Source of the DNA: Candidatus Parcubacteria bacterium
GTDB taxonomy: Bacteria; Patescibacteriota; Patescibacteriia; CAIXNZ01
Direction of reading: 5' to 3'
DNA: 64,000 bases
Assembly (NCBI GenBank): GCA_026395685.1
Contig: JAPLYG010000001.1
Coordinates: 7,862 to 71,861 of the forward strand
Each line of letters begins with the position of its first letter. Positions within the stretch are counted from its first letter, which is position 1. This document shows positions 1 through 64,000 of this stretch, piece after piece. The position numbers were made by a program, and so were the translations under genes. The notes below the pieces were generated by a model. That model had not been told where the DNA came from and did not search any database. It saw only the letters and a program-made list of their open reading frames with translations.

Positions 1-19
1 AATTCTATCCCAAAAAGAG

Positions 20-667
20 TTGGGTTTTATTAATGAGTATTTAAGAAGAGAAAATATTAATAAGATTTTAGATGTCGGTGTCGGCAACGGCAGAATCTTA
101 AAAAATTTAATTGCTCATTCGGATCAGGCTGCTGAAATTTATGGCATTGATATTGCGGAGCAAATGGTTAATATTTGTTTAAATAAATATAAAGACGAAC
201 CAAAAATTAGGGAAATTAAAGTCTGCAATTTATCGAAAGAAAATTTAAATTTTAATAATAAGTTTGATTTTATTACTGCAATTAGGGTGCTTAAGTATAA
301 CCTGAATTGGCCGGAAATAATCAAAAAGATATATTCAGGATTGAATAATGACGGATATTTTATCTTCACTATGCCCAACGAGCTATCTATTACTTTTTTT
401 CACAAAGATAAATTTGCTAATGGTAAATTAATGATTCAATATTCAACTCCCAATAAAATAAAAGAAATTCTCAATGATTGCGGTTTTGAGAATATTAAGA
501 TTAAAAGTTTTAGCAAGCTGCCTGATTTTCTGTATTATCTTAGCAATAATATGTATTACGTTAAATTGCTATTGTTATTGGAAAATATTTTAAGCAAAAC
601 TTTCGGCAATATTTTATTCGGCAGAATTTTATTTATTGCCTGCCAGAAGAATAAAAATGAGGAATAA
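20..667 (+). CDS. Class I SAM-dependent methyltransferase (possibly 5'-partial; frame open to window start)
   Basis: Motif I-like 'LDVGVGNGR', followed by acidic motif II 'YGIDIAEQM' and 'FDFITAIRVL'. Typical Methyltransf_11/12 layout. Confidence 0.6.
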   Translation: MGFINEYLRRENINKILDVGVGNGRILKNLIAHSDQAAEIYGIDIAEQMVNICLNKYKDEPKIREIKVCNLSKENLNFNNKFDFITAIRVLKYNLNWPEIIKKIYSGLNNDGYFIFTMPNELSITFFHKDKFANGKLMIQYSTPNKIKEILNDCGFENIKIKSFSKLPDFLYYLSNNMYYVKLLLLLENILSKTFGNILFGRILFIACQKNKNEE

Positions 668-3600
668 AATAAAAAAATTCAAGAAAAGCAGATTTTTCAA
701 ATTTATCGCGCGCCATAAATACCCGATACTTTTAATTTTGCTCGCTATTATTACCCATTGGCAGTGGTTTGATCCAAACAGTTTGCTTTTTCACGGCGAT
801 TGGCGCAACTGGCCCAATGAAAACATCCAAAGGTTTATTAGCGGCGGCTATGGAGCTTATGTTGATGACCTGAATTTTGGCATCCAAAACATCCAGATTT
901 ATTTTAGTTTTATTTTCTTTCTTTGGGGAATAATTGGATCTTATTTGATGGCCACAAAATTAGTTATGCTTTTGCCCATCGCCCTTCTCTCTCTTTTAGC
1001 CCCTTATTATTTGGTTAAGGAATTGGTTAAAGATGAAAGAATTGCTTTTGTGGCTGCGCTTTTTTATGGCTTTACCACAGTATTACTCAAGCTGGAATTA
1101 GCCCATTTGTTTATCGCTTTTGTCTTTGCCTTAGCACCCTTGATAATTTTATCTTTCATAAAATTATTAAATAACTTCACCTGTAAAAATATCCTTGCCT
1201 TTTCCCTGTTATTTTCCCTGGGATGTTTTTATGAATTAAGAATAATGTACATCATAACTTTTATTATATTTTTCTACCTCCTCATTTATATAACAAAGAA
1301 AAAATTCAAGGTGAATTTTTTCAAATATATCCTTTTAGCCCTTGTAATATTGGCGCTAAATGCCTTCTGGCTACTGCCGACTGTTTTTAGCGACCGTACA
1401 GTATTAAATTCTATTGAAGACCGCGGACTTTTTGGCAATAATTTTTTTAATATTTTTTACGCTTTCAGCGATTTTGACAAATACTGGAACGGCCAGGTAT
1501 TAATTCCCTTTGAAGCCCAGCCTATTCCTTCTTGGACATGGATAATGCCGATCTTTATCTTCTCCTTATTTTTCTTTTTTAATAAAATCTCCAAAACCGA
1601 CAAAAAAATAATTTTATTCTCATTCTTTCTAGCTTTATTGGGCATACTTTTAAGCAAACAATCTTTTGAACCTTGGCCCGATTTGTATGCTTGGCTTTAT
1701 AAAAATTTTCCCGGCTTCAGCCTTTTCAGGGAAGCTTCAAAATTTTTTCTCATTATTACGCTAGGCTATTTGTTGTTATTTGCCTACGCCTTGAAATATA
1801 TAATCATTAAAAATAAAAGATTTAACAAACATTTTAAGTCCGCTATATTTATTCTTTTTAGTATAATCTTTTTATGGCAAGCTAAGCCGCTGATAACAGG
1901 AGAAGTAGGCTGGCTGTTTTCTCCCAAAATAGAGCCAGGGGAATATAAAATTTTAAATCAGATAATAAAATCCGGCAATGATTTTTATCGCACGCTGTGG
2001 ATTCCCCGCGATTCCCAATGGGGCTTTTATAACTGGGACAAGCCCAAAGTCTCCTTGGTATCTGTTAAGGATAGCGAATACAAAACATTTTACTCAGAGC
2101 ATAAAGCGGAAAAAAATTACGCTGATTTTATATTTGAACCCTTAGAAAAAAACTATGGTAATTATTTGGCCGATCTTTCAAATATTAAATATTTCGTTAT
2201 ACCTATGCCTGATTGGCAGAGTGACGTATATGAATATTATGGCAGCGCTTATCAGGATTATATTGATAAAATTAAAAATCTGGATTTTTTAACAGAGTTA
2301 AAAATAGACGGCCTGGATAAAATTAAATTATATGAAAACAAGGGGTACAAACCCTATATTTTTGCTTTTGACAGCCTTTTTGCCGTTAGCGCAAATCAAA
2401 ATTTAGAAAAAAAGTTTAATTTGATTAATAATTATTTAAATAAAGATTTTAATTTTACGCTCCTCAGCAATGGTGATAAAGAAATAGAAAACTTAACTGG
2501 GCTGGAAAATTTATTTGAAAATATTAATTTTGGAAATATCAAGCTGGATGAACTTATATTTACCGCAGATAGCTCAATTAATCAAAAAAACAATTTCCTT
2601 TTGACCAATAAATTTAAAAATAATCTATATGCCAAAAAGGAAAACTCTATTATATTATTTTATACTAAGCCTTCGGGCAGTTTGAATTTTAACGGCCGGC
2701 TAATTAGCCAGGAACAAACAAATATCCTGGAGCAAATTAAAGTTGAAGATGCTATTGAATATTATGTATCTCAAAATAGCAATTTAACTCCTTTAATCCC
2801 AAATGTGGAAATTTCTCTCGGCCAATTTGACAGGACAGCATCTCTAACACTATTTTCAGAAACTAAGCAAAATTTAATAGTCAATCCTTCGTTTGAACAG
2901 GGGCTTTGGCAGGACAAAGCCAAGGATTGCCATAACTATGACAACAACCCCATTTTAAATATTAATCTCAATAACCAAGAAAAAACCCAGGGTAATTATT
3001 CTTTGCAGTTAGAAGCAACCAAGCACACTGCCTGCACTTCAACGCAATTTTCCGTTGAACCAGAAGCGGACTTTATTTTCAGTTTTGATTACAAAAACCT
3101 AAAAGGACAAAAAGTCGGTTATTATCTGGAATTTAACAATCCCCAAAAAACAATAATCAATGAGAGTTTCATTAATAATGAAAACGATTGGCAGGTCTAT
3201 AGAAAATGGATAACCACGCCCCAAAATGCCACTTCAGCTAAACTTTATCTTTATGCTTTTGAAAGCGATGAGATGAACAATAATATAAACCTATATGATA
3301 ATCTGCAATTTTTAAAAATTAATCAGCTTAAATCCTGGGAAATACAAGGCAATAGCAAAGAATATAATCGGGAGAATCTTATTTTAACAGAAGAAAAAAA
3401 TGTTTTTTCTTATTCGTCTAAAAATCTCAATTATCAAAATATTATAAAAAATTCGTCTTTTGAAGATGGTTTGTGGCAGAAAAAGGTCAAAGATTGCCAT
3501 AATTATGATGACAACCCAATTTTGGCTATGAGCCAAAATAATCAAGAAAAAACTGAAGGTGACTATTCTTTGCAATTAGAAGCTACCAGGCATGACGCCT

Positions 3601-4373
3601 GCTCTTCAGTAAACTTTCCGATAAAAGAAAATTCAACTTATTTTTTTAGCTTTGATTATCAAAGTCCCAATGCGGAAAGTGTCGGCTATTATTTAAGCTT
3701 TAACAGTCCGCAAAAAGACTATTTGAGCGATAAAATTAAATTAAATAATCAAGATTGGCAAAATTTTAATAAAATCATCACTACTCCTGAAGGAGCCACT
3801 CAGGCGAATTTGTACATTTATGCTTACGCCACAAATAATGGAAAAAATAATATTACGCGCTATGACCATTTCCAATTCATAGAAATTACTGATTTAACGG
3901 ACAAATACTATTTAATTAGCCTGCCAAAATTTAAGATTCAAGAGCCTAAAAAAATAGAATTTGAAAATATCGGCCCCATAAAAAAAGAAATTAATATAAA
4001 ATCGGCTTCAGCTCCCTTTTTTCTGGCGCTCAATGAAAGCTATAATCCTTATTGGCAACTAGAGTTTAATGGCCAAGAAAACCAAGGAATTTTAAATTCC
4101 TGGTGGCCTTTTGCCAAACCTCAAAAAATCTCTGAAAAAAATCATTACCGATTAGATTCTTTTTTAAATGCCTGGTATGTTGATATTTATAAGTTGTGCC
4201 GAAATAATCAGGCTTGCGCTAAAAATGCTGACGGCAGCTATGATATCAAAATGACAGTTGAATTTTGGCCGCAACGTTGGTTTTATCTGGGCGCTTTAAT
4301 ATCATTTGTCGTTTCTATTTCTATGATTTTGTTTTATATAATTTTCTATAAATTCATATGGCTGAAAAAATAA
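636..4373 (+). CDS. Giant polytopic membrane protein, GT-C-fold glycosyltransferase-like (YfhO/PMT/ArnT-like topology) with two tandem CBM4/9-like extracytoplasmic repeats and a C-terminal TM anchor
   Basis: About 12 predicted TM helices in the first ~420 aa. An internal ~190-aa tandem repeat ('NPSFEQGLWQDKAKDCHNYDNNPIL...YSLQLEATKH' versus 'NSSFEDGLWQKKVKDCHNYDDNPIL...YSLQLEATRH') is visible at DNA level at about 2881-3400 and 3450-3960. Hydrophobic C-terminus. The true start may be the internal Met at ~657. Confidence 0.45.
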   Translation: MPARRIKMRNKIKKFKKSRFFKFIARHKYPILLILLAIITHWQWFDPNSLLFHGDWRNWPNENIQRFISGGYGAYVDDLNFGIQNIQIYFSFIFFLWGIIGSYLMATKLVMLLPIALLSLLAPYYLVKELVKDERIAFVAALFYGFTTVLLKLELAHLFIAFVFALAPLIILSFIKLLNNFTCKNILAFSLLFSLGCFYELRIMYIITFIIFFYLLIYITKKKFKVNFFKYILLALVILALNAFWLLPTVFSDRTVLNSIEDRGLFGNNFFNIFYAFSDFDKYWNGQVLIPFEAQPIPSWTWIMPIFIFSLFFFFNKISKTDKKIILFSFFLALLGILLSKQSFEPWPDLYAWLYKNFPGFSLFREASKFFLIITLGYLLLFAYALKYIIIKNKRFNKHFKSAIFILFSIIFLWQAKPLITGEVGWLFSPKIEPGEYKILNQIIKSGNDFYRTLWIPRDSQWGFYNWDKPKVSLVSVKDSEYKTFYSEHKAEKNYADFIFEPLEKNYGNYLADLSNIKYFVIPMPDWQSDVYEYYGSAYQDYIDKIKNLDFLTELKIDGLDKIKLYENKGYKPYIFAFDSLFAVSANQNLEKKFNLINNYLNKDFNFTLLSNGDKEIENLTGLENLFENINFGNIKLDELIFTADSSINQKNNFLLTNKFKNNLYAKKENSIILFYTKPSGSLNFNGRLISQEQTNILEQIKVEDAIEYYVSQNSNLTPLIPNVEISLGQFDRTASLTLFSETKQNLIVNPSFEQGLWQDKAKDCHNYDNNPILNINLNNQEKTQGNYSLQLEATKHTACTSTQFSVEPEADFIFSFDYKNLKGQKVGYYLEFNNPQKTIINESFINNENDWQVYRKWITTPQNATSAKLYLYAFESDEMNNNINLYDNLQFLKINQLKSWEIQGNSKEYNRENLILTEEKNVFSYSSKNLNYQNIIKNSSFEDGLWQKKVKDCHNYDDNPILAMSQNNQEKTEGDYSLQLEATRHDACSSVNFPIKENSTYFFSFDYQSPNAESVGYYLSFNSPQKDYLSDKIKLNNQDWQNFNKIITTPEGATQANLYIYAYATNNGKNNITRYDHFQFIEITDLTDKYYLISLPKFKIQEPKKIEFENIGPIKKEINIKSASAPFFLALNESYNPYWQLEFNGQENQGILNSWWPFAKPQKISEKNHYRLDSFLNAWYVDIYKLCRNNQACAKNADGSYDIKMTVEFWPQRWFYLGALISFVVSISMILFYIIFYKFIWLKK

Positions 4374-4837
4374 TATACCGCAAGAAAATCAGTAAGATTT
4401 TTAAGCTTTTTAAAAAATTCAAGCCTAGGGTTGAAAAATATTGCCAGCTGGGATTAGATTGTTTGGTGAATACCTCAAGGGTTGTTTATTTGCAAGTAAA
4501 AAAAGAAAAGCTCTATGGATTTTTAATAATCATTGTTTTTATTATTATTTGGCTTCTGATAAACTTTGCGACTGCTTGTTTGGTAACATTATTTTTAGTC
4601 TTTCTTTGTTATAAGTGGGACAGAAGGATACTGTTAGCGCCAGCGCTGATTTTATTGATTAGCTGCCCTATTTTTTTGCATTTAAAACAGGATAATTATG
4701 CGATTCTAGCCGCAGTTTACGCTTATTATTTATTGCTGATGATTTTTACATTATTAGTTTTTGATTTCCGCGGTTATAATCTTTTTAATAAAATAAAAAA
4801 ATGGCTAAAAAAATTAAAAGCATCATTTTTTTCCTAG
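4358..4837 (+). CDS. Small integral membrane protein (hypothetical)
   Basis: 159-aa ORF with 3-4 hydrophobic helices, tightly packed between two membrane-protein genes. No recognisable motif. Confidence 0.3.
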   Translation: MAEKIIYRKKISKIFKLFKKFKPRVEKYCQLGLDCLVNTSRVVYLQVKKEKLYGFLIIIVFIIIWLLINFATACLVTLFLVFLCYKWDRRILLAPALILLISCPIFLHLKQDNYAILAAVYAYYLLLMIFTLLVFDFRGYNLFNKIKKWLKKLKASFFS

Positions 4838-6468
4838 GATTAACCATTATTATTCTTTGGCAAATGCTCAAGCCGGGCTACATCTTAACCTTGGATATGA
4901 TTTTTACGCCTCATTTTAGCAATTTTCTAACTAATAATAATATTTATAATACCTATCCCTTCTATTGTTTTTTGGCGCTGCTGGATTTAATTTTACCCTC
5001 TTGGATTTTACAAAAAATAATTTTATTGCTTTTGTTTTTGTGTATCAGTTATTTAGCTTTTAAATTTCTGCCCGTTCCTCAAAATTATCGCGCTAATTAT
5101 TGGGCGGCTTTGTTTTATACTGTTAATCCTTTTGTATATGAGAGATTTTTGGCCGGGCATTGGCAGCTTTTATTTGCTTATGCTTTTTTGCCGCCGTTAA
5201 TTTTCTATTTGCTGGAATTTGCCAAATTTCAAGATCGGCGACACTTAATCATAATTTTGTTCTGGATTTTTTTAATAGGCATGTTCTCTCTGCATTTTTG
5301 GGTAATTTCAATTCTGCTTATTTTAATTTTCTTAATTTTTCAGATTTTACATAGTTTAATCGCCAATAAAAAAGAGGCGGCTATGAGGTTGCTGCAATAT
5401 TGCTGCGCTTTAGGATTAGGCATTCTAATTTTAAGCAGCTATTGGCTGATTCCCTATTTAGTAAATAATCAAAAATCCATCCTTAACACTTTTACGCCGG
5501 AAAATATCCAATTATTTAAATCATCCGGAGATCCTCGTCTAGGCACAACTTTAAATGTCCTATCGCTTTACGGATTTTGGCAGGAAAATCAGCCCTGGGC
5601 CAATTATTGGCTCTGGCCAAAGGATAATTTTATTTTATGGTCAATCTTTAGCCTAAGTTTAAGTTTCCTAATTTTAACTGGCTTAATTAAAGGATTGCGC
5701 AACAAACGAAAGAGAGGCCTGGCTGTGTTTTTTTTTATTTTCGGCTTGCTGGCTTTTATTTTTTCAACCGGACTGGGCGAAACTATATTTAAGGGTTTAA
5801 ATAAGTGGTTATTCGCAAATATTTATTTTTGGCGGGGTTTTCGCGATACCAATAAATTCAGCGCCTTTTTAGTGATTAGCTATATTTTTTTTATTGGTTT
5901 GGGACTGGAAACAATTATAAAATTTTTAAAAGAAAGAAACTTCAAATTAACTAATTTTGTCTTAGCTCTCATTTTTCTCATCCCCCTTATTTATACATAC
6001 CCGATATTAGGAGGGTTTGCCAGACAATTACAGCCGATTTGGTATCCAAAGTCGTGGCTCCAAATTAATCAAATTTTGAATCAGGATAAAAGTGATTATA
6101 AAGTGCTTTTTTTGCCTTGGCACCAGTATTTTTCCCTTAGATTTAATAACACGTTAATTACTGCCAGCCCAGCTAAACTATATTTTGATAAAAAAGTTAT
6201 TCAGAGCCAAAATATGGAATTGGATTCAATTATTACCCCAATAGGCGCATCAGAATATCAGAAGGTTGAAAATATGATAATTAATGAAAATCAATTTGCT
6301 GAAAATAAAATAATTGAGACTTTACAATTAGAAAATATCAAATATATTATCTGGGCCAGAGATTTAGAAGGCCAGGATATTTTTCAGTATAATTTTTTAC
6401 AATCAAATCATCTGTGGAATACTTTTAATTCACTGGAAATAAATCTTTATCAAATTCAGGGAAATTAA
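4801..6468 (+). CDS. Polytopic membrane protein, paralog of the N-terminal GT-C-like domain of the upstream giant protein
   Basis: More than 12 hydrophobic helices. The 'YWLIPYLVNNQKS' segment resembles 'FWLLPTVFSDRT' of ORF 636-4373, and the periplasmic Trp/Tyr-rich tail is similar. Confidence 0.45.
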   Translation: MAKKIKSIIFFLGLTIIILWQMLKPGYILTLDMIFTPHFSNFLTNNNIYNTYPFYCFLALLDLILPSWILQKIILLLLFLCISYLAFKFLPVPQNYRANYWAALFYTVNPFVYERFLAGHWQLLFAYAFLPPLIFYLLEFAKFQDRRHLIIILFWIFLIGMFSLHFWVISILLILIFLIFQILHSLIANKKEAAMRLLQYCCALGLGILILSSYWLIPYLVNNQKSILNTFTPENIQLFKSSGDPRLGTTLNVLSLYGFWQENQPWANYWLWPKDNFILWSIFSLSLSFLILTGLIKGLRNKRKRGLAVFFFIFGLLAFIFSTGLGETIFKGLNKWLFANIYFWRGFRDTNKFSAFLVISYIFFIGLGLETIIKFLKERNFKLTNFVLALIFLIPLIYTYPILGGFARQLQPIWYPKSWLQINQILNQDKSDYKVLFLPWHQYFSLRFNNTLITASPAKLYFDKKVIQSQNMELDSIITPIGASEYQKVENMIINENQFAENKIIETLQLENIKYIIWARDLEGQDIFQYNFLQSNHLWNTFNSLEINLYQIQGN

Positions 6469-6639
6469 TCTTTTTACTCTTATTTTATTAAAAAAAGATT
6501 AAATTAAGATAAATTAAAAATTAAGCAAATATTAGCCAAAATTCATTGATCTTTTGTTTAAAAATTGGTACAATTATACTAATATTAAGGTTTTAAAAAT
6601 AAAACTTAAAATATCTACCTAAAAACTAATTTATCGCTT

Positions 6640-7254
6640 ATGAAACTGAAATTAATACGCAAAATAACACTGCCTATTTTGATTGTCAGCTTAATTATTT
6701 TTTCAACTGGTCTTTTAGGCCATGGCATTTTTTGGGGCATTAAAACCGCCTTTGGCTATGGCGGGGGCGGCGGAGGCTATTACCCGCCTGTTAATACAAA
6801 TACAAACACTAATGTTAATGCCAATACTAACATTAATCAACCAATTCAGGTACTTGCCCCAACTATTGATGCTTTTAGCAGTCCGACCGGCAATTCAATT
6901 TTAGTCTTACATGGAGGACGCGATGCCAATACCATTGTTTTTATTAATAATTCAGACAATTCTGTTTCCTATCCTACGGCCACAACTTGGCAAGCGACTG
7001 TTTCTTTGGAAATAGGCCTGAATTTTTTTACTTTAACTGCCAAGAATTCAATCGGCACGAGCAGCGGAGCGGTGGCGATTTTTGTCACTCGCACTGGCTC
7101 TGCTGATATAACTGGCGATAACATAACTGACGATCTTGATTTGGCGAAATTAGTTTCTAATTGGAACAAAAATTGGTCCGATGGCGATTATAATAAAGAT
7201 GGGATAATCGATGATCTTGATTTGGCCTATCTTGTAAGCCATTGGAGTATTTAA
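6640..7254 (+). CDS. Secreted/anchored protein with Gly-rich and (NT)n low-complexity linker and a C-terminal type-I dockerin module
   Basis: N-terminal hydrophobic segment. 'GYGGGGGGYYPP' and 'NTNTNTNVNANTN'. Two 22-aa Ca-binding dockerin repeats: 'DITGDNITDDLDLAKLVSNW' and 'DYNKDGIIDDLDLAYLVSHW'. Confidence 0.55.
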   Translation: MKLKLIRKITLPILIVSLIIFSTGLLGHGIFWGIKTAFGYGGGGGGYYPPVNTNTNTNVNANTNINQPIQVLAPTIDAFSSPTGNSILVLHGGRDANTIVFINNSDNSVSYPTATTWQATVSLEIGLNFFTLTAKNSIGTSSGAVAIFVTRTGSADITGDNITDDLDLAKLVSNWNKNWSDGDYNKDGIIDDLDLAYLVSHWSI

Positions 7255-7291
7255 AAAATTATTATTAATTTTTAAAATAACTGCAAAAATT

Positions 7292-8518
7292 ATGAAAAAA
7301 ATATTCATTGTTTTATTAATATCCTTGGTTCTAACTTTAATTTCCTTGCCTGCCTTAGCTGCCTCAGCCACGCTATCTTTAACGTCAAGTAAAACTACTT
7401 ATAAAGTTGGTGATGTTCTTAAAGTCTCTATTAATATCAATAGCGATGGTAATGCGCTTCAGGTAGTCAGGGCAAAGGTTTCTTACCCGGCTGATTTATT
7501 GCAAGCGCAGGGATTTACTTTGGGTTCGCTTTTTCCCCAAAAAAGTCCCGGTGAAATTATTGGTGGTGGCACCCTTTATGTCGGCGGTTATCGCATAGGC
7601 GAGGGTACAAGTTCAAATGGCGTCTTGGGCACAGCTACCTTTAAGGTCATAAAAGCCGGAAAAGCCGCCTTGTCTTTAGTCGCCGGTTCAAGAATGGTTA
7701 CTGCCGAACCAAAAGATATTTATAGCGGAGGCAATAGTTTGGCTTTCACTTTAAATACAGTTGAAAAGCCAAAAGAAGAAATAAATCCAGCTAAGCCGCA
7801 GGAAAAAATAATTTTAACTGCGCCGGAAATTTCCTCAGCTGCTAATCCTGAAGATGCCTGGTCAAAATCAAATTCAATAACTTTGAACTGGACCAAGCCA
7901 GCTAATGCGCTTGGTTATGTGACAAAATTATCAGCTGATACCTTGGAAGATATTGGTGAAACAATTACAACTAAAGATAATACTGCAACATACAATAATG
8001 TTGGAGACGGGATTTGGATTTTTTATCTGAAGGCTAAATATCAGACAGGCTTTAGCGAATTAGCCAATTATACTTTAAAAATTGACACAATTCCGCCAGT
8101 GGTTCCGCAACCCTCGATTGAAGCCCAGTTAAACCAAAATAATGCCAATACCTATCAAATTTTATTTAATACCACGGATGCTTTAGCAGGCATTGATCAT
8201 TATCAGATAAAATTTGACGATAGTGAGTTTAAAAATGCTAATAGCCCTTATATCTTAAATAGTAACGAAAAAGAAGCAAAGTTTGTCACTGTTAAAGCAG
8301 TTGACAAAGCAGGCAATGAAAGCACTGGCGTGTTAGCAATTAGCGATTATATCGCTAGTCAGGATAAAATAGCATTACAAAAAACAACATTGTTTGATAT
8401 TCAGGCTAATGCAGTTAAACAATCTCAATTAACTTTTTATATTGTTTTGGCTGCAATTATTGCCATTATCACGATTGTAATAATTGCCATTATTGTTAGG
8501 AATCGTAAAAAATCTTAA
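7292..8518 (+). CDS. Cell-surface protein with N-terminal cohesin-like domain, Ig/FN3-like middle region and C-terminal TM anchor
   Basis: Signal peptide 'MKKIFIVLLISLVLTLISLPALA'. The segment 'TTYKVGDVLKVSININSDGNALQVVRAKVSYPADLLQAQGF' fits the cohesin beta-sandwich signature. C-terminal 'IVLAAIIAIITIVIIAIIV' followed by 'RNRKKS'. Confidence 0.5.
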   Translation: MKKIFIVLLISLVLTLISLPALAASATLSLTSSKTTYKVGDVLKVSININSDGNALQVVRAKVSYPADLLQAQGFTLGSLFPQKSPGEIIGGGTLYVGGYRIGEGTSSNGVLGTATFKVIKAGKAALSLVAGSRMVTAEPKDIYSGGNSLAFTLNTVEKPKEEINPAKPQEKIILTAPEISSAANPEDAWSKSNSITLNWTKPANALGYVTKLSADTLEDIGETITTKDNTATYNNVGDGIWIFYLKAKYQTGFSELANYTLKIDTIPPVVPQPSIEAQLNQNNANTYQILFNTTDALAGIDHYQIKFDDSEFKNANSPYILNSNEKEAKFVTVKAVDKAGNESTGVLAISDYIASQDKIALQKTTLFDIQANAVKQSQLTFYIVLAAIIAIITIVIIAIIVRNRKKS

Positions 8519-8544
8519 TAAAATCATTTTTCTTAAGTTATCAT

Positions 8545-9435
8545 ATGACCGCCAAAGACTGGCAGAAAATTTTTTTAGTTATTATATTTATCAATGTATA
8601 TTTATTTTGGCCCAAAAATAATATTCTGGCGCAAAATTTGAATAAGATTGAAATCACAGCGCTGGAGCAATTTCAGACAATCGCGCCAGGCGAAAGCCTA
8701 CCCATAAATATTAAACTGCTAAATATGGGCGGCAGCGGACGCGTTGATGTGCAATTGGCTTACAGAGTTTTGGATGTAGCTAATAATCTAATCTCTGAAG
8801 AATCAGAAACAGTTGCCGTTGAAACTACTGCCAGTTTTATCAAGCAGGTAAAAATACCTTCAAATATAAAGCCGGGGCGCTATTTTCTCTTGGCTGATTT
8901 AAAATATGCGGATCAGGAAGTACCCGCTATTGCCAAAATCCCTTTTCAGGTAGAGTTTAAATTCTTGGGCTTATTTCTGAATCAATTGGCAATTTTAGGC
9001 GCTATAATATCAGTGGGAATAATTTTAGTATGGCTGCTTATTTATTTTATTAACAGGCCACGTAAAATTATAATCTCCAGATTTGATTATAAAAAAGTTC
9101 CCGTAAATTTAAAACCCTATTATGAATTAATCAGCGACATTATCCTGACTATGCAGCTGCATCTGGGCGATAAGGCTGTTAAGATAGCCAATAAAATTAT
9201 GGGGTTAAGAATCTCTGATCAGGGCGAAGTTTTGGAAATCAAAAAAGAGCCGGCGGAAATCGTCACTTTGCTGACTGTCGCCTTTCAAAAAAATCTTAAT
9301 TACCAAAGCCTGTATATTTCCCAAAAAGCCATTAGCCAAAGGTTGAAAATCAGCCCTTCGGCGCAAGACAAGGCTGAATACAAAAAAACAGCTGATTTGG
9401 TAAGCAATGTGGCTAAATTTTTTATAAAAAAATAA
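8545..9435 (+). CDS. Membrane protein, hypothetical (N-terminal signal/TM and central TM)
   Basis: Hydrophobic N-terminus and central helix 'LAILGAIISVGIILVWLLIYFI'. No recognisable catalytic motif. Confidence 0.35.
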   Translation: MTAKDWQKIFLVIIFINVYLFWPKNNILAQNLNKIEITALEQFQTIAPGESLPINIKLLNMGGSGRVDVQLAYRVLDVANNLISEESETVAVETTASFIKQVKIPSNIKPGRYFLLADLKYADQEVPAIAKIPFQVEFKFLGLFLNQLAILGAIISVGIILVWLLIYFINRPRKIIISRFDYKKVPVNLKPYYELISDIILTMQLHLGDKAVKIANKIMGLRISDQGEVLEIKKEPAEIVTLLTVAFQKNLNYQSLYISQKAISQRLKISPSAQDKAEYKKTADLVSNVAKFFIKK

Positions 9436-9459
9436 TTTAATGATTTTAAATATAAACTT

Positions 9460-9846
9460 ATGTCTAAAATTTTAGCAGTTGACAATGACTTAAACACTTT
9501 GGAGACGATTTGTTTAAGCCTGGAAGCAGGGGGACATAAAGCAAGCAAAGCTGAAAGCGGCGAACAAGCCTTGAAAGTTTTGAAGCAAAATAAAATCGAT
9601 TTAATTTTGCTTGATATTATGATGCCGAAAGTTGACGGCATCCAGGTCGCCAAAAATTTAGCGGCTGATTCTGCATTTAAAAAAATACCCATCATTTTAA
9701 TTTCCGCTCTGCCGATTGAATCAAACAGTTTTAAAAAAGCCCTGAAAGAAACTGAAAAGCTTGACAATGTCAAAGGCTCGATTGAAAAACCGTTCAAGCT
9801 GGAAGATTTGCTGGCGAAAATAGATGTAGTTTTAAAAGGCGTTTAA
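9460..9846 (+). CDS. Single-domain response regulator (CheY-like receiver)
   Basis: 'ILAVDND', 'LLDIMMPKVDGIQV' and a conserved Lys region 'IILISA'. No output domain. Confidence 0.8.
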   Translation: MSKILAVDNDLNTLETICLSLEAGGHKASKAESGEQALKVLKQNKIDLILLDIMMPKVDGIQVAKNLAADSAFKKIPIILISALPIESNSFKKALKETEKLDNVKGSIEKPFKLEDLLAKIDVVLKGV

Positions 9847-9871
9847 ATACGTTGGAATTTTTTAAAAAAAT

Positions 9872-11869
9872 ATGGCAAGCGCAATCAATGGTAAAAAAAT
9901 AAAAGCATTGCAGCGCCAATCTGATTTGCAAGAAAAATCAGTAATTAATGATTCTTTGGCCAACTTTTATAATGCCACGGAGCATTCATTCTCCGGCATT
10001 TTTATTTTGGACAATGATTTTAATATTATTTATCTGAATGAAGCAGCGGCTAAAAATCATGGCTATGCCAGGGAGAAGATCGGGATTAAAAATTTTTTTG
10101 ATTTAATCAATTGCCAATCAAATAATAAACAAAATAAGATTTTAGCCAGGTTGCAGAAAGGAGAGTGGATCGGCAAAATCAAAATAGATGGCGCTTCGGG
10201 CGACAGGATGAAATATGAAATTTATATCAATAAAATACAGCAAATTGGAAACGGACGACAGTCCTTTTTGGCCATAGAAAACCAAATTCTTGATTCAACC
10301 AAAACAGAAGAAAAATTGAGGCAGTCAGAGGAACGTTTCAGGATAATTTTTGAAAACGCGCCCGAAACGATTTATTTGAATGATCTGAAGGGAACATTTA
10401 TTGCCGGCAATAGAGCCTCGGAAATATTGACCGGTTATAAAAGAAACGAGCTGATAGGTAAAAGTTTTCTCAAATTGAAGCTGATTAGCCCCCAGCAAAT
10501 ACTCAAAGCGGCAGAGCTTTTAGCTGCTAATGCTTTAGGCAAACCGACTGGCCCTAATGAATTTAAATTAAGACGTAAAGACGGCGCAACAGTCATAGTT
10601 GAAATAAGCACTTATCCTGTTAAATTAAACGATAAAACCACAATTTTGGGCATTGCTAGGGATATCTCGGAAAGAAAATCCATGGAAAATAAGCTGGCTG
10701 AAAGCGAGGCAAAATACCGCTCTTTGGTTGAAGAAACAAGCGATATTATTTACTCTGCAGATTTGGACGGCAACTTGACTTATATCAGTCCGCAAATTGC
10801 CAAATTAGGATATCGCCCCAAAGAGCTTATCGGAAAAAATTTCCTCCAATTCATTCATCAAAGCGATAGGAATAAAGTAATTAATGATTTTAAAAAAACC
10901 ATCACAACAGGGCAGGAATTACCAACCCAATTCAGGCTCATATCAGACAATAAAAAAAACAATTATCGCTGGGTTGAAGAAACTGATAAAGTTATCAGGA
11001 ATCGCCAGAACAACATAGTCGGTGTCACCGGCATAGTTAGGGATATTACTGAACGCAAGATTATTGAAAAACAATTGGCAAAATTAAATAATGAGCTGGA
11101 TCGTAAAGTTGAACAAAGAACCAGGCAATTAAAAATAGCCTTAACAGAGTTAAAAAGCCTGGATGCTTTAAAGGATGAATTTTTGAATATTTCCGCTCAC
11201 GAGTTAAAAACGCCCCTAACTTCTATTATCGGTTTGACCGAATTAATGATCCTAAAAAAACAGGGTTCAATTAATAACCAGCAGGAAAAAAGCCTGCAGA
11301 TTGTCAATAATGAATCAAACAGGCTTTTAAATATTATTAAAAAGATTTTAAATATTACCCGTATTGAGGCCAAAAAAGCTGTCTTTGACCTGCAATTATT
11401 AAATCCCTGTGATTTATTGCCCAAGGTCGTGGAATCGCTTAAAACCATTGCCAAGGGCTTAGAAGTTAAAATAATCTGCCAACGGCCACATGGGAAATTT
11501 TTAGTTAAGGCTGATCCGGAAAAATTGCAGGAAGTGGTATATAACCTGATTGATAATGCATTAAAATTCAGCCCGCCCAACAGCAAGGTTCTTGTTTCCG
11601 GTGAAATTAAGGATAAGAACTTTATTTTCAGTGTCAAAGACCAGGGGCATGGCATTGACCCTGCTTCAAAAAAACGGCTCTTCCAAAAATTTTCCCAGTT
11701 GGATACCGGCTTCAGCCGCCAGCAGGAAGGCACGGGACTGGGCTTGTATATCAGCAAAATCATGATAGACAGCATGGGGGGCAAAATATGGGTTGAGTCA
11801 GAACTCGGCAAAGGCGCGACTTTTATATTCAGCTTGCCTATCGCTAAAAAAAAGAAAAACGCCGGCTAA
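9872..11869 (+). CDS. Multi-PAS sensor histidine kinase
   Basis: Three PAS-like segments. HisKA H-box 'SAHELKTPLTS'. HATPase_c N-box 'YNLIDNALKFS' and G-boxes 'DQGHGI' and 'GTGLGLYISK'. Confidence 0.85.
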   Translation: MASAINGKKIKALQRQSDLQEKSVINDSLANFYNATEHSFSGIFILDNDFNIIYLNEAAAKNHGYAREKIGIKNFFDLINCQSNNKQNKILARLQKGEWIGKIKIDGASGDRMKYEIYINKIQQIGNGRQSFLAIENQILDSTKTEEKLRQSEERFRIIFENAPETIYLNDLKGTFIAGNRASEILTGYKRNELIGKSFLKLKLISPQQILKAAELLAANALGKPTGPNEFKLRRKDGATVIVEISTYPVKLNDKTTILGIARDISERKSMENKLAESEAKYRSLVEETSDIIYSADLDGNLTYISPQIAKLGYRPKELIGKNFLQFIHQSDRNKVINDFKKTITTGQELPTQFRLISDNKKNNYRWVEETDKVIRNRQNNIVGVTGIVRDITERKIIEKQLAKLNNELDRKVEQRTRQLKIALTELKSLDALKDEFLNISAHELKTPLTSIIGLTELMILKKQGSINNQQEKSLQIVNNESNRLLNIIKKILNITRIEAKKAVFDLQLLNPCDLLPKVVESLKTIAKGLEVKIICQRPHGKFLVKADPEKLQEVVYNLIDNALKFSPPNSKVLVSGEIKDKNFIFSVKDQGHGIDPASKKRLFQKFSQLDTGFSRQQEGTGLGLYISKIMIDSMGGKIWVESELGKGATFIFSLPIAKKKKNAG

Positions 11870-11890
11870 TAAGCTGGCGTTTTGCATAGG

Positions 11891-12253
11891 TTAGGCGTTT
11901 TTTCCCAAAGATTGCCTGACGAAATTTTCAAGCACATCGTCTTGCCACGGTTTGGGTGTAAAAAGTATTCCGCTGGGAGCCTCTCTTGCCTGAAGATTGC
12001 CTGAAATCAGTATCACGGGCAATGCCGGATAGGTCTCTTTTACTTTGGAAATCAATTCCAATCCTGTCATTCCCGGCATTTTATGGTCAGTGATCAGCAG
12101 GTCAAATTGTTGCTTTTGCAACAAGATTAAAGCCTTTTCCCCGCTTTCCGCCTGTATAAATTCAACCCCCAATTTCCTTAATGCGCGGCAAATGGCTTTA
12201 CGCACATATTCTTCATCGTCAACGAGCAAAATTTGCTTCTTGGCCTCACTCAT
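11891..12253 (-). CDS. Single-domain response regulator (CheY-like receiver), convergent with the histidine kinase
   Basis: 'ILLVDDEEYV', 'LLITDHKMPGMTGLEL' and 'VILISG'. Confidence 0.8.
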   Translation of the reverse strand: MSEAKKQILLVDDEEYVRKAICRALRKLGVEFIQAESGEKALILLQKQQFDLLITDHKMPGMTGLELISKVKETYPALPVILISGNLQAREAPSGILFTPKPWQDDVLENFVRQSLGKNA

Positions 12254-12518
12254 TTTAACCTCCTTTATAATTTAGAATCTTACAATAAATCTCTTGCCCC
12301 CGATATGGAGATATCTTAGTATGAATTAGATTATTTATCAACCCTAAAGCCTGGTAAAGTTGTCCTATCTGCAGTTATGAGTTTCGCAATTTATACGGGC
12401 AATAAAGGGTTAATAAATGCTTGAATTTTATTAGGAAAAACGGCTTTTTTTCGTTTGACTCAGCGCAATTTTAGGCGTAAAATAAGAATAAATTAGCTTA
12501 ATTTTAAACTTCTCAAAT

Positions 12519-15422
12519 ATGGACAAAAAGCACCAAATCTTAAGAACGCCACAAATAGACAGTGATATAACAGATTCTGCTAAAAACAAGCTGAAGAAAG
12601 GGCTTGTTAGTTTGGTTCAGAAATTCAAGGAAGAAGACGGCTGGTCAAAGTCTGAAGAACATGTTCAGACCAGCTTTACGATTAAGTTACTGGAATTGCT
12701 GGGCTGGGATAGTTCAAGCTGGAATATCAACCAAGGACAGGATGTTAAGACTGGCAAAAAGCCCGATATAGTTTTAAAATCAAGCACATCCAAACTTTTA
12801 GTTATTGAGTCTAAGGATGCCCACAAAAAAGACATGCTTGACGGAGCATATCAGACCAAAACTTTTGTAGAGCAGTTATTAAAATATTGTTCTGGTGAGG
12901 GTGTGGCCTGGGGCGTACTGACTAATTTCGTGGAATGGCGACTGTACAGCTTTTATCAGGGGCGATTATATAAAAACAAAAAGTATGCCTTTTATGATTT
13001 GCTTTGGCCGAACGCCAACAAAGAAGATTATATTGATTTGCTTTCAGAAGATGGTTTAAACTTCTTACTCAAGCTCTCTAAAAGTTTCTTACTGCAAACT
13101 CAGGGCAGAATTGATCAGGATACTATTTATTATCCAGTTCAGCAGGATTTGGGCGTGGAAAAAATAAAGAAAGAATTTTTTGAAAAGATTAAAGTTTGGC
13201 GGTCATCCTTGCGTAAATATTTATTAAAGAATTATCCTCGCATTGAGGCTGATGATATTGATTTATTAGCACAGAAAATTTTAGACCGCTTAATCTTCAT
13301 GGACATCTGCCATGACAAGCATGTAATTGGCGAAGACATTATTGGTCAGGTTAAGGAATCAAAGTTGCCCAAGTATCAGGAATTGAAACTCAAGTTTAAA
13401 CAGATGGATGATAAGTTTAATACCGAGCTTTTCACATTTAAAGATTACAGCCAAGTCAATGAAGAAGATATTAAGATCAATGACGAAGTTATCCTACCAA
13501 TAATCACAGACTTGATAGAAATTGATTTTTCTAAATTAAGCGTTCATATTATCGGCGAAGTTTACGAGAATTATTTGGGCGAATTGGCCAAGTCCAGAAC
13601 TACTGATTCCGCCTCCGCTAAAGCTTCGGCGGACAGGGAAAAGAAAATCAGCGATAAGCAGAAACAAAAACGAAAATCCCAGGGTATTTACTATACTCCC
13701 GATTACATTGTTGACTACATTGTGAAAAATACAATCGGTGAGATATTGAAACAGGCAAAAACTGTTGAAGAAATAGAAAAAATAAGAGTCATAGATCCTG
13801 CCTGTGGATCAGGTTCTTTCCTTATCAGAGCATTTGATGAGTTTTTAAATGCATATATGCGGGTTCACAGAGAAGGCGGTCTGTTTGCTTTTGAATTAAA
13901 AAAGAAAATCTTGCAGAAGAATCTGTTTGGGGTTGATTTGGATGCCAAAGCCGTGGAAATTACAAAGTTGAATCTGCTGATTAAGGCTTTGGATGGCACC
14001 AAACCTGAAGATCTTAAGGGTAAACACCTTTTGCCTAATTTAAACTTGAACATTCGCTGTGGTAATTCATTGATTGGCGGTGAAAAATTACAGGATAAAG
14101 AGCAAAGCTTAAATCTTTTTGATAATTATAAAACTGAAGTTAATAAATTAGCTGACTTAAAGATTAGTTTTTACAAAGAATCAGATGATCAGAAGAAAAA
14201 GGACTTGCTGACAGAAATTGGCACATTGGAAATGGTGATTAATAAAAATCTTAACGGTGGGTTGAGCAAATACTTCTCCAACTTATCAAAAGTTGATCCC
14301 TTTAATTATTTCGTCGCATTTTGTTAAATATTTAATGATGGTGGGTTTGACGCAATAATCGGTAATCCGCCATATGGAGCTGAACTGAATGATAATGAAA
14401 AGGAATTTTATGCTAATAATTTTGGGGTCGGTTCAACTGATACTGCAATCCTGTTTATCAAGCGTTCATTTGATATTTTAAAGGATGAAAGTAAATTCGG
14501 ATTTATTGTCCCTAAAGCTTTTTGTTTTGCCTCTAATTACGAAAAAATCAGGGATTATGTTTGGAATAATCTGGAACAGATTGTGGACTGCAATAAAGTA
14601 TGGAAAGAAGTCAAACTCGAACAGCTTATATTTATAATCAACAAAGAAAAGAAATCTAAAAAATACTTATCCGCTAATTTTAAGAATAAGCAATTAAACA
14701 TCCTCGGCGATATTGATAAATCCGATGCAAAAGAATTTGGTTTCTTTTTAAATAGTGTTTCACCCGACGAAGTTGAAATCGCTAAAAAGATAAAATCAAA
14801 TTCACTTATGCTTAATGATATTGCCACTAATCAGAGGGGTGCAATTTTACAAAAACATATTTCAGACAAGGGCGAACTTGAGGTTATTGGCGGAGCGCAA
14901 GTACAGAGATTTGGAATTGATGGGATTAAGGGTAAAATTGACAAGAGTAAAATAGACAATGATCAAGCTTATTTAAAAGATAATTCTGTCTTAGTCCAGA
15001 ATATTGTCGCTCATATAGAAAATCCTGTTGACCATATTTTAATTATTGCAGGAATACCTGAAAAAGCAGACTATATTTTAGTGGATACCGTAAATCAAAT
15101 AACTTTACAAAAAGAGTTCTCGCCTTATTTTATTTGGTGTCTTCTAAATTCTAAGATAATTAACTGGTATGCTTATAGGTTCATTTTTGGTAAAGCTATT
15201 AGAACTATGCATTTTGATAATTCAGTGACTGCACGATTGCCTATTCCTAAGGCCACGAAGCAGGAGAAAAATTTATTAATTCAAAAGGCAAAGGAATTCT
15301 TGAAATTGGTAAAACAGAACCCAAGTGAGGATAAAATAAATGCGGTTAATTACGAAATTGACAAGGTGGTTTATAATTTGTTCGGATTGACTGATAATGA
15401 AATTAATTTATTATTTAAATAA
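12519..15422 (+). pseudogene. Type IIG restriction-modification enzyme (MmeI/Eco57I-like: PD-ExK nuclease, gamma-class N6-adenine MTase, TRD) interrupted by one in-frame TAA at 14325-14327
   Basis: N-terminal 'PDIVLK...VIESK' nuclease core. MTase motif I 'IDPACGSGSFL' lies upstream of the stop, and motif IV 'GNPPYG' (14358-14378) lies downstream of it in the same frame. The reading frame continues to 15422. The ORF track splits this into 12519-14327 and 14583-15422. Confidence 0.6.
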
Positions 15423-15437
15423 TCTAACTATAAAAAT

Positions 15438-16472
15438 ATGGATGACCGTAAAATACAAGAGATAAGAGAAGGATTACAAAGTTCTCATGTGAATTTTTTA
15501 TTTGGAGCGGGCTTGTCAACACCATATTTGCCATTGCTTGGCGATATTGAGATAAGATTATCAAGAGAAAGGAAATCCGCTGAAAGAATAAAGATAAAGA
15601 AGGAATACTTTGAAAAAGTCATGATCCCCAATTTAGAAATCATAAATAATGATATTACTAGTTCAAAACAGAATGATTTTAATATTACACAAAAAGCATA
15701 TAAAGATTTTTTTGAGCTTATTGGTCACATTTTACTTCACAGAAAAAATACTATTTTAAGTAAACAAGTAAATATCTTTACAACTAATATTGACATTCTA
15801 ATGGAAGTAGCATTAGAGGAACTTAACATGGAATACAATGATGGATTCTCTGGTAGACTAAATTCAGTTTTTAGTTTAAGTAATTTCAAGCGGTCTATTT
15901 TAAAACGAAGCTTGCACTATGAAAATGTATCGGAGGTGCCTATTTTCAATCTGGTAAAAATACACGGTTCCCTTACTTGGAAGAAAATTGAAGACAAGAT
16001 ATTTTTCTCTAAATTAACCCATTTTGATAAATCATTACTAAAAAAGTCTGGGAAAAAATTTGATGACAATTACAAAAAATTAGCAATAGTGAATCCTGAA
16101 AAGAAAAAACTTGAAGAAACCGTAATGGATCTGACTTATTATGAATTACTCAGAATGTATTCTAGTGAATTAGAGAAAGAAAATGTCATTTTATTTATTA
16201 TGGGTTTTTCAATGGAAGATGAACATATAAGAGAAATAACTATTAGGGGTGCTAATTCAAATCCCACATTAAAAATCTATCTTATTAGTCACGAAAAAGA
16301 TACTAATTTAGATCTGGCAAGAAAAATGGAAATCGGAAAATTGAGATATTCAAATATTGAAATAGTAGAACCTGAAGATGGAGAACAAAATAGCAAATTA
16401 AGTCTAACTGTAATTACAAAATTGATTTTCGAAAAAGTGGTTAAGAACATTGCTCATGACAACAAAGATTAA
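15438..16472 (+). CDS. SIR2-family NADase (defence-associated sirtuin) of a SIR2-HerA pair
   Basis: SIR2 signature motifs 'FLFGAGLST', 'FTTNIDILME' (TTNxD) and 'KIHGSL'. Confidence 0.8.
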   Translation: MDDRKIQEIREGLQSSHVNFLFGAGLSTPYLPLLGDIEIRLSRERKSAERIKIKKEYFEKVMIPNLEIINNDITSSKQNDFNITQKAYKDFFELIGHILLHRKNTILSKQVNIFTTNIDILMEVALEELNMEYNDGFSGRLNSVFSLSNFKRSILKRSLHYENVSEVPIFNLVKIHGSLTWKKIEDKIFFSKLTHFDKSLLKKSGKKFDDNYKKLAIVNPEKKKLEETVMDLTYYELLRMYSSELEKENVILFIMGFSMEDEHIREITIRGANSNPTLKIYLISHEKDTNLDLARKMEIGKLRYSNIEIVEPEDGEQNSKLSLTVITKLIFEKVVKNIAHDNKD

Positions 16473-18366
16473 TCCAATTGAAAAAGAATTAGTTAGGGAG
16501 TCAATTTTTATAATTGGACATGTTTTGTCTGTAGAGGGTAGGATTGTCAAAATTAAATTAAATAAAGATAAGAATCATTCCCACATACTGTACGAGGGTA
16601 AAACGGTAAAAAATGTTTCAGTTGGTGGTTATGTAAAAATCATTAAAGGTTTTGTTAGTATTATTGGTAAGGTTGAGGGAGAATATATTACTGAAGAAAA
16701 ATACATCAATAGAGAATATAACAAAGAAGAGATAAAAATAAATAGAATTTTGCAGGTTTCTCTTTTTGGTCATTTTGAAGGTGGTTGTTTTAGACAGGGT
16801 ATTAAAGAAATGCCACTTATTGATAACGAGTGTTATCTTTTAAATAGAGAAGAGTTCAACACCCTTCATCAGTTCTATAAAAATAGTCAGAAGTCGATAG
16901 TCATAGGAAGTTTAACAGAAGAACCTTCGCAAAAGATACGACTAGGTGTCAATAATTTATTTGCTAGTCACATAGGAATATTTGGCAATACAGGAAGTGG
17001 TAAATCAAACACATTAGCCAAAATTTACACTGAATTATTTATAGAATTTGATGATAACGAGGAGTTTAAAGCTAAATCTGATTTCGTGATTATTGATTTT
17101 AATGGTGAATATATAGGTAGGGATATAATTACCAATAATAAAACTGTTTACGAATTATCTACAGGTAAAGAAGGAAGTAAGAAAAAATATCCAATAACTA
17201 GAGAAAATCTTAATAAGGTTGAAGTGTTATCCGTTTTATTAGAAGCTACGGAAAAGACTCAAAAGCCTTTTCTGGATAGGGTTGTAAGAAATGATTACTT
17301 AAATGACGTCGATAAATTTAATAGTAGGGTAATTTCTGATATAGAAGATATTTGCAGAAACATTATTGACAAAAAAGACAAAAATATGCGAGAAGGAGTT
17401 GTGGTTGAGTTATTTGGACGAATTTCAGATTTAGTTTTAGATGAAAGTAAAGATGGGATAACAAATTTAAAAAAAGAAATTGAAAATAATTTGCATTTCT
17501 TTTCAGGTACTGGTGGTACCCCCGAATATTACTGGGCAAATTCCTCAGATTCAAATAATTTTAATAACAAGACACCAATTTATGATAATAAAATAAAAAC
17601 CGTAGTGGATGGTTTAAAATTTAAAAGTGATGAGTTTAGTAAATTAAAACTAAAGATTATACTCAATTATTTTCACGAGACTATTAAGGGATACTCAAAT
17701 CAGGAACACATTGCCCCTTTAATCGGCAGAACTTTTAGAAAATTCGATATGCTTGAAAAGTTAATTGAGATTAATGAAGAAGTAGACTCAAATAACTTAT
17801 CAATTGTTTGTTTGAGAAATGTAAATATTGAAATGAAAAAGATAATTCCTCTTATTGTTTCTAAGCAACTATACGAGAGGAAAAAAGAGATAAATGGGAA
17901 AAAATCATTGCATATCATTGTTGATGAAGCACATAATATTCTTTCAACGATGTCGCAAAGGGAAAGTGAAACATGGAAAGATTATCGCCTAGAAACATTT
18001 GAAGAAATAATTAAAGAAGGTAGAAAATTTGGTGTCTTTTTGACCATCGCAAGCCAAAGGCCATATGATATTTCCTCTACAATCATTTCTCAATTGCACA
18101 ATTATTTCATCCATAGACTAATTAATGATAATGATATTAATGCGGTTGAGAAGGCGGTTTCTTATCTTGATAAGCTATCATTTCAAACTATCCCAATATT
18201 ATCAGTTGGAAGTTGTTTTGTTGCTGGATTAGCTTCGGATATACCTATTAAAGTCGATATTGATCCACTGGAAAAAAACAAAAGACCAAAGAGCGAGACT
18301 GTTGATTTAGAAAATGCGTGGACAAAAATTTTGTCGCCAAATAATCGAAAATCAAGCAAACAATAG
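16450..18366 (+). CDS. HerA/DUF87-family ATPase partner of SIR2
   Basis: Walker A 'GNTGSGKSNTL'. Walker B 'LHIIVDEAHNI'. Size (638 aa) and 23-nt overlap with the SIR2 gene, typical of an operon. Confidence 0.8.
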   Translation: MLMTTKINPIEKELVRESIFIIGHVLSVEGRIVKIKLNKDKNHSHILYEGKTVKNVSVGGYVKIIKGFVSIIGKVEGEYITEEKYINREYNKEEIKINRILQVSLFGHFEGGCFRQGIKEMPLIDNECYLLNREEFNTLHQFYKNSQKSIVIGSLTEEPSQKIRLGVNNLFASHIGIFGNTGSGKSNTLAKIYTELFIEFDDNEEFKAKSDFVIIDFNGEYIGRDIITNNKTVYELSTGKEGSKKKYPITRENLNKVEVLSVLLEATEKTQKPFLDRVVRNDYLNDVDKFNSRVISDIEDICRNIIDKKDKNMREGVVVELFGRISDLVLDESKDGITNLKKEIENNLHFFSGTGGTPEYYWANSSDSNNFNNKTPIYDNKIKTVVDGLKFKSDEFSKLKLKIILNYFHETIKGYSNQEHIAPLIGRTFRKFDMLEKLIEINEEVDSNNLSIVCLRNVNIEMKKIIPLIVSKQLYERKKEINGKKSLHIIVDEAHNILSTMSQRESETWKDYRLETFEEIIKEGRKFGVFLTIASQRPYDISSTIISQLHNYFIHRLINDNDINAVEKAVSYLDKLSFQTIPILSVGSCFVAGLASDIPIKVDIDPLEKNKRPKSETVDLENAWTKILSPNNRKSSKQ

Positions 18367-18436
18367 TTTGTATAAAACACCACTCTCTTAATTAATTCTA
18401 TTAACATTGATAGAATAGATTGTCATTTTAAATAAT

Positions 18437-19906
18437 ATGCCACACCAAATTATAAAATTTTCAGAATATTTTAATCTAAATAAGAGTCAGTACGAACTTG
18501 ATTTTGTTGATGTTCCTATAAATAATGGCGATGTGCCTTTATTTATTGATCCCTATGCAATATCTAAAAGAACTGATTATTGGTCAATTGAGTGTCATAA
18601 TGCAATCGTAGATTTCTTTCAATATTTAATTGATCAAATTAGCCAAGGCAACACTCAACAAGCCAGGAATGCTTTATCTGGTTTAAGGGAGCCAAATCAA
18701 ACCAGATTAGGCATGTCTACTGGAAATAAGCCAAGAGGACGAGGTATCGGGAATGAGCAATCTGAATTTTTATTTTTAGCATTATCAGAAAGCACCGCTG
18801 TAAGAACTGGATTCATAAAAGATCTAGAAGAATGTGAACTTTTAATTGAGGGTATTGGCCGTGATAAAATTTCCGATATAGCCACAAATATAATCAGACA
18901 TAAATTAATTGAGTATACTCAAATACAGTGTGAACTTTGGAATATCACATTAAACTCGGTTCCAAGTGGGATGACATGGAATCAAGATTTAAATGAATGG
19001 GAGAATGAATATGTTAATCTGCCAGTATGTAATTCTAATAGTGTTATTTTAATCCCAAAGGCAATAGCTAGATTTGATATTGAATTTGATTATCAAGAAT
19101 ATTATCAACACTTCGTATTGAATTTTCTTCAATCCGAAGAATTATCTGCAAATTCTTCACTGGTTAGAACTTTAAAAAATGGGACTAAAAAACCACCCTA
19201 CAAAAAAGCTTTAAAGGAAAAATATCCTTTAACCAAGAAATATCTTTATGAATTTTCTAAAGAGCACCCAGATATATTAAGTAATTATAAAACTAGCAAA
19301 GGCTATAATTTAAGAGAATTAAGCGTAGAGGATATTTTATTTTTCGCTTATAAACAAGAGACAAATAGAAGCATTGATTATAATACTTTAAAGAATAAGT
19401 TAAATACCATTCAAACTGGAGACTCAGCCGCTAATCAATATCATGATTATATTATAGGAGCGATGACGGCAATATTTTATCCTTACCTTATCAACCCTAA
19501 AAAAGAGCAGGAAATTCATGATGGAAGGAAAAGAATTGATATAGTATTCCAAAATTCAGCACATGACGGTTTCTTTTTTGAATTACCGAATACTAAATCG
19601 GTTCCGTCCGGGTATATATTTGTCGAGTGTAAGAATTACGCAAGTGATCCCGCCAACCCTGCATTGGATCAATTGTCTGGAAGATTTTCAACTAATAGAG
19701 GTAAATTCGGATTTTTAGTGTGTAGGTCATTTAGCAATAAAGATTTATTTATACAAAGATGCAAAGACACAGCACAAGATGATAGAGGTTTTATTGTCGC
19801 ACTAGACGACGATGACATTGAAAAGTTATTAGAATTTAGAAGTAATAATAATTATGCTGGCATTAATACTTTTTTAGATGATAGATTTAAAGAATTGGTA
19901 ATGTAA
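18437..19906 (+). CDS. Hypothetical protein with C-terminal PD-(D/E)xK nuclease-like core
   Basis: 'RIDIVFQN...GYIFVECKNY' (D...E-x-K) near the C-terminus. The N-terminal 330 aa are unrecognised. Confidence 0.4.
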   Translation: MPHQIIKFSEYFNLNKSQYELDFVDVPINNGDVPLFIDPYAISKRTDYWSIECHNAIVDFFQYLIDQISQGNTQQARNALSGLREPNQTRLGMSTGNKPRGRGIGNEQSEFLFLALSESTAVRTGFIKDLEECELLIEGIGRDKISDIATNIIRHKLIEYTQIQCELWNITLNSVPSGMTWNQDLNEWENEYVNLPVCNSNSVILIPKAIARFDIEFDYQEYYQHFVLNFLQSEELSANSSLVRTLKNGTKKPPYKKALKEKYPLTKKYLYEFSKEHPDILSNYKTSKGYNLRELSVEDILFFAYKQETNRSIDYNTLKNKLNTIQTGDSAANQYHDYIIGAMTAIFYPYLINPKKEQEIHDGRKRIDIVFQNSAHDGFFFELPNTKSVPSGYIFVECKNYASDPANPALDQLSGRFSTNRGKFGFLVCRSFSNKDLFIQRCKDTAQDDRGFIVALDDDDIEKLLEFRSNNNYAGINTFLDDRFKELVM

Positions 19907-19912
19907 TATAAT

Positions 19913-20329
19913 ATGCTTAAAGAATCACAAGTTGAAAATATTTTGAGAGGATACTTAATTAGTAAAGGATGGCGATTAACAAACTTGCCTAAAGGTATTG
20001 GTGAAGGTGGTATTGATATTAAAGGTTATCATCCTATTAAAAGGAAGGTTTTATTGGTAGAGGTTAAAGGTGACGGGAAAGCAAAGAATCAAACACTGCA
20101 TAATGGTTTTTACACTATTTTAGGCCAGATACTTTTTCGCATGGATAAACAAGGTAATGATCAGAAGAAGGCTAGAACCTATGCCTTAGCCATCCCTGCA
20201 AATTGGGAGGATGCGTTTACTAAGAAAATCAAACAAATGCCATACGGCTGGAGTTTATTGCGATTAAAAGTCTTTTTAGTTTCAAATAGAAGCGTTGAAG
20301 AAAAAAATTATAAATATTTTTTAAAATAA
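19913..20329 (+). CDS. Small PD-(D/E)xK-fold protein (YraN/Hjc-like mini-nuclease)
   Basis: 'ENILRGYLISKGWRL...GEGGIDIKGY...LLVEVKGDGKA' resembles the UPF0102/YraN layout. Starts 7 nt after the previous gene. Confidence 0.4.
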   Translation: MLKESQVENILRGYLISKGWRLTNLPKGIGEGGIDIKGYHPIKRKVLLVEVKGDGKAKNQTLHNGFYTILGQILFRMDKQGNDQKKARTYALAIPANWEDAFTKKIKQMPYGWSLLRLKVFLVSNRSVEEKNYKYFLK

Positions 20330-20342
20330 TTAAATATAAATT

Positions 20343-20540
20343 ATGCTCACCTCAAAAATCAAAGTCCTAAACGAAGAAAAAATTGCCAATATAATTTTGG
20401 ATTTAGAACGCGGGAAATTAAAAATTCCAAGATTTCAGCGTCAATTTGTTTGGGAGCGGTCAAAAATTATTAAACTTTTAGATAGCATCTATCAGGAGTT
20501 TCCGATCGGCAGTTTTTTCGGGGGAATGACTTGTGGATAA
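20343..20540 (+). pseudogene. Truncated DUF262 (GmrSD/ParB-like type IV restriction N-domain) fragment
   Basis: 'IPRFQRQFVWERSKIIKLLDSIYQEFPIG' is the DUF262 signature. The ORF stops after 65 aa, whereas intact family members are several hundred aa. Confidence 0.5.
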
Positions 20541-20613
20541 GTATTGTTGTGTTCGGCTTTTGTTCGGGATATAATATTAATAACAAAATATCTCTAAGTA
20601 TTATTCATATTCT

Positions 20614-21564
20614 ATGCCGAAAACGAACTATTGGGATTTAACCAATAGGCCACATACAAAATTAAAACTGGAGATTTATGAAAAATACCTTAAGTCATGG
20701 TGCCAAATTTTTAAAAAACAGGCATGGGCTAAGGATGTTTTTATAGTAGATTGCTTTGCTGGTAAGGGCGATTACCTTGATAATGGCGCAATCGTGGATG
20801 GTTCTCCTCTCATAACCATAAAAACAGTTAAGGAAATTAATGAGGATTTTAAGAATAACAAAGTCAGGAATAAAGATTATTTTAAAATCAAATGTTTTTT
20901 TATTGAAGAAAATTCTGGTTATGCCAATAATTTAACTAAGCTTTTGGAGCCATATAAGAAGGATGTTGAATTTGAAATAATCAATGATGACTTCAATAAA
21001 GTAATCGCTAGGCTGGTAAAAGATATGGCAAATAAGCCGGCGTTATTTTTTATTGATCCCTATGGCATAAAAAGCGTGAATAAATCTAGCATCTTATCAG
21101 TTATTAATAAACCAGGGGCCAAAGATATTTTATTTAACTATATAAACGAAGGAGTCATCAGGATTGCTGGATTAGCCAAGAAAGTAATAACTAGAGACAT
21201 TGACGATATCACAGTCACGGAACTTAAAACAATAAAGCATTTGCAGAATTTTATTGGCGATAAGTTTTTAGAACTTATTGATAAAAATGACATAGAAATA
21301 CTTAAGTATTATGTTGATAATATTTTAAAAAGCAATAATAACGATACTGCCGGGAAAAATAATCTCGATGTAATCGGCTTTGACATGCCTTACCCCAATA
21401 AAAGCGATACGATTTATTATTTATTGTTTGCGTCAAGAAACAAACAGGCGATGAAAATCGTAAGCCAAGTATATGCTAACAGCAAAAAGGAAAACTTGCA
21501 GAAACAAAAAAGCCTTTTTGATTCTAAAGAGCAATTGAGAATACATAAGGATTTTAAGGTCTAA
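20614..21564 (+). CDS. Hypothetical protein, possible TcmP-like partner protein (MTase-like 'IVDCFAGKGDY')
   Basis: N-terminal 'FIVDCFAGKGDYLDNGAIVDGSPL' and 'LFFIDPYG'. Tight pairing with the downstream Cys-motif gene. The assignment is from memory of the family and not verified. Confidence 0.3.
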   Translation: MPKTNYWDLTNRPHTKLKLEIYEKYLKSWCQIFKKQAWAKDVFIVDCFAGKGDYLDNGAIVDGSPLITIKTVKEINEDFKNNKVRNKDYFKIKCFFIEENSGYANNLTKLLEPYKKDVEFEIINDDFNKVIARLVKDMANKPALFFIDPYGIKSVNKSSILSVINKPGAKDILFNYINEGVIRIAGLAKKVITRDIDDITVTELKTIKHLQNFIGDKFLELIDKNDIEILKYYVDNILKSNNNDTAGKNNLDVIGFDMPYPNKSDTIYYLLFASRNKQAMKIVSQVYANSKKENLQKQKSLFDSKEQLRIHKDFKV

Positions 21565-21599
21565 GTATAAATATGATATAATTAAAACATATAAATCCC

Positions 21600-22439
21600 A
21601 TGCAAAAAATAACCAGAAAATCTCTTTTATATAAAAGCGGTGTTGAATACGCTGATTTTTGCATTAATCATGTAGAGGGATGCTCTCATGGCTGTAAGTT
21701 TCCTTGCTATGCCATGATGATGAAAAAACGATGTGGGGTAATTAAGACTTATAGCGACTGGATCCAACCTAAAATAGTAAGCAACGCCCTGGAATTACTT
21801 GATAAGGAAATCCCCAGGTTGAAACATAAGATTAAAGTAGTTCATCTTTGTTTCACAACTGACCCTTTTATGTATAAACAGCCGGAGATTACAGATTTAA
21901 CTTTGAAAATTATTGAGAAGTTAAATGCTAATGGCATCAGATGCACGGTATTGACTAAAGGAATTTATCCTAAAGAATTGGCAGACACTACGAAATATAG
22001 TCCCAGCAATGAATATGCCGTAACTTTGGTTTCTCTGAATAAAAATTTCAAGGAGCAATTTGAGCCTGGCACAGCTCCTTACGAATCAAGAATAAACGCT
22101 TTAAAATATCTGCATGACAGTGGATTAAACACCTGGGTCAGTATGGAGCCTTATCCAACCCCTAATTTAGTCAGGCAAGACCTGGAGAAAATATTGGAGA
22201 AAATAGATTTTGTCGACAAGATAATTTTTGGCAAATTAAATTATAATGTTAAGGTTACCCAATTCCAAGATAATAAAGATTTTTATGATAATTGCGCCAG
22301 TGTTGTTACAGATTTTTGCACTCAAAATAATATAAGCTATCATATTAAATACGGCACGGCAAAAAAAGATAATTTTAAAACAGAGAAAATTTTCAAAGTT
22401 GCGAGCTGTAATTTAGATCCTGTAACTTTTAATGTTTAA
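21600..22439 (+). CDS. COG1533/spore-photoproduct-lyase-like Cys-motif protein (variant 'GCSHGCKFPCYA')
   Basis: 'NHVEGCSHGCKFPCYAMM' resembles the 'GCxHGCxYCYA' radical-SAM-type motif of SplB-like DNA repair lyases, but with CX3CX3C spacing. Confidence 0.4.
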   Translation: MQKITRKSLLYKSGVEYADFCINHVEGCSHGCKFPCYAMMMKKRCGVIKTYSDWIQPKIVSNALELLDKEIPRLKHKIKVVHLCFTTDPFMYKQPEITDLTLKIIEKLNANGIRCTVLTKGIYPKELADTTKYSPSNEYAVTLVSLNKNFKEQFEPGTAPYESRINALKYLHDSGLNTWVSMEPYPTPNLVRQDLEKILEKIDFVDKIIFGKLNYNVKVTQFQDNKDFYDNCASVVTDFCTQNNISYHIKYGTAKKDNFKTEKIFKVASCNLDPVTFNV

Positions 22440-22485
22440 ATATAACTAAAAAAGAGACGATTTAAACGCCTCTTTTTTGTTTTAA

Positions 22486-23946
22486 CTATATTTTTTCTAA
22501 AAACTTTAATATCTCCACCATGGCCATTGTATCCATAAAGCAATAATCCAGCATATCCCTATAAAGTTTATCTTTTTCTTTTTTATCAATATCATGATCA
22601 ATCAAGGTTTTCCAACTATCAGAAGCAGTCCCGCCTTCCTGAATATTTAAATCCTTGTAGGACAATTTGGGAATCAATACGGGCAATACCTTTTTAATAG
22701 ATGCGCTCCCGTGGAAATTCTTATGGACATAATAGCCTTTGCGGAAAATGAGCATTAGATCGTACATTGAATCATTGACTGATTTTAAGAACATAGCATA
22801 TTGCGGAGCCCGTTTTGCCATTTCACTGTTACAGCCCTTTTCAAACATCGCATTCCATGAAATGGCAGTGCCTTTCTTAGATATAAATTTTCTAAGAGCT
22901 TTTAATAAATCTTCAGTCGGATCTTTAAAGTCTTTGGCCAGAAATTCATAATGATTCAGCTTTCCGCCCGGCTTTTCCTGCACATGCAGGGAAAACTGAA
23001 AGACAATGCGCTGATAGGGCTTGTAGCCGTCAAAAAGCGGGATAGCAGGGCTGAATGTCTCGTAATCAAGGAAATAGAGCGGATATTTGAGGTTACTTAG
23101 GTCTTCTTTGATGTTTTCTGGTTCAATATGGACTTTGTTATGCTTAACCACATGTCGGTGCATTAAAGCTCGGTCTCTGGTCAAAAAGTCCTCGGGAACG
23201 TCCTTAATTTCTAAAATATCCTGATCTAGGAGCTCATTTAGCTTTTTCTCGCTTAATCCGCAGGCAATGCTGTAAATTGAGTGGTCTGGCACGTCTTTCC
23301 AGCAGTAATCAATGAATGGGCATTCATAGGGACTATTACATTGCTTTAAGATCCTTATTTGGGGTTCTTTGGGAGATTTGATAAGTTTAAGAGCGGATTC
23401 AATGTTTAGCTTGGTTTCGCTGATCAGATTTCTGACATCAGAAGTAATATCCTCAATCTTTAATAATTTTTTAGGATCAATTTCGCCTTTTCTTACATAG
23501 CTGGTATTGATTACAACCAAATGGGTTTTACCGATTTTATAACCTGCAGATTCAAAACAGACTTTCTGGAAGGACAAGTCAATGATATGGATATCTTTGA
23601 CCTGGGTTGAACTTTTAACTTCGTAAATATCCCACTTGTCTCCGTTCTTAACAAAAATATCAGCCATTGCGTAAAGGCTATTGGCCATGGCAGTGGCTTG
23701 AAAAATAACTTTATTGCCGTCTTTGATCAGTTTGTCAGTATTTTTCTTGGCGGTTTCATAAAGCCCCTCTGCCTTAACTCCCTTAGGAAATAATTTGCGA
23801 GCATAATCTTCAACTTCATAACCTTCGTCAAATATTCTTTGCAATGATTCATCTGTTTCTTCAGGCAACAAATCACGGCGGAATTTATACAGCCAAAGGT
23901 ATTTGTAGCACTGGATATATTTTAGGAATTGGGATTTGGATAGCAT
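22486..23946 (-). CDS. DUF2779-like protein with N-terminal Cas4/RecB-like PD-(D/E)xK nuclease domain
   Basis: 'SKSQFLKYIQCYKYLWL' and 'MADIFVKNGDKWDIYEVKSST' (D...E-x-K), plus a long C-terminal domain. Confidence 0.4.
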   Translation of the reverse strand: MLSKSQFLKYIQCYKYLWLYKFRRDLLPEETDESLQRIFDEGYEVEDYARKLFPKGVKAEGLYETAKKNTDKLIKDGNKVIFQATAMANSLYAMADIFVKNGDKWDIYEVKSSTQVKDIHIIDLSFQKVCFESAGYKIGKTHLVVINTSYVRKGEIDPKKLLKIEDITSDVRNLISETKLNIESALKLIKSPKEPQIRILKQCNSPYECPFIDYCWKDVPDHSIYSIACGLSEKKLNELLDQDILEIKDVPEDFLTRDRALMHRHVVKHNKVHIEPENIKEDLSNLKYPLYFLDYETFSPAIPLFDGYKPYQRIVFQFSLHVQEKPGGKLNHYEFLAKDFKDPTEDLLKALRKFISKKGTAISWNAMFEKGCNSEMAKRAPQYAMFLKSVNDSMYDLMLIFRKGYYVHKNFHGSASIKKVLPVLIPKLSYKDLNIQEGGTASDSWKTLIDHDIDKKEKDKLYRDMLDYCFMDTMAMVEILKFLEKI

Positions 23947-23961
23947 AAGCTTGTTTATATA

Positions 23962-25029
23962 TTAACGCAGTTTCTTCAAAACATCCATAACCCCCGACTT
24001 CTCTAATTCAAGTAGAGAATTGTAAATAAAAGTTATTGCCTTTTTTTCTCCACCCTTAATGAATTCGGGGAATGCCATTTCTTTTAAATATGGCCAATGA
24101 ATATCGTTCGGTTGTTTTACGAAAAATGTCTTATCGATTTTCTGCGGTTTTATATTTTTAAACTTTTCAGCGAATTCTTTTTTCCAGATAGCGATACATT
24201 GATAGTAATAAAGTCCATTCGTATAATTTTTTTCATCTATATATAAAGCGAAGCCTAATTCAATCCGTTTAAACCAACTCCATTCGTTTCTGCCAAAAAA
24301 TAAATAGAACAACATGTTGTCACTGCTGAATTTTGGGGTATTGCGTGTCACTTGCAATTTATGTTTCTTTAAAAATCCGATAATCCTTTTGTCTTTGTAA
24401 ATCTGTTTTAAAAAGGCAATTAGTTTTTTATTAAAGCCCAGGAAATTTGTTTTGGAAAGGGCGATGTCTTTCTTATCAAAACCCTGAAATGGTTGCATAT
24501 CTAATTCTTTCATGAATTTTAAAAAATTAGTAATAAAATATTTATTGGTTTTATTAATCTTATTATTATGAAAATAATCGTCCAAAAGATTATAGACCTC
24601 AAACCATTCAAATTGTCCTAGGAATTTGTCGATATTACTTTTAACTTGTATACTGCCCTGATCTTTCGTTATAAAACAAACAAAACCTTTATTCATTCGT
24701 AGATATTTTTCAACTTGTCCAAAATCATCCTCTGTAGCGTCGTCATAATAACGGTTTTCATGAGCATTGACTTTAATTTCAATAAATATTTTCTTATAGT
24801 TTTTATCAGTAACCTGCAAATCAATTATTGAATTGCCATATCTGACTTGGCTTTCTAAGGTAAAAGGAGCTTTAAATACCTGATCGTTACTGATATATTT
24901 TACAAATTTATTTAGAAGATCTGCATCAAGAGAAAGTATGATTTTTAAGCTTTCAGTAAAAAAATTCTCCGCAGGAGTCATTCCCGGCTGAGGCTTGTAT
25001 CTATATAAGGTAGAAAAAATATTTTCCAT
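23962..25029 (-). CDS. PD-(D/E)xK nuclease-superfamily protein (hypothetical), first gene of a two-gene minus-strand operon
   Basis: 'GNSIIDLQVTDKNYKKIFIEIKVNAHE' core. The likely start is Met 'MENIFSTLYR' at 25029 rather than the extended ORF start at 25080. Confidence 0.35.
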   Translation of the reverse strand: MENIFSTLYRYKPQPGMTPAENFFTESLKIILSLDADLLNKFVKYISNDQVFKAPFTLESQVRYGNSIIDLQVTDKNYKKIFIEIKVNAHENRYYDDATEDDFGQVEKYLRMNKGFVCFITKDQGSIQVKSNIDKFLGQFEWFEVYNLLDDYFHNNKINKTNKYFITNFLKFMKELDMQPFQGFDKKDIALSKTNFLGFNKKLIAFLKQIYKDKRIIGFLKKHKLQVTRNTPKFSSDNMLFYLFFGRNEWSWFKRIELGFALYIDEKNYTNGLYYYQCIAIWKKEFAEKFKNIKPQKIDKTFFVKQPNDIHWPYLKEMAFPEFIKGGEKKAITFIYNSLLELEKSGVMDVLKKLR

Positions 25030-25046
25030 ATAATAGGTGAAATTTT

Positions 25047-25083
25047 TGGGAAAACAAAAAGGGTCCCACGTCGGTGGCACCCT
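25047..25083 (-). terminator. Hairpin plus U-run immediately upstream of the 23962-25029 start (leader attenuator or terminator of an upstream sRNA)
   Basis: Minus strand reads 'GGGTGCCACCGACGTGGGACCC' followed by 'TTTTTGTTTT', about 20 nt before the ATG. Confidence 0.4.
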
Positions 25084-25782
25084 TTCGGGCGCCCAACAAC
25101 CTTTCGGATGTTGACCATTCGCATAGTGCCGATCATGAGACCGTCTTTATGCGAATGGATTTGAGCGACCATGCCCCAAGGAGGAATCCTTGGGGGTTAG
25201 GTCCAAATTGTATGAAATTATTCATATCATACCTTAAAAAATGGTTGCTGTAAAGCGGGGTTACCGACAGTTTATCTACTCGGGTTTCAGCAAAAAGTTA
25301 TCCACAATTTAATTTTTGACTTACAAAATCACAAAATTATAACATATCTGATTTTGCTTAATCTTAGATGAATTTTCATGGTTGACTTACGAGATGTAAT
25401 TATCTGAAAAACACGATTATAAACTTGACGGAACTGCTAGTTAAGCTATAATTAATGTAACAGTTCTTGTGACTAGCTCTTCGAAAACTTAATATCAGCA
25501 ATAAGATATAAGATTTTATAACTAATTAACATTTAAGTTCGGTTTTAAAAAGGAAAAAATCTATAACCCTAATAAAAGGTTTTAGGTTTGAAGTTAAAAT
25601 ATAAGATTTAAAATTAAAATTCTAAAAAAGTTCCAGTCATTTAATATCCCTATAAGATATTAAATTTAATTTTAAACAATCCAGCAATGGGTATATTTTA
25701 ACAACAGACTTAAGGCCTTTTTTTGTTAAAAGCTATCCCCATTGAGGATAGCTTTTTAATTATTTATAATTAATTTTATTTT

Positions 25783-27054
25783 ATGCAAAACTCAGCCAAA
25801 TTAAAAATAGAGTCAATTCCTATTGCTGAACTTAAGGTGGATATTTACAATCCCAGAATCCACACGCCAGAAGCAATAAGCCAGCTAAAAGAGTCAATTA
25901 AAAAGTTCGGCGAAATTTCGCCAATAGTGGCTAATAGTGCTCCCAACAGGAAAAATATTGTAATTTCGGGGCACATGAGAATAAAAGCCTGCTTAGAGTT
26001 AGGGCTTAAGGAAATACCGACAATTTTTGTGAACATCCCCGACATTAATCGAGAAAAAGAATTAAATCTTCGCATGAACCGTACTGGCTCATGGGATTAT
26101 GAACTTCTTAAGAGTTTTGACTTAAATGTCCTTTTGGATGTTGGGTTCGATAACAGTGATTTATCTTTGATATGGGATCAGAACTTGGAAACTGAAGATG
26201 ACAGTTTTGATGTAGAAACGGAATTAAAAGAGATTAAGAAAACAGACATAAAAGTTGGAGATTTATTCCAGATTGGATCTCATAGGATTTTGTGCGGTAA
26301 TTCATTGGATCTTTCAGCAGTAAAAGGGCTTATGGGCGGTAAAAAGACAAGGATGATATATACCGATCCGATCTACAACATCTCTCTGGATTATAACTTG
26401 GGGATTTCTCAGAAACAAAATTATGGCGGACAAACTAATGACAAGAAAACCGATGCTGAATACAAAGAATTTCTGAAAGGAGCTATTTCTAATGGATTGG
26501 CGGTTTCTGAAAAGGATTTACATGTGTTTGTTTACTGTGACCAAAGATATATTGGTTTAATTCAAGATCTTTATCATGAGCTTGGGATAAAGAACCAAAG
26601 GGTCTGCCTTTGGATTAAGAATGGATTTAATGTAACTCCACAAATAGGTTTTAATAAATCATATGAGCCTTGTGTTTATGGAACAATGGGAACGCCTTTT
26701 CTTTCAGACATAAAGAACTTAAGTGAAATTTTAAACAAGGAAATCGGCACAGGAAACAGAACAATTGATGACATCATGGACTTGTTGGATATTTGGCTGG
26801 TTAAACGTTTGCCAGGCCAAGATTACACACACGCCACAGAGAAGCCAACAACTCTCCATGAAAAAGCAATAAAAAGATGTACATCTCCTGGCGATATTAT
26901 TTTAGATCTATTCGCTGGTTCGGGATCAGCCATTATTAGTAGTGAACAACTTAAGCGAGTATGTTACGCCGTCGAGATTGAACCTATCTTCGTACAACTA
27001 ATTATTAACAGGTTTGAAAAATATGCAAACATCAAAGCAAAAAAGCTCAATTAA
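25783..27054 (+). CDS. ParB-N domain fused to beta-class N4/N6 DNA methyltransferase
   Basis: ParB-like 'ISGHMRIKAC'. MTase motif IV 'MIYTDPIYN' precedes motif I 'ILDLFAGSGSAII...YAVEIEP'. Confidence 0.75.
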   Translation: MQNSAKLKIESIPIAELKVDIYNPRIHTPEAISQLKESIKKFGEISPIVANSAPNRKNIVISGHMRIKACLELGLKEIPTIFVNIPDINREKELNLRMNRTGSWDYELLKSFDLNVLLDVGFDNSDLSLIWDQNLETEDDSFDVETELKEIKKTDIKVGDLFQIGSHRILCGNSLDLSAVKGLMGGKKTRMIYTDPIYNISLDYNLGISQKQNYGGQTNDKKTDAEYKEFLKGAISNGLAVSEKDLHVFVYCDQRYIGLIQDLYHELGIKNQRVCLWIKNGFNVTPQIGFNKSYEPCVYGTMGTPFLSDIKNLSEILNKEIGTGNRTIDDIMDLLDIWLVKRLPGQDYTHATEKPTTLHEKAIKRCTSPGDIILDLFAGSGSAIISSEQLKRVCYAVEIEPIFVQLIINRFEKYANIKAKKLN

Positions 27055-27793
27055 ATATGGTGACATTTTTACGCTAGGCGAACATCTTTTATGTTGCGGA
27101 AATTGTACAGATACGGAATTAGTAAAGAGGTTATTGGGCAATAATAAAATTAAATTAATTTTGGCGGATGTGCCGTATGGCGTGAATTTTACCCAATCAA
27201 AAGAAAGTTTATTGAAAAAAGAGACAAAGCATAAAGATATTGTCGGTGATGAAGATCAAAGCGACGAAAAATACAGTTCCTTCACCCGAGAATGGCTAGA
27301 AGCGATTAAACCTTATTTGGAAAGGAAAAATGCCTTCTATATTTTTAATTCAGATAAGATGATTTTTTCACTCAGACAAGGGATTGAGAATGCTGGTTAC
27401 AATTTTGGGCAGCTTCTAATTTGGGTGAAGAGTCAGGCTGTAATCGGACGAAAGGATTATCTTCCCATGCATGAGCTTATTGCATACGGATGGTGTGGTA
27501 CTCATGAATTTATGAAAAGTAAGGCGAAAAGCGTGCTCTTTTATCCTAAACCTCAAAACAACAATCTTCATCCGACAATGAAACCAATCAGTTTGTTAAG
27601 AGATTTGATTTTGAATAGCACAAGGATTGGTGACATTGTTTATGATGGATTCGTTGGGTCTGGGTCAACTATTTTAAGTTGTGAGCAAACTAAGAGAAAA
27701 TGTTTTGCTTTTGAGATCGAACCCGACTATTGCCGAGTTATTCTTGAGAGATTCGAGAAATTAACAGGCATTAAACCTAAAAAACTAACTTAA
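27014..27793 (+). CDS. Beta-class DNA methyltransferase (phage-type orphan MTase)
   Basis: 'LILADVPYG' (DPPY variant) and 'VYDGFVGSGSTIL...FAFEIEP'. Confidence 0.75.
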   Translation: MKNMQTSKQKSSIKYGDIFTLGEHLLCCGNCTDTELVKRLLGNNKIKLILADVPYGVNFTQSKESLLKKETKHKDIVGDEDQSDEKYSSFTREWLEAIKPYLERKNAFYIFNSDKMIFSLRQGIENAGYNFGQLLIWVKSQAVIGRKDYLPMHELIAYGWCGTHEFMKSKAKSVLFYPKPQNNNLHPTMKPISLLRDLILNSTRIGDIVYDGFVGSGSTILSCEQTKRKCFAFEIEPDYCRVILERFEKLTGIKPKKLT

Positions 27794-27797
27794 TACT

Positions 27798-28205
27798 ATG
27801 AAAGATCTAAAAACTAAAGAGTTATTTCTAGACCAGCTTAAGAAGACCCCAATAATTCAGGTCTGTTGTGAAAAAACTGGCATCAGCAGAGCAACACTTT
27901 ATCGCTGGAAAGCAAAGGATAAGGGTTTTGCTGAAAAATTAGATAAAGCCTTAGGCGAAGGCACTGAATTGGTAAATGATTGCGCTGAAAGCATGTTAAT
28001 TTCAGCTATTAAGGATAAAAACATGACGGCCATCACCTACTGGTTAAAAAATAAGTGTCCTGGATATATGCCTAAGCTGGAATTGTCGGGCAAAGTAAAA
28101 GTGGAAAACGAGGCTCTGTCCGAAGAACAGAAGTCTCTAATCAAGAAAGCCCTTGAGCTTTCTGGCTTAAATATTAATGATCCTAAATATGATAAGTACA
28201 AATAA
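27798..28205 (+). CDS. Phage terminase small subunit-like HTH protein
   Basis: 'KTGISRATLYRWKAKDKGFAEK'. Sits directly upstream of and overlapping the terminase large subunit. Confidence 0.5.
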   Translation: MKDLKTKELFLDQLKKTPIIQVCCEKTGISRATLYRWKAKDKGFAEKLDKALGEGTELVNDCAESMLISAIKDKNMTAITYWLKNKCPGYMPKLELSGKVKVENEALSEEQKSLIKKALELSGLNINDPKYDKYK

Positions 28206-29760
28206 TTTTGACCCAGAGCTAATAGCCAAAATAATGGTTGATCAAAAAGTCAGACAGGAAATCGCCTACAATTCTCATGTATTGTTCTTCCATATTTATT
28301 TTAGCCACTATGTCCAATATCAGACTGCGGATTTCCAGCGTAATCTATTTGATTTGACGCATGATGCTGAAAATCCGTTATTGTGCGTGCTCGCTTTTAG
28401 GGGTTCAGGCAAAAGTTCTATTATGTCAGTATCATTTCCGATTTGGGCAGTACTCGGCAAATTACAGAAAAAACACGTGGTGTTGATTGCCCAAACAATG
28501 GATCAAGCCAAACAAATGCTATTTAACATAAAAACCGAGCTTGAAAATAACCAGCTGCTTAAATCGGATCTGGGACCATTTAAGGAAGAAGAAGACTGGC
28601 GTTCATATACATTGGTATTATCCAAATATGGTGCGAGAATTTCGGCGCTGTCAACTGAGCAAAGCAGTAGAGGCATCAGACACAGAGAAAACCGTCCTGA
28701 TTTGATTATTTTAGATGATGTGGAAAATTCTTATTCCGTTAAGACCAAAGAGTCGAGAGACAAATTATATAATTGGTTTAATTCTGAAATTGTGCCTTTA
28801 GGCGATAAGCAAACTCAAACTGTGATAATTGGGAATCTGCTTCATGAAGATTCTTTGATGATGAGAATAAAGGAAAGAATTACCAGCGACAATCTTACCG
28901 GCAAATTTGTAGAAATACCGATTGTTTATAAAGATGGAAAGATTGCCTGGCCGGGAAAGTATCCGACGATGGCTGATATTGAAAATCTAAAAAAAAGAAT
29001 GCCCGATCCCGCCATCTTTGCTTTGGAGTATGAATTAAGAAAAATTGATGATGGAGATAGAATAATTCATCAGGAATGGATTAAAACTTATGCTAATCTT
29101 CCAGATCCCAATGATAAAACACATAGATACTTATTCACCGTCTCAGGAATTGATCCTGCGGCTTCGACTGATAGCGGAGCATGCTTTACGGCAATAATTT
29201 CTGCTCATATCTACCAAATTCGCGAAAGGCTTAAAATTTTTATTTTGCCTAATCCATTAAACAAAAGGCTGACATTCCCTCAGTTGATAGAGCAGATAAA
29301 ATTATTGGATATACGATTAAAAAGGGAGAAACATAAATTATTTATCGAAGATGTTGGCTATCAAAAAGTATTAATTCAGGAATTGTCTTCTCAGTATTTT
29401 GCCGTAGAAGGAATAAAAGTTGGCTCTCTTAATAAGTATGAAAGATTAAAGTTGACCAGCAATGCGGTTTTTGACGGGACTGTTTTGTTTCCTGAAAAAG
29501 GCTGTGAAGCGTTAATAAATCAGATTGTTAATTTCGGCGTAGAAAGATATAAGGATCTGGCAGATGCCTTTTCGCTATTAATTAACCAGCTGATATCCGC
29601 TAATTATAAGCAGAACGAACTTTATGTGACAACAGGAAATTTTACTCATATAAATATCCCCGGTCAAGACCATTTCACTGAACAGTCAAAGGCGGCAAAG
29701 ATAGCTGAATATAAAAGGTTACAGGATAAAATTAACAGAGACGGGTTTCTGTATTTTTAG
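28177..29760 (+). CDS. Phage terminase large subunit (TerL)
   Basis: P-loop 'AFRGSGKSS', 'LIILDDVEN', and a C-terminal RNaseH-like nuclease region with conserved acidic residues. Confidence 0.7.
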   Translation: MILNMISTNNFDPELIAKIMVDQKVRQEIAYNSHVLFFHIYFSHYVQYQTADFQRNLFDLTHDAENPLLCVLAFRGSGKSSIMSVSFPIWAVLGKLQKKHVVLIAQTMDQAKQMLFNIKTELENNQLLKSDLGPFKEEEDWRSYTLVLSKYGARISALSTEQSSRGIRHRENRPDLIILDDVENSYSVKTKESRDKLYNWFNSEIVPLGDKQTQTVIIGNLLHEDSLMMRIKERITSDNLTGKFVEIPIVYKDGKIAWPGKYPTMADIENLKKRMPDPAIFALEYELRKIDDGDRIIHQEWIKTYANLPDPNDKTHRYLFTVSGIDPAASTDSGACFTAIISAHIYQIRERLKIFILPNPLNKRLTFPQLIEQIKLLDIRLKREKHKLFIEDVGYQKVLIQELSSQYFAVEGIKVGSLNKYERLKLTSNAVFDGTVLFPEKGCEALINQIVNFGVERYKDLADAFSLLINQLISANYKQNELYVTTGNFTHINIPGQDHFTEQSKAAKIAEYKRLQDKINRDGFLYF

Positions 29761-29840
29761 TTATCAACAATGCCTCCTGGACTCAGCAAAGCCGTTGCGT
29801 CATCCCTTGTCTTAGGTAATAACTATTAACCTTAAGACCT

Positions 29841-31181
29841 ATGGATCAACCAACGACGCAAATTAAGGGCAATTTGGGGGCTTTAAGCAACAAACAGGCG
29901 GATTTGAAGCCTATACTCAAGTATTGCCTTTACTCAAGAAAATCAACGGAACAAGAGGAACGGCAGGCTCTTTCCATTGATTCGCAAATTAAAGAAATGT
30001 TAAAAGTTGCAGAAAGAGATAATCTGGAAGTAACCGAGATTAGGCGTGAAAGCCATTCTGCCAAAGCTTCGGGAGCCAGGCCGATTTTCAAACAGCTGTT
30101 AGTTGATATTGAGAAAGGACTATTCAATGGAATTTTAACCTGGGCTCCCGACAGGTTAAGTAGAAACGCTGGGGATCTGGGCGAATTGGTCGATCTGATG
30201 GATCATCAAAAACTGATTGAAATCAGAACATTCAGCCAGATATTCACTAATTCACCTAATGAAAAATTTCTACTGATGATCTTGGGCAGTCAGGCCAAAC
30301 TGGAAAACGATAATAGGGGCGTTAATGTCAAAAGAGGATTAAGAGCCAGAGTTGAAATGGGTTTGTGGCCCGGCCAGGCGCCGACTGGTTATCTGACTAA
30401 TAAAAATGTTGATAAGAAAGGTCAAGTTTTAGTAGATCCAGACCGAGCTCCAGTGCTCCGCAAAATGTTTGAAAAAGTAGCTTATGAAAATGTTAGCGGT
30501 CGTAAACTATATGCCTGGCTAAAATTTGATATAGACTTCAAAACTAAATACGGCAAACATTTAACGCTAAGCAATGTATACAGAATTTTAAATAGCCCGT
30601 TTTATTACGGCAGATTCCAATATCCTAAAGAAAGCGGAAACTGGTATCAGGGCAAGCATGAACCATTAATATCGCAAGAACTCTATGAACTGGTACAGCA
30701 AGCGATTACCAGAGGCCAGCATATTAAATCAGAAGCAAAGGAATTCATGTTTGTTAAGCTGATTAAGTGCGGAGCCTGCGGATCAGGAATAACCGCAGAT
30801 GAAAAATTCAAAAAGCTATTGGACGGATCAGTAAGCAGATATGTTTATTACGGATGCACTAAGAGCAAGGATATCCATTGCAAGACAGGTTATATAAGAG
30901 AGGACGAATTATTAAAGCAGATGCTGGAATTGATTGATCGGGTCGATCTTAATCAGCTGGGCATAAAAGAAAAAATAGAAAATGAAATAGACAGGTACTA
31001 TAAATTCAAAACCAGCGTGCTTGGCGAGTCAGACACAAAGAAAAATAAGCAAAAAGATCTGGATATTAAAAATTATGCCAAGTACATCTTAAAGGAAGGC
31101 AGTGTTTATGAAAAAAGAGATTTGTTATCTAACTTAAGAAGCAAGCTTGTACTTAAGGATAAAAAGTTGATGCTGGAATAG
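29841..31181 (+). CDS. Large serine recombinase/integrase
   Basis: Resolvase catalytic region 'YCLYSRKSTEQEERQALSIDSQ'. Recombinase domain, then zinc ribbon 'CGACGSG...YYGC' and a coiled-coil tail. Confidence 0.8.
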   Translation: MDQPTTQIKGNLGALSNKQADLKPILKYCLYSRKSTEQEERQALSIDSQIKEMLKVAERDNLEVTEIRRESHSAKASGARPIFKQLLVDIEKGLFNGILTWAPDRLSRNAGDLGELVDLMDHQKLIEIRTFSQIFTNSPNEKFLLMILGSQAKLENDNRGVNVKRGLRARVEMGLWPGQAPTGYLTNKNVDKKGQVLVDPDRAPVLRKMFEKVAYENVSGRKLYAWLKFDIDFKTKYGKHLTLSNVYRILNSPFYYGRFQYPKESGNWYQGKHEPLISQELYELVQQAITRGQHIKSEAKEFMFVKLIKCGACGSGITADEKFKKLLDGSVSRYVYYGCTKSKDIHCKTGYIREDELLKQMLELIDRVDLNQLGIKEKIENEIDRYYKFKTSVLGESDTKKNKQKDLDIKNYAKYILKEGSVYEKRDLLSNLRSKLVLKDKKLMLE

Positions 31182-31277
31182 GTAAAATAGAAAAACGCCC
31201 TGCTATTGCGGGCGTTCTTCTGTTTCTCTGAATTTGTACGTCCTTGAGGCACTCGGGTCTCTCGAACGCTTTCTTCT

Positions 31278-31352
31278 TGGTACCGCCTAGGGGAATCGAA
31301 CCCCTGTTACCAGGATGAAAACCTGGTGTCCTAACCACTAGACGAAGGCGGC
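31278..31352 (-). tRNA. tRNA-Glu(UUC), CCA encoded
   Basis: Minus strand reads 'GCCGCCTTCGTCTAGTGGTTAGGACACCAGGTTTTCATCCTGGTAACAGGGGTTCGATTCCCCTAGGCGGTACCA'. Cloverleaf with anticodon loop 'TTTTCAT'. Confidence 0.85.
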
Positions 31353-31356
31353 GTAA

Positions 31357-31611
31357 TTATTTAAGATTAAAACCTAATTTGTTAAGTAACTCTTTACGAA
31401 TTTGATAATTTTTCTTTAATATAAGTTCTATCTTTCTCGCTTCAGTTTTAGTATTATATTCTTCTATATATATTAATTCAAAGGGTATTCTACATTTAGT
31501 TGATTTTGTTTTGCCATTATTATGTTCTTTTAGCCTATTTGTTGGGTTATCACTTATTCCAATATAATAACCTTTATCATTTAAGCTTTGTAAAATATAT
31601 AAATAGTACAT
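31357..31611 (-). CDS. GIY-YIG nuclease-family small protein (YhbQ/UPF0213-like)
   Basis: 'YYLYILQSLNDKGYYIGISDNPTNRLKEHN' (GIY-YIG motif, Arg and Glu) and '...TKTEARKIELILKK'. The ORF-track N-terminus 'MVRTPGF...' is a read-through of the tRNA fragment, so the start is set at the internal Met. Confidence 0.7.
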   Translation of the reverse strand: MYYLYILQSLNDKGYYIGISDNPTNRLKEHNNGKTKSTKCRIPFELIYIEEYNTKTEARKIELILKKNYQIRKELLNKLGFNLK

Positions 31612-31620
31612 ATTAATCAA

Positions 31621-31694
31621 GGCAGGATGTCCGCCGGAGGCGGATCCGCCTTTGGCGGAAAAACCTGGTGTCCTAACCACTAGACGAAGGCGGC
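31621..31694 (-). repeat. Duplicated 5' half of tRNA-Glu (acceptor, D-arm and anticodon 5' stem) fused to GGATCCGCC palindromic hairpins
   Basis: Minus strand reads 'GCCGCCTTCGTCTAGTGGTTAGGACACCAGGTTTT' then 'TCCGCCAAAGGCGGATCCGCCTCCGGCGGA'. Identical to tRNA-Glu positions 1-35, diverging inside the anticodon loop. Confidence 0.6.
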
Positions 31695-31882
31695 AAGTTT
31701 AGTTCAAAGTTTATAGTGCAAAGTTTAAAGTTGCGTAATAATCATTTTAAACTAAAAATCCCCTAAGGGATTATGGTTATATTATAGGGTAAAAATCAAT
31801 TATCGTCAAGGCTTGACCTTTGTCAGGATATTTGATTAAGTAACTGTAGGACTAACTGTAATAATAACCAAGGAGGATTAAG

Positions 31883-32329
31883 ATGAAATACAAGTCTAAA
31901 AGATCAGCTCATCTGGTAATTGGAGAAATGATTGCGGAAACAGTGACCAAGATTTGTTCTTTAGCTGACTTGACCAGTTTAGAAGCTGCTACTCTTTTAG
32001 GGATGCTGGCAGCGGAGCTGGAGATGATGAAGCGAGTAAATATCTCGCTGGATGATTATAAGGCACTTTGCGCCACTTTGTGGAAAATTAAACAAAGCTG
32101 TTCCGATGATCTGGCTGAAAAGCTTTTGCCGGCGGCAATATTTGTTATTGAAGAAGAACCTGAAAAAAATGATGTGACTTATATTCCTTGCCCTGCTAAA
32201 GATTGCAATGGGCTGATGGAATCTAAGGGAAAATCTTCGGCTAAGGGTGACGATGGAAAGAGTTCGTATCTTACTTATATTTGTCCGAGATGTGGTCGCG
32301 AACAAAAAGTTCAACAGCCTCGATGGTGA
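31883..32329 (+). CDS. Hypothetical protein with C-terminal zinc-ribbon (CPxxDC...CPRCG)
   Basis: RBS 'AGGAGG' upstream. 'CPAKDCNG' and 'CPRCGREQ'. Confidence 0.4.
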   Translation: MKYKSKRSAHLVIGEMIAETVTKICSLADLTSLEAATLLGMLAAELEMMKRVNISLDDYKALCATLWKIKQSCSDDLAEKLLPAAIFVIEEEPEKNDVTYIPCPAKDCNGLMESKGKSSAKGDDGKSSYLTYICPRCGREQKVQQPRW

Positions 32330-32459
32330 ATTTTAACATGATAAACCGCGCTCAAGGGAGCCGGTTTTTTTTATGTTCTAACCTTGAATTCTATTGATTT
32401 TTAAGGTATCATTTAAATAAAGATTTTAAAATTTTGTTATAAAACTAAGTCTTTTAATT

Positions 32460-33500
32460 ATGATAATACTAGCCATTGAGACATCATGTGATGAAACAGC
32501 CGTCGCCTTGTTAGAAATTAATAGGGGTTATTTTAAAGTTTTGGCCAATTTGGTGGCATCTCAAATTAATATTCATAAAAAATACGGGGGAGTGGTGCCG
32601 GAAGTGGCTGCGCGTAAACACTTGGAAAATATGCTGCCGATTTTGGATAAGGCTTTAAAGCAGGCCAAAGTAACTCCGAAACAAATTGATGCCATCGCTG
32701 TGGTTTATGGGCCGGGGTTAATCACTTCTTTAATTGTAGGTGTGGAAGCTGCAAAGACTTTGGCCATGGTTTGGGATAAGCCTTTGATTCCGGTTAATCA
32801 TGTGAAAGCGCATATTCTGGCTAATTATCTCAAGGGCGAGCAGGGAAAACTTGAAGATATTAAATATCCTGCTTTATGTCTGGTTGTTTCAGGCGGGCAT
32901 ACTTCTTTGGTTTTACTTAATGATCCCAATGATTTAAAAACAATCGGCTCTACCCGTGATGACGCGGTTGGTGAAGCCTTTGATAAAGCCGCCAAAATTA
33001 TGGGCTTAGGTTATCCTGGCGGGCCGATAATCTCCAAACATGCGGAAAATGCAGATAAGGAAGATTATAAATTGCCCAGACCCATGATTCATTCTAAGGA
33101 TTTTGATTTTAGCTTTTCCGGCCTAAAAACCGCTGTTAAATATGAATGGGAAAAAGAACGATTTAAGGATGAAAAAAACATACGCAAAATGTGCGCCGCT
33201 TTTCAGCAGGCTTGTATCGATGTGTTAATTGCCAAAACTTTATCCGCGGCTAAACATTATAATGTCAAAGCAATTTTACTGGGCGGGGGAGTCTCGGCTA
33301 ATCGAGAATTGCGCCTGCAATTGGCCGCCAAAGTTAAGGATGAATTACCTAAAGTCATTTTTTCCCAGCCTGATTTGCATTTGACTACAGACAATGCTTT
33401 AATGGTAGCAGTAGCGGCTTTTTTTGAAACTCAGGGTGGTTTGGCTAAATTCAGGGATAATTGGAAAAATGTGAAGGTGGATCCGAATCTGGAGGTCTAA
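32460..33500 (+). CDS. tsaD: tRNA N6-adenosine threonylcarbamoyltransferase TsaD
   Basis: 'MIILAIETSCDETAVAL', 'GVVPEVAARKH' and 'VSGGHTSL'. Confidence 0.9.
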   Translation: MIILAIETSCDETAVALLEINRGYFKVLANLVASQINIHKKYGGVVPEVAARKHLENMLPILDKALKQAKVTPKQIDAIAVVYGPGLITSLIVGVEAAKTLAMVWDKPLIPVNHVKAHILANYLKGEQGKLEDIKYPALCLVVSGGHTSLVLLNDPNDLKTIGSTRDDAVGEAFDKAAKIMGLGYPGGPIISKHAENADKEDYKLPRPMIHSKDFDFSFSGLKTAVKYEWEKERFKDEKNIRKMCAAFQQACIDVLIAKTLSAAKHYNVKAILLGGGVSANRELRLQLAAKVKDELPKVIFSQPDLHLTTDNALMVAVAAFFETQGGLAKFRDNWKNVKVDPNLEV

Positions 33501-33590
33501 TTACCAATAACCAATATTCAATAATCAAACAAATTATATTACACTAAATACTAAATTCAAATTTTGGATTTTGAAATTTGAATTTAGACA

Positions 33591-34070
33591 TTGTTTGATG
33601 ATTGGTTATTGATAGTTGATTATTATAAAATAATGAAAAAACTAATATTAAAATCTGAGAAAGATACCAAGAAATTTGCCATTGAGCTGAGCAAGAAACT
33701 TAAGGGCGGAGAGATTATTGCTTTAGAAGGCGACTTGGGCGTCGGCAAAACTACGTTGACCCAATATTTGGCTAAAAATTTTGGAATTAAGGAAAAGGTA
33801 ACCAGCCCGACTTTTGTTTTAATGAAGATATATGAAATTAAAAATTTAAAATTTAAAATTAAAAATTTAATTCATGTCGATTGTTATAGATTGGACGATC
33901 CTCAGGAGCTTTTTTATCTGGGGATTGAGGAATATTTGAATAATAAAGAATCAATAGTTATAATTGAGTGGGCAGACAAGATTAAAAAGTATATTAAGGC
34001 TTTTAAAAATGTGATTTGGCTGAAAATTGAAATTAAAAATAATTTACGATATTTAAAGGTATTAAAATAA
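33591..34070 (+). CDS. tsaE: tRNA t6A biosynthesis ATPase TsaE (likely true start at Met 33633)
   Basis: P-loop 'GDLGVGKTT', 'SPTFVLM' and 'HVDCYRL'. Confidence 0.8.
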   Translation: MFDDWLLIVDYYKIMKKLILKSEKDTKKFAIELSKKLKGGEIIALEGDLGVGKTTLTQYLAKNFGIKEKVTSPTFVLMKIYEIKNLKFKIKNLIHVDCYRLDDPQELFYLGIEEYLNNKESIVIIEWADKIKKYIKAFKNVIWLKIEIKNNLRYLKVLK

Positions 34071-34074
34071 TAAT

Positions 34075-34614
34075 ATGGATAATGAGCAGATTAAAAAGTT
34101 ATCAGACGAAAAATTGATAGTGTTAGATTCTTTATTTAAAGGGAAAACAGATGCCCAGTTAACAGCTGAAGAAAAAAAACGAAAAGCGATTTATGCGGAT
34201 TATTTGTATCGGCTTCAAGATTTGGAAAATAACGCAAAATTAGAAATCGCCAATAATAAAGTTCGAAAAAAGAGGAGTCTGGAGGGTGATAGGGAAGAAG
34301 CACGGGAAATGATTGAAAAAATGATCAGTGAAAGAATATATCCAATCGTCACTGTCCCGGCTGAATTTTGGCCAAATATCCAAAGCGAAGGCGGACTTTC
34401 AGCCCATAAAACAAAATATTTGCCGGATTTTAAAAAAATAGTAGGCACTTTAGGTGTAGGCGCATATAATCCTCAAGGGCGCGTGCTTTTACAGATTGAA
34501 TGTGATCCAAACGATTTAGAGCCGAGAATGACCGGATCAAATTTGACCTACCATGGCATTGTTGGTTATACGAAAAATTTTGTGCCTCTTGAAAAAATTA
34601 AATTACTGCAATAA
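34075..34614 (+). CDS. Hypothetical protein
   Basis: 179-aa ORF in an operon with tsaDE. No recognisable motif. Confidence 0.35.
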   Translation: MDNEQIKKLSDEKLIVLDSLFKGKTDAQLTAEEKKRKAIYADYLYRLQDLENNAKLEIANNKVRKKRSLEGDREEAREMIEKMISERIYPIVTVPAEFWPNIQSEGGLSAHKTKYLPDFKKIVGTLGVGAYNPQGRVLLQIECDPNDLEPRMTGSNLTYHGIVGYTKNFVPLEKIKLLQ

Positions 34615-34649
34615 AAAAAGCGGTTAAAGTCTTGGACTTAGCCGCTTTA

Positions 34650-34850
34650 TCATTTAGATACGTTCAGCATGATTTCTTCGATGAAAAATCCGCTAGGCAA
34701 ACAAACTGTTTTTTTGTTGTTAAGATGAAAGATAACTAGTTTTTTATCGCTGGAAACGCTTGCGTCAATAATCACGAGTCCCTTCCCATCACTATAGGGC
34801 AATCTTTTCTTGTATTCAGCCAAGGCTAATGCAAGTCTGTCTTCTGCCAT
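34650..34850 (-). CDS. Small hypothetical protein (66 aa) with strong RBS
   Basis: 'GGAGGTG' lies 5 nt upstream of the ATG on the minus strand. Confidence 0.4.
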   Translation of the reverse strand: MAEDRLALALAEYKKRLPYSDGKGLVIIDASVSSDKKLVIFHLNNKKTVCLPSGFFIEEIMLNVSK

Positions 34851-34950
34851 TTTATCACCTCCATTAATCTATACTTAAAGACATTATTTCTTAGCGGATT
34901 ACTAACCTTAGCAGTTGTTTAGGTTATTGTCAAGCGGCAACCTTAAATAA

Positions 34951-34984
34951 AAGATCCTCCCTAAGGCGAGAGGATCTTTTTTAT
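34951..34984. terminator. Bidirectional rho-independent terminator
   Basis: 'AAGATCCTCCCTAAGGCGAGAGGATCTT' flanked by an A-run and a T-run. Confidence 0.6.
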
Positions 34985-34991
34985 TCAATGA

Positions 34992-36740
34992 TTATTCAAC
35001 TACTCTAAAGACTTCGTCAACTGTTGTAATGCCATCAAGAGCTTTTAAAATGCCGTCTTGAGCCATGCTGATCATGCCGCTATCATGGGCAACTTTGGAA
35101 ATAATATATTCTGATGTTTTGCCTGATAAAATTTCAGCTTCAATTTGGGGGTTAAGAGTAAAGATTTCATAAATACCGAGCCTACCCTTTAAACCAATAT
35201 GGTTACATTCATCACAGCCTTGTCCGCGATAAAATTTTAATTTATTAAGATCAATTTTATAGCCTGAATTGGGTGGTAAATTTTTGAGGGTTTCTTTAAC
35301 TTTTTCTAGTTGCGCTGGTTCCAGCTGGGCTTCAATTTTGCATTTATCGTGAATTTTTCTGACTAAACGCTGTCCAATCACGGCATTTAAGGCCGGGGCC
35401 AATAAATAAGGCTTGGCGCCCATGGATAAGAAGCGGGGAATGGCGCCAGAGGCATCATTGGTGTGCAGGGTGGAAAGTACCTGATGGCCTGTCAAAGCAG
35501 CCTGAATAGCTACATCTACGGTTTCCAGGTCGCGCAATTCGCCGACCATAATGATATCCGGATCCTGCCTTAAAAGCGAACGTAATCCGTCAGCAAAAGA
35601 ATAGCCGGCAGTATGGTCAATTTGACTTTGAGAAATACCTTCAATCTTGTATTCAATAGGATCTTCTAAGGTAATGATTTTTATTTCTGGATTATTTAAT
35701 TTACTTAAAATTGCATATAAGGTCGTTGTTTTACCAGAACCGGTAGGCCCGGTGGTAATAATCATGCCGGTTGGCCTGTCAATTTGTCTTTTTAAATCAT
35801 CAAAAGCTTTGCCTCTAATTCCTAATTCCTCAAAATTTAAGCCCGTGATATTGGGATGAAGTAATCTCAAAACAATACTTTCCCCATAGGCTGTGGGTAG
35901 GGTAGAAACACGGATTTCCATTTTATTTTCTCCCTTTAAGAATATAGTGATTCTGCCGTCCTGCGGTTTTTCAGTAATATTTATTTTCAAGCCGGCAATA
36001 TTTTTGATTCTGGAGTCAAGCCTCTCCCAGACGTTTTTCTGCAGAGTAGCGACAACATGCAAAACACCGTCAATTCTGTATCTGATATTTATTTTATTTT
36101 CTTCCGGCTCAATATGAATATCCGAAGAATTTGACTGCATTGCTCCCGCCAGGAGCATTTGAAAAATTACAGTCATATTTTTTTCTTCATTCAGTTTAGC
36201 ATTCAAAATTCCAAAATTTTTCAGTTCTTTCTGCAGCTGTTCCAGCTCAGCAGCGGTAATTTTAACGCCGGCAATAAATTCACGCGGGGGAGGAAATTTA
36301 TCATAAAGCTGATCTGCCGTTTTTAGGTTATGTTCGGAAATTAAATATATCTCTCCGGTTCCGCTGGCAGTATCTTTCGCAGCCATAGTTAAGATTTCTT
36401 TCAGCTTTGGATTATTCGGCATCGTCGAAGCGATTTTGGCGCCTTTTTCTGATTTATAAAAACAAATTACCTTATTCTTTCGGGAGATTTCTCGGGGAAT
36501 AGCATTGATGGCATCGCTATTAATCGGCAGGCCAATCAGATTAATATAAGGATAGCCCAGCTGTTGAGCCTGGGCCTGAGCTACTCCTTCCAGTTCTCCA
36601 AGCTTGATTGCGGTCATTTTTTCCGTAAATTTTTCCTGAACATTCGTTTCAGCTAAAACCGGTTTGAGTGATTTGTTTTTGCTTTCTGAAATTAAATCAG
36701 AGATGCCTTTTATTTTTTTATTATCGTCTAAGTCAGCCAT
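34992..36740 (-). CDS. Type IV pilus/type II secretion assembly ATPase (PilB/GspE family)
   Basis: Walker A 'GPTGSGKTTTLYA', Asp box, Walker B 'IMVGELRD', and a tetracysteine motif 'CDEC...'. Confidence 0.85.
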   Translation of the reverse strand: MADLDDNKKIKGISDLISESKNKSLKPVLAETNVQEKFTEKMTAIKLGELEGVAQAQAQQLGYPYINLIGLPINSDAINAIPREISRKNKVICFYKSEKGAKIASTMPNNPKLKEILTMAAKDTASGTGEIYLISEHNLKTADQLYDKFPPPREFIAGVKITAAELEQLQKELKNFGILNAKLNEEKNMTVIFQMLLAGAMQSNSSDIHIEPEENKINIRYRIDGVLHVVATLQKNVWERLDSRIKNIAGLKINITEKPQDGRITIFLKGENKMEIRVSTLPTAYGESIVLRLLHPNITGLNFEELGIRGKAFDDLKRQIDRPTGMIITTGPTGSGKTTTLYAILSKLNNPEIKIITLEDPIEYKIEGISQSQIDHTAGYSFADGLRSLLRQDPDIIMVGELRDLETVDVAIQAALTGHQVLSTLHTNDASGAIPRFLSMGAKPYLLAPALNAVIGQRLVRKIHDKCKIEAQLEPAQLEKVKETLKNLPPNSGYKIDLNKLKFYRGQGCDECNHIGLKGRLGIYEIFTLNPQIEAEILSGKTSEYIISKVAHDSGMISMAQDGILKALDGITTVDEVFRVVE

Positions 36741-36755
36741 AAAGTAAGTAAAAAA

Positions 36756-38093
36756 TTATTTTGATTTTTTAGATTTTCGTTTAGTTTTAACCGGGGGTTT
36801 AGTCTGGGTTTGCCATTCCTTCTGAGCTTCAATTAGTATTTTTTTTGCTCTTCTTTTTATTATAGGCTCAAATTTGGTATAGGCATAAACCGCTTCCTTG
36901 GCAACTTTCTGACTGCGTTTTTTTAGAACCGGCTTATACTCCCTGTATTTATCGTAAATATTTTGGGAGATTACCACTGCTTGTTTTTCCGCCTCTTTGG
37001 CTATCTGGGCGGCATTTTTTTCTATCATTTTCGCATCAATCTTAAGTTTATTTTTTTTGGCAAAATCTCTCATGAATCCGGGTAATTCCTTGATCAGATT
37101 TAGAATCTTTCCAAATAAAGTCTCTTCACTAAGCTTAATAAAGGTAATAGTCCAGGATGACAGATAGAATACCGTAAAAAATGAATTGATAAATAGCGAC
37201 AAAGCAGTAAAGGCTAAGACTAGAATTGTCAGACATAAAACAATGGCTAACAAATCGCCTTTAATTACTGATAAAACACCCATAATGCTCATGGGGAATA
37301 AGAATAACAGGAAAAGACTGAAAATAACAATCAAACTAAGCAGTTTAATAAAAAATAATATTGTGGCAATTTCAAGGCTGATCAGGATGTTTTTAGTAAA
37401 CAGTTTCCAGGCATGGGAAATCGCATCAATTACCTCCATGTCTTTCAAGACAATATAATTGATGGCGTAGGCTGTGATAAAACTGATAATTATTGCCAGG
37501 ATTATATAGAAAATAAAGAATAGAATATTGACATATACCAGAAGTATGAATTTTTGTATCAGGATGAGATAAAGCAAGGGCAGGCTTAAGGCAATAAATA
37601 ATGCATAGATTACGAGCTTATTGAGAATATTCAGACTTAAAACCGCCCAAAATTTTTCACTGCTTTGGCCCAGTATTTTACTGATTGTTATTTTCTTGCC
37701 ATGATAAATTAAACTCGTTCCCTTGATAACAAAGATTTGGGAAGTAAAGGCAAACCAGATAGCCGCTAAAATAGTTGCACCTGCCAGACAAAACGCAATA
37801 AAACCCAGAAAGTTTGGCTTTTGGATGCTCAATCCCATGAAAATTTTTTGAAAATATAGACCCTGATTTTGATAAAAAATAATCAGGCTTTGATAAAAGC
37901 CGACCGGATCCTGCGCCTGGGTAATCTGCCCCAGGAAAATTTCATAAATATTTTCCAAAGAAACAAAAGAAGCAAAAATACCAAAAACCCAAAGAATCTT
38001 ATTATGGGCGGTAATTTGCCAAGCTTGCTTAAGAATTTGTTTATAAGAAATGAACATATTTTTCCCCCGTCTCTTTGCGTTTTTATAAAGCAA
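36756..38093 (-). CDS. Polytopic membrane protein, hypothetical
   Basis: About 8 TM helices and a Lys-rich C-terminal tail. Not a recognisable PilC. Confidence 0.35.
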   Translation of the reverse strand: MLYKNAKRRGKNMFISYKQILKQAWQITAHNKILWVFGIFASFVSLENIYEIFLGQITQAQDPVGFYQSLIIFYQNQGLYFQKIFMGLSIQKPNFLGFIAFCLAGATILAAIWFAFTSQIFVIKGTSLIYHGKKITISKILGQSSEKFWAVLSLNILNKLVIYALFIALSLPLLYLILIQKFILLVYVNILFFIFYIILAIIISFITAYAINYIVLKDMEVIDAISHAWKLFTKNILISLEIATILFFIKLLSLIVIFSLFLLFLFPMSIMGVLSVIKGDLLAIVLCLTILVLAFTALSLFINSFFTVFYLSSWTITFIKLSEETLFGKILNLIKELPGFMRDFAKKNKLKIDAKMIEKNAAQIAKEAEKQAVVISQNIYDKYREYKPVLKKRSQKVAKEAVYAYTKFEPIIKRRAKKILIEAQKEWQTQTKPPVKTKRKSKKSK

Positions 38094-38241
38094 AAAAGAC
38101 TTAACTTTCTTAATTAATTTATTATAATAAAAAATATTTAGCTGTATAAATTATACTACAAATTAGCATAAAAATAAACTAGCCCCTGCTGAGAGGCTAG
38201 TTTTAAACTATAAAGATCCAGAGGGCTATGCTTATTGCTAT

Positions 38242-40059
38242 TTATTTTGTAAATAAGGCTTCAAAGTCACCGCGTTCCAGGGTTTCTTTTTCCAGCAAGA
38301 CAGAAACTATTTTTTCCAGTTGCACCTTGTTTTTTAGGAGAATATCTTTAGCTGTTTTTTGCGCCTGAGTGATCAGAGCTGAAATTTGATGATCAATCAT
38401 TTCTGATGTTTTTTCCGAATAATCGCGCTGTTCATGTATTTCTTTGCCTAAGAAAATAAGTTCTTCACGTTCTCCAAAGGTACGCGCGCCCAGGGTGTCA
38501 TCCATGCCATATTGGGTAATCAGGCTTTTGGCAAGCTTAGTGGCTTGTTGTAAGTCATTAGAAGCTCCGGTAGTTACTTCGCCAAAAATTTCCTTCTCAG
38601 CTACAAAGCCGCCCAGAAATACTGCTAATTCATCAATAAATTCTGAACGGGGATGTAAATGCTTATCTTCCAGGGGCAGTTTTAAAGTATAACCGGCAGC
38701 ATGGCCGCGGGAAATAATAGAAATTTTTTGTACCGGGTCAACATTTGGAAGCTCATGGGCAACTAAGGCATGGCCGGCTTCATGAAAGGCAGTGATTTTT
38801 CTTTCCTTTTCTGACAAAATGTGGCTTTTTCTTTCAGGTCCCAGCAAGACTTTTTCAATGCTTTCTAAAATATCAAGCTGTTCAATTGATTTTTTATTGC
38901 GTCTGGCCGCCATAATAGCGCCTTCATTCAAAACATTTGCCAAGTCAGCGCCAGAAAAGCCGGGGGTGCGTTCAGCTACTTTGCGTAAATCGACATCAGT
39001 GGAAAAAGGCTTATTTTCCGCATGGACTTTTAATATTTCTTCACGATCTTTAATATCGGGCATATCTAAAACTATGCGTCTGTCAAAACGGCCGGGGCGC
39101 AATAATGCCGGATCCAGAATGTCTGGCCTATTTGTTGCAGCCATAACAATGACATTGATTTTTGTTTCCATGCCATCCATTTCAACAAGAATTTGATTCA
39201 ATGTCTGTTTGCGTTCATCATGAGAGCCTCCCACACCTGCGCCACGCTGGCGACCGACAGCATCGATTTCATCAATGAAAATAATGCAGGGGCTGGATTT
39301 CTTTGCGCGTTTAAATAAATCACGTACTCTGGAAGCGCCTACACCCACAAACATTTCCACAAATTCTGAACCGGAAATAGAAAAGAAGGGAACATTAGCT
39401 TCGCCGGCAACTGCTTTGGCCAATAATGTCTTGCCTGTTCCGGGGGCGCCCATTAAAAGCACGCCTTTGGGAATTTTTGCGCCTAGCTGCAGGAATTTTT
39501 TAGGATTTTGCAGAAATTCAACAACTTCCAGCAGTTCTTCTTTTGATTCTTTACAGCCGGCCACATTTTTAAAGGTAATTTTATCCTTGCCTTTTTGCTT
39601 AAGTTCTCGAGCTTGGCTTTGGCCAAAAGACATGGCCTTGGTATTGGCTCCCTGAACCTGCCGCATCATCAGATAAATAAAAGCGGCGATAATAATAAAC
39701 GGAATTAAAATCGGCAAAATTGTGACTGCCCAAAAGCTCCAGCCTTCATCTTCTTTAACGTCAATCTTTACCTGTTTAATTTTTGCCGGATCAACATTAT
39801 AATTTTTCAATAATGTACTGAGAGAATCCGTGCTTTCTTTTTTGGTTATTTCCTTTTGTCCGTTAAGCAGGGTAATCTCCAGATTGCTGTTTTTGACAAT
39901 TATTTCCTTAACCTCCTGATTTTCAATCTGGCTGATTAATTTTTCCAGTCCGATTTCCGCGGGTTTTTCAGTCTTGGCATTGTAGGTGGAAAATAAGGCG
40001 GCAATAACCAGGAAGATTAGTAAGAAGATAAGAAAGTTTTTGAGGATAATTTTGGACAT
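38242..40059 (-). CDS. ftsH: ATP-dependent zinc metalloprotease FtsH
   Basis: Two N-terminal TM segments. AAA Walker A '[13 protein letters not shown]', Walker B 'IIFIDEID', SRH region. Zn site 'HEAGHAL'. Confidence 0.9.
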
Positions 40060-40158
40060 AGATGATAGATTATAGATAATGGATTATCCCGCGAAGCGGG
40101 AAGCCGCTACGCGGCTTAGATTTTAGTTTAAGATATTTTGCCGAAAAAGTCAATGATT

Positions 40159-40899
40159 CTATTTGGTTTTGCTTACATTCCAAACAACGCGCCAGATAAA
40201 TTTTAAACTGGTTGCTAATTCCTGGCTTTCAATGATCAGGCCATAGCTTTCTTTGGCTGATGAAAGGATTGAAATTTTATTATCATAAATATCAATATTC
40301 ACGAAAAAATCCTTTTCTTCAGTAGGGAAATATCGTAAATCACGTAAAAATTCTTCGCCTCCCTGCCATTCTTTTATCGGTAATTCTTTGCCCCTGATTC
40401 TGATAGCATTTACTTTAATGCCTTTTTCTTTTCTTTTTTTAATCCAGTCACCTAAAAATTTTTTTCCCACTAAATTAACTTCATCCTTGATAGTACCAAA
40501 ATAATATATCTGATCCTTGGTGGTTAATAAGTCTTCATATATATGCTTAATGCCTTCAATTCCTTCATAGTATCTGATCTTTGGTTTTTGCAGTGATTTG
40601 CTGGCTAAAAATTTTAAATCAGGCAAAAGCTGTTTAATGGCTTGAGTCTGTTTTTGCAAAATCAGTTCCAATGATTCCGGGGGAGCGGCATTATAAAGTT
40701 TTCTTTTACCGCTAAAAGTGGCAATGATAAAGCCCTGATGAATCAAAGGTTCAATAAATTCATGAATAGTGGTTCTTTTGACCCCTGATTTAGAAGCTAA
40801 ATCAATAATTGTAGTCGGTCCAAACTCCAAAGCAGCCAGATATACTTTGGCTTCTTTTTCATTTAAGCCTAATTGTTGTAATAAGTCTATTTGTTCCAT
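40159..40899 (-). CDS. TrmB-family transcriptional regulator
   Basis: N-terminal wHTH 'KEAKVYLAALEFGPTTIIDLASKSGVKRTTIHEFI'. C-terminal sensor-like domain. Confidence 0.6.
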   Translation of the reverse strand: MEQIDLLQQLGLNEKEAKVYLAALEFGPTTIIDLASKSGVKRTTIHEFIEPLIHQGFIIATFSGKRKLYNAAPPESLELILQKQTQAIKQLLPDLKFLASKSLQKPKIRYYEGIEGIKHIYEDLLTTKDQIYYFGTIKDEVNLVGKKFLGDWIKKRKEKGIKVNAIRIRGKELPIKEWQGGEEFLRDLRYFPTEEKDFFVNIDIYDNKISILSSAKESYGLIIESQELATSLKFIWRVVWNVSKTK

Positions 40900-41043
40900 A
40901 TGGCTAAATTTGAAGTGTTGACGAAATAACCGTCATATTTAGTATATCATAAGTTTTAGGCTAAGTCAATAGTGTCTATTTTATGGCTAATTGACGATAA
41001 AAATAAGAATTATGAAATTTTTATAACTAAGTGACGTAATACT

Positions 41044-41073
41044 TGACATATTTCTCTAAATGTGCTATACTGT
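41044..41073 (+). promoter_or_regulatory. Sigma70-type promoter (TTGACA-17-TATACT) for 41135-41809
   Basis: 'TTGACATATTTCTCTAAATGTGCTATACTG', followed by RBS 'AAAAGGAGGA'. Confidence 0.6.
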
Positions 41074-41134
41074 TATATCAGGATGAGAAAGGATAGTACT
41101 TAAACAAACGTTCCCAACCCAAAAGGAGGAAGAT

Positions 41135-41809
41135 ATGAAGAAGATGATGATGGCGGCTATGGTTGTTTGCCTGTTGGCTACTTCGGCTAAGGCTGGCCAG
41201 CTTCGGTTGGCAGGCTACTTCGATGTTATCCGGGAGCAGAGAACCATAACGCTTGATGGTTTCTCGCAGCTGTCCACGAAGTGGAGCGCCTGGGGATTCG
41301 TGGACTTTTACACAAATCCGGGAAACCAGAAGCAAGCAGCTGACAATGCTGATGTCCAGACGTTCTGTGGCAAAGGCACTCTGAGCTTCGTTCTCTGGCA
41401 GATTGATCAGAACAACTCTGTCAAACTGACTGGCGAGCTGATTGATTCTTCCTGGGCAAGCTCGCAGTTTCGGCCTGGTATTCAGTGGATGTTCGCCGAC
41501 GATCAGGGCTGGGTCAACTTCAAGATTTTGCCGGTCACGTTTGAACTGGTAACTCCTGAAGAAGAAATCCCGCAGGTCGGAGTGCTGGGCAGCGCCTGGA
41601 ATCTCAACGTGACTGACAAACTCTTCTGGGAAGGGTTCTGGGAAATGAGCTTTAGCTATGAGCAGCAGGATCAGCATTTCCCCTTTATTGCTGAGACTCA
41701 GCTTGGTTACCGGTTATTTGAAAAAGTTAATGTGCTGGTCGAGTACCGGTACAATAACTTTGTGGAAGATGACCACGGCCTCGGACTCGGGGCTGAGATC
41801 GTCTTCTAA
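41135..41809 (+). CDS. Secreted protein with predicted beta-strand-rich body and C-terminal Phe (outer-membrane-barrel-like signature). GC-rich relative to the flanks.
   Basis: Signal peptide 'MKKMMMAAMVVCLLATSAKA'. Alternating hydrophobic pattern. C-terminus 'GLGAEIVF'. Confidence 0.4.
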   Translation: MKKMMMAAMVVCLLATSAKAGQLRLAGYFDVIREQRTITLDGFSQLSTKWSAWGFVDFYTNPGNQKQAADNADVQTFCGKGTLSFVLWQIDQNNSVKLTGELIDSSWASSQFRPGIQWMFADDQGWVNFKILPVTFELVTPEEEIPQVGVLGSAWNLNVTDKLFWEGFWEMSFSYEQQDQHFPFIAETQLGYRLFEKVNVLVEYRYNNFVEDDHGLGLGAEIVF

Positions 41810-41858
41810 CGCAAGGGGAACAGACTTTCTGAAAGTCTGCTCCCCACCTAAATTCAAA

Positions 41859-41887
41859 TCCCGCCCTTAAGTGGACGGGATTTTTTA
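41859..41887 (+). terminator. Rho-independent terminator
   Basis: 'TCCCGCCCTTAAGTGGACGGGA' followed by 'TTTTTT'. Preceded by a second hairpin 'GGGGAACAGACTTTCTGAAAGTCTGCTCCCC' at 41815-41845. Confidence 0.7.
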
Positions 41888-42051
41888 AATGGGTTTATAG
41901 GTAATCGGTTTCGATATTCGTTTCGTTTATCGGAAATCGTTATTGGTAACAAATTCCGTATAACGCATAACGTAACGTTAAACGATACCGAATAACGAAA
42001 AACAAAAAAGAAATCCCTTGGTGGGGATTCCTTTTTTTATATTATTCAATT

Positions 42052-43464
42052 TTATTGCACTGTTAACACCAAATCATTGGAATAAACTCCGCAAGCTCCG
42101 CCCAGATATTCGCAGACTCGGAAATGATAAGTACCTGCGCTCAATCCCTGCCAAACATCGCTTTTAGCGGCGGAGCTGGAAAGATAATGATAATCATCAC
42201 CGGGATAAATCGGATTTATATGTTCAGCTTTAACAATTTTAAAACCTTGCCCGGAGGTAAAACTGGCTGTCCAGTTTAAACTTACGCTATTGCCGTAAAC
42301 TACCGCTGAAGCCGAGATGCTTTTATCGGCAGTTGAAGTTGTTGCTGCTTTGATAATTACTATTACATCATTGGAATAAACTCCGCAGGACCCGCCTAAA
42401 TATTCACAGACACGGAAATGCCAGGTGCCAACTGCTAAGTCAGACCATAAATCTATATTTGCTGACGGGCTGGATAAATAGTGGTATTCATCGCCGGGAT
42501 ATACTGGATTTACATGTTCGGCTTTGACGATCTTAAACCCGCTGGGAGAAGAAATATTTGTAGTCCATTTTATTTTTATGCCGTCAGTAACTGTTTCTGA
42601 CATTGCAGTAATGCTTTTTGTGCCGGTGTTTATTCCGTCTTCGACTATAAATGCCATGTTATCACTGTAGATTCCGCATTTGCCAGCCTGATACTCGCAG
42701 ACGCGGAAATAATAGGTGCCTTTGAATAGTCCTTCCCAAGTATCACTGCGAGCTGAAGGATCTGATAAATAATGATATTCATTGCCAGGATAAACCGGGT
42801 CTGGCTGGTTAGCCCAGACAACTTTAAACCCCTGGTCAGCGCTAATATTGGTGGTTGTCCATTTCAAGTTAACAGTATTGGTGGAAATAGATCCGGTTAA
42901 AGTAATTTTGCTGAGCTGGGAGTCGGTCGGATCTGGCTGGGTTGAAATTAATTTATCCTGATTAATGGAATAAGTCGCAGGGATAGCGGTTAATTCAGGA
43001 TTTTCTAAGGGTTCGCCGATTTTATAATTTATAAAAAATGGATCTGGCACATCATCAATTTTTTTAGACCAATCTGCACCCCATAAATTTTTTGCCAAAG
43101 ATTCGCTGGTTACCCATTTTAAAGTTCCTTCCTTATCAACATAGTAAACTTTGGGATCGGTGGTAATTTTTACGAGTTTAACGCCGGGCTTGTAGGTAAC
43201 ATTGCCGCCAATCGGAATTTCACCCAATAATTCATTACTGATTGCGATTACAGTATCAAAAGTGATAAACCAGGTTTTGTAAGTTTTTTCTGTGGGGAAA
43301 ACATAACGTTTGCCATCTGCGCCATAGTAATAAATACTATCGCTGGAGCCTCTAATCAAAGTTCCGGGGACTAAAGAGGAGGAGATGGTGGCTGAAGCTG
43401 TCAGAGGCAATAACGTTAAGACAAAAAGTCCTATTAGCGCCCCCACTAAAAATTTCTTCAACAT
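42052..43464 (-). CDS. Secreted protein with three tandem ~95-aa Cys-containing repeat domains
   Basis: Signal peptide 'MLKKFLVGALIGLFVLTLLPLTASA'. The repeat 'GFK(I/V)V...PVYPG(D/N)EYHYLS.PSA..D.W..L..GT(Y/W)(Y/H)FRVCEY..G.CG(V/I)YSN' occurs three times. Confidence 0.5.
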   Translation of the reverse strand: MLKKFLVGALIGLFVLTLLPLTASATISSSLVPGTLIRGSSDSIYYYGADGKRYVFPTEKTYKTWFITFDTVIAISNELLGEIPIGGNVTYKPGVKLVKITTDPKVYYVDKEGTLKWVTSESLAKNLWGADWSKKIDDVPDPFFINYKIGEPLENPELTAIPATYSINQDKLISTQPDPTDSQLSKITLTGSISTNTVNLKWTTTNISADQGFKVVWANQPDPVYPGNEYHYLSDPSARSDTWEGLFKGTYYFRVCEYQAGKCGIYSDNMAFIVEDGINTGTKSITAMSETVTDGIKIKWTTNISSPSGFKIVKAEHVNPVYPGDEYHYLSSPSANIDLWSDLAVGTWHFRVCEYLGGSCGVYSNDVIVIIKAATTSTADKSISASAVVYGNSVSLNWTASFTSGQGFKIVKAEHINPIYPGDDYHYLSSSAAKSDVWQGLSAGTYHFRVCEYLGGACGVYSNDLVLTVQ

Positions 43465-43784
43465 AAATTTAGGGTTATTAGTTAGGTTTATACTTTTAGT
43501 TTAGCAGATAAAGTTGGGTTTAGGCAAAACAAATTGTTAATCGTCAATCGGTATCGAAAATCGTTACGTTTATCGTTAATCGTTTGACGAGACGTAATGG
43601 AAAACGAAGCTGAAAAACGTATAACGAGAATGTTTGACAAATATCCCCAAAATGTTAAGTTTAAAGCAAATAAGAAATTGTCTAGGGGGACAGTTTTTTA
43701 TTTTTTAGAGATAAAGGTCTTTGAAAAAAAAGAGTCTTAAGGTATAACAAGGTTAACGATTACGCAAAGAAAGGGAGATGCCAG

Positions 43785-46700
43785 ATGTCTATGTTCTATC
43801 GCATCTATCGTCGGCCGCTACTCTCAACAGCCAGGACTGAAGAATTACAGCAAGTTCTGGCAGAAGTGGTGCCGGAAATTTCTGGGCTGGAAACTGAAAA
43901 AGTATTCTGCCTGGAAACAAAAAGGGAACTGACTGACGAGGAAATGGATCGGCTCAGGTGGCTCTTAGGCGGAGCTGACAGAGCCAAATGTCTGTCAGAC
44001 AGAACTTTTTTCCAAGATCACAGCAATGTGATAGAAATTGGTCCGCGGCTGCATTTTGAAACAGCTAATTCAACCAATGCTGTTTCCATTTGCCAGTCCT
44101 GTGAACTACCTGTGATCAGGCTGGAAGAAGCCAGACGTTACAAATTCATAAGCACTCAAACCTTGGGCAATGGCAAGATCGATCTGATTCTGCCGTTGTT
44201 GCACGACAAAATGACAGAGTGTCCGTATCCCAATCAGCTGACAACTTTTGTCACTGACAAAAAGCCGGAGCCGGTAAAGTATATTCCGGTAATGGAACAG
44301 GGAATGGATGCTTTGGTCAAAGCCAATGCTGAATATGGCACTGGCATGGACAAGGCGGATTTGCAGTACTATTTGTATCTCTTCACTGAAGTTGCCAAAC
44401 GCAATCCCACTGATGTTGAATGGTGCGATCTGGGCAACTGTAATTCTGAACATTCGCGACATCATGTCTTCCGCGCCAAGCTGATTATCGACGGACAGGC
44501 AATGCCCTTCACGCTGATGGATATTATCAAAAGCACGCTGACCAATCTCAGCAACTCTATTATTGCTTTTGATGATAATGCCTCGGCGATTAAAGGTGTG
44601 CCAGTTGGTTTCCTCATTCCTGAAAGACCTGGTTTACCTTCGCCAGTGCGTATGGCCGAACTTTTACTCCATTACGTGCTGACCTGCGAAACGCACAATC
44701 ACCCCTGCTTATGGGCAGCATATCCCGGAGCAGGAACGGGTGGCGGTGGCCGCAGACGCGATAATCAGGGTTTGGGCAGAGGCGGCTTAATTGCTGCCTG
44801 TTCAGCTGGATTTTTTGGCGGCAATCTCAATATTCCGGGCTATCCCCTGGAATGGGAAGATCCAAACTTTGCCTATGATCCGCTGTGCGAAAGCCCGCTG
44901 AAATTTTTCCGCAAAGCTGTTAATGGCGCTTTTGATGACGGCAATCAGTGTGGCGAGCCAGTCATTCTGACTTTCTTCGAGAGCTTTGGCTTGCGTATCG
45001 GTGCCGAACGCTGGGAGTACATCAAGCCGATCATGTTTACCGGTGGCTTTGGCTTCCTTGATGATCGCCATGTTAAAAAACACGAACCTGTTCCTGGCTG
45101 GCTGATTGTCCGAATCGGCGGCAAGGCCCATGAAGTTGGTTTTGGCGGCGGTGCTGCTTCCAGCTTAATGGGTGGTCAGAACATTGCAGCCCTTGATTTC
45201 AAATCAGTGCAGCGCGCTGATGGGGAAATGGCTCGCAAAACCGACCAGGTTATCCGCACTTGCGTCATGAAGGGTGATGATAATCCGATTGAAACGATTC
45301 ATGACCAAGGCGCTGGCGGACCTGGTAATGTGCTTAAAGAAATCATGGCTCCGGCTGGCGGTAGGATTGATATTCGCAACATCATCCTGGGCGATAAAAC
45401 CATGTCACCGGTGGCGATCTGGGTTTCCGAGTTCCAGGAAAATATGGCGATGTTAATCAAGCCAGAGCGCTGGGAAGAATTCAAGGCCATCTGCGACCGG
45501 GAAAAAGTCCCCTGCGCCGTGGTGGGTACGATCACTGGCGACGGCAAAGTCGTGGTTATTGATTCTCAGAACAATACCACTCTCTTTGATCTCAGTCTCC
45601 AGCAGATTTTCGGTGAATATCCTCTGAAAACTTATGAGGATACGCGCCGCAAACTAGAACTTCAGCCGCTTAATTTACCCGAAGATCTGTCAGTGGCTCA
45701 AGCTCTGGAAAAAACTTTCAAGCTGTTACAAGTTGGTTCGCAGGAATGGGCAGTTCACGTGGTTGACCGCAGTGTTACACCGCATGTGGTGCAGCAGCAG
45801 TGTGTCGGCCCCTGGCAATTGCCGATCAACAAATATTCGGTGATTGCGCCCAGCCCCTTCAGTCATACTGGCATGACCAATTCAGTAGGCACTAAACCCA
45901 TCATCGGCTTGATTTCACCGCAAGCCAGCGCCAGAATGTCTGCTGCTGAAGCTTTGTTAAGGCTGATGTTTGTTCCGGTCAGCAGTCGAGATGAAATCAA
46001 AGCATCCATAAACTGGATGCTGGCAGCCAAAGTCCCGGGCGGGATTGCCTGGCTGTACGATGCTGCTGTGGCTTTGCGCGATTTCATGAATAGCATCGGC
46101 ATGGATGCTGATGGCGGCAAAGATTCTTTATCAATGGCTACTAATGCCGGCGGAGAAAGAGTCAAATCGCCCAGCACAGTAGTAGTCAGCACCTATGCTG
46201 CTTGTACGGATTATCGCCAGAGATTGCAGCCTTACCTCAAGAATCCTGGCCAAACCAAACTGTTATTTGTTGATTTGGCTAATGGCAAAACCCGCTTAGG
46301 CGCGAGCGCCTTAGCTCAAGTCTGTGGCCAAGTCGGCAATGACTGTCCTGATGTTGAGAATGTTGATTTAGTCAATCAGGCTTTTGATAGCGTCCAGAAA
46401 TTGCTGGTCGCTGACGGCTTGATTGTCTCTGGCCAGCTGCGCAGTCGTAATGGTCTGATCTCGTCGTTGTGTGAAACAGCCTTTGCCGGCAACTGCGGAC
46501 TGTCAGTTAACATTCAACATCCGACAGCTTCGGCTAAAGAGGTACTGTTTTGCGAAGAGCTGGGTTTTGTCCTGGAATATCTGCCGGAAAACGAAGACGA
46601 CTTGTTGGCAGCGTTTGCCGAAGCCGGTCTTTCGAAGCATATCCAACAGATCGGAGTAACCACTACGGATAAGCAAATCATTATTCGTTTTAATGGGGAA

Positions 46701-47684
46701 CCGATCTTCAATGAACCGAGTGATCTCTGGCTACAAAAATGGCGGGAAACATCTTTCCGGATGAAAGCCTTGCGTTCAGTCAAAGCAGTCGTGGCTCAAG
46801 AAAGAGCCAATATTGCCAAAGGCAACGGCCTGGAATTTTCTCTCAGCTTTAATCCGGATTTAATTACTCCGGTGAAGACTGATTTTCCCGGCAAACCGAA
46901 AGTGGCCATTATCCGCGATGAAGGCACTAACAGCCAAGAAGAAATGAAAGTCGCGTTTTACTTGGCTGGCTTTGAACCCTATGATGTCACCATCACTGAT
47001 CTGGCCAGCGGAAAAGTCAGTTTGCGCGATTTTCGCGGCGTCGCTTTCCCAGGCGGATTCAGTTATAAAGATGTCCTGGGTTCAGCTGTTGGCTGGGCCG
47101 GAGTAATCAAGTTTAATCCGGTTCTTGTCAAAGAATTTTTAGCCTTTTTTCAACGGACAGATACTTTCAGCGTGGGCATCTGTAATGGCGATCAGGTAGA
47201 AATCTGGCTGGGAGTGCTTTATCCCGAGCTTGATGAATTGTCGCAGCCCAGGATGTACTTCAACTTGAGTGAATCTTTTGAATCGCGATTTGTCAGAGTG
47301 AGCATCTTGGATTCTCCAGCAATCATGTTGAAGGGTATGGCTGGATCAATTCTGGGAATCCACGTAGCTCATGGCGAAGGTCGTTTTTACTTCCCGGATG
47401 ACCAAATCTATCGTAGTATCCTATCCAAAGGTTTGGCGCCGGTAAGGTACATTGATCCGAGCGATCAACCGACTGAGGATTATCCCTTCAATCCCAATGG
47501 ATCTCCTGCGGGTATTGCGGCTTTGTGTTCTGCTGACGGCAGGCATCTTGCTATTATGCCGCATCCAGAACGTACAGTCCTAGTCAGGCAGTGGCCTTAT
47601 TTGCCCTACGGGACAAATTGGGAAAACTCGCCCTGGCTGAAAATGTTCCAGAACGCCTATCAGTGGTGTATGGAACAGAAGTAA
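43785..47684 (+). CDS. purL: Phosphoribosylformylglycinamidine synthase, single-chain large form (PurL/FGAM synthase)
   Basis: 1299-aa protein. AIRS-like domains, and a C-terminal class-I glutamine amidotransferase with catalytic 'GICNGDQ' and 'MPHPER'. Confidence 0.9.
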   Translation: MSMFYRIYRRPLLSTARTEELQQVLAEVVPEISGLETEKVFCLETKRELTDEEMDRLRWLLGGADRAKCLSDRTFFQDHSNVIEIGPRLHFETANSTNAVSICQSCELPVIRLEEARRYKFISTQTLGNGKIDLILPLLHDKMTECPYPNQLTTFVTDKKPEPVKYIPVMEQGMDALVKANAEYGTGMDKADLQYYLYLFTEVAKRNPTDVEWCDLGNCNSEHSRHHVFRAKLIIDGQAMPFTLMDIIKSTLTNLSNSIIAFDDNASAIKGVPVGFLIPERPGLPSPVRMAELLLHYVLTCETHNHPCLWAAYPGAGTGGGGRRRDNQGLGRGGLIAACSAGFFGGNLNIPGYPLEWEDPNFAYDPLCESPLKFFRKAVNGAFDDGNQCGEPVILTFFESFGLRIGAERWEYIKPIMFTGGFGFLDDRHVKKHEPVPGWLIVRIGGKAHEVGFGGGAASSLMGGQNIAALDFKSVQRADGEMARKTDQVIRTCVMKGDDNPIETIHDQGAGGPGNVLKEIMAPAGGRIDIRNIILGDKTMSPVAIWVSEFQENMAMLIKPERWEEFKAICDREKVPCAVVGTITGDGKVVVIDSQNNTTLFDLSLQQIFGEYPLKTYEDTRRKLELQPLNLPEDLSVAQALEKTFKLLQVGSQEWAVHVVDRSVTPHVVQQQCVGPWQLPINKYSVIAPSPFSHTGMTNSVGTKPIIGLISPQASARMSAAEALLRLMFVPVSSRDEIKASINWMLAAKVPGGIAWLYDAAVALRDFMNSIGMDADGGKDSLSMATNAGGERVKSPSTVVVSTYAACTDYRQRLQPYLKNPGQTKLLFVDLANGKTRLGASALAQVCGQVGNDCPDVENVDLVNQAFDSVQKLLVADGLIVSGQLRSRNGLISSLCETAFAGNCGLSVNIQHPTASAKEVLFCEELGFVLEYLPENEDDLLAAFAEAGLSKHIQQIGVTTTDKQIIIRFNGEPIFNEPSDLWLQKWRETSFRMKALRSVKAVVAQERANIAKGNGLEFSLSFNPDLITPVKTDFPGKPKVAIIRDEGTNSQEEMKVAFYLAGFEPYDVTITDLASGKVSLRDFRGVAFPGGFSYKDVLGSAVGWAGVIKFNPVLVKEFLAFFQRTDTFSVGICNGDQVEIWLGVLYPELDELSQPRMYFNLSESFESRFVRVSILDSPAIMLKGMAGSILGIHVAHGEGRFYFPDDQIYRSILSKGLAPVRYIDPSDQPTEDYPFNPNGSPAGIAALCSADGRHLAIMPHPERTVLVRQWPYLPYGTNWENSPWLKMFQNAYQWCMEQK

Positions 47685-47691
47685 TCCAAAC

Positions 47692-47724
47692 GCCCCGTTG
47701 TCGCAAGACGCGGGGCTTTTTTTA
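47692..47724 (+). terminator. Rho-independent terminator after purL
   Basis: 'GCCCCGTTGTCGCAAGACGCGGGGC' followed by 'TTTTTTT'. Confidence 0.8.
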
Positions 47725-47924
47725 ATTGGTGAGTAGTGTGTTGGTTAGGAAGCTAGTAGGTGGAGGTTTCATGGGTTAGGTGTTGAATAAATACTTTACC
47801 TTAACACTCTGCACTTACTAGCATCTTTACCTTTGCACTTAACCGTATGTTTGACAATTTTCAACATTTTTAATATGGTAAATACGAATTGGTTACAAGT
47901 TTGTACTTTAACAAGGAGAATATT

Positions 47925-49043
47925 ATGGAAGAACAAAAGGGAATGACGTATCAGGGAACCGGCGTAAACTACGATGACATGGATCCATTTAAAAGAGAGG
48001 CGCAACAAGCCGGACTGAAAACAGCCGGTAACATCAGCCGTCTTAATATGACGGAATTTGCTCCGAGCCGGGGCGAGAGCGCGTATCTGGTTGATTGCGG
48101 GAATCATTTTTTGGCGCAGGTCGTGGAAGGCTTGGGTACCAAGAATATTGTGGCCGAAGCCATGCAACAGCTAACCGGTGAATTGCATTTTGATTTAATT
48201 GCCCAGTGCTGCATGGCCATGATCGTCAATGACCTGATTACTGTCGGCGCCTTGCCCATTTCCGCGGCCATGTATTTGGCAGTGGGTGATTCAGCCTGGT
48301 TCAAAGACGAAGCGCGCGCCAAGAATCTGATTGACGGCTGGATGCATGCCTGCAATAAGTCTGGCTGTACCTGGGGTGGTGGGGAAACACCCACACTCAA
48401 AGGCATTATCAATCCAAATACAATCGATCTGAGTGGCGCGGCCATGGGCATCATTAGGAATAAACAGCATTTGATTACTGGCGAGAAGATCAAGCATGGC
48501 GATGTCATCATCGTTTTTGCCAGTTCCGGAATTCATGCCAATGGTCTGACTCTGGCCAGACGGATCGCTGAAAAGTTGTCCCAAGGCTACTTAACTCCAA
48601 TTGATTATATTGGCACGACATATGGCCGAGCCTTGCTGGATCCGACCGTGATCTATGTTCCTATCATCGAAGATTGTCAGTATTGGAATGTGAACGTACA
48701 CTACGCAGTCAATATCACAGGCCATGGTTGGCGCAAGCTGATGCGTAGTCAGGAACCTTTTATTTATGTCATTGAAACAATTCCTGATCCTCAGCCGGTT
48801 TTCCAGATCATGCAAAAGCATGGTCCGGTGGACGACGAAGAAGCCTATGGCAACCTGAATATGGGCGGTGGCTTTGCCATCTTTGTGTCAGAAAAGGATG
48901 TGCCTCTGGTCGTTGATATTTCCAAGGCTACCAACATACCGATTGTCGGCTACGGACATATTGAAAAAAGTGGTGAGGACAAGAAAGTCATCATTGAACC
49001 CAAAGGCATTACCTTTGATAGTAAAAGTCTGCAGGTTCGCTGA
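47925..49043 (+). CDS. purM: PurM-family protein (AIR synthetase / AIR-synthase-related)
   Basis: RBS 'AAGGAGAA' before the ATG at 47925. 'VEGLGTKN', 'MIVNDLITVGALPI', 'SGCTWGGGETPTLKG' and 'GDVIIVFASSGIHANGLTL' align with PurM motifs. Confidence 0.7.
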   Translation: MEEQKGMTYQGTGVNYDDMDPFKREAQQAGLKTAGNISRLNMTEFAPSRGESAYLVDCGNHFLAQVVEGLGTKNIVAEAMQQLTGELHFDLIAQCCMAMIVNDLITVGALPISAAMYLAVGDSAWFKDEARAKNLIDGWMHACNKSGCTWGGGETPTLKGIINPNTIDLSGAAMGIIRNKQHLITGEKIKHGDVIIVFASSGIHANGLTLARRIAEKLSQGYLTPIDYIGTTYGRALLDPTVIYVPIIEDCQYWNVNVHYAVNITGHGWRKLMRSQEPFIYVIETIPDPQPVFQIMQKHGPVDDEEAYGNLNMGGGFAIFVSEKDVPLVVDISKATNIPIVGYGHIEKSGEDKKVIIEPKGITFDSKSLQVR

Positions 49044-49283
49044 TTTGATTTTTAAAGGGATTCGTGGAAACGCGGGTCCCTTTTTCTAATTGTCAAAAAG
49101 GTTAGGGTTAGGATGTTGATAGGTGTAAAGTGCTTGGGTTAGGTGACCTTGCCCTGCCTGCCAATAGGAAGTAGACAGGCTAAACACTCCACTCTTAATA
49201 TCGTCTTTACCATTACACCTAACTCTTGTTTGACAAAATATAGATTTTATTATAATTTCAAGCTAGAAAAGAAGGGTCAAAAC

Positions 49284-49808
49284 ATGGAGATTAATGAAAG
49301 TCTAGCTAAGCAGATTCAGGCAAGAACTCGTGAATTTCAGAAAAAACGTCTCTGGAAGAAATCCACGGCCATTGCAAAGACATTTGGCAGAAAAGATGTC
49401 CGTGAAGCCAGCGATCATACGACTGTTACGTATGATTTTAATCAGAATCGATGCTGTGGTTTTTTCAGGGTCTACCTGTCAAATTTTGTTTACGGCGGAT
49501 ACTATGTGAATGTAGAAATCGCGGGCAAAACGGTTTTGTCCGCCCAGGAAACATTCGCTGATTCTGAAGACGCCAAACATTTTCCTTTCCAGATCTGCAA
49601 GTATGGGAGCAGTTTGCTCTTTGTTAAGATTTACATCCCGGGCGATTGGGAAAAACTTATGGATATGAAGTTTATGCGCAAGGAAGTAAAAGCCCTGGAA
49701 GCTGCAGAACAGGGCAGGCTTAAAGAACATGACGAAACAGCGGAAAAATCAAGACCCCTTACCAGGGAGGAACAAGAATTAGCCGCGAATTTCGGCATCA
49801 AAGGCTAA
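49284..49808 (+). CDS. Hypothetical protein (start at ATG 49284 preferred over the extended ORF start 49143)
   Basis: A repeat element and a TTGACA/TATAAT promoter occupy 49150-49260. No known motif. Confidence 0.4.
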   Translation: MEINESLAKQIQARTREFQKKRLWKKSTAIAKTFGRKDVREASDHTTVTYDFNQNRCCGFFRVYLSNFVYGGYYVNVEIAGKTVLSAQETFADSEDAKHFPFQICKYGSSLLFVKIYIPGDWEKLMDMKFMRKEVKALEAAEQGRLKEHDETAEKSRPLTREEQELAANFGIKG

Positions 49809-49815
49809 AAATTAT

Positions 49816-49844
49816 GCCCGCATCTTCGGATGCGGGTTTTTTTA
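49816..49844 (+). terminator. Rho-independent terminator
   Basis: 'GCCCGCATCTTCGGATGCGGG' followed by 'TTTTTTT'. Confidence 0.8.
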
Positions 49845-50054
49845 TTTGTTGTTAGTGAATCGGTATCGATAATCGTTTCGTTTATCGTTAATCGTTTGAC
49901 GTGACGTATATAGTACAACGTTCAACGTAACCTGCCTGTCGGCAGACAGGCTAAACACTCCACTCTTACCAGCATCATTACCATTACACCTTGCCTTTAA
50001 ATAAAAATACCCTCGTGTTCCGAAGGTATTTTTAAGTAATTTGGCTGTCTGAGT

Positions 50055-50372
50055 TTACCATGACAATACGCTAAGAATTAATTTTTTCCAGCTGGGTTTT
50101 CTTTTATAGCGTTTAAATTTGCGTTCTGCTTTTTCAATAAGCTGGAAATAGTAAGTAGAACTCATTGTCCCCAAAACACAGCCCAGAGCATATGCCAGAA
50201 TAATACTCCAATTAGTAATGTCTGAAATGATGGCTTCAATAATATAGTACCAGACAATAATTTCAATCAGAGTAATTGCGCCGCTGGCCCAGACTTGGCT
50301 TTTATTGACCACCTTGGTCCAGATAGTGCAAATTATCATTTCAGCCAGGCCGATTAGAAAAAAGGAAATCAT
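50055..50372 (-). CDS. Small membrane protein (hypothetical)
   Basis: Three hydrophobic helices. Basic C-terminus 'KFKRYKRKPSWKK'. Confidence 0.35.
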   Translation of the reverse strand: MISFFLIGLAEMIICTIWTKVVNKSQVWASGAITLIEIIVWYYIIEAIISDITNWSIILAYALGCVLGTMSSTYYFQLIEKAERKFKRYKRKPSWKKLILSVLSW

Positions 50373-50622
50373 AGGTGTGGGGGATTAAAAATTAGATTAA
50401 ATATTATAGCCAGAATCTATAATCGTAAAAGCTAACTATTTTGATATTATGAGATTTTGGCTAAGGTCCGACCTTTGGTAAGAGCAATTTAAGGCGCTTT
50501 TGTGTGTTGCCTATTTTAGCAAATTTCAGGTAATGTGTCAAAAGTATCTTGTCAGGAGCGTCTGACATTCTTTAGCTAAAAAAGGCAGCTTAGTGAGCCG
50601 CCTTTTTTGCTGTAAATTTATA

Positions 50623-53600
50623 TTAGCGCGGTATATTTACATTGCCTTTTAGCCTGATTCTAGCAATAACGCCTCTGCCATTATTTTTTTCATCTTTTTC
50701 TAAAATTAATTCCCAATTTTTGCGGGCTTCAGGCGTTTCAGCATTAAAAAAGAGGGTTGGTATTTTGCTGTTGGGCACAAAAATTTTATACCAGGATACT
50801 TTGACTTCAGCTCCTGCATCTAAAATAGATATATCCTCAATTGGGAAAGAATTAAGGTTAAGCCTGTTTAAAAGGATCAGCGCATTTTCATTAAAATATT
50901 CCCCATTCCTAACGATTTGCCTGTTGGGAGGAAGTTGTCCGGCCAGAATTCTTTTGACATAATTATTATCGCCATAGTCAATTTTCTCGTTGGCCCCAAT
51001 AAGATTTTTCATAAAGGTTTGATCATTCAGCAGGTTTTTAGTAAATGCTTCAACGTCAGAATCAACCAGAGTTAGAATCTCCAGGACTACAGGAGTAAAT
51101 TCATTCAGCTTTGCTTCTAGAATCTGCTTAACCTCTTGAGGATGATTTTTGACATGATGCTGTAAAAATTTGCCTGTCAAAGGAAAATAAATTTGGGCAA
51201 ATTCTTTGGCTTCTTCAAAATTTTCAGCTTCTCCTAACTTTTCAAATACTTCACTATTAAGAAAATGATTTATATGGTTCTCAAGCTCATTTTTAAAGAT
51301 GCCTGCCAACTCAGTTAAAAATGTAATTTCTTTGGCAGAAAGCGATTTGTCCCTGATAACTTCTGCCAATTGGCCTTCTCTTTTCTTGAGATTTTTCAGC
51401 TTGTTCCTGATTATTTCCAGCTGTTTTTCTAGCGGAAGATTGCGCAGCCACGGACTGGCAATATTGAAATTTCTATTGGCTAAGGCAATTATAAATTCCT
51501 GATCTTTTCCCAAATCTGTACCTTTTGAAATCAAATCTTTGATCTCATCTTGTTTTTTTAATATTTCATCAATTTGCCTCAGGTCTTTTAGTGAGTTTAA
51601 TTCAGTAAAGATCAGCCTTTTTTGTTTTGTCGCTTCCACTAAGGGCAAGCCAAAATTAGGATTTTTTTCCACCAATTTCTCAAAAAATTGTAAGTTGTCA
51701 GGATTTTGCAGCCAGCTGGAATTGTAATTTAGGAGTTTTTCTAGCTGGCTTGTTTTGTCAAAATTTTCCTTTATAATTTCACGCAGTTCTGCCTGGCTGT
51801 TAGCATCGTCAAACAGCATATTGATATAAACAATTGCAGAATCAAAGTCTTTTTTTGCCATTTTTCTGACTTCGGCAGCATCTTCAAGAATAATTCCTTT
51901 TACGTTTTCCATAATTAACCTGGAATTGGTGCCACGTCCGGCTAACGCTTCCTTGAGAAACCTTTTTTGATCTTCCGGCGTTAAATATTTTAGATATTTC
52001 AACGCCAATGAGAAGCTAAGGTCTGCCAATTTGTTCATTATTTCAAGGTCGTCACAAATCTTTGGATTGCTTTTTAGAAAAGATTCAAGATCAAGCATCT
52101 CCGGGTGGATAAGGTATTCTTTAACAGATAAAATTATTTTCTTCTGGATTTCTTTATCTTTAGTTATTCCCAGGGCTAAGGCAAAATGATGATAAGCAAT
52201 TTCTCCAATGATATTCCTATTACTTAAATACTCTGGCTTAATTTCTAAAATTTTCTTTATATCACTTTCAGACAAATCTTGTATTTTTTTTATAATAATG
52301 TCCTCTAAGTTTGTAGCGCCGATTTGTGCTGGTAAGTCTTTCAGATAGGGAATTAAAAGAGAAAAATTATATCTTCTTACAGCTTGCAATAGTTGCTGAT
52401 CAGCAAGCAGTTCTTTGTTTCTGGCAATAAGGTCATTAAAAATTTCAATAGAAGCGGTAGAAGCAGTGCCGAATTTAATGTAGGTTATAACAACTTCCCT
52501 TTTTTCCTCATCAGTCAACTGCGGCAGCAACAGATCTTTATAGTAACTTATTTTTTCCTTAAGTGATGTCTTAATTTGGGGGACATCCAGCAAGTCAGGC
52601 CTTGCTTTTAAAAATTGTTCGATTTTATAAACATAATTATCTCCTCCGCTGACTGGTACGCCGTGATGAAATAATATTTTTTCCATAATAGCAATCTGGG
52701 TTTCTTCATCAACCTTGTCTGCAAATTTAAAAAATATTTCCGGGTTTTTTTCAGCAATTAATCGGCCGAAAGCTTCATTCTTTAAAAAATTCGGATATTG
52801 ACTTAAAATTTCGTCTAACTTATTGATTCTTTCCGGACTTTTAAAATTTATATTGGCAGCTTTTTCAAGATAATGTAATATCCTTTGCTTTTTTTGGTTT
52901 TCATCAGATAAAAGACTGGGATCAACTTCTATAATAGCTTTCAAGGCAAAAAAGTTTTTATCAATAAGCTCTGTCAGAAATCCCTGCTCTGCTCCCAATT
53001 TTGTTACTTTTGCTAAAGTCGTGAGAATTCTTGGAAGCGCATACTCTGATTTACAATTTAGAGCTAAAAATTTTAATAATTCTTTACCGCTCACGGTATA
53101 TTGCCGGGATATCAAGGCGTTAATAATGTCTACTTTGCCGGTCAGCAATTTTTTTATTTCCTCGCCATCTGTCAGCTCACGACAAATTGACAGAATAATA
53201 TGATCATAGGCTATTCTGGCAAAAGTATGCTTTTTTGTCGTGTCTTTTCTTTTTTTACCTATTCTATATACTTCCCATTCTTCCCAGTCATTATTGGAGC
53301 TCCTTTTATACTGAAGAAGTAAAATCAGTATTTTAGGCTTGGAAAGGTTATGTGTCTTGGAAATTTGTTTAATCAGCTTGTCTAAATTATCCGTATCAAA
53401 CTGATCAACGCCTGGTTTGCTGACTTTGTTTACCAGTTCTTCGTATTGTTCTCCGACCATTTTTCTCAGCAGTTTATCTTGTTTTTCCTGATCCATCTTT
53501 TCCCCCAGAATTTCTGTTCTAAAGCGAAAAATTCGATGAACAAAGCCCGGATCCGAAGTTATTGTATCTGAAAGTTTTACGAAAAGATCATTTAATTTAC

Positions 53601-56247
53601 TTTTGTGCACCCCAATTAATTTTATTACCTGTTCGTCTTGGCTATTGGCATCAAGAAAATAAAACAGACTTATAATAAACTCACGATCGTGTGATTTTTC
53701 AGCGACAGAAATCGCCTGCTCAAGGTTATTAATCTTTTCCTGCTTAAATTTTGTGGTTAGGCTAAAAAGCTGTAAAATTTCAGGTAGATTTAATTTATCT
53801 TCTTCAGGGTTATTTTTACTTAAATTGAAATAGTAACTGCTTAGTTTTTTTGGCGCATATCGCAAGACAATGGGTAAATCAAGCTTGGGCGTGGTTGGCA
53901 ACAGGCTCAAAACCTCAAGTAACTTATCCTGATTGGTTTTTATATCCTGAGTCAGCTTTTTTATATAATTCTCAATAGTTTCTTTAATTTCCGCTCCGAT
54001 TTTTATTTGGCTGAATAATTTTGCCTTTTCTTCAGTTGCAATATCCAGGATTAGCAAATTTTCCGCATAATTGGTAAAGTTTGCCAGCACTTTTTTGCGC
54101 ATAAATTCCTGCACCTCGGGATTTTTATGCTTTAGCAAGCTTATGGGAAAGTTTAATTTTGTGGTTTCCGGCAGAGAAGTTAAAATATCCAAAACCAGGG
54201 GCGCAAAGGCGGCTAATTTTTCAGAATTTCGTTCTTTAAAAAATTCTTTATAAATATTTTGGGCAACCTCTACGCTGACATTGCCCTTGAGTTTAAGCAG
54301 GCAATATTGCAGATTTTTGGGGTCAAGGCCTTTATTCAAAAAGCCAATTGGATTTTGGGCCACGTATTCCATGTATCTTTGATCCAGTCCGCCTTCTTTT
54401 TCTGCTGATTTTTTCACTTCTTTTATTACCTGAGTCGGAGTAATTTTTTCTTTGATTTGAAAAACAGTTATGTTGTTTAAGTCTGCGGCTAATTTTTCCA
54501 AATTAACTTTTTTGTCGATTTTTGCCAGGAAATATTTCAAGCGTCCCAGTTTGGTAAGGGCACGTTGGCGATGGGATTCTCCCAGTTTTTCTTCGATTTG
54601 ATTTTGGGTGTCCTTATCAAGTGTCGGGATGGCGCTTTTTTCCAGGACGCTGATATTATTTTTTGCCAAGACATTATAAAATTCCGAAGTAAAAGGCTGA
54701 TTGGTGGAAAAACGTAAAAGTCCGCCTGTTTTGGCCATGCGTACCATGTCAACAAGCATATTTTTTACATCATTTTCTGATGACGGCCCCTTAAGATTAT
54801 CAAAAGAAGAGCATTCTACCAGATCAATGCAATTATCGGCAATCGGCGTATGCTTCATATCCGCCAGAATATCATGGCCTTGATTTTTTATGTCTTGAGG
54901 CAAGGTTTCGCGACTGTTGGCCAGCATGTCAAGGCTGTAATCTGCTGAAATAATATGTTCCGGCATTTTATAATCAGGAAAGCGTTTGGCAATATCATAA
55001 TGGGCTCTTAATTCTTCATGAGGTCCGGAAGCAACAGAAAGAATTACCTGGGGAAGATTCTTTATTAATCCTTTTTTATATTTGCTGATTAAATCTAAAA
55101 CAGCTGCCCGATGTTCCAAATATTGGGGAAAATAATCCATATATTTGACATACAGCTTGGTAATTTCATTGGTCCATTTCCCTGTTTTGGTAGCATTGGA
55201 AATCAGCCAGAATTTTTGCTGCAGTTCATTGGGGACAATTGATTTTTCAGTGGTTTTAATTCTTTTAAAATTCAATAATTCAGGATTGGGATCTGCTATT
55301 TCTTTAAATTTAATGCCCTCCGCATCTAAAAAGGGGAAAATATTATGAAGCGGTATCATTTCAGCCGGGGTGTCATTTAAGACTTCGACAATTTTGCTTT
55401 GCTCTCGGGAGATCGCTCCGGAAAAAAATTCATTCAATTCTCGCTTGCCCAGTTCCTCAAATTTTTGCAGTTCCTTAAAGGTTGAAGCCTGTTTCAATTG
55501 CTTGAAGCGTAAATCTTCAATCTCAAAATCAGCAATGTTCAAGTCGGGATATTCTTTGCGCAAAATTTTCCAGACTGTTTCTTTTACTTCGTCGGCTAAT
55601 ATTTTTTTTATAAAATAAGCAATAATGTCAGATTTCTTTTCAGCCAAGACGCTGTCTTTGGGCAACCCTTTCTCCAATTTATATTGTTCTTCTAGGGATT
55701 TATTTTTTTCCAGGTTTTCTTTGATTTTTTCAAAGGTATAAAGAATCGCGCCGGTAATTTTCGGGCTGAGGTTTATATTATTGGGCAAACCATTAATTTT
55801 AAGCGCCACTCCCATCGGCATGATGGAAAATTCAGAAGCTGATTTTAAGTAGGTTTCCATAATCGGCAGATTGCCAAAAGGCAAGCGAGCTTCAATGACT
55901 GTTTTTTGCAGTCTTTCCTTTGAGGTAAGCTCTTCGCTTGACACTTCTTGTCCCAGATTAATTTCTTCGGATGTTTGTAATTTTTCTTTAATCAGAGATT
56001 TCATCTCCGCAGTCAGGTCAAGCTGCAGCATAACAGCCCAAAAGCGGCGTCTGATTTCCAGGCCGGAATTGCTAATCTTTTTTATATATTCGACAAAATT
56101 GGCAGTTTCTGTTTGTTTGTTTTCAGTGCTAAGTAAAATTAAAATTTCTTGGGCAATTGAATCTTTAAATTTTTCAGTGCCAAGTAGGTCTTTAAGCAGT
56201 TGTTGCGGAGATTTTTTAAGCTGTTCTTTCAGAGAAAAATTTAACAT
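50623..56247 (-). CDS. Giant (1874 aa) largely alpha-helical hypothetical protein with an embedded class-I SAM-MTase-like segment
   Basis: Uninterrupted 5.6-kb ORF. 'VILSVASGPHEE' and 'ADMKHTPIADNCIDLVECSSFDNL' resemble MTase motifs I and II/III. No TM segments. Terminator hairpin 'GGCAGCTTAGTGAGCCGCC' lies downstream at 50587-50620. Confidence 0.55.
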   Translation of the reverse strand: MLNFSLKEQLKKSPQQLLKDLLGTEKFKDSIAQEILILLSTENKQTETANFVEYIKKISNSGLEIRRRFWAVMLQLDLTAEMKSLIKEKLQTSEEINLGQEVSSEELTSKERLQKTVIEARLPFGNLPIMETYLKSASEFSIMPMGVALKINGLPNNINLSPKITGAILYTFEKIKENLEKNKSLEEQYKLEKGLPKDSVLAEKKSDIIAYFIKKILADEVKETVWKILRKEYPDLNIADFEIEDLRFKQLKQASTFKELQKFEELGKRELNEFFSGAISREQSKIVEVLNDTPAEMIPLHNIFPFLDAEGIKFKEIADPNPELLNFKRIKTTEKSIVPNELQQKFWLISNATKTGKWTNEITKLYVKYMDYFPQYLEHRAAVLDLISKYKKGLIKNLPQVILSVASGPHEELRAHYDIAKRFPDYKMPEHIISADYSLDMLANSRETLPQDIKNQGHDILADMKHTPIADNCIDLVECSSFDNLKGPSSENDVKNMLVDMVRMAKTGGLLRFSTNQPFTSEFYNVLAKNNISVLEKSAIPTLDKDTQNQIEEKLGESHRQRALTKLGRLKYFLAKIDKKVNLEKLAADLNNITVFQIKEKITPTQVIKEVKKSAEKEGGLDQRYMEYVAQNPIGFLNKGLDPKNLQYCLLKLKGNVSVEVAQNIYKEFFKERNSEKLAAFAPLVLDILTSLPETTKLNFPISLLKHKNPEVQEFMRKKVLANFTNYAENLLILDIATEEKAKLFSQIKIGAEIKETIENYIKKLTQDIKTNQDKLLEVLSLLPTTPKLDLPIVLRYAPKKLSSYYFNLSKNNPEEDKLNLPEILQLFSLTTKFKQEKINNLEQAISVAEKSHDREFIISLFYFLDANSQDEQVIKLIGVHKSKLNDLFVKLSDTITSDPGFVHRIFRFRTEILGEKMDQEKQDKLLRKMVGEQYEELVNKVSKPGVDQFDTDNLDKLIKQISKTHNLSKPKILILLLQYKRSSNNDWEEWEVYRIGKKRKDTTKKHTFARIAYDHIILSICRELTDGEEIKKLLTGKVDIINALISRQYTVSGKELLKFLALNCKSEYALPRILTTLAKVTKLGAEQGFLTELIDKNFFALKAIIEVDPSLLSDENQKKQRILHYLEKAANINFKSPERINKLDEILSQYPNFLKNEAFGRLIAEKNPEIFFKFADKVDEETQIAIMEKILFHHGVPVSGGDNYVYKIEQFLKARPDLLDVPQIKTSLKEKISYYKDLLLPQLTDEEKREVVITYIKFGTASTASIEIFNDLIARNKELLADQQLLQAVRRYNFSLLIPYLKDLPAQIGATNLEDIIIKKIQDLSESDIKKILEIKPEYLSNRNIIGEIAYHHFALALGITKDKEIQKKIILSVKEYLIHPEMLDLESFLKSNPKICDDLEIMNKLADLSFSLALKYLKYLTPEDQKRFLKEALAGRGTNSRLIMENVKGIILEDAAEVRKMAKKDFDSAIVYINMLFDDANSQAELREIIKENFDKTSQLEKLLNYNSSWLQNPDNLQFFEKLVEKNPNFGLPLVEATKQKRLIFTELNSLKDLRQIDEILKKQDEIKDLISKGTDLGKDQEFIIALANRNFNIASPWLRNLPLEKQLEIIRNKLKNLKKREGQLAEVIRDKSLSAKEITFLTELAGIFKNELENHINHFLNSEVFEKLGEAENFEEAKEFAQIYFPLTGKFLQHHVKNHPQEVKQILEAKLNEFTPVVLEILTLVDSDVEAFTKNLLNDQTFMKNLIGANEKIDYGDNNYVKRILAGQLPPNRQIVRNGEYFNENALILLNRLNLNSFPIEDISILDAGAEVKVSWYKIFVPNSKIPTLFFNAETPEARKNWELILEKDEKNNGRGVIARIRLKGNVNIPR

Positions 56248-56315
56248 ATAAAGAGGTTAATATTGATAGAGTAATTATAACACAATTTTAGCTTAAATTT
56301 AATAAATTTTGGGAA

Positions 56316-56360
56316 TAATAAAAGGGCGGTGCTTTTGCCCGCCCCTTGGTTGTCTTTTTT
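56316..56360. terminator. Bidirectional terminator between the giant gene start and the PEPCK stop
   Basis: 'GGGCGGTGCTTTTGCCCGCCC' with an A-run before and a T-run after. Confidence 0.6.
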
Positions 56361-58152
56361 AATTTTTGTTCAGTCGGTTCTTCAAAAGCAAATGCTGCTG
56401 GAAAATTTCAACCGGCACGGTATTGCCCAGTTTTTCCTTGAGGAATTTTTCCCGCTTGTCCATCTCTTCCAGCCAAAGATCTTTATCAATCTTCAGCAGT
56501 TTCTCCATGGTCTCAGGGTCAATGTTCAAGCCAGTCAGATCAAGGTCGTTTGGTCCCGGCATAAAGCCAATCGCTGTTTTTTGCGCTTCAATTTTGTTGT
56601 TGCAACGGCTAATAATCCATTCCAAAACACGCAGGTTATCGCCATAACCTGGCCAGAGGAAATTGCCGTTTTCATCTTTACGGAACCAATTGACATGGAA
56701 AATCTTTGGCGCCGGGTTCAGGCGCTCACCGGTACGCAGCCAATGGCTTAAATAATCAGCCAGGTTGTAGCCGCAGAATGGCAGCATGGCCATGGGGTCA
56801 AACCTTAGATCTCCAATGCCCTGAGTTTGGGCTGCTGTTACCTCAGAAGATGTAGTTGCCCCGATATAGACTCCATGTTCCCAGTTGAAAGCCTCATAAA
56901 CCAGAGGTGTGACTGTAGCGCGGCGACCTCCAAAAATAATCGCCGAGATGGGCACTCCTTGAGGTTGTTCAATCCGTCGGCTGACACTGGGACATTGTGA
57001 TAAGGGTGCAGTGAAGCGGCTGTTGGGATGAGCGCCCAGAATCAGCTTGTTGTCAGCGTCTCGCAATCCCGGGTACCAGGGTAATCCCTGCCAATTAACT
57101 CCGCTTGCCGGAGTTTCGCCATCGCAACCTTCCCACCAGACAGTGTAATCAGGTTTAAGTAAAGTATTGGTAAAGATCGTGTTTTTACCAATTGTTGCCA
57201 TGGCATTGGGATTGCTCTGAGTATTTGTTCCGGGTGCAACACCAAACATGCCTGCTTCAGGGTTGATACCCCAAAGTTGGCCGTCGGTATTCACCCGCAA
57301 CCAGGTGATATCATCGCCAATGGTGAAAATACGGTAACCCTTGGCTTTGAATCCTTCAGGAGGAATCAGCATGGCCAAATTAGTTTTGCCGCAGGCACTG
57401 GGAAAGGCCGCTGCAATGTAAGTGATTTGTCCGCTTGGACTCTCAATGCCCATAAGGAGCATATGTTCAGCCAGCCAGCCCTCTTGTCTGGCTTGGTAAC
57501 TGGCAATGCGTAAAGCCAGGCATTTTTTGCCCAGCAGTGCATTTCCGCCATAACCAGAACCAACGCTCCAGATTTCATTGTCCTGGGGAAAATGAAGAAT
57601 CAGGCGCCGTTCAGGATCAAGCGATGCCAGACCGTGCATGCACCGGGTAAATTCACCCTTGTACCCCAGGGCATCTAAAACAGCTGAACCGGCTCTGGTC
57701 ATGATCATCATGTTGATCACGACATAGAGAGAGTCGGTAATTTGGACTCCAATTTTGGAAAATTGAGAGCCAATTGGTCCCATGGAAAATGGGATCACGT
57801 ACATTACGCGGTTGCGCATGGAGCGTGAAAAGATCCCTGTTGCCCGATCGCGTGCTTCCTGAGGAGACATCCAGTTATTGGTCGGGCCAGCCTGGTACTT
57901 ATCCTGAGTACAGATGAATGTCAGCTGCTCAGTTCGGGCAACATCTCCAGAATTACTGCGATGATAATAGCAGCCAGGATGTTTATCCTGGTTTAGCTTG
58001 ATCAGGTCGCCGTTGCGCAAAGCAAGCTGAATTATTTCTTCTCGTTGTGCATCAGAGCCATCGACAATAACAATGTCTTTAGGCTCGCACATGGCAGCCA
58101 TCTGCCAGATCCATCTGCGCAGACCCTCATGTTTGATCTCATCCAATTTCAT
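56359..58152 (-). CDS. pckG: Phosphoenolpyruvate carboxykinase (GTP)
   Basis: About 600 aa. N-terminal 'WIWQMAAMCEPKDIVIVDGSD'. Kinase-1a 'AAAFPSACGKTNLAM'. 'YGGNALLGKKC'. GC-rich. Confidence 0.9.
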   Translation of the reverse strand: MKLDEIKHEGLRRWIWQMAAMCEPKDIVIVDGSDAQREEIIQLALRNGDLIKLNQDKHPGCYYHRSNSGDVARTEQLTFICTQDKYQAGPTNNWMSPQEARDRATGIFSRSMRNRVMYVIPFSMGPIGSQFSKIGVQITDSLYVVINMMIMTRAGSAVLDALGYKGEFTRCMHGLASLDPERRLILHFPQDNEIWSVGSGYGGNALLGKKCLALRIASYQARQEGWLAEHMLLMGIESPSGQITYIAAAFPSACGKTNLAMLIPPEGFKAKGYRIFTIGDDITWLRVNTDGQLWGINPEAGMFGVAPGTNTQSNPNAMATIGKNTIFTNTLLKPDYTVWWEGCDGETPASGVNWQGLPWYPGLRDADNKLILGAHPNSRFTAPLSQCPSVSRRIEQPQGVPISAIIFGGRRATVTPLVYEAFNWEHGVYIGATTSSEVTAAQTQGIGDLRFDPMAMLPFCGYNLADYLSHWLRTGERLNPAPKIFHVNWFRKDENGNFLWPGYGDNLRVLEWIISRCNNKIEAQKTAIGFMPGPNDLDLTGLNIDPETMEKLLKIDKDLWLEEMDKREKFLKEKLGNTVPVEIFQQHLLLKNRLNKN

Positions 58153-58320
58153 AGATTACCTCCTCAAAGAATCAAGAGTTTGTCAGTTTTGGTTAATTAA
58201 AGTTCCCTAGGGAATTTACTATATTTAACTGAAACGCGCAAGCATAAAAATGACTCTGTTTAAAGCAGAGCCATTTTTTTATTTTTTTTGATTAATGTTT
58301 CAAATTGTAGGTAGAAATTT

Positions 58321-58824
58321 TTATTGTGATAATTCAAGCCATTTGTTTTGGTCATTCACCCATTCGACTTTTTTAATTTCCGGAAATTGCATTAAATTGA
58401 CTTCAACAAAGGGTTTCCAATAGCAGAGGAATATAGATACGCCGGCCCAGCCATCAATCGGCTGAATATAGGCAGTATCGCCGACAATTTTTAAATATTT
58501 TTCGTCAATATTGTTATAAATTGAAAATTCCGAGTTATTGGCTGCTGCTGCCAGTGTTTCAATTATCAATTGGTTCGGCGATAAATTTCCTTTGTCAATT
58601 TTAACCTGATTTTTTTGGGTAATGGTTTTTCTAAAGCCCTCGCTGTCCATATCCGCACCATTGCAGTATTTATTGGGATCTTCTGCTGATAAAAGGATTG
58701 AAACTTCTGTTGAGGTTGCCTGGGGAGCAATATTTTGCGTTTGCTTGGCTTTGAAAAAATTACAGCCGGAAACAGCCGTAGTTAAAAGGATAGCCAAGAG
58801 CAGGGAGAATATTAATTTCTTCAT
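58321..58824 (-). CDS. Lipoprotein (hypothetical)
   Basis: Signal peptide with lipobox 'AVSGC'. Confidence 0.5.
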   Translation of the reverse strand: MKKLIFSLLLAILLTTAVSGCNFFKAKQTQNIAPQATSTEVSILLSAEDPNKYCNGADMDSEGFRKTITQKNQVKIDKGNLSPNQLIIETLAAAANNSEFSIYNNIDEKYLKIVGDTAYIQPIDGWAGVSIFLCYWKPFVEVNLMQFPEIKKVEWVNDQNKWLELSQ

Positions 58825-58939
58825 AAGTTTAAAGATTAATAATTAGCAGGTACTTGGAATTATAGCAATTATTACAAATAAAGTCTAAACAAAAAATCCC
58901 CCCGCAACGCGGAAGGGATTTTTGCTATGTAAAAAAGTA

Positions 58940-59167
58940 TTAAACTCGTTTTACATTGACTGCACGAGGACCTTTTTCAGAATCCTCCATGTCAAAGGTA
59001 ACTTCGTCGCCTTCTCTCAAATCAGTAAATGTAGCGTCTGAAAGGGCGCTAGAATGAAAGAAAACGTCTTTGCCCTGATTTTCTTCAGTAGCAATAAAGC
59101 CAAAACCTTTGTCGGTAAGTCTCTTTATTTTGCCGTTCATAATTTTTCTTAAGTAATTAATCTGCAA
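58940..59167 (-). CDS. Cold-shock protein (CspA family)
   Basis: 'GKIKRLTDKGFGFIATEE...DVFFHSSAL' (RNP1 and RNP2 motifs). Confidence 0.85.
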   Translation of the reverse strand: MQINYLRKIMNGKIKRLTDKGFGFIATEENQGKDVFFHSSALSDATFTDLREGDEVTFDMEDSEKGPRAVNVKRV

Positions 59168-59308
59168 AACTTAGCCTTTTGCAGAAATTCGACTTATTTC
59201 TACGCGTAAAAGGTAAATTTTCATATTATTATGATATCATAATTGAGATAGAAAGTCAACAGCTATGGTAATTAGAACAAAAAAACAAGACTTGCGTCTT
59301 ATTTTTCC

Positions 59309-59382
59309 TTGGGCGAGTAAAGGGAATCGAACCCTTGTTAACGGGACCACAACCCGCTGCTCTACCATTGAGCTATACCCGC
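59309..59382 (-). tRNA. tRNA-His(GUG) with encoded G-1 and C73. CCA not fully encoded.
   Basis: Minus strand reads 'G-GCGGGTATAGCTCAATGGTAGAGCAGCGGGTTGTGGTCCCGTTAACAAGGGTTCGATTCCCTTTACTCGC-C'. Anticodon loop 'TTGTGGT'. Confidence 0.8.
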
Positions 59383-59528
59383 CACGAAAATAGTTTAAAG
59401 TTCAAAGTGCAAAGTTTGAAGTTACAATGTAAAGTTTAAAATTTTGGAATAATTATTTAACATGTCCTTCCTAAACTTTGAATTATTAACTGCAATTTTA
59501 CATTTTAAATTTTGAACTTTTAACTATC

Positions 59529-59587
59529 CGTGTGTCCCCGCTAGGAATCTCCCGCGAAGCAGGATCCGCCTCTGGCGGAGAACCTTG
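59529..59587 (-). repeat. GGATCCGCC-hairpin element plus a duplicated 3' end of tRNA-Arg
   Basis: Minus strand immediately 3' of tRNA-Arg reads 'TCCGCCAGAGGCGGATCC...', then 'TTCCTAGCGGGGACAC', a repeat of the tRNA T-stem and acceptor 3' strand. Confidence 0.55.
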
Positions 59588-59659
59588 TGTCCCCGCTAGG
59601 AATCGAACCTAGATCTAAAGCTTAGAAGGCTTTCGTTCTATCCATTGAACTACAGGGAC
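59588..59659 (-). tRNA. tRNA-Arg(UCU). CCA not encoded.
   Basis: Minus strand reads 'GTCCCTGTAGTTCAATGGATAGAACGAAAGCCTTCTAAGCTTTAGATCTAGGTTCGATTCCTAGCGGGGACA'. Anticodon loop 'CTTCTAA'. Confidence 0.8.
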
Positions 59660-59679
59660 TTATTTAATTTGTGGGTACT

Positions 59680-59730
59680 CCATTGTCCCGCGGCGCGGGA
59701 TCCGCCTCCGGCGGAAACTACAGGGACGAA
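59680..59730 (-). repeat. tRNA-Arg 5' fragment interrupted by GGATCCGCC-hairpin element
   Basis: Minus strand reads 'GTCCCTGTAGTT' (tRNA-Arg positions 1-12), then 'TCCGCCGGAGGCGGATCCCGCGCCGCGGGA', then 'CAATGGA' (D-loop). Confidence 0.55.
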
Positions 59731-59960
59731 ATCCGCTCTGTCATTCCGAATGTTAATGAGGAATCTCTTTGGGTTTCGGTATCCAAGGAGATCCTTCGCT
59801 ATGCTCAGGATGACAGAGCGGATTTTAATTTAAAAAAGCTCAAAGCTCAAAGCTCCGAGCCCAGAGCTTACTCGTATTTTAGCAGAAAAATTTAGTTTAG
59901 TCAATATTAAAAAGGCGAGAGAACTCGCCTTTTGTCAGCAGTGGGAAAATCGTTTATCGA

Positions 59961-60320
59961 CTATCTTTTTCTGGCCAGATAATCCTCTGGGAATTTGGCT
60001 GGAATGATGATCAGCGCTTTGCAGTGTCGGCATTTAATTTCCAGTTTGTTACCGAGAAATCTGCCTAAAAGATTACCGCAGTCACACCTTTCATCCAGGT
60101 ATTTATTCGGCTCTTTACCGATTGAAATCTCCAAGTCAATCTGGCAGGGAATGAATATTAACCGTTTACAACGGCGGCATTTAATTTCAATACCGCTGGT
60201 ATCTCCCGTAACCACTTTGCAGAACAAAGTTCCGCAATCGCAACGTACTTCGTTGCCGATAATCCTAATCCGTGGCCTGTTACCCTTAAAAACTCTGTTG
60301 GTTCTGGGGTCATTAGCCAT
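59961..60320 (-). CDS. Tandem Mu Com-like zinc-ribbon protein
   Basis: Two repeats 'CDCGTLFCKVVTGDTSGIEIKCRRCKRLIFI' and 'CDCGNLLGRFLGNKLEIKCRHCKALIIIP'. Confidence 0.5.
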   Translation of the reverse strand: MANDPRTNRVFKGNRPRIRIIGNEVRCDCGTLFCKVVTGDTSGIEIKCRRCKRLIFIPCQIDLEISIGKEPNKYLDERCDCGNLLGRFLGNKLEIKCRHCKALIIIPAKFPEDYLARKR

Positions 60321-60413
60321 TTTTTACCTCCTAAGGTATTTTTTCGACTTCAGTTGAAGTCTCCGTTAAATTATCAGGAAGCAAATAATATGTCAAGGCG
60401 ATTATTCTTATGT

Positions 60414-61352
60414 TTAGCCTTTAGTTTTATGATGAAAATTCTTATAAACTTCGCGCAGTTGCTTATCAGTAATATGAGTATAAATTTGAGTAGTGGTAAT
60501 TGATGAATGTCCCAGCATCATCTGGACTGAACGGATATCAGCGCCGTTTTGGAGCAGATCCGTGGCAAAGGAATGGCGCAACACATGGGGAGTAATTTTT
60601 TTGGTAATGCCGGCAATCTTGGCGCATTTTTGGACGATCCTTTGAACTGACCGCGGAGTTAAGCCTTTATCTTCTTTGGTTTTATTGCGTTTTATTCCGG
60701 CTTTGTCATGATTGGTAAATAAATAGGCGGACATATCTTTGCGGGCATCACAATATTTTTTTATCCAGTGTTTGGCCTGGTTGGATAAAAAGACGACACG
60801 TAATTTCGAGCCTTTGCCGCGGACCGTGAATTCGTCTTTATTGAGGTTGATTGCCTCTTTTTTCAAGCCGGCTAATTCAGAAACACGCAATCCGGTACAA
60901 AATAAAGTTTCCAGAATTGCTTTGTCGCGCAGTTGTAATATTTCCGGCTGATCAATTTTAAAAGGCGCTTCCAGAAAGTTTTGCAAATCAGAGCCTTCCA
61001 AAAATTCGATCTGGCGTTCGGGCATTTTGGCTAGTTCAATTTTTTCCGGAGCTAAAGTTTTAATATCCTGTTTGGCTAAATACTTTAAAAAAGCGCGCAA
61101 GGCGATCAGATGATAATTCTGAGTATTTTTTTTCAGCGGCGAACCAGCCGCATCTGTTTGCCTGTTGAGCCATAAGCGATAATTGCGCACAGAATCCTGG
61201 GTGATTTGTTCTGCGCCGGAAAAACCAGACCAAGCCAAAAAACGGTTGAGATAGAAATGATAATTCTCAATCGTATTGCGCGCCCGGCCTTTTTCAATTT
61301 CGAGGTATTCGAGAAATTGGCGGATTAGGTTTTGGAGATTTGGTGATGGCAT
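60414..61352 (-). CDS. Tyrosine recombinase XerC/XerD family
   Basis: C-terminal catalytic region 'RHSFATDLLQNGADIRSVQMMLGHSSITTTQIYTH' (R..H..R..Y pentad). Confidence 0.85.
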   Translation of the reverse strand: MPSPNLQNLIRQFLEYLEIEKGRARNTIENYHFYLNRFLAWSGFSGAEQITQDSVRNYRLWLNRQTDAAGSPLKKNTQNYHLIALRAFLKYLAKQDIKTLAPEKIELAKMPERQIEFLEGSDLQNFLEAPFKIDQPEILQLRDKAILETLFCTGLRVSELAGLKKEAINLNKDEFTVRGKGSKLRVVFLSNQAKHWIKKYCDARKDMSAYLFTNHDKAGIKRNKTKEDKGLTPRSVQRIVQKCAKIAGITKKITPHVLRHSFATDLLQNGADIRSVQMMLGHSSITTTQIYTHITDKQLREVYKNFHHKTKG

Positions 61353-61670
61353 GTATTTTAATAGGATTGTGAGGGAGAATAGGAAGAAGATGATTAGATG
61401 ACTGTAGGAAAATAGGATAATAGGACAAAATCAGTCATCTAATCCTGTAATCCTATTCTCCTTTTCTTCCTCTTCTTCCTTTAACTCCTCTTATAAACAC
61501 ATTTTACGACACTTTGGAATCTTTGTAAATAAACTAGAGAAATTAATTAGTAAGTTAGAGTTAGATTTTGGATATATTTTGACTTGACAAGGTAATGCGA
61601 ATATGGTAATTTGCCAAATCGTACATATTGTCCTTTTAAAGCAATAACAACCAAGGGAAAGGAGAAAGTC

Positions 61671-61991
61671 ATGTGGGAAGTGCTTGAATTGGTTTTGTTG
61701 GCCATTATTTTTGTGATGGGTGTAACTCAGGTGGTTATTCCTGCGTTTTCCAAACTGCCCTTTTTTTGGCTCTTTCGCCAAAACGGCTTCAAAAGGCTCA
61801 TAAAGGCTGAGACAGATTTGACCGAAGCAGAAGTTGAGAGTGAAGCCCGCCAAGTTGAAAGAGAAGCGTGGGATAAAAAGTTGGACGGGTTGGGGATTGA
61901 CCATGATGAAAAACAAGATTCCGATAGTAATTTTGGGATACCGGAAACCAAACGCAGACAACAGCAGAAAGAAAGGGAGAAGGGAAAATGA
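61671..61991 (+). CDS. Small membrane protein, NfeD-like partner of the SPFH gene
   Basis: RBS 'AGGAGAAAG' before Met 'MWEVLELVLLAIIFVMGV'. The stop overlaps the start of the SPFH gene (ATGA). The minus-strand ORF 61491-62009 is considered spurious. Confidence 0.45.
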   Translation: MWEVLELVLLAIIFVMGVTQVVIPAFSKLPFFWLFRQNGFKRLIKAETDLTEAEVESEARQVEREAWDKKLDGLGIDHDEKQDSDSNFGIPETKRRQQQKEREKGK

Positions 61992-63229
61992 GAGACGACA
62001 GTTATTCACCGCAGGGGCTTTTTAAAAAGACCATCGGAGTCTTGGCGATACTCGCCTTGTTTGTGCTGGCAGCAGCGTCGACCAAGCTTTTTGAGCAGGT
62101 CGCGGCCGGCGAGATCGTGGTTATCCAGGATCCGTATGACGGCGAACTGCATTTTTACACTGACCCCGGACTGGTCTATCAGAACCTCGGACATGCGACC
62201 CATTACAAAAAATCCTTCCAGTACTGGTTTTCTAAGATGGATGATCAGGGCAATACCAAGGATCAGTCCATCAAGATCCGCTTCAATGACGGCGGTCACG
62301 CCACCATCAGCGGATCAGTGCGTGTGGATTTACCGGTCGATAAGGTTATGCTGAGGGATATTCACACGCGTTTGGGTAGTCAGGCTGCAATTGAGCAGGA
62401 AGTGATCAGGACCGTGATCGAAAAATCGGTTTACATGAGTGGACCGCTCATGTCCTCCAAGGAAAGCTACGCTGAAAAGAGAAACAGTCTGATCACATAC
62501 ATCGAAGATCAGGCTGCCTCGGGAATTTACCGGACAATCTCCAAGGAGGCCAAAGTTACTGATCCCCTGACCGGAACGGATAAAACCGTTACCCAGGTCG
62601 AGATCGCGACTGATGCTGCGGGCCTTTTACTGCGGCAAGAGTCTTCTCCACTTCTGCGTTTCGGCTTGAAGCTCTACAACCTTTCCATCAACGCCATCGA
62701 CTATGACGGCGAAGTGGAAAAGCAGATCAACAGCCAGCAGCAGGCGACCATGGAGGTTCAGACCGCCATGGCCGAGGCCAAAAAAGCTGAACAGCGCGCC
62801 ATTACCGTGGAAAAGCAGGGTGAAGCCAATGCTGCCACTGCCAAGTGGGAGCAGGAAACCATTAAAGCCAAGGCAGTGGTTGAAGCGCAGATGCGTCTGG
62901 ACGTGGCTACTCTGGATCGCCAGGCCGCGGAACAGACCAAGCAGAAGGAAATCCTGCTTGGTGAAGGCGAGGCTACCAGGAAAAAGCTGGTAATGGAAGC
63001 GGACGGTGCTTTGAGCCAGAAACTGGAAGCCTGGACTAAAGTCAACGAACTGTACGCCAACGCCATCTCCAATTACAAGGGCAATTGGGTGCCCGGCGTC
63101 ATGATGGGTGGGAGCAGTGCCAACTACGGAAACGGCGCTCAGGATCTGATCAACTTGTTGTCGGTAAGTACCGCCAAACAGTTGAGTCTGGATATGAGCG
63201 TCCCCGCCGGCAATCAGCCCCCCAAGTAA
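61988..63229 (+). CDS. SPFH/band-7 (flotillin-like) membrane-associated protein
   Basis: N-terminal TM. SPFH core, then an Ala/Glu/Lys-rich coiled-coil 'AMAEAKKAEQRAITVEKQGEANAATAKWEQE'. GC-rich. Confidence 0.75.
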   Translation: MRDDSYSPQGLFKKTIGVLAILALFVLAAASTKLFEQVAAGEIVVIQDPYDGELHFYTDPGLVYQNLGHATHYKKSFQYWFSKMDDQGNTKDQSIKIRFNDGGHATISGSVRVDLPVDKVMLRDIHTRLGSQAAIEQEVIRTVIEKSVYMSGPLMSSKESYAEKRNSLITYIEDQAASGIYRTISKEAKVTDPLTGTDKTVTQVEIATDAAGLLLRQESSPLLRFGLKLYNLSINAIDYDGEVEKQINSQQQATMEVQTAMAEAKKAEQRAITVEKQGEANAATAKWEQETIKAKAVVEAQMRLDVATLDRQAAEQTKQKEILLGEGEATRKKLVMEADGALSQKLEAWTKVNELYANAISNYKGNWVPGVMMGGSSANYGNGAQDLINLLSVSTAKQLSLDMSVPAGNQPPK

Positions 63230-63240
63230 CGCACAACCAA

Positions 63241-63269
63241 CCCCCGTCTGAATAAGGCGGGGGTTTTTA
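63241..63269 (+). terminator. Rho-independent terminator
   Basis: 'CCCCCGTCTGAATAAGGCGGGGG' followed by 'TTTTT'. Confidence 0.8.
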
Positions 63270-63487
63270 ATTAGGTTACAAATTTACTGATAAGCTACAG
63301 ATCTACGGATTTTGTCCCCGTAATTATATTAGTAGATTCGTAGCAAATTCGCAGATTAGCATCAATACTTTGTCTTGACATACATGAATTTAAGTGTTAC
63401 CATTACCTTAGCTAATAAAGTTAAGCGTTTTCTCGGTTTTGGGGCGGCTCCCACACTCGGATAAGCGCAATAGAAAGATTTAAAATT

Positions 63488-63781
63488 ATGCCATTAAGTA
63501 AAGAACAAAAGGACCGGGTAATTAAAAAGTACCGCGTCCATGACACTGACACCGGTTCAGCTGAAGTGCAGATTGCCATCTTGACTGAAGAAATTAAGCA
63601 GCTGACAAACCACATGAAAGAACATAAACATGATTATTCCAGCCGTTTGGGCTTAATCAGAAAAGTTCAGGAACGAAAGAGGTTATTAGATTACTTAAGA
63701 AGGGAAAATTTTGAAAGTTATGAAAAATTGGCTAAAGAATTAAAGTTGAAAGTTGCTCAACAAAAAATTGAACAATTATAA
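63488..63781 (+). CDS. rpsO: 30S ribosomal protein S15
   Basis: 'DTGSAEVQIAILTEEIKQLTNHMKEHKHDYSSRLGLIRKVQERKRLLDYL'. Confidence 0.9.
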   Translation: MPLSKEQKDRVIKKYRVHDTDTGSAEVQIAILTEEIKQLTNHMKEHKHDYSSRLGLIRKVQERKRLLDYLRRENFESYEKLAKELKLKVAQQKIEQL

Positions 63782-63931
63782 TATTTAATTAATTCCCCGT
63801 GCTAAGCGGGGATTTTGGTTAATAAGGAAATATCGGAACCACAGATTTTTATTCACTGATTGCACAGATTATTGGGGAAATTGGTCATCAGTGTTATCTG
63901 TGAATTTAAATCAGTGGTTAAGCTTATTCAT

Positions 63932-64000
63932 ATGAAAAAACATTCAGACCAGCGCGTCGGCGTATTCGTCGATGTGCAAAACATGTACCATTCCGCTAAG
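63932..64000 (+). CDS. NYN/LabA-like domain protein, 3'-truncated by the window end
   Basis: 'MKKHSDQRVGVFVDVQNMYHSAK' matches the NYN N-terminal signature. Confidence 0.45.
   Translation, partial: MKKHSDQRVGVFVDVQNMYHSAK

Follow-up and report, generated by a model that had tools for sequence, protein, structure and literature searches.

The locus examined here raises the question of what two adjacent genes do in a bacterial genome, one coding for a TcmP-like protein and the other for a radical-SAM (rSAM) protein with an unusual cysteine motif. They lie in a 64,000-nucleotide stretch of Candidatus Parcubacteria bacterium (assembly GCA_026395685.1, contig JAPLYG010000001.1, positions 7,862 to 71,861), referred to in full as the window. 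An earlier sequence-only reading had paired a TcmP-like gene with one resembling spore photoproduct lyase (SPL) and COG1533 proteins, had placed them between a GmrSD remnant and nuclease genes, and had suggested a DNA-modification or defence-type module. Both genes are present as claimed, the strings that it quoted are exact, and the flanking genes are those described. The features are as follows (coordinates in the window, strand, description).

20343-20540, + strand: truncated GmrSD (DUF262) N-terminal fragment, 65 aa, PF03235; outside the cassette
20614-21564, + strand: TcmP gene (gene A), 316 aa; class-I SAM-methyltransferase fold; short form that lacks the wHTH at the C terminus
20743-20775, + strand: TcmP motif I IVDCFAGKGDY, SAM-binding glycine-rich loop; exact in translation
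21046-21069, + strand: TcmP motif IV-like segment FFIDPYGI; from translation
21600-22439, + strand: SPL-like radical-SAM gene (gene B), 279 aa
21678-21713, + strand: rSAM cluster motif GCSHGCKFPCYA; exact in translation, C28-X3-C32-X3-C36
21843-21872, + strand: rSAM segment HLCFTTDPFM, after strand beta-2; from translation
22448-22478, strandless: strong bidirectional terminator-like hairpin, 12-bp stem with T-runs on either side
22486-23946, convergent to the rSAM gene: DUF2779/Cas4-like nuclease, from family search

Locus organization and the two encoded proteins

The two genes are on the same strand and are separated by 35 nt (open reading frame check), and the rSAM gene and the convergent nuclease gene have their stop codons on either side of the hairpin. 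The GmrSD fragment matches PF03235 with 43.4 bits over model positions 7-47 of 199 only, and stops ahead of the DGQQR motif. A promoter scan of the locus gave 21 sites with 18.6 expected from shuffled sequence, and is no better than shuffled.

The upstream product matches TIGR04474 with 135.8 bits (cut-off 53) over model positions 1-261 of 263, in agreement with its initial description as a TcmP-like protein with a methyltransferase-like IVDCFAGKGDY segment. In motif I, D46 is present in all 81 sequences compared, and C47 (76), F48 (79), A49 (80), G50 (80), G52 (80) and Y54 (76) are conserved in nearly all of them. In the motif IV-like segment D148 and P149 are both 81/81 and G151 is 71/81, with position 150 occupied by Y (32), D (16), F (13), C (6), G (4) or W (4). 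Motifs II (E98) and III (D126) are conserved as well, and because motifs I, II and III are all retained it is plausible that TcmP binds SAM. Motif IV has the form DP-x-G, a residue fewer than the DPPY found in RlmJ and other amino-methyltransferases. With this form, and with a position 150 that is not consistently aromatic, TcmP may be a SAM binder that lacks methyl-transfer activity. Conservation is confined to the methyltransferase motifs, a pattern like that among DNA methyltransferases of differing specificity. Long forms of TcmP have a C-terminal wHTH domain that the window protein lacks. Comparison of predicted structures points to the RNA methyltransferases RlmJ and Trm1 as the nearest relatives, and the match list is headed by nucleic-acid rather than small-molecule methyltransferases. 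A profile search against PDB sequences returned nothing significant (RlmJ at E 1.3), and an hhalign comparison with Escherichia coli RlmJ was not significant (probability 12.5%).

The downstream product matches PF04055 (Radical_SAM) with 56.7 bits (gathering score 29.5) over model positions 1-165 of 166, which bears out its proposed radical-SAM identity. Its predicted model has the partial TIM-barrel core fold of radical-SAM proteins, with SPL as the closest fold on structure comparison. TIGR04070 (SPL) is absent among NCBIfam matches at E up to 0.01, a profile search against PDB sequences gave nothing significant (SPL at E 0.6), and a Foldseek search of viral structures (BFVD) gave generic radical-SAM matches only. 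The protein scores below the cut-offs for DUF5131 (PF07505; 22.9 vs 28.9 bits, N-terminal half only) and for the PA0069 and Rv2578c COG1533 equivalogs (49.1 vs 360 and 50.5 vs 430 bits respectively), and has zero matches to PADLOC models even at E ≤1. Conservation across a 255-residue core is strong (2.87 bits per column). The two proteins of the pair are both basic, the median pI values being 8.1 and 8.7.

The CX3CX3C cluster motif

The rSAM protein had been described as one residue off the GCxHGCxYCYA motif, and the difference is an inserted residue, Pro35, between the conserved aromatic and the third cysteine. The subfamily motif is GCxHGCx[Y/F]PCYA, and the spacing is CX3CX3C rather than the CX3CX2C that is canonical for the radical-SAM superfamily. 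Conservation of the cysteine motif among homologues had been set as a test beforehand, and 119 of the 120 closest homologues have CX3CX3C, P0023 alone departing from it through a Ser in place of the first Cys. In a 110-sequence alignment extending down to 40% identity, C28, H30, G31, C32, P35, C36 and A38 are all 110/110, and position 34 is always aromatic (Y in 74 and F in 36). Judging from these alignments, the longer spacing is conserved well beyond chance and the Pro35-containing motif is under strong purifying selection.

Across the broader family, 84 of 106 informative clusters at 50% identity have the Pro-insert motif and the remaining 22 have the canonical GCxHGCxYCYA, the two differing by a clean indel of a single residue. 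The two forms are interspersed at about 50% identity, with 11 of the 22 canonical proteins nearest to a Pro-insert protein, and a neighbour-joining tree contains 11 motif-state changes, a count that is indicative only, the tree being star-like. This interspersion argues that the canonical and Pro-insert forms are functionally equivalent. A metagenome search with the canonical P0139, whose locus is a solo gene, recovered Pro-insert relatives only.

Conservation extends to the segment that follows a strand at residues 80-83 of the predicted model, where Cys84 is near-invariant (106/110) and D88, P89, F90 and M91 are all 110/110. We take the Cys84 segment to be placed much like the SPL segment bearing the hydrogen-atom-donor cysteine. 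Tyr37 is present in 105 of the 110 sequences, and Cys84 and Tyr37 may correspond to the radical-relay residues of SPL, which they resemble by sequence position with the register one residue off. Text matches to 'CX3CX3C' in the literature correspond to a probable NifB typographical error and to a peptide substrate motif.

Pairing, mobility and genomic context

The two genes form a self-contained, mobile cassette and are obligately paired. In a census of homologue neighbourhoods, proposed with the original reading, 214 loci extend far enough to include a neighbour, and 198 of them have TcmP beside rSAM (72/75 in genomes, 64/68 in viral and 62/71 in metagenome sets). Intergenic gaps are mostly between -4 and +76 nt, and P0121 and P0127 are TcmP-rSAM fusion proteins; a few rSAM copies without TcmP exist, and a conserved third gene, sought across the loci, was not found. 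DNA similarity between loci ends at the cassette boundaries. The GmrSD fragment and cassette flanks of the window do not recur in other loci, and no insertion signature was found. The cassette crosses domains, occurring in CPR bacteria, DPANN archaea, Clostridia and prophages, and the family numbers in the thousands (roughly 6,650 homologues) over these bacterial, archaeal and prophage hosts; close homologues are all but absent from collections of isolate phages and plasmids. The partners evolve at markedly different rates, with a median pairwise identity of 59% for rSAM and 19% for TcmP (rho 0.10), and among 902 locus pairs in which rSAM is ≥70% identical, TcmP is <30% identical in 619.

Defence genes in the window include a split type IIG restriction-modification (R-M) gene, SIR2-HerA, PDC-M36A, the GmrSD remnant and the Cas4-like nuclease. 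Neighbours at other loci include MmeI/type IIG, ResIII, SNF2 and NYN genes, and those in prophages include repressors, integrases, DNA methyltransferases, GmrSD and type I R-M genes. Also among the prophage neighbours are a type III Mod-like gene, directly downstream of the cassette at no fewer than 16 loci, and, at other loci, a serine integrase, these neighbour counts being raw, with related loci included and no background set. The type III Mod-like gene is followed by a gene of ~980 aa for which a PDB sequence search gave no match. The surroundings of the cassette are usually R-M genes, repressors or integrases, yet most of the immediate neighbours are non-defence genes. A role in defence or counter-defence is likely because the cassette adjoins R-M systems and the repressor and integrase accessory regions of prophages; the DNA-modification or defence type of reading first offered is supported, although the role itself is one that we infer.

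Proposed activity and relation to known systems

Our preferred reading, held tentatively and at a little under an even chance, is that this mobile operon encodes a two-subunit nucleic-acid-modifying enzyme acting in genome conflicts; cluster binding, complex formation, DNA as the substrate, the reaction chemistry and the phenotype are all elements of it that we infer. TcmP probably binds SAM, has a methyltransferase fold akin to that of RlmJ, evolves fast and is exchanged between cassettes; it would be the targeting or specificity subunit and possibly itself a methyl donor. The rSAM protein would hold a [4Fe-4S] cluster through C28, C32 and C36 despite Pro35, and would cleave SAM reductively to give a 5'-deoxyadenosyl radical, which would abstract a hydrogen atom from a base that TcmP presents, most likely a DNA base. 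A base modification would thereby be installed, elaborated or removed, and the biological role would be defence or counter-defence via the modification state of DNA. In a more specific and rather doubtful version, the cassette would be a novel type of enzyme that acts on the modification state of DNA in concert with R-M systems. The hypervariable TcmP would pick the DNA site, and the universal rSAM engine would either write a new hypermodification or strip a phage of its protective methylation, exposing it to cleavage by the restriction enzymes nearby; no earlier radical-SAM family would have been shown to function with a change in the second half of the motif (CX3CX3C).

Several other activities can be considered for the pair. 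TcmP could target rRNA or tRNA and rSAM modify an RNA base, possibly leading to resistance to a toxin aimed at ribosomes or tRNA, or to altered translation during infection, and RNA is a serious alternative substrate given that RlmJ and Trm1, the closest structural relatives of TcmP, are RNA methyltransferases. We nonetheless regard this as unlikely: a universal RNA target predicts a conserved TcmP, whereas TcmP is hypervariable and swapped between cassettes, SPL and the phage relative gp53 act on DNA, the R-M genes prominent among the neighbours are DNA-directed, and some TcmPs have a wHTH domain. Hypervariability is also hard to square with a tailoring enzyme for a fixed metabolite, as in a viperin-like system in which rSAM acts on a free nucleotide or other metabolite to yield a product, antiviral or toxic, that TcmP methylates or otherwise tailors. 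Such a system is improbable, in that the structural match of rSAM to SPL is clearly the better one (19.4 vs 15.1), the protein carries SPL/COG1533 motifs, and the top structural matches of TcmP are to enzymes acting on nucleic acids.

There is likewise only a small chance that the cassette is a DNA-repair module with no role in conflict, in which an SPL-like lyase reverses a lesion and TcmP is a lesion-recognition or accessory subunit. The closest fold of rSAM and the positions of Cys84 and Tyr37, similar to those of the SPL radical-relay residues, are in keeping with repair, and other COG1533 genes turn up in papers on the LexA/SOS regulon. Vertical inheritance in a stable setting is the norm for repair genes, however, whereas the cassette crosses domains without conserved flanks and turns up in R-M clusters and in the accessory regions of prophages; moreover, the housekeeping COG1533 member (PA0069 family, by RNase HII) is a different protein without TcmP, and a hypervariable partner is ill-suited to recognition of a fixed lesion. 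Least probable is a degenerate fold, in which the extra proline blocks cluster and SAM binding and leaves a non-radical scaffold or binding protein. In its favour, no solved structure is known to have CX3CX3C spacing, and in the RadicalSAM.org catalogue every motif variant retains the terminal CX2C and the first spacing alone changes. Against this, the three cysteines, Pro35 and the flanking G, H, G and A residues are invariant within a strongly conserved core, the interspersed canonical members imply the same function, and the PF04055 gathering score is still exceeded.

Within the radical-SAM motif, the CX2C half is commonly regarded as nearly invariant, and if our inferences hold, a conserved CX3CX3C family among canonical members is a natural experiment on the tolerance of the SAM-binding cluster loop. 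The family could also add new DNA or RNA chemistry, and its conserved engine with a hypervariable, swappable partner beside type IIG, III and I R-M systems would be a candidate defence or counter-defence system, one missed by current detection tools because PADLOC recognises the TcmP half only. Consisting of two small genes, the cassette is readily testable in a heterologous host.

Among known systems, the TcmP and DUF5131 ('phage Gp37/Gp68') pairs, PDC-M30 and PDC-M41 in PADLOC, share the upstream partner family with the window pair, and the window TcmP matches their component A (PDC-M30A, E 2.8e-26; PDC-M41A, E 1.4e-16). They likewise consist of two genes and include a three-cysteine protein of the SPL-related radical-SAM branch; in RadicalSAM.org, DUF5131 is in Megacluster-5-2 and SPL beside it in 5-3. 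All are mobile and defence-associated, with putative functions. The DUF5131 motif is CX6CX2C and not CX3CX3C, and since the window rSAM matches no PADLOC model, PADLOC would not call the pair; weak matches to PDC-M41B and M30B (2.3e-7 and 1.4e-6) are confined to its canonical sisters, P0131 and P0139. The literature on TcmP, its partner families and SPL-like defence yielded only passing mentions or unrelated systems (e.g. Ophion).

RlmJ, the 23S rRNA m6A2030 methyltransferase (PF04378), differs from TcmP in that TcmP has neither a significant sequence-profile relationship to it nor DPPY, and the stretch from motif I to GSPLIA is 9 residues in TcmP and about 50 in RlmJ. The best NCBIfam matches of rSAM (E 1e-13 to 7e-12) are PA0069 and Rv2578c (COG1533 'DNA repair photolyase') and the radical SAM mobile pair (TIGR04470/04471), which share a GCxHxCxYCYA-type motif and a TDP[F/Y] motif with it; scores are 45-50 bits, with cut-offs of 360-430. 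The PA0069 member examined is a housekeeping gene adjoining RNase HII, without TcmP. A match on a Sinorhizobium plasmid (H38) considered as a TcmP/DUF5131 locus was rejected, being this housekeeping PA0069 enzyme beside RNase HII.

SplB (PDB 4fhc) is only 15% identical to the window rSAM, which is ~60 residues shorter (279 vs 340 aa), and unlike SplB the window protein has the extra proline and an obligate methyltransferase-fold partner, and is mobile, with no link to sporulation. The gp53 protein of phage M6 is an SPL-like radical-SAM isomerase of a thymidine hypermodification, shown to act on a base in DNA in the course of phage-host conflict (PMC8989533), and it and SPL are the only radical-SAM enzymes cited in that literature as acting on DNA bases. 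It has a canonical CX3CX2C motif (CTVGCAFC) in contrast to the CX3CX3C of the window rSAM, and its genomic setting, in which TcmP is absent, is a multi-gene cluster for 5-hmdU hypermodification that also encodes kinase, transferase and PLP enzymes. Compared by description only, gp53 provides a functional precedent for the mechanism proposed here for the cassette.

A conserved TcmP–rSAM gene pair

The TcmP gene (three-Cys-motif partner protein, TIGR04474) and the gene for an SPL-like (spore photoproduct lyase-like) radical-SAM protein, here rSAM, lie 35 nt apart on the same strand. Each protein has a 100% identical NCBI entry from a Candidatus Parcubacteria (CPR) metagenome-assembled genome.

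20614–21564, + strand, TcmP ORF, 316 aa
21600–22439, + strand, rSAM ORF, 279 aa
22448–22478, strong bidirectional hairpin 3' of the pair, common to the convergent gene

The pairing is conserved across three collections of homologous loci, where an iterative HMM search of the upstream ORFs identified TcmP.

TcmP next to rSAM in three collections of loci
Reference genomes: 80 loci, 75 with room for a neighbor; TcmP adjacent in 72 (68 directly upstream on the same strand)
IMG/VR viral contigs: 70 loci, 68 with room for a neighbor; TcmP adjacent in 64
Metagenome contigs (Pro-insert form): 78 loci, 71 with room for a neighbor; TcmP adjacent in 62

This census of homologous pairs, proposed in the sequence-only reading, places TcmP beside rSAM in 198 of 214 loci with room for a neighbor. 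Intergenic gaps in the reference-genome loci are mostly -4 to +76 nt, and the two genes are fused in P0121 (634 aa), whose N-terminal half scores 170.7 bits on TIGR04474, and in P0127 (592 aa). The loci share no conserved third gene (the commonest neighbor family occurs in 6 of 80 genome loci), and nucleotide similarity between them is confined to the TcmP and rSAM genes, which form one unit. The few TcmP-less rSAM copies lie in phage DNA-metabolism contexts or amid small phage-like ORFs. Two such phage loci (L084, 8768–10093; L147, 4849–6063) have a C5-cytosine-type DNA methylase (motif ELFAGIGS or DLFAGGGG) adjacent or close to the unpaired rSAM gene, a hint that another methylase might stand in for TcmP.

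Homologs at 56–81% identity are found in many CPR lineages and DPANN archaea (Woese-, Pace- and Micrarchaeota), as well as in Clostridia, Planctomycetota, Actinomycetes, Methanomicrobia and others. The two proteins, one with the fold of a SAM-binding nucleic-acid methyltransferase and the other with that of an SPL-like radical-SAM enzyme, are co-inherited, sometimes fused, and mobile. The two genes differ strongly in rate: among 128 complete pairs the median pairwise identity is 59% for rSAM (5–95% range, 52–74%) and 19% for TcmP (15–44%), and the two distance matrices correlate weakly (Spearman rho 0.10). Where rSAM is at least 70% identical (902 locus pairs), TcmP falls below 30% in 619. Information content is 1.35 bits per column for TcmP versus 2.87 for rSAM, with TcmP conserved only at its methyltransferase motifs and rSAM uniformly over residues 1–255. 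This is what a constant, putatively catalytic core combined with a swappable and diversifying partner would look like, and it resembles DNA methyltransferases of differing specificities.

Families, folds and the CX3CX3C motif

The window TcmP has no match in Pfam but matches the A components of two PADLOC candidate systems (PDC-M30A, E 2.8e-26; PDC-M41A, E 1.4e-16). Its AlphaFold2 model, built like the column statistics from 81 homologs, is very confident (pLDDT 94.4, pTM 0.92). Conserved columns include motif I (D46-C-F-A-G-x-G-x-Y54, with D46 in 81/81), an acidic residue past strand 2 (E98; E in 70 and D in 11 of 81), D126 (69/81), a GSP motif (G63, S64, P65) and an N-terminal K18 (80/81), elements that would be expected for SAM binding. 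In motif IV, D148 and P149 (each 81/81) are followed by Y, D, F, C, G or W and then G151, so that the segment falls one residue short of the DPPY found in amino-methyltransferases. Although the fold and two short motifs of TcmP are RlmJ-like, we place the protein outside the RlmJ family because the profile comparison is not significant (E 1.3; hhalign probability 12.5%). TcmP proteins fall into length classes of about 280, 310 and 360–400 aa; the long forms have ~70 extra C-terminal residues, which in some members match the Pfam 'GMT-like wHTH' domain, and the window protein is a short form.

The rSAM protein passes the Pfam Radical_SAM model (56.7 bits, cut-off 29.5) and scores below threshold for DUF5131 (PF07505; 22.9 versus 28.9 bits). 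Its best NCBIfam matches, to the COG1533-type families Rv2578c and PA0069 and to 'radical SAM mobile pair protein B', reach 45–50 bits against far higher cut-offs of 360–430, and PADLOC gives no match even at E ≤1. By those families' own models it is outside SPL, PA0069, Rv2578c and DUF5131. An alignment of 110 sequences, in which close homologs are joined by more remote ones with identities as low as 40%, has invariant segments including TDPFM (D88–M91) and E155-P-G-x-A-P...R164, which we take to be typical of the SPL/COG1533 branch. C84, C115 and C240 are near-invariant (each 106–107 of 110); the window protein also has C21 and C45, which are unconserved. The AlphaFold2 model from 110 sequences is a radical-SAM barrel (pLDDT 91.1), and JGI annotates many homologs as 'DNA repair photolyase'. 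The earlier descriptions of the first protein as MTase-like at its N-terminus and of the second as SPL/COG1533-like are borne out, the latter as a statement of likeness; the Cys motif and IVDCFAGKGDY quoted there match the window translation exactly.

The Cys motif in the window (G-C28-S-H-G-C32-K-F-P35-C36-Y-A) has CX3CX3C spacing, and its conservation among homologs, on which the sequence-only reading had staked its assignment, holds. The pattern is present in 119 of the 120 closest homologs (identity ≥70%), the sole exception being P0023, in which Ser replaces the first Cys. C28, H30, G31, C32, P35, C36 and A38 are invariant in all 110 aligned sequences, and only Y or F occurs at position 34. 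When 1.84 billion cluster representatives were searched exhaustively, 941 clusters matched at E ≤1e-10; among the best 150 of these, 106 include the N-terminus, of which 84 have the Pro-containing CX3CX3C and 22 the canonical GCxHGCxYCYA (CX3CX2C). The two forms differ by a clean single-residue indel and are not two deep clades, at least 11 changes being needed on a weak neighbor-joining tree; independent of topology, the nearest relative of 11 of the 22 canonical proteins is a Pro-insert protein rather than another canonical one. In the metagenome scan the canonical P0139 is a singleton, and all 78 other complete relatives carry the insertion. We conclude that the Pro insertion is the majority state of the subfamily, strongly selected and interconverting with the canonical motif, which argues that the Pro-insert motif would still support cluster binding. 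The RadicalSAM.org survey includes variants of the first spacing (CX4 to CX11 before CX2C; DUF5131 is CX6CX2C) and none of the second. The two literature matches to 'CX3CX3C' are irrelevant.

Defense and mobile-element surroundings

In the window the pair sits in a defense island.

12519–14327 and 14583–15422, + strand, split type IIG R-M gene
15438–16472, + strand, SIR2 (PADLOC E 2.1e-60)
16450–18366, + strand, HerA (PADLOC HerA E 5.9e-177)
18437–19906, + strand, PDC-M36A homolog, 489 aa (PADLOC E 1.2e-49)
20343–20540, + strand, GmrSD (DUF262) fragment, first 65 residues, immediately upstream of TcmP
22486–23946, - strand, DUF2779/Cas4-like nuclease, convergent with the pair
23962–25080, - strand, 372-aa ORF, no family match
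25076–25203, - strand, LOOT RNA (Rfam RF03000; 80.9 bits, gathering score 46.4)
25783–31352, prophage-like block: ParB-N6/N4 methylase fusion, second methylase, terminase-like ORF (weak Terminase_6N match), further ORF
31278–31352, - strand, tRNA-Glu, at the end of the prophage-like block

The first type IIG ORF (602 aa) has HSDR_N, N6_Mtase and MmeI_Mtase domains and the second (279 aa), separated from it by 255 nt, weakly matches the TaqI_C specificity domain; the gene may be disrupted or decaying. SIR2 overlaps the HerA start by 23 nt, giving a SIR2-HerA defense system. Downstream of the PDC-M36A homolog comes a 138-aa ORF without matches (region 18437–20329); neither of the two matched Pfam or NCBIfam. 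As the sequence-only reading had placed it, the pair lies between a GmrSD_N remnant (5') and a nuclease (3'). The truncated GmrSD does not recur in the other loci compared; GmrSD genes of full length do border the pair in 4 cases on viral contigs. The defense island may be a mobile-element remnant integrated beside tRNA-Glu.

On the - strand, the LOOT RNA lies directly 5' of the 372-aa ORF, followed by the nuclease, in the direction of the pair; the arrangement could represent an operon headed by a structured RNA and convergent with the pair. GC content is 0.45–0.50 at 44001–50000, where a 1299-aa ORF lies (43785–47684), and at 56001–58000, versus 0.29–0.40 elsewhere in the window, in which an rRNA search detected none; the high-GC stretches may represent a segment of different composition or one that was acquired.

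In cellular genomes the immediate neighbors are heterogeneous, most frequently MmeI-type and N6 methylases, Eco57I, ResIII, DEAD and SNF2 helicases, NYN and Fic. Viral and prophage contigs have Cro/CI-type repressors, integrases, invertases, N6/N4 DNA methylases, GmrSD, T5orf172 and type I R-M. In at least 16 of these loci the gene directly downstream encodes a type III Mod-like methylase (Mbo45V, E 6.5e-29; EcoP15I Mod, 1.6e-21), followed in 9 by a ~980-aa protein that has no PDB sequence match and is possibly a divergent Res subunit; in other loci it encodes a large serine integrase. A recurrent prophage block (L103, L107, L109, L110, L114, L123, L132, L134 and related IMG/VR loci, at about 5900–13800) has the order N6/N4 methylase (~380 aa), TcmP, rSAM, type III Mod-like methylase (~700–814 aa), and in 22–26 loci a divergent pair of genes for a ~235-aa and a ~650-aa protein (phrog_4031) lies upstream. 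Collections of isolate phages and plasmids contain almost no close homologs. These raw counts, which ignore kinship of loci and carry no background rate, for that reason support rather than prove an association with defense and mobile-element regions.

Proposed function and relation to known systems

We propose that TcmP and rSAM would form a complex in which C28, C32 and C36 of rSAM hold a [4Fe-4S] cluster and generate a 5'-deoxyadenosyl radical, with TcmP recognizing the target and perhaps transferring a methyl group. The substrate would be a base in DNA, a proposal based on SPL itself, on the DNA-directed neighboring genes and on gp53 of phage M6, which is SPL-like and alters a thymidine hypermodification carried by DNA (PMC8989533). 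TcmP and rSAM are both basic, with median pI values of 8.1 and 8.7. RNA is the main alternative because the nearest folds of TcmP are RNA methyltransferases, although a universal RNA target would fit poorly with the hypervariability of TcmP. Viperin-like nucleotide chemistry, a role in housekeeping repair, or a dead enzyme would each be less likely than action on DNA or RNA.

Both genes already bear database names ('TcmP' and 'radical SAM protein'), and TcmP with a DUF5131-like partner is a PADLOC candidate. The SPL-like partner subfamily appears to be undescribed, as do the CX3CX3C motif conserved within it, the strong difference in rate between the two genes together with the swapping of partners, and the systematic occurrence of the pair next to R-M systems and to prophage genes for integration or immunity.

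Follow-up and report, generated by a model that had tools for sequence, protein, structure and literature searches.

A LOOT RNA with a long covarying pseudoknot ahead of two predicted nuclease genes in a mobile island of a Candidatus Parcubacteria bacterium

The GC-rich element that lies on the minus strand, 5' of two predicted nuclease genes, in a Candidatus Parcubacteria chromosome is a copy of LOOT RNA (RF03000). This family is already catalogued, and the riboswitch idea of an earlier, sequence-only reading does not point to a new RNA class here. A pseudoknot and the genomic setting are what the present analysis usefully adds; the LOOT family itself was known. All positions refer to the window, the whole stretch of 64,000 nt that was analysed. 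In the literature LOOT figures as an RNA that was discovered in metagenomes and has no known function (Weinberg et al. 2017, PMC5737381; Rfam 14, PMC7779021). Rfam types it as 'Gene; sRNA', and a literature search returned no functional study of it, its mentions being confined to the Rfam 14 paper and Rivas 2020. The Rfam model and the literature examined contain neither the pseudoknot and its U-tract nor the link with serine integrases in Patescibacteria nor the position as a leader.

Fold of the LOOT leader

The element is dense in hairpins and differs sharply in composition from its surroundings (GC 0.54-0.55 vs ~0.30-0.33 locally). The 276 nt from 25300 to 25025 have a folding energy of -98.4 kcal/mol, compared with -66.8 +/- 5.0 kcal/mol for shuffles (z = -6.33; 0/200 shuffles as stable). 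A cmscan search against Rfam matched RF03000 with 80.9 bits (E = 1.2e-13; gathering score 46.4) over model positions 1-121 of 121 (Table 1). The GC-rich, hairpin-dense leader of the sequence-only reading is real. Its length of ~200 nt was an overestimate: the structured RNA covers ~150 nt (25203-25053; 86.6 bits with R1, a covariance model built in this analysis that takes in the 3' tail). Two ORFs overlap LOOT, at 24978-25172 (-) and 25074-25253 (+); we discounted both, taking them to arise incidentally from the GC-rich sequence of the RNA.

Table 1. Features of the leader, the two-gene unit and the neighbouring part of the island
Feature	Positions	Strand	Basis
LOOT core per Rfam RF03000 (P1, P2 with apical loop, P3, P4)	25076-25203	-	cmscan
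P1 hairpin, internal loop CCUAAC...GCAUGG	25167-25203	-	helix covariation
P2, 11-bp helix CCAUUCGCAUA / UAUGCGAAUGG around apical loop	25115-25158	-	Rfam alignment; duplex -17.2 kcal/mol
P3 hairpin, conserved GAAA tetraloop	25094-25113	-	Rfam alignment and covariation
P4 hairpin, GAAA loop	25076-25093	-	Rfam alignment and covariation
Pseudoknot 5' strand AAGACGGUCUCAUGAUCGG, in P2 apical loop	25129-25147	-	RNAalifold and covariation
Pseudoknot 3' strand CCGACGUGGGACCCUUUUU running into U-tract UUUUUGUUUU (25060-25051)	25051-25074	-	RNAalifold and covariation
Promoter-like TTTACA-17-TATGAT upstream of LOOT	25226-25254	-	consensus scan, 10/12 matches
TACAAT, second -10-like box, 3 nt before first LOOT base	25207-25212	-	read from sequence
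Gene 1 ('nucA'), 355 aa, predicted N-terminal PD-(D/E)xK-type domain, C-terminal half unassigned	23962-25029	-	family alignment and predicted fold
Gene 2, 486 aa, Cas4-like PD-(D/E)xK N-terminal region and DUF2779	22486-23946	-	Pfam
Terminator-like hairpin and T-run closing the two-gene unit	22448-22478	-	terminator scan
Divergent unit: ParB-N6/N4 methylase, second methylase, small and large terminase, large serine integrase	25783-31181	+	Pfam, PHROGs
tRNA-Glu, right-hand island edge	31278-31352	-	ARAGORN and Rfam

Across 116 LOOT sequences, the window's among them, the tested structure is 85.7% paired overall, against 37-51% when the partners are slid, and conservation follows RNA rules, with G.U-tolerant covariation in five helices. 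The residues of the P1 internal loop are invariant; in P3, 97% of cells are paired and the G, A, A and A of the loop are invariant or nearly so. We take the P1 internal loop to resemble the 11-nt GAAA tetraloop receptor (CCUAAG/UAUGG motif).

The pseudoknot 3' strand and the U-tract with which it is continuous fall outside RF03000, which ends before the 3' tail. The pairing was visible in all eight of the first eight LOOT loci, and RNAalifold recovers it independently from a structure-blind alignment. All 14 of its 14 pairs covary, changing on both sides, with 90.7% of cells paired in the 116 sequences, and two U.G wobbles within it are conserved (84/116 and 85/116 sequences). In the window it amounts to ~19 bp, interrupted by a single mismatch and a single bulge (duplex -21.1 kcal/mol; the median across LOOT loci is -25 kcal/mol). 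The sequence-only reading had seen a terminator-like hairpin plus U-run at this place. The U-run stands, ~20 nt 5' of the ATG of gene 1. The local hairpin, GGGUGCCAC-CGAC-GUGGGACCC, was not seen in the tails of other loci when these were read by eye and looks peculiar to the window sequence; what is conserved is that this tail pairs, at long range, with the loop of P2, the middle helix. The U-tract does follow a -21 kcal/mol helix, but that helix is the long-range pseudoknot, and a simple consensus terminator scan called nothing there. As a terminator-like stem it is unconventional, with a pseudoknot that closes over ~60 nt and U's that are partly used in the helix.

The two-gene unit and its island

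Gene 1 (ATG at 25029-25027) is 100% identical to NCBI NTZ49_00140 of Candidatus Parcubacteria. It has 25 homologues among 5.8 billion proteins, all within the CPR, and D71, E85, K87 and a RecB-type Q106xxxY110 are invariant in 23 homologues. The structure model (pLDDT 86.9) finds its best Foldseek matches in SfsA, AF1548, NucS/EndoMS, RecU and Cas4, which are weak (E = 6.5e-3 to 0.1, with low TM-scores), and the Pfam SfsA model scores 17.0 bits, under its cut-off of 22.8. PADLOC returned no match for gene 1, and a PDB sequence search matched neither gene. On residue conservation, the assignment of gene 1 as a rare, CPR-only predicted nuclease holds, and its modelled fold looks PD-(D/E)xK-like. 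The same MAG holds a paralogue, P0003.

Gene 2 matches PF11074 (DUF2779) with 142.1 bits (gathering 23.3; 1.5e-41) and PF01930 (Cas4) with 25.8 bits (gathering 22.7; 1.3e-5), whereas PADLOC gave only generic Cas4 matches; its four cysteines are C13 and those of CNSPYECPFIDYC. DUF2779 has been placed in a 3'-5' exonuclease clade (PMC3985635, PMC13621843). The assignment of both genes to a nuclease superfamily is supported by these Pfam matches in gene 2 and by the D..ExK..QxxxY pattern in gene 1, whose best fold matches, though weak, are PD-(D/E)xK proteins. The two genes had also been called overlapping; in fact 15 nt separate the stop codon of gene 1 (23964-23962) from the start of gene 2 (23946). 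Gene 2 shares its architecture, a Cas4-like PD-(D/E)xK region with DUF2779, with MMSYN1_0389 of JCVI-syn3.0 (PMC13621843; PMC3985635). Unlike MMSYN1_0389, it is paired with a second, CPR-only predicted nuclease inside a mobile island. The pairing of gene 1 with a DUF2779 gene recurs, in either order, in 4/7 contexts.

The unit lies in an island of ~19 kb (~12.5-31.3 kb) that carries defence genes and ends at tRNA-Glu, beyond which are the host genes TsaD, T2SSE and FtsH. LOOT stands at the head of the leftward unit of the island. In the divergent unit the large serine integrase (29841-31181) is CcrB/XisF-like by NCBIfam, and homologues of the genes of this unit flank LOOT in other loci. A blastn search with 22400-25800 against deposited phage genomes gave no match. 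Of the suggestion that the nuclease pair is a defence module, the defence-rich setting survives. The defence role itself is unproven because the DUF2779/Cas4 fusion is a widespread family, quasi-essential in a minimal Mycoplasma (PMC13621843). PADLOC did not recognize the two genes as one described anti-phage system.

LOOT across loci: position, integrases and cargo

LOOT loci were sampled with one 21-22-base sequence pattern, which gave ~125 loci and under-represents divergent LOOTs. The genome matches number at least 120 and are mostly Patescibacteria among the matches listed. A loose DNA pattern, CCTAANCC..GGCATGG, was tried on viral contigs and dropped, since it returned mostly chance matches and group I introns; the introns that it matched share the receptor-like motif of P1.

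From its position, LOOT appears to head a transcription unit, an arrangement that recurs across the ~125 loci. The nearest downstream feature is an ORF on the same strand in 90/103 loci (87%), and 75 of these 90 ORFs start within 60 nt of LOOT, a spacing that is less telling than it looks because CPR genomes are compact. The nearest upstream ORF is divergent in 67/96 loci, and -10-like hexamers cluster 5-30 nt upstream of LOOT (113 loci). Promoter-like sites in the region as a whole show no enrichment over shuffles, and TTTACA-17-TATGAT in the window is a consensus match only.

Gene neighbourhoods suggest that LOOT and a large serine integrase are usually transcribed divergently, and that genes for methylases and terminases are often close by. 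A serine-recombinase cluster is present in 52/127 loci, upstream and divergent in 45 of them; where the upstream flank extends to 4 kb or more (62 loci), only about half (31) show it. In the reverse search, 8/37 viral loci with integrase homologues carry LOOT, and seven of the eight have it upstream on the opposite strand. Could LOOT then be an element of the integrase itself, acting at the DNA level as an attachment site, or serving as RNA cofactor of the large serine recombinase? In many loci it lies 56-250 nt from the integrase gene, and an inverted repeat formed by the tail and the segment after the U-run occurs in some, for example CGCTGGCGG-N15-CCGCCAGCG in locus L241. This repeat is only weakly enriched (24/107 loci vs 9 and 6 in controls), a search of the window for another copy of the tail was negative, and no plausible repeat of at least 12 nt links the island ends, for which reasons we rate the attachment-site idea low. 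In the window, moreover, 4.6 kb separate LOOT from the integrase, and it sits ~6 kb within the island, off the junction; covariation across five helices is conservation of the RNA type. Taken as a whole, a role as integrase element is very improbable.

The genes behind LOOT differ from locus to locus. The 94 downstream ORFs match 47 Pfam families, none with more than four members, and include DNA methylases, Ltp, a superinfection-immunity protein, DUF2726 and NOV_C. A riboswitch for a metabolite, or an attenuator, that served specifically the nuclease operon would agree with the leader position and with a U-tract ~20 nt before the ATG. The distribution of the genes speaks against it, and we find it scarcely credible: the closest relative of the window copy, L158, heads a zinc-ribbon surface protein in place of nucleases, no gene 1 homologue was found near any other LOOT, and DUF2779 is near LOOT in only 2/126 loci. 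Conversely, five loci with a gene 1 homologue lack LOOT, and three of these loci (two distinct contexts) have a DUF2779 gene adjacent; the sequence-only reading had foreseen a leader not conserved upstream of homologous operons as part of its grounds for refutation. The two nuclease genes are rather one of many interchangeable cargoes that follow LOOT in integrase-bearing mobile islands.

A model for LOOT action

What might a structured RNA do at the head of such diverse genes? We think it reasonably probable that LOOT serves any cargo in the slot alike, either as an attenuating leader or as a small RNA with read-through. Transcription would start a few to ~25 nt upstream of P1, and the RNA would fold co-transcriptionally. 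As the tail closes the pseudoknot ahead of the U-tract, most polymerases would stop and release a stable small RNA, and the fraction that reads through would yield mRNA for the cargo genes, in the window the two nucleases. The ~20 nt between U-tract and ATG leave no room for another promoter. This stop/read-through scheme would make LOOT a generic leader, not a sensor matched to nuclease function. The sequence-only reading had left riboswitch, attenuator and co-transcribed sRNA side by side; a co-transcribed sRNA or attenuator is the best description, and a new riboswitch tied to this operon is not.

Much of the same anatomy would suit a stand-alone, trans-acting sRNA with its own promoter and efficient termination, acting elsewhere, for example in lysogeny control or on a protein partner, the nucleases being mere neighbours. 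LOOT has a promoter-like site of its own, a U-tract and a compact, stable fold, its cargo is unrelated between loci, and its surroundings are of the lysogeny type, with integrase and XRE repressor-like genes. The Rfam typing as sRNA points the same way, and a trans function with incidental read-through fits equally. We nevertheless consider this unlikely, given the 87% co-orientation with an ORF that mostly starts within 60 nt, the lack of room for a separate promoter, and a tie between LOOT and the translation start of the downstream gene in part of the family. This tie, the most direct argument for an action in cis, is a copy of the P2 5' strand, P2*, that lies 0-7 nt before the downstream ATG in 21/107 loci, compared with 1/107 in each control. 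It is absent from the window, where the best downstream complement to the P2 3' strand is 4 nt. In most P2* loci the pairing of the P2 3' strand with P2* (-19 to -24 kcal/mol) equals or slightly exceeds P2 itself (-18 to -23 kcal/mol) in stability. SD-like 4-mers occur in 1/15 P2* loci vs 22/79 loci without P2*, a difference too weak for a conclusion on Shine-Dalgarno replacement.

The window copy shares with the LOOT family its helices, the invariant CCUAA...GCAUGG loop and the GAAA loops, and several known RNAs resemble it in part. The C4 RNAs of P1/P7 and the CI RNA of P4 are small structured immunity RNAs that head a prophage or satellite operon. In c4 (Citron and Schuster, 1990) the order is reportedly a1b1 - c4 - a2b2, with internal sequences repeated where the ribosome binds ahead of the following gene, and the P2* copy at the ATG in ~20% of LOOT loci is analogous, although the window lacks it. 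Unlike C4 and CI, LOOT keeps its complementary strand buried in P2; there is no sequence or Rfam relationship, and no C4 match in the window. HK022 put and Bacillus EAR are leader RNAs whose target, in cis, is the polymerase that transcribes them. LOOT is likewise structured, just downstream of a promoter-like site, in a mobile element and ahead of variable genes and a terminator, but it has no homology to them and itself contains the terminator-like element. In the preQ1 and SAM-II riboswitches the expression outcome is decided by the pairing of a 3' tail with the loop of a hairpin. The LOOT tail also pairs into a hairpin loop, yet its pseudoknot is much longer (14-19 bp), the downstream genes share no function and no ligand is indicated.

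A regulated switch, riboswitch-like or protein-responsive, would need two exclusive states, and the P2 loop offers a candidate pair. An inner hairpin of 3-4 bp within it (columns 83/96 are CG in 37 sequences and UA in 36) and the terminator-like pseudoknot both carry covariation and have one strand in common. A signal choosing between them, such as a ligand, a phage or host protein, or induction, could set cargo expression. The conserved U.G wobbles, the invariant internal loop and tetraloop, the near-equal stability of P2 and its P2* alternative, and the 28 'cross-covariations' noted in LOOT by Rivas 2020 are in keeping with such a scheme. The inner hairpin, however, is weak (median -4.3 vs -25 kcal/mol for the pseudoknot), its covariation may be a by-product of the strand that it shares with the pseudoknot, the incoherent cargo points to no ligand, and P2* is restricted to ~20% of loci. 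We therefore regard a signal-responsive switch as decidedly doubtful. A bolder reading, which we offer tentatively as a possibility, is that LOOT is a cis-acting switch gating defence or superinfection-exclusion cargo in the integrase-bearing prophages or islands of CPR, where a receptor-braced fold would decide on the terminating pseudoknot and P2* would couple translation in one-fifth of the loci, the trigger being perhaps phage infection, induction, a protein or a small molecule.

What does this mean for LOOT and for the bacteria that carry it? The motif has been an orphan since 2017, with no function, host or context given in the literature examined, and ~125 loci now place it in Patescibacteria (CPR), a large and poorly understood share of bacterial diversity. 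LOOT gains a reproducible genomic address, the head of a cargo slot near large serine integrases, and a fuller structure in which a long covarying pseudoknot is fused to a U-tract and accompanied by a tetraloop-receptor-like loop, with concrete hypotheses that are open to mutational tests. Independently of LOOT, the pairing of gene 1 with DUF2779 offers a small lead on how reduced genomes process DNA ends. If LOOT does gate the expression of its cargo, organisms whose genetics is just beginning would gain a portable regulatory part, and LOOT would help to find genes for defence and superinfection exclusion in the mobile elements of CPR bacteria.

A LOOT RNA at the head of the nuclease operon

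The leader of the two nuclease genes is a genuine structured RNA that belongs to the catalogued LOOT family, as it matches the whole of Rfam model RF03000, scoring 80.9 bits where the gathering threshold is 46.4. LOOT stems from the Weinberg/Breaker 2017 survey (PMC5737381) and is a metagenome-based RNA according to the Rfam 14 paper (PMC7779021); no functional study of it was found in the literature. The segment of ~150 nt 5' of gene 1 has a G+C content of 0.54-0.55 versus ~0.30-0.33 regionally. Folding of the stretch 25300-25025 (276 nt) yields -98.4 kcal/mol against -66.8 +/- 5.0 kcal/mol for shuffled sequences (z = -6.33), and the structured leader is real rather than a chance product because none of 200 shuffles folded as well. 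The sequence-only reading, which had proposed scanning Rfam and folding the RNA, was thus right about a structured GC-rich leader, whose size is ~150 nt rather than the ~200 nt suggested. Of the terminator-like hairpin with U-run placed before the ATG, the U-rich run is present; the local hairpin overlaps P4 and the pseudoknot described below and was not seen in the tails of other loci inspected by eye. The two genes, thought to overlap, are separated by a 15-nt spacer. Between LOOT and the divergently oriented ParB-methylase gene there are 580 nt of AT-rich non-coding DNA (25204-25782), in which several sites look like promoters and an 11-bp hairpin (25728-25756) stands just ahead of the methylase start.

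Features of the operon and of the surrounding island in the window
Feature	Position	Strand	Remark
Histidine kinase and response regulator	9.9-12.3 kb		
Island	~12.5 to 31.3 kb		
Defence genes, dense	12519-22439	+	in island
Type IIG restriction-modification enzyme			defence gene in island; RM-like methylase
SIR2 and HerA			defence genes in island; HerA 5.9e-177
PDC-M36A			defence gene in island
GmrSD_N fragment	20343-20540		65 aa; probably a pseudogene
TcmP (PDC-M30A) and radical-SAM partner			in island
Terminator-like hairpin	22478-22448	-	3' of gene 2
Gene 2	23946-22486	-	ORF; in island
Gene 1	25029-23962	-	ORF; ATG at 25029; 355 aa; in island
LOOT RNA (RF03000)	25203-25076	-	in island
ParB-methylase, second methylase, small terminase, large terminase, large serine integrase			in island
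tRNA-Glu	31278-31352	-	right-hand edge of island
GIY-YIG ORF	31357-31680	-	Pfam 8.9e-17
TCCGCCGGAGGCGGATCC, first copy	31630-31647		18 nt, GC-rich, palindromic
Copy of tRNA-Glu 5' half	31660-31694		exact, 35 nt; stops within anticodon loop
TsaD, type II/IV secretion ATPase, FtsH, PurL, PEPCK	beyond 32 kb		
tRNA-Arg	59587-59659		
TCCGCCGGAGGCGGATCC, second copy	59698-59715		inverted; ~40 nt from tRNA-Arg

A pseudoknot beyond the Rfam model

LOOT possesses a conserved pseudoknot that is not part of the Rfam model. In the window and the first seven LOOT loci on viral contigs, the 20-25 nt after the last model position can pair with the apical loop of the long middle helix, P2, and a U-rich run follows them; RNAalifold predicted this pairing unprompted from a MAFFT alignment. 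The covariation check also proposed in the sequence-only reading bears it out: in 116 distinct sequences, aligned blind to structure, all 14 pairs of the helix show changes on both sides (14/14) and 90.7% of cells are paired. Columns 85/182 hold GC 45, CG 43, AU 12 and UG 11 and columns 83/184 CG 56 and UA 45, while two U.G wobbles are kept in 84/116 and 85/116 sequences. The whole structure as tested is 85.7% paired, versus 66% for shuffles and 37-51% for slid partners. The paired strands of the window are AAGACGGUCUCAUGAUCGG (25147-25129) and CCGACGUGGGACCCUUUUU (25074-25056), with a duplex energy of -21.1 kcal/mol (family median -25 kcal/mol), and the helix continues into UUUUUGUUUU (25060-25051). 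The inner hairpin that the Rfam consensus draws in the P2 loop is short and weak (median -4.3 kcal/mol), with some covariation, and is mutually exclusive with the pseudoknot, which probably explains the 'cross-covariations' reported in LOOT by Rivas (2020).

The loop of P1 contains an invariant CCUAA(A/C)C...GCAUGG, and P3 carries a conserved GAAA loop. The former is like the classical 11-nt GAAA-tetraloop receptor, CCUAAG/UAUGG, and would dock the loop of P3. Our first, loose LOOT pattern also caught phage group I introns with the same receptor-like motif. Group I introns form clusters in the IMG/VR viral contigs L028 (4), L085 (4) and L059 (2), and in each of L028, L059, L085 and a further contig, L074, one intron bears a receptor-like CCUAAACCC...GGGCAUGG hairpin, the same as in P1. 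Upstream of P1, ACAACUGAAUA / ACAAUU is enriched within 25 nt in ~20-27 of 113 loci (e.g. L135 and L148), and an additional small hairpin separates the -10-like box from P1 in several loci; the RNA may extend further 5' than P1. In locus L222 a 27-nt exact repeat, 91 nt past the U-run, spans the 3' side of P1, the linker and the P2 5' strand, that is, a partial second 5' portion downstream of a complete LOOT.

A further element, which we term P2*, is an exact complement, 8-12 nt long, of the P2 3' strand and is found 13-27 nt past the U-run in 21/107 loci, compared with 1/107 in each control. It copies the P2 5' strand, often including the A-rich linker, and ends 0-7 nt before an ATG in 20 of the 21 loci. 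P2 varies between loci and P2* always tracks the P2 of its own locus; the duplex of P2* with the P2 3' strand is about as stable as P2 itself. As judged by eye, several loci have P2* within the loop of a small hairpin and the AUG within its stem. The element is absent from the window and from loci L158, L161 and L215. Its layout is reminiscent of the a1b1-c4-a2b2 layout of P1/P7 C4 RNA and P4 CI RNA.

The nuclease pair and its relation to LOOT

Gene 2 encodes a fusion of Cas4-like and DUF2779 domains, as the sequence-only reading had it. The DUF2779 domain has been assigned, along with DUF83, to the RNase H-like proteins, within their 3'-5' exonuclease clade (PMC3985635), and a family member is quasi-essential in JCVI-syn3.0, where it is uncharacterised (PMC13621843). 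The product of gene 1 is identical (100%) to NTZ49_00140 (NCBI), encoded by a Candidatus Parcubacteria MAG. A search of 5.8 billion proteins gave only 25 homologues, and those with a source name are from Parcubacteria or Patescibacteria. The proposed PD-(D/E)xK nature of the gene 1 product is favoured by the invariant D71, E85 and K87 (Q106xxxY110 is also invariant in the family); its AlphaFold prediction has high confidence (pLDDT 86.9), and the best fold matches, SfsA, AF1548, NucS/EndoMS, RecU and Cas4, are of this superfamily and weak. A second copy, 66% identical (P0003, NCBI NTZ49_03870), is present in the same MAG on another contig of 107 kb. Gene 1 is paired with DUF2779, in either order, in 4/7 distinct contexts; some of the contexts are defence islands and others adjoin RuvA, FtsK or RecA, and PADLOC returned no system matching the pair. 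The role of the pair may be defence or DNA repair, neither being favoured.

Is LOOT a dedicated regulator of nuclease operons, as had been surmised? It is absent from five loci encoding gene-1 homologues, searched with both Rfam and our own covariance model. Conversely, within 8 kb of the 126 other LOOT copies no gene-1 homologue occurs, and DUF2779 only twice. At L158, a locus of Ca. Falkowbacteria, LOOT is nearly identical to that of the window and the ParB-methylase 71% identical; the gene downstream of LOOT encodes a zinc-ribbon/Glucodextran_B protein. The sequence-only reading had itself named such a lack of conservation as refuting its proposal, and a riboswitch dedicated to the nucleases is very unlikely; the link between LOOT and the nucleases is not conserved across these loci. 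On a Patescibacteria contig, L254, a SAM riboswitch (RF00162, 61.3 bits, 7206-7348) precedes the gene for an AAA_14/DUF4143 ATPase, an unusual gene to find behind this riboswitch.

A leader of variable cargo in mobile islands

LOOT lies in the neighbourhood of integrases. In the collection of species-representative genomes our specific pattern matched at least 120 loci, and the matches listed are nearly all from Patescibacteria, including Saccharibacteria, Parcubacteria/Paceibacterota, Microgenomates, Nomura-, Falkow- and Gottesmanbacteria. Over 127 LOOT loci the commonest neighbour is a serine-recombinase cluster (52 loci, 45 with it upstream on the opposite strand), followed by small terminase (18), ParB-methylase (18) and large terminase (10). 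Where the upstream flank extends to 4 kb or more (62 loci), the integrase is upstream in 31. In a reverse survey LOOT was found in 8 of 37 viral loci encoding 45-63% identical integrases; in 7 of the 8 it is on the opposite strand, at a distance of 0.2-3.6 kb upstream. In the window, which is chromosomal, LOOT and the integrase gene are likewise arranged, 4.6 kb apart, with methylase and terminase genes intervening. Other neighbours are XRE-type repressor-like genes, OLD-family nuclease, AbiEii toxin and large proteins that, going by their sequences alone, are putative STAND NTPases. Two small IMG/VR elements, L123 and L124, comprise methylase, small terminase, LOOT and serine integrase, with no large-terminase homologue in their sequenced flanks, a layout reminiscent of phage satellites. 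At the island edge in the window, the arrangement of tRNA-Glu, GIY-YIG ORF and tRNA fragment resembles the scar of an insertion of homing-endonuclease or intron type; TCCGCCGGAGGCGGATCC, beside the fragment, is possibly a small repeat associated with tRNAs.

Downstream of LOOT, the first feature is an ORF on the same strand in 90/103 loci, 75 of these ORFs beginning no more than 60 nt from the U-run; on the upstream side, the closest ORF is oriented divergently in 67/96 loci (median gap 210 nt), and -10-like hexamers cluster 5-30 nt upstream of LOOT. LOOT therefore normally heads a transcription unit. The cargo is variable: the 94 ORFs directly downstream fall into 47 Pfam families of at most 4 members each, among them DNA methylases (N6_N4, Eco57I, MmeI), Ltp lipoprotein, superinfection-immunity protein, DUF2726, NOV_C and zinc-ribbon membrane proteins. 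The set is as expected of prophage cargo (morons) and defence genes. We propose that the pseudoknot and U-tract would end most transcripts, yielding a stable LOOT RNA, and that the cargo, here the nucleases, would be expressed by read-through, since the ~20 nt between U-tract and ATG are too short for a promoter. The gain lies at the level of the family: this orphan RNA of CPR bacteria now has a genomic address and a more complete structure.

Follow-up and report, generated by a model that had tools for sequence, protein, structure and literature searches.

A LOOT RNA gene with a terminator-like 3' end beside a phage-like element in a Parcubacteria genome

The window considered here, a 64,000-nucleotide stretch of Candidatus Parcubacteria DNA, contains a compact cluster of RNA hairpins set between two blocks of genes. 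On one side runs a divergent phage-like module of methylase, terminase and integrase genes, followed by a tRNA gene. On the other, downstream of the hairpins, a nuclease-like gene leads into a defence island. The features of the locus, in order of position, are the following.

23962–25029, minus strand: first downstream gene; start codon (ATG) 21 nt past the U-run, 355-aa product carrying a PD-(D/E)XK-like motif
25051–25075, minus strand: 3' tail and U-run, ACCGACGUGGGACCC then UUUUUGUUUU (25051–25060); outside the Rfam model
25076–25203, minus strand: LOOT core, hairpins H1–H4 (full-length cmscan match; MFE z -8.2)
25076–25093, minus strand: H4, GGCGCCC-GAAA-GGGUGCC (Rfam alignment and MFE)
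25094–25113, minus strand: H3, CAACAUCC-GAAA-GGUUGUUG, 8 bp with a conserved GAAA loop
25115–25158, minus strand: H2, with 11 bp in the basal stem CCAUUCGCAUA/UAUGCGAAUGG and 22 nt in the apical part that it encloses (inverted repeat, MFE)
25129–25142, minus strand: GGUCUCAUGAUCGG, the pseudoknot's 5' arm, within the apical part of H2; pairs with 25062–25074
After H1, minus strand: H1–H2 linker, GCUCAAAU
25167–25203, minus strand: H1, GACC-UAAC-CCCCAAGGA-UUCC-UCCUUGGGG-CAU-GGUC (Rfam alignment and MFE)
25204–25211, minus strand: leader motif, ACAAUUUG, the window version of the family motif ACAAYUKAAUA
25226–25254, minus strand: promoter-like site, TTTACA-17 nt-TATGAT, 10/12 consensus positions
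25783–31181, plus strand: phage-like core module, divergent from LOOT (Pfam and PHROGs matches)
25783–27054, plus strand: ParB-N DNA methylase, gene 1 of the core module
27014–27793, plus strand: second methylase, gene 2 of the core module
27798–28205, plus strand: small-terminase-like (TerS-like) HTH protein, gene 3 of the core module
28177–29760, plus strand: large terminase (TerL; phrog_38, 3.9e-66)
29841–31181, plus strand: large serine integrase (phrog_95, 7.7e-67)
31278–31352, minus strand: tRNA-Glu(UUC), 97 nt from the integrase stop codon

A LOOT RNA gene on the minus strand

The hairpin cluster is a LOOT RNA gene of about 150–170 nt on the minus strand. An earlier note, made from the letters of the sequence, had marked 25061–25270 as a candidate non-coding RNA or riboswitch, recognized no known family by eye, and named an Rfam search as a check. 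That search, run with cmscan on the whole window, assigns 25076–25203 (minus strand) to LOOT RNA (RF03000) with a score of 80.9 bits (gathering score 46.4; E 1.2e-13). The match spans model positions 1–121 of 121, so it is not truncated, and it is the sole non-tRNA Rfam match in the window. The proposal of a non-coding RNA is thus borne out by a full-length match above the gathering score, together with covariation across 84 homologues, and the family that escaped the eye is a catalogued one. The window copy adds one member to it and does not define a new RNA class.

The structure within 25061–25270 is real and lies well beyond chance, as is evident from its folding energy and from its GC contrast with the window and the immediate flanks. 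The 271-nt minus strand folds at -96.6 kcal/mol, compared with -65.2 ± 4.9 kcal/mol for shuffled sequences (z -6.5; none of 200 as good). The 128-nt core folds at -67.8 kcal/mol (z -8.2), and MFE alone gives exactly the four Rfam hairpins. Folding and comparison of homologues had also been proposed as a check; besides these two z-scores, it yields helices that covary among 84 sequences. Chance structure is excluded. So is the degraded coding remnant once envisaged as the refuting outcome, which is incompatible with a covarying RNA structure. Two overlapping ORFs (64 aa and 59 aa) are taken as spurious, since both lie inside that structure. The interval 25061–25270 has a GC content of 49.5%, close to the 50% first estimated, and the RNA proper (25050–25203) reaches 53.9%. 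The background had been put at about 30%, a value that suits the immediate flanks of the RNA (24–33%) and is too low for the whole window (37.3%).

The outline first drawn needs some correction. It overshoots by about 65 nt on the 5' side of the RNA and left the strand unnamed; positions 25204–25270, counted there as structured RNA, hold instead the leader and the promoter-like site. All of the hairpins quoted in the earlier note are found in the sequence from 24500 to 25900. One of them, 'GGGCGCCC', is no separate hairpin, being the 5' strand of H4. The last, 'GGGTCCCACGTCGGTGGCACCC', consists of the 3' tail and the H4 3' strand, an alternative terminator-like hairpin outside the family fold. 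Together, the quoted hairpins correspond to LOOT H1, H2 and H4/tail, and H3 (25094–25113) is missing from the list.

LOOT is catalogued from bacteria of the candidate phyla radiation (CPR), which are ultra-small and uncultivated, and its name derives from the OP11, OD1 and TM7 lineages. Rfam types the family as 'Gene; sRNA', that is, as a trans-acting sRNA. The motif originates from Weinberg et al. (2017, NAR 45:10811, PMC5737381), whose description of it appears to be confined to the supplement. Relatives were collected with a pattern taken from the Rfam consensus (CCTAA.C ... GCATGG ... GT-8-GAAA-8-G), which matched 42 stretches in IMG/VR and at least 120 in a genome collection. A filter for helix complementarity yielded, among the matches listed, 90 LOOT-like sequences besides that of the window; the covariation alignment comprises 84 sequences. 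The pattern itself demanded CCTAA, GCATGG and the GAAA of H3, which makes these letters invariant within the set by construction. Because of this bias, conservation of CCUAA, GCAUGG and GAAA is judged here from the Rfam consensus. ORF calls at the LOOT loci are mechanical. Sixty-two of the 85 genomic loci listed come from MAGs with CPR/Patescibacteria labels (Saccharibacteria, Microgenomates, Parcubacteria and others). Another 15 of the 85 are in MAGs with other labels, a complete TM6 genome among them, and eight are unlabelled. A Bacteroidetes origin of LOOT was also considered and dropped, the genome scan having returned CPR lineages. The closest relative among the matches listed, L083 from a Candidatus Falkowbacteria MAG, is 91% identical over 125 nt. 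No LOOT-like DNA occurs in 50,697 records of isolated phages.

Receptor-like loop, pseudoknot and terminator-like 3' end

The four-hairpin layout, the CCUAA/GCAUGG loop in H1 and the GAAA loops of H3 and H4 are all present in the window copy, which shows no essential difference from the Rfam family. H1 consists of an outer stem GACC/GGUC and an inner stem CCCCAAGGA/UCCUUGGGG, separated by an internal loop of CCUAAC (25196–25201) opposite CAUGG (25169–25173). CCUAA and GCAUGG are written in upper case (highly conserved) in the Rfam consensus. In the 84-sequence alignment, H1 is 95–100% paired, and all eight pairs of H3 covary, with 94.9% of cells paired. The H2 basal stem has ten of 11 pairs covarying and 65% of cells paired, in a region where the MAFFT alignment is ragged. 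The apical part of H2 can form a local hairpin of 5 bp (-5.8 kcal/mol).

The H1 internal loop is reminiscent of a well-known tertiary motif. The 11-nt GAAA-tetraloop receptor of group I and II introns and RNase P has the consensus CCUAAG/UAUGG (PMC2615604; bioRxiv 10.1101/2024.03.11.584472) and is flanked by C-G pairs, as is the LOOT loop. Nine of 11 positions are equal, the window reading CCUAAC/CAUGG and the LOOT consensus CCUAAa/CAUGG. Where the canonical receptor closes with G-U, the LOOT consensus has an A-C juxtaposition and the window C-C; the first U of the receptor's UAUGG is a C in the CAUGG of LOOT. H3 has a conserved GAAA loop. From this likeness, we infer that the H1 loop may act as a receptor with the H3 tetraloop as candidate docking partner; such a contact would compact the RNA.

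Beyond H4, the RNA continues into a tail that can pair back into H2. All true LOOT sequences listed continue past H4 with letters that can base-pair with the apical hairpin of H2, on its 5' strand and loop. In the window, GGUCUCAUG-A-UCGG (25142–25129) pairs with CCGA-CGUGGGACC (25074–25062), and the A-rich stretch at 25143–25147, on the 5' side of the arm, can lengthen the helix onto the U-run. Since the arm is enclosed by the basal stem of H2, its pairing with the tail constitutes a pseudoknot. Covariation in the 84-sequence alignment is extensive: all 11 pairs show changes in both partners, and paired cells make up 93.6%, a level equal to that of the H3 control (94.9%). Two positions of the helix are mostly U-G, so that it makes sense only as RNA on the minus strand. 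An alignment-free comparison gives a mean of -17.6 kcal/mol for native arm/tail duplexes and -9.4 kcal/mol for swapped partners, with the native partner in the best 10% for 88% of the loci listed. The window helix, joined by a GAAA loop, has an energy of -24.2 kcal/mol. RNAduplex over-extends duplexes on long segments, and anchored arms and alignment column counts were therefore used in its place.

The arm/tail helix and the local apical hairpin of H2 are mutually exclusive. The latter, which is the helix drawn by Rfam, is 68.7% paired, again in a ragged region of the alignment. Up to 19 bp inside a closed loop of 22 nt would be a strained arrangement, and the two helices, pseudoknot and H2 basal stem, may be unable to form completely at the same time. 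With its adjoining U-run, the arm/tail helix looks like an intrinsic terminator belonging to LOOT itself; a simple consensus terminator scan does not call the U-run site. Pseudoknot and U-run both lie outside the 121-position Rfam model. In the window, the tail and the H4 3' strand can also form an alternative local hairpin (25062–25083, -18.6 kcal/mol), which recurs in L083 with one compensatory change. It is not kept in the wider subfamily and is no feature of the family.

Promoter-like site, mobile element and downstream genes

LOOT appears to be its own transcription unit starting near the leader motif, to judge from the letters upstream of H1. The motif ACAAYTKAATA is found 8–20 nt before H1 in 49 of the 91 loci listed, typically 7 nt after the -10 box; in the window, ACAATTTG abuts H1. 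Hexamers resembling a -10 box peak 20–40 nt upstream of H1 in the loci listed (23, 37 and 31 per 10-nt bin, compared with 3–14 elsewhere). A Bacteroidetes-type -7 promoter motif abutting H1 was dropped as a candidate, the family showing sigma-70-like -10 boxes. A pairing of the leader motif with the H1–H2 linker was likewise set aside: it is not conserved, and ACAACUGAAUA variants are without it.

LOOT is carried on a phage-like integrative element of CPR/Patescibacteria in the window, as it is in almost half of the other loci listed. A tblastn search with the window proteins finds a homologue of the serine recombinase in 32 of the 90 other loci listed, the ParB-methylase and the second methylase in 14 each, and the TerS-like protein and TerL in 13 each. 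At least one of recombinase, TerL, TerS-like protein and ParB-methylase is found in 41 of the 90; the loci were fetched as stretches of at most 8 kb, uncentred on LOOT, and about half show no element genes there. The order ParB-methylase, second methylase, TerS, TerL is kept intact across the loci listed. LOOT stands at either end of this methylase–terminase block, and the position of the integrase varies. No capsid or portal gene is found beside LOOT in the window or in L001 and L008. The TerL of the window is only 25–29% identical to terminases of Mu-like phages. The tRNA-Glu gene is likely to be the integration site and right border of the island; no meaningful direct repeats link the island ends within 24.8–31.6 kb of the window. 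Terminal repeats that would indicate a circular element are absent from the IMG/VR contigs L001, L008, L019, L040 and L042. Comparison with L083 is particularly informative: LOOT is 91% and the ParB-methylase gene 71% identical, and everything past the U-run is unrelated. The boundary between conserved core and variable DNA therefore falls at LOOT, which is oriented towards the variable side.

The first gene on that side, treated here as cargo, is the 355-aa nuclease-like gene, whose product has no family match. It is followed by a DUF2779/Cas4-like nuclease gene and then by type IIG RM, SIR2-HerA, PDC-M36A and TcmP/radical-SAM genes. The defence island that these make up spans about 19 kb and lies next to a tRNA gene. 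The gene geometry around LOOT is that of a promoter-proximal leader. In 66 of the 83 loci listed, the next downstream ORF shares the strand of LOOT; it lies within 150 nt in 59 and usually at less than 65 nt. The upstream ORF is divergent in 56 of 88. The 59 downstream proteins from the loci listed represent at least 17 unrelated Pfam families, and most have no Pfam match. They include DUF4352 (five), DUF5067 (four), proteases, zinc-ribbon membrane proteins, a methylase, and the nuclease-like DUF2726 and NOV_C. Such heterogeneity is in keeping with cargo or moron genes and argues against a classical riboswitch specific to one pathway.

Many relatives carry further signs of a leader role. An exact copy, at least 9 nt long, of the locus's own H2 5' strand stands 2–8 nt before the downstream ATG in 21 of the 90 loci listed (control rate 0.7%). 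It is preceded by an A-run. The H2 3' strand could consequently pair either within LOOT or with the initiation region. In a subset, the tail can in turn pair with the segment after the U-run; the energy is -11.5 kcal/mol in native and -8.8 kcal/mol in swapped combinations, and 34% of the loci listed fall in the best decile (10% expected). Together, the start-codon mimic and the post-U-run pairing would define a second global fold for read-through transcripts in a subset of the family. L136 and L143 share the 3' part of LOOT and the downstream gene (89% over 726 bp) and differ in H1 and upstream, so that LOOT and its cargo are able to travel together. Neither the start-codon mimic nor the post-U-run hairpin is present in the window copy and its subfamily (L083, L071, L091, L140, L144), and the window LOOT has no complementarity to its own downstream leader. 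At the window locus, a cis role rests only on the terminator-like end, the gene order and the 21-nt gap to the ATG.

Possible roles of LOOT

On balance, LOOT is probably a self-terminating structured leader or sRNA that gates read-through into the cargo of its element, although this reading is held with limited confidence. The mechanism would comprise the following steps. (i) LOOT would be transcribed from a promoter of its own, as a compact leader that terminates itself. (ii) Pairing of arm and tail would displace the weak local hairpin at the apex of H2, and the resulting long helix, ending in the U-run, would act as an intrinsic terminator. (iii) Most transcripts would stop at the U-run, yielding a stable small RNA. 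(iv) The read-through fraction would express the cargo genes, here the nuclease-like gene and then the defence island. (v) In many relatives, a structural switch would accompany read-through. Between the U-run and the start codon, these relatives have copies of two strands, the H2 5' strand and the 5' arm of the pseudoknot; by pairing anew with the H2 3' strand and with the tail, respectively, the copies could occlude translation initiation. The window copy would possess the terminator part only. A bolder version, advanced tentatively and considered unlikely, sees LOOT as a structure-switching leader proper to CPR mobile elements and no free-standing sRNA: a portable, gene-independent expression gate at a cargo hotspot. 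Its terminator would be built from a pseudoknot, decoy copies of the strands would let the whole H2 domain refold, and read-through would be coupled to start-codon access for any inserted cargo (defence) gene, possibly in response to a signal from element or host.

A stand-alone, trans-acting sRNA, as the Rfam class implies, is a genuine possibility, if a rather doubtful one. LOOT would then act on RNAs or proteins of the element or host, for instance as an RNA that serves the integrated element in immunity or maintenance, and the downstream genes would be mere neighbours. The promoter-like site and strong terminator-like 3' end, the Rfam type 'Gene; sRNA', the heterogeneity of the downstream genes and the lack of complementarity between the window copy and its own downstream leader all accord with this, as does an architecture of receptor-like loop and GAAA loop typical of RNAs that work as folded particles. 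Mere neighbours, however, would not be expected on the same strand in 66 of the 83 loci listed, usually less than 65 nt off. Nor would the copy near the start codon be expected to track each locus's own H2 (21 of the 90 listed), or the 3' part of LOOT and the downstream gene to be co-inherited, as in L136 and L143. Moreover, no exposed, conserved single-stranded seed is evident. The sRNA and leader readings are compatible, in that a terminated leader can also act in trans. A classical ligand-binding riboswitch, with an aptamer that senses a small molecule and controls the downstream gene, is highly improbable. The complex conserved fold with its pseudoknot would suit an aptamer, and the mutually exclusive pairings in a subset of the loci listed resemble an expression platform, yet the downstream genes (DUF4352, proteases, zinc-ribbon membrane proteins, methylases, nucleases) share no pathway. 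The few conserved unpaired nucleotides are accounted for by the receptor-like motif and the tetraloops, and the window copy has no platform. Of the riboswitch half of the earlier proposal, what endures is the presence of alternative pairings in many relatives; these are absent from the window copy, and the downstream genes are too heterogeneous.

Two further readings start from the association with a mobile element. tRNA, tmRNA and ffs genes serve as phage att sites, and LOOT might similarly be, or contain, the attachment or recombination site of the neighbouring large serine recombinase, in which case LOOT would be a host RNA gene, found with the element because the latter had integrated into or beside it. 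A recombinase is found in 32 of the 90 loci listed, often less than 500 nt away and divergent; the homology breakpoint between L136 and L143 falls inside LOOT, just after H1; the invariant CCUAA/GCAUGG would suit a conserved target; and PMC12540744 offers a precedent for att sites in non-coding RNA genes. Several observations nevertheless make this very unlikely. A search with nhmmer finds no flanking copy or fragment of LOOT, a second copy, of full length, being present only in L135 (one of the 90 listed). The rest of the window holds no LOOT fragment, no convincing direct repeat is shared between the LOOT side and the tRNA-Glu side, and the integrase abuts tRNA-Glu and not LOOT. Covariation rich in G-U pairs indicates selection at the RNA level, and LOOT occurs together with the module on IMG/VR viral contigs. 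ROOL and GOLLD are reportedly ornate RNAs borne by prophages. By analogy with these, LOOT might be a structural or assembly RNA of the element, either a packaging RNA working with the terminase or a self-assembling RNA; its loop–tail and tetraloop–receptor contacts would then be intermolecular. TerS and TerL genes lie nearby in 13 of the loci listed, the RNA has tertiary-contact motifs, the loop–tail pairing is sterically easier in trans, and ROOL and GOLLD provide a precedent. This reading is the least credible of all: the modules are compact and without portal or capsid genes, many LOOT loci listed have no terminase genes, and there is no likeness to phi29 pRNA in sequence or structure, which leaves the comparison a pure analogy.

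For the question raised in the earlier note, the window copy is one more instance of a catalogued orphan RNA, and this settles it. LOOT matters more as an orphan RNA of the barely studied CPR/Patescibacteria. The leads gained are the covarying pseudoknot/terminator, the link to an element with integrase, terminase and methylase genes, the cargo border and the decoys in relatives. The leader motif, the pseudoknot with its U-run and the mobile-element link are additions beyond the Rfam model. The pseudoknot terminator, mobile-element link, cargo-border position and decoys were not found in the literature outside the source supplement, and their novelty is uncertain. Should the leads be borne out, LOOT could be used to locate mobile elements and cargo hotspots in CPR genomes, and it would exemplify the control of cargo expression by an RNA.

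LOOT can also be compared with two groups of known systems. In common with attenuators and riboswitch platforms, it has a terminator-like helix followed by a U-run, and alternative folds that exclude each other are available to many members, the start-codon region being covered in one of them. It differs from these systems in that the terminator stem is a long-range pseudoknot instead of a local hairpin, the downstream genes are unrelated cargo and the window copy has no switch sequences. The second group consists of small RNAs and leaders of prophages and phage satellites, such as the P4 CI RNA and moron cassettes with their own promoter and terminator. LOOT has no sequence or structural relation to either of these, and the likeness is one of analogy only. 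As in this group, LOOT is encoded on a phage-like element that integrates, with integrase and terminase genes as neighbours, and it lies at the edge of variable, defence-rich cargo.

Surroundings of the LOOT RNA in the island

The 3' side of the LOOT RNA in the window is occupied by a defence-gene island (12519-23946), in which SIR2 is paired with HerA, and TcmP with a radical SAM protein. Its components are as follows.

12519-14327, type IIG RM enzyme
14583-15422, specificity-like ORF accompanying the type IIG enzyme
15438-16472, SIR2 (PADLOC, 2e-60)
16450-18366, HerA (PADLOC, 6e-177)
18437-19906, PDC-M36A
20343-20540, GmrSD_N fragment of 65 aa
20614-21564, TcmP
21600-22439, radical SAM protein
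22486-23946, minus strand, DUF2779/Cas4-like nuclease

LOOT is separated from the ParB-methylase gene by a 580-bp AT-rich spacer (25204-25782, 20-30% GC), which could be the seat of the element's regulatory, pac or ori sequences. Within it lie:

25571-25603 and 25692-25724, inverted repeats
25728-25756, terminator-like hairpin

At the probable tRNA border of this phage-like integrated element, a tRNA-Glu(UUC) gene (31278-31352) starts 97 nt past the stop codon of the serine integrase. The island probably integrated at this tRNA gene; a search of its ends in the window revealed no att repeats. Two further tRNA genes are located farther along:

59311-59382, tRNA-His
59587-59659, tRNA-Arg

A possible second terminator hairpin and a variable 5' end

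In the window copy, a local hairpin shares sequence with the 3' strand of H4, the last of the four LOOT hairpins:

25062-25083, minus strand, GGGUGCCAC-CGAC-GUGGGACCC, followed by a U-run (-18.6 kcal/mol)

This hairpin would provide the copy with a second, conventional route to a terminator. It is also present in L083, the closest listed relative, with a C-G changed to U-A, and is not kept across the wider LOOT subfamily. At the opposite end of the RNA, eight loci of one subfamily (L047, L059, L107, L114, L115, L134, L135 and L150) carry an extra 5' hairpin (CAAGUGG...CCACU) in place of the ACAAYUKAAUA leader. Two others, L077 and L149, keep this motif and add a GAAA-capped hairpin. The replaced leader and the added hairpin point to a family 5' end more variable than the Rfam model represents.

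Duplicated, mosaic and dispersed LOOT genes

Among the matches listed, L135 is the only locus with two full LOOT copies (5376-5501 and 6595-6734, oriented coordinates). Since these are on the same strand with 1.1 kb between them, tandem LOOT-cargo cassettes are suggested. Two MAGs, again among the matches listed, each hold two paralogues (L072/L159 and L145/L152). In one of these MAGs the distance to a contig start is 145 nt for both copies, a hint that a repeat interrupts the assembly. L136 and L143 are 89% identical from immediately 3' of H1 on through the downstream gene, whereas their upstream sequences are unrelated; such LOOT genes are mosaic.

True LOOT copies also occur outside CPR-labelled MAGs. 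At least 15 loci, comprising L078 in a complete TM6 genome (CP011212) and 14 more, are found in MAGs with other labels, including Gammaproteobacteria, Bdellovibrionales, Verrucomicrobiia, Acetobacterium and Desulfosporosinus, as well as Pacearchaeota, Bathyarchaeota and Methanofastidiosum. Either these are CPR contigs that were binned wrongly, or the element has carried LOOT horizontally.
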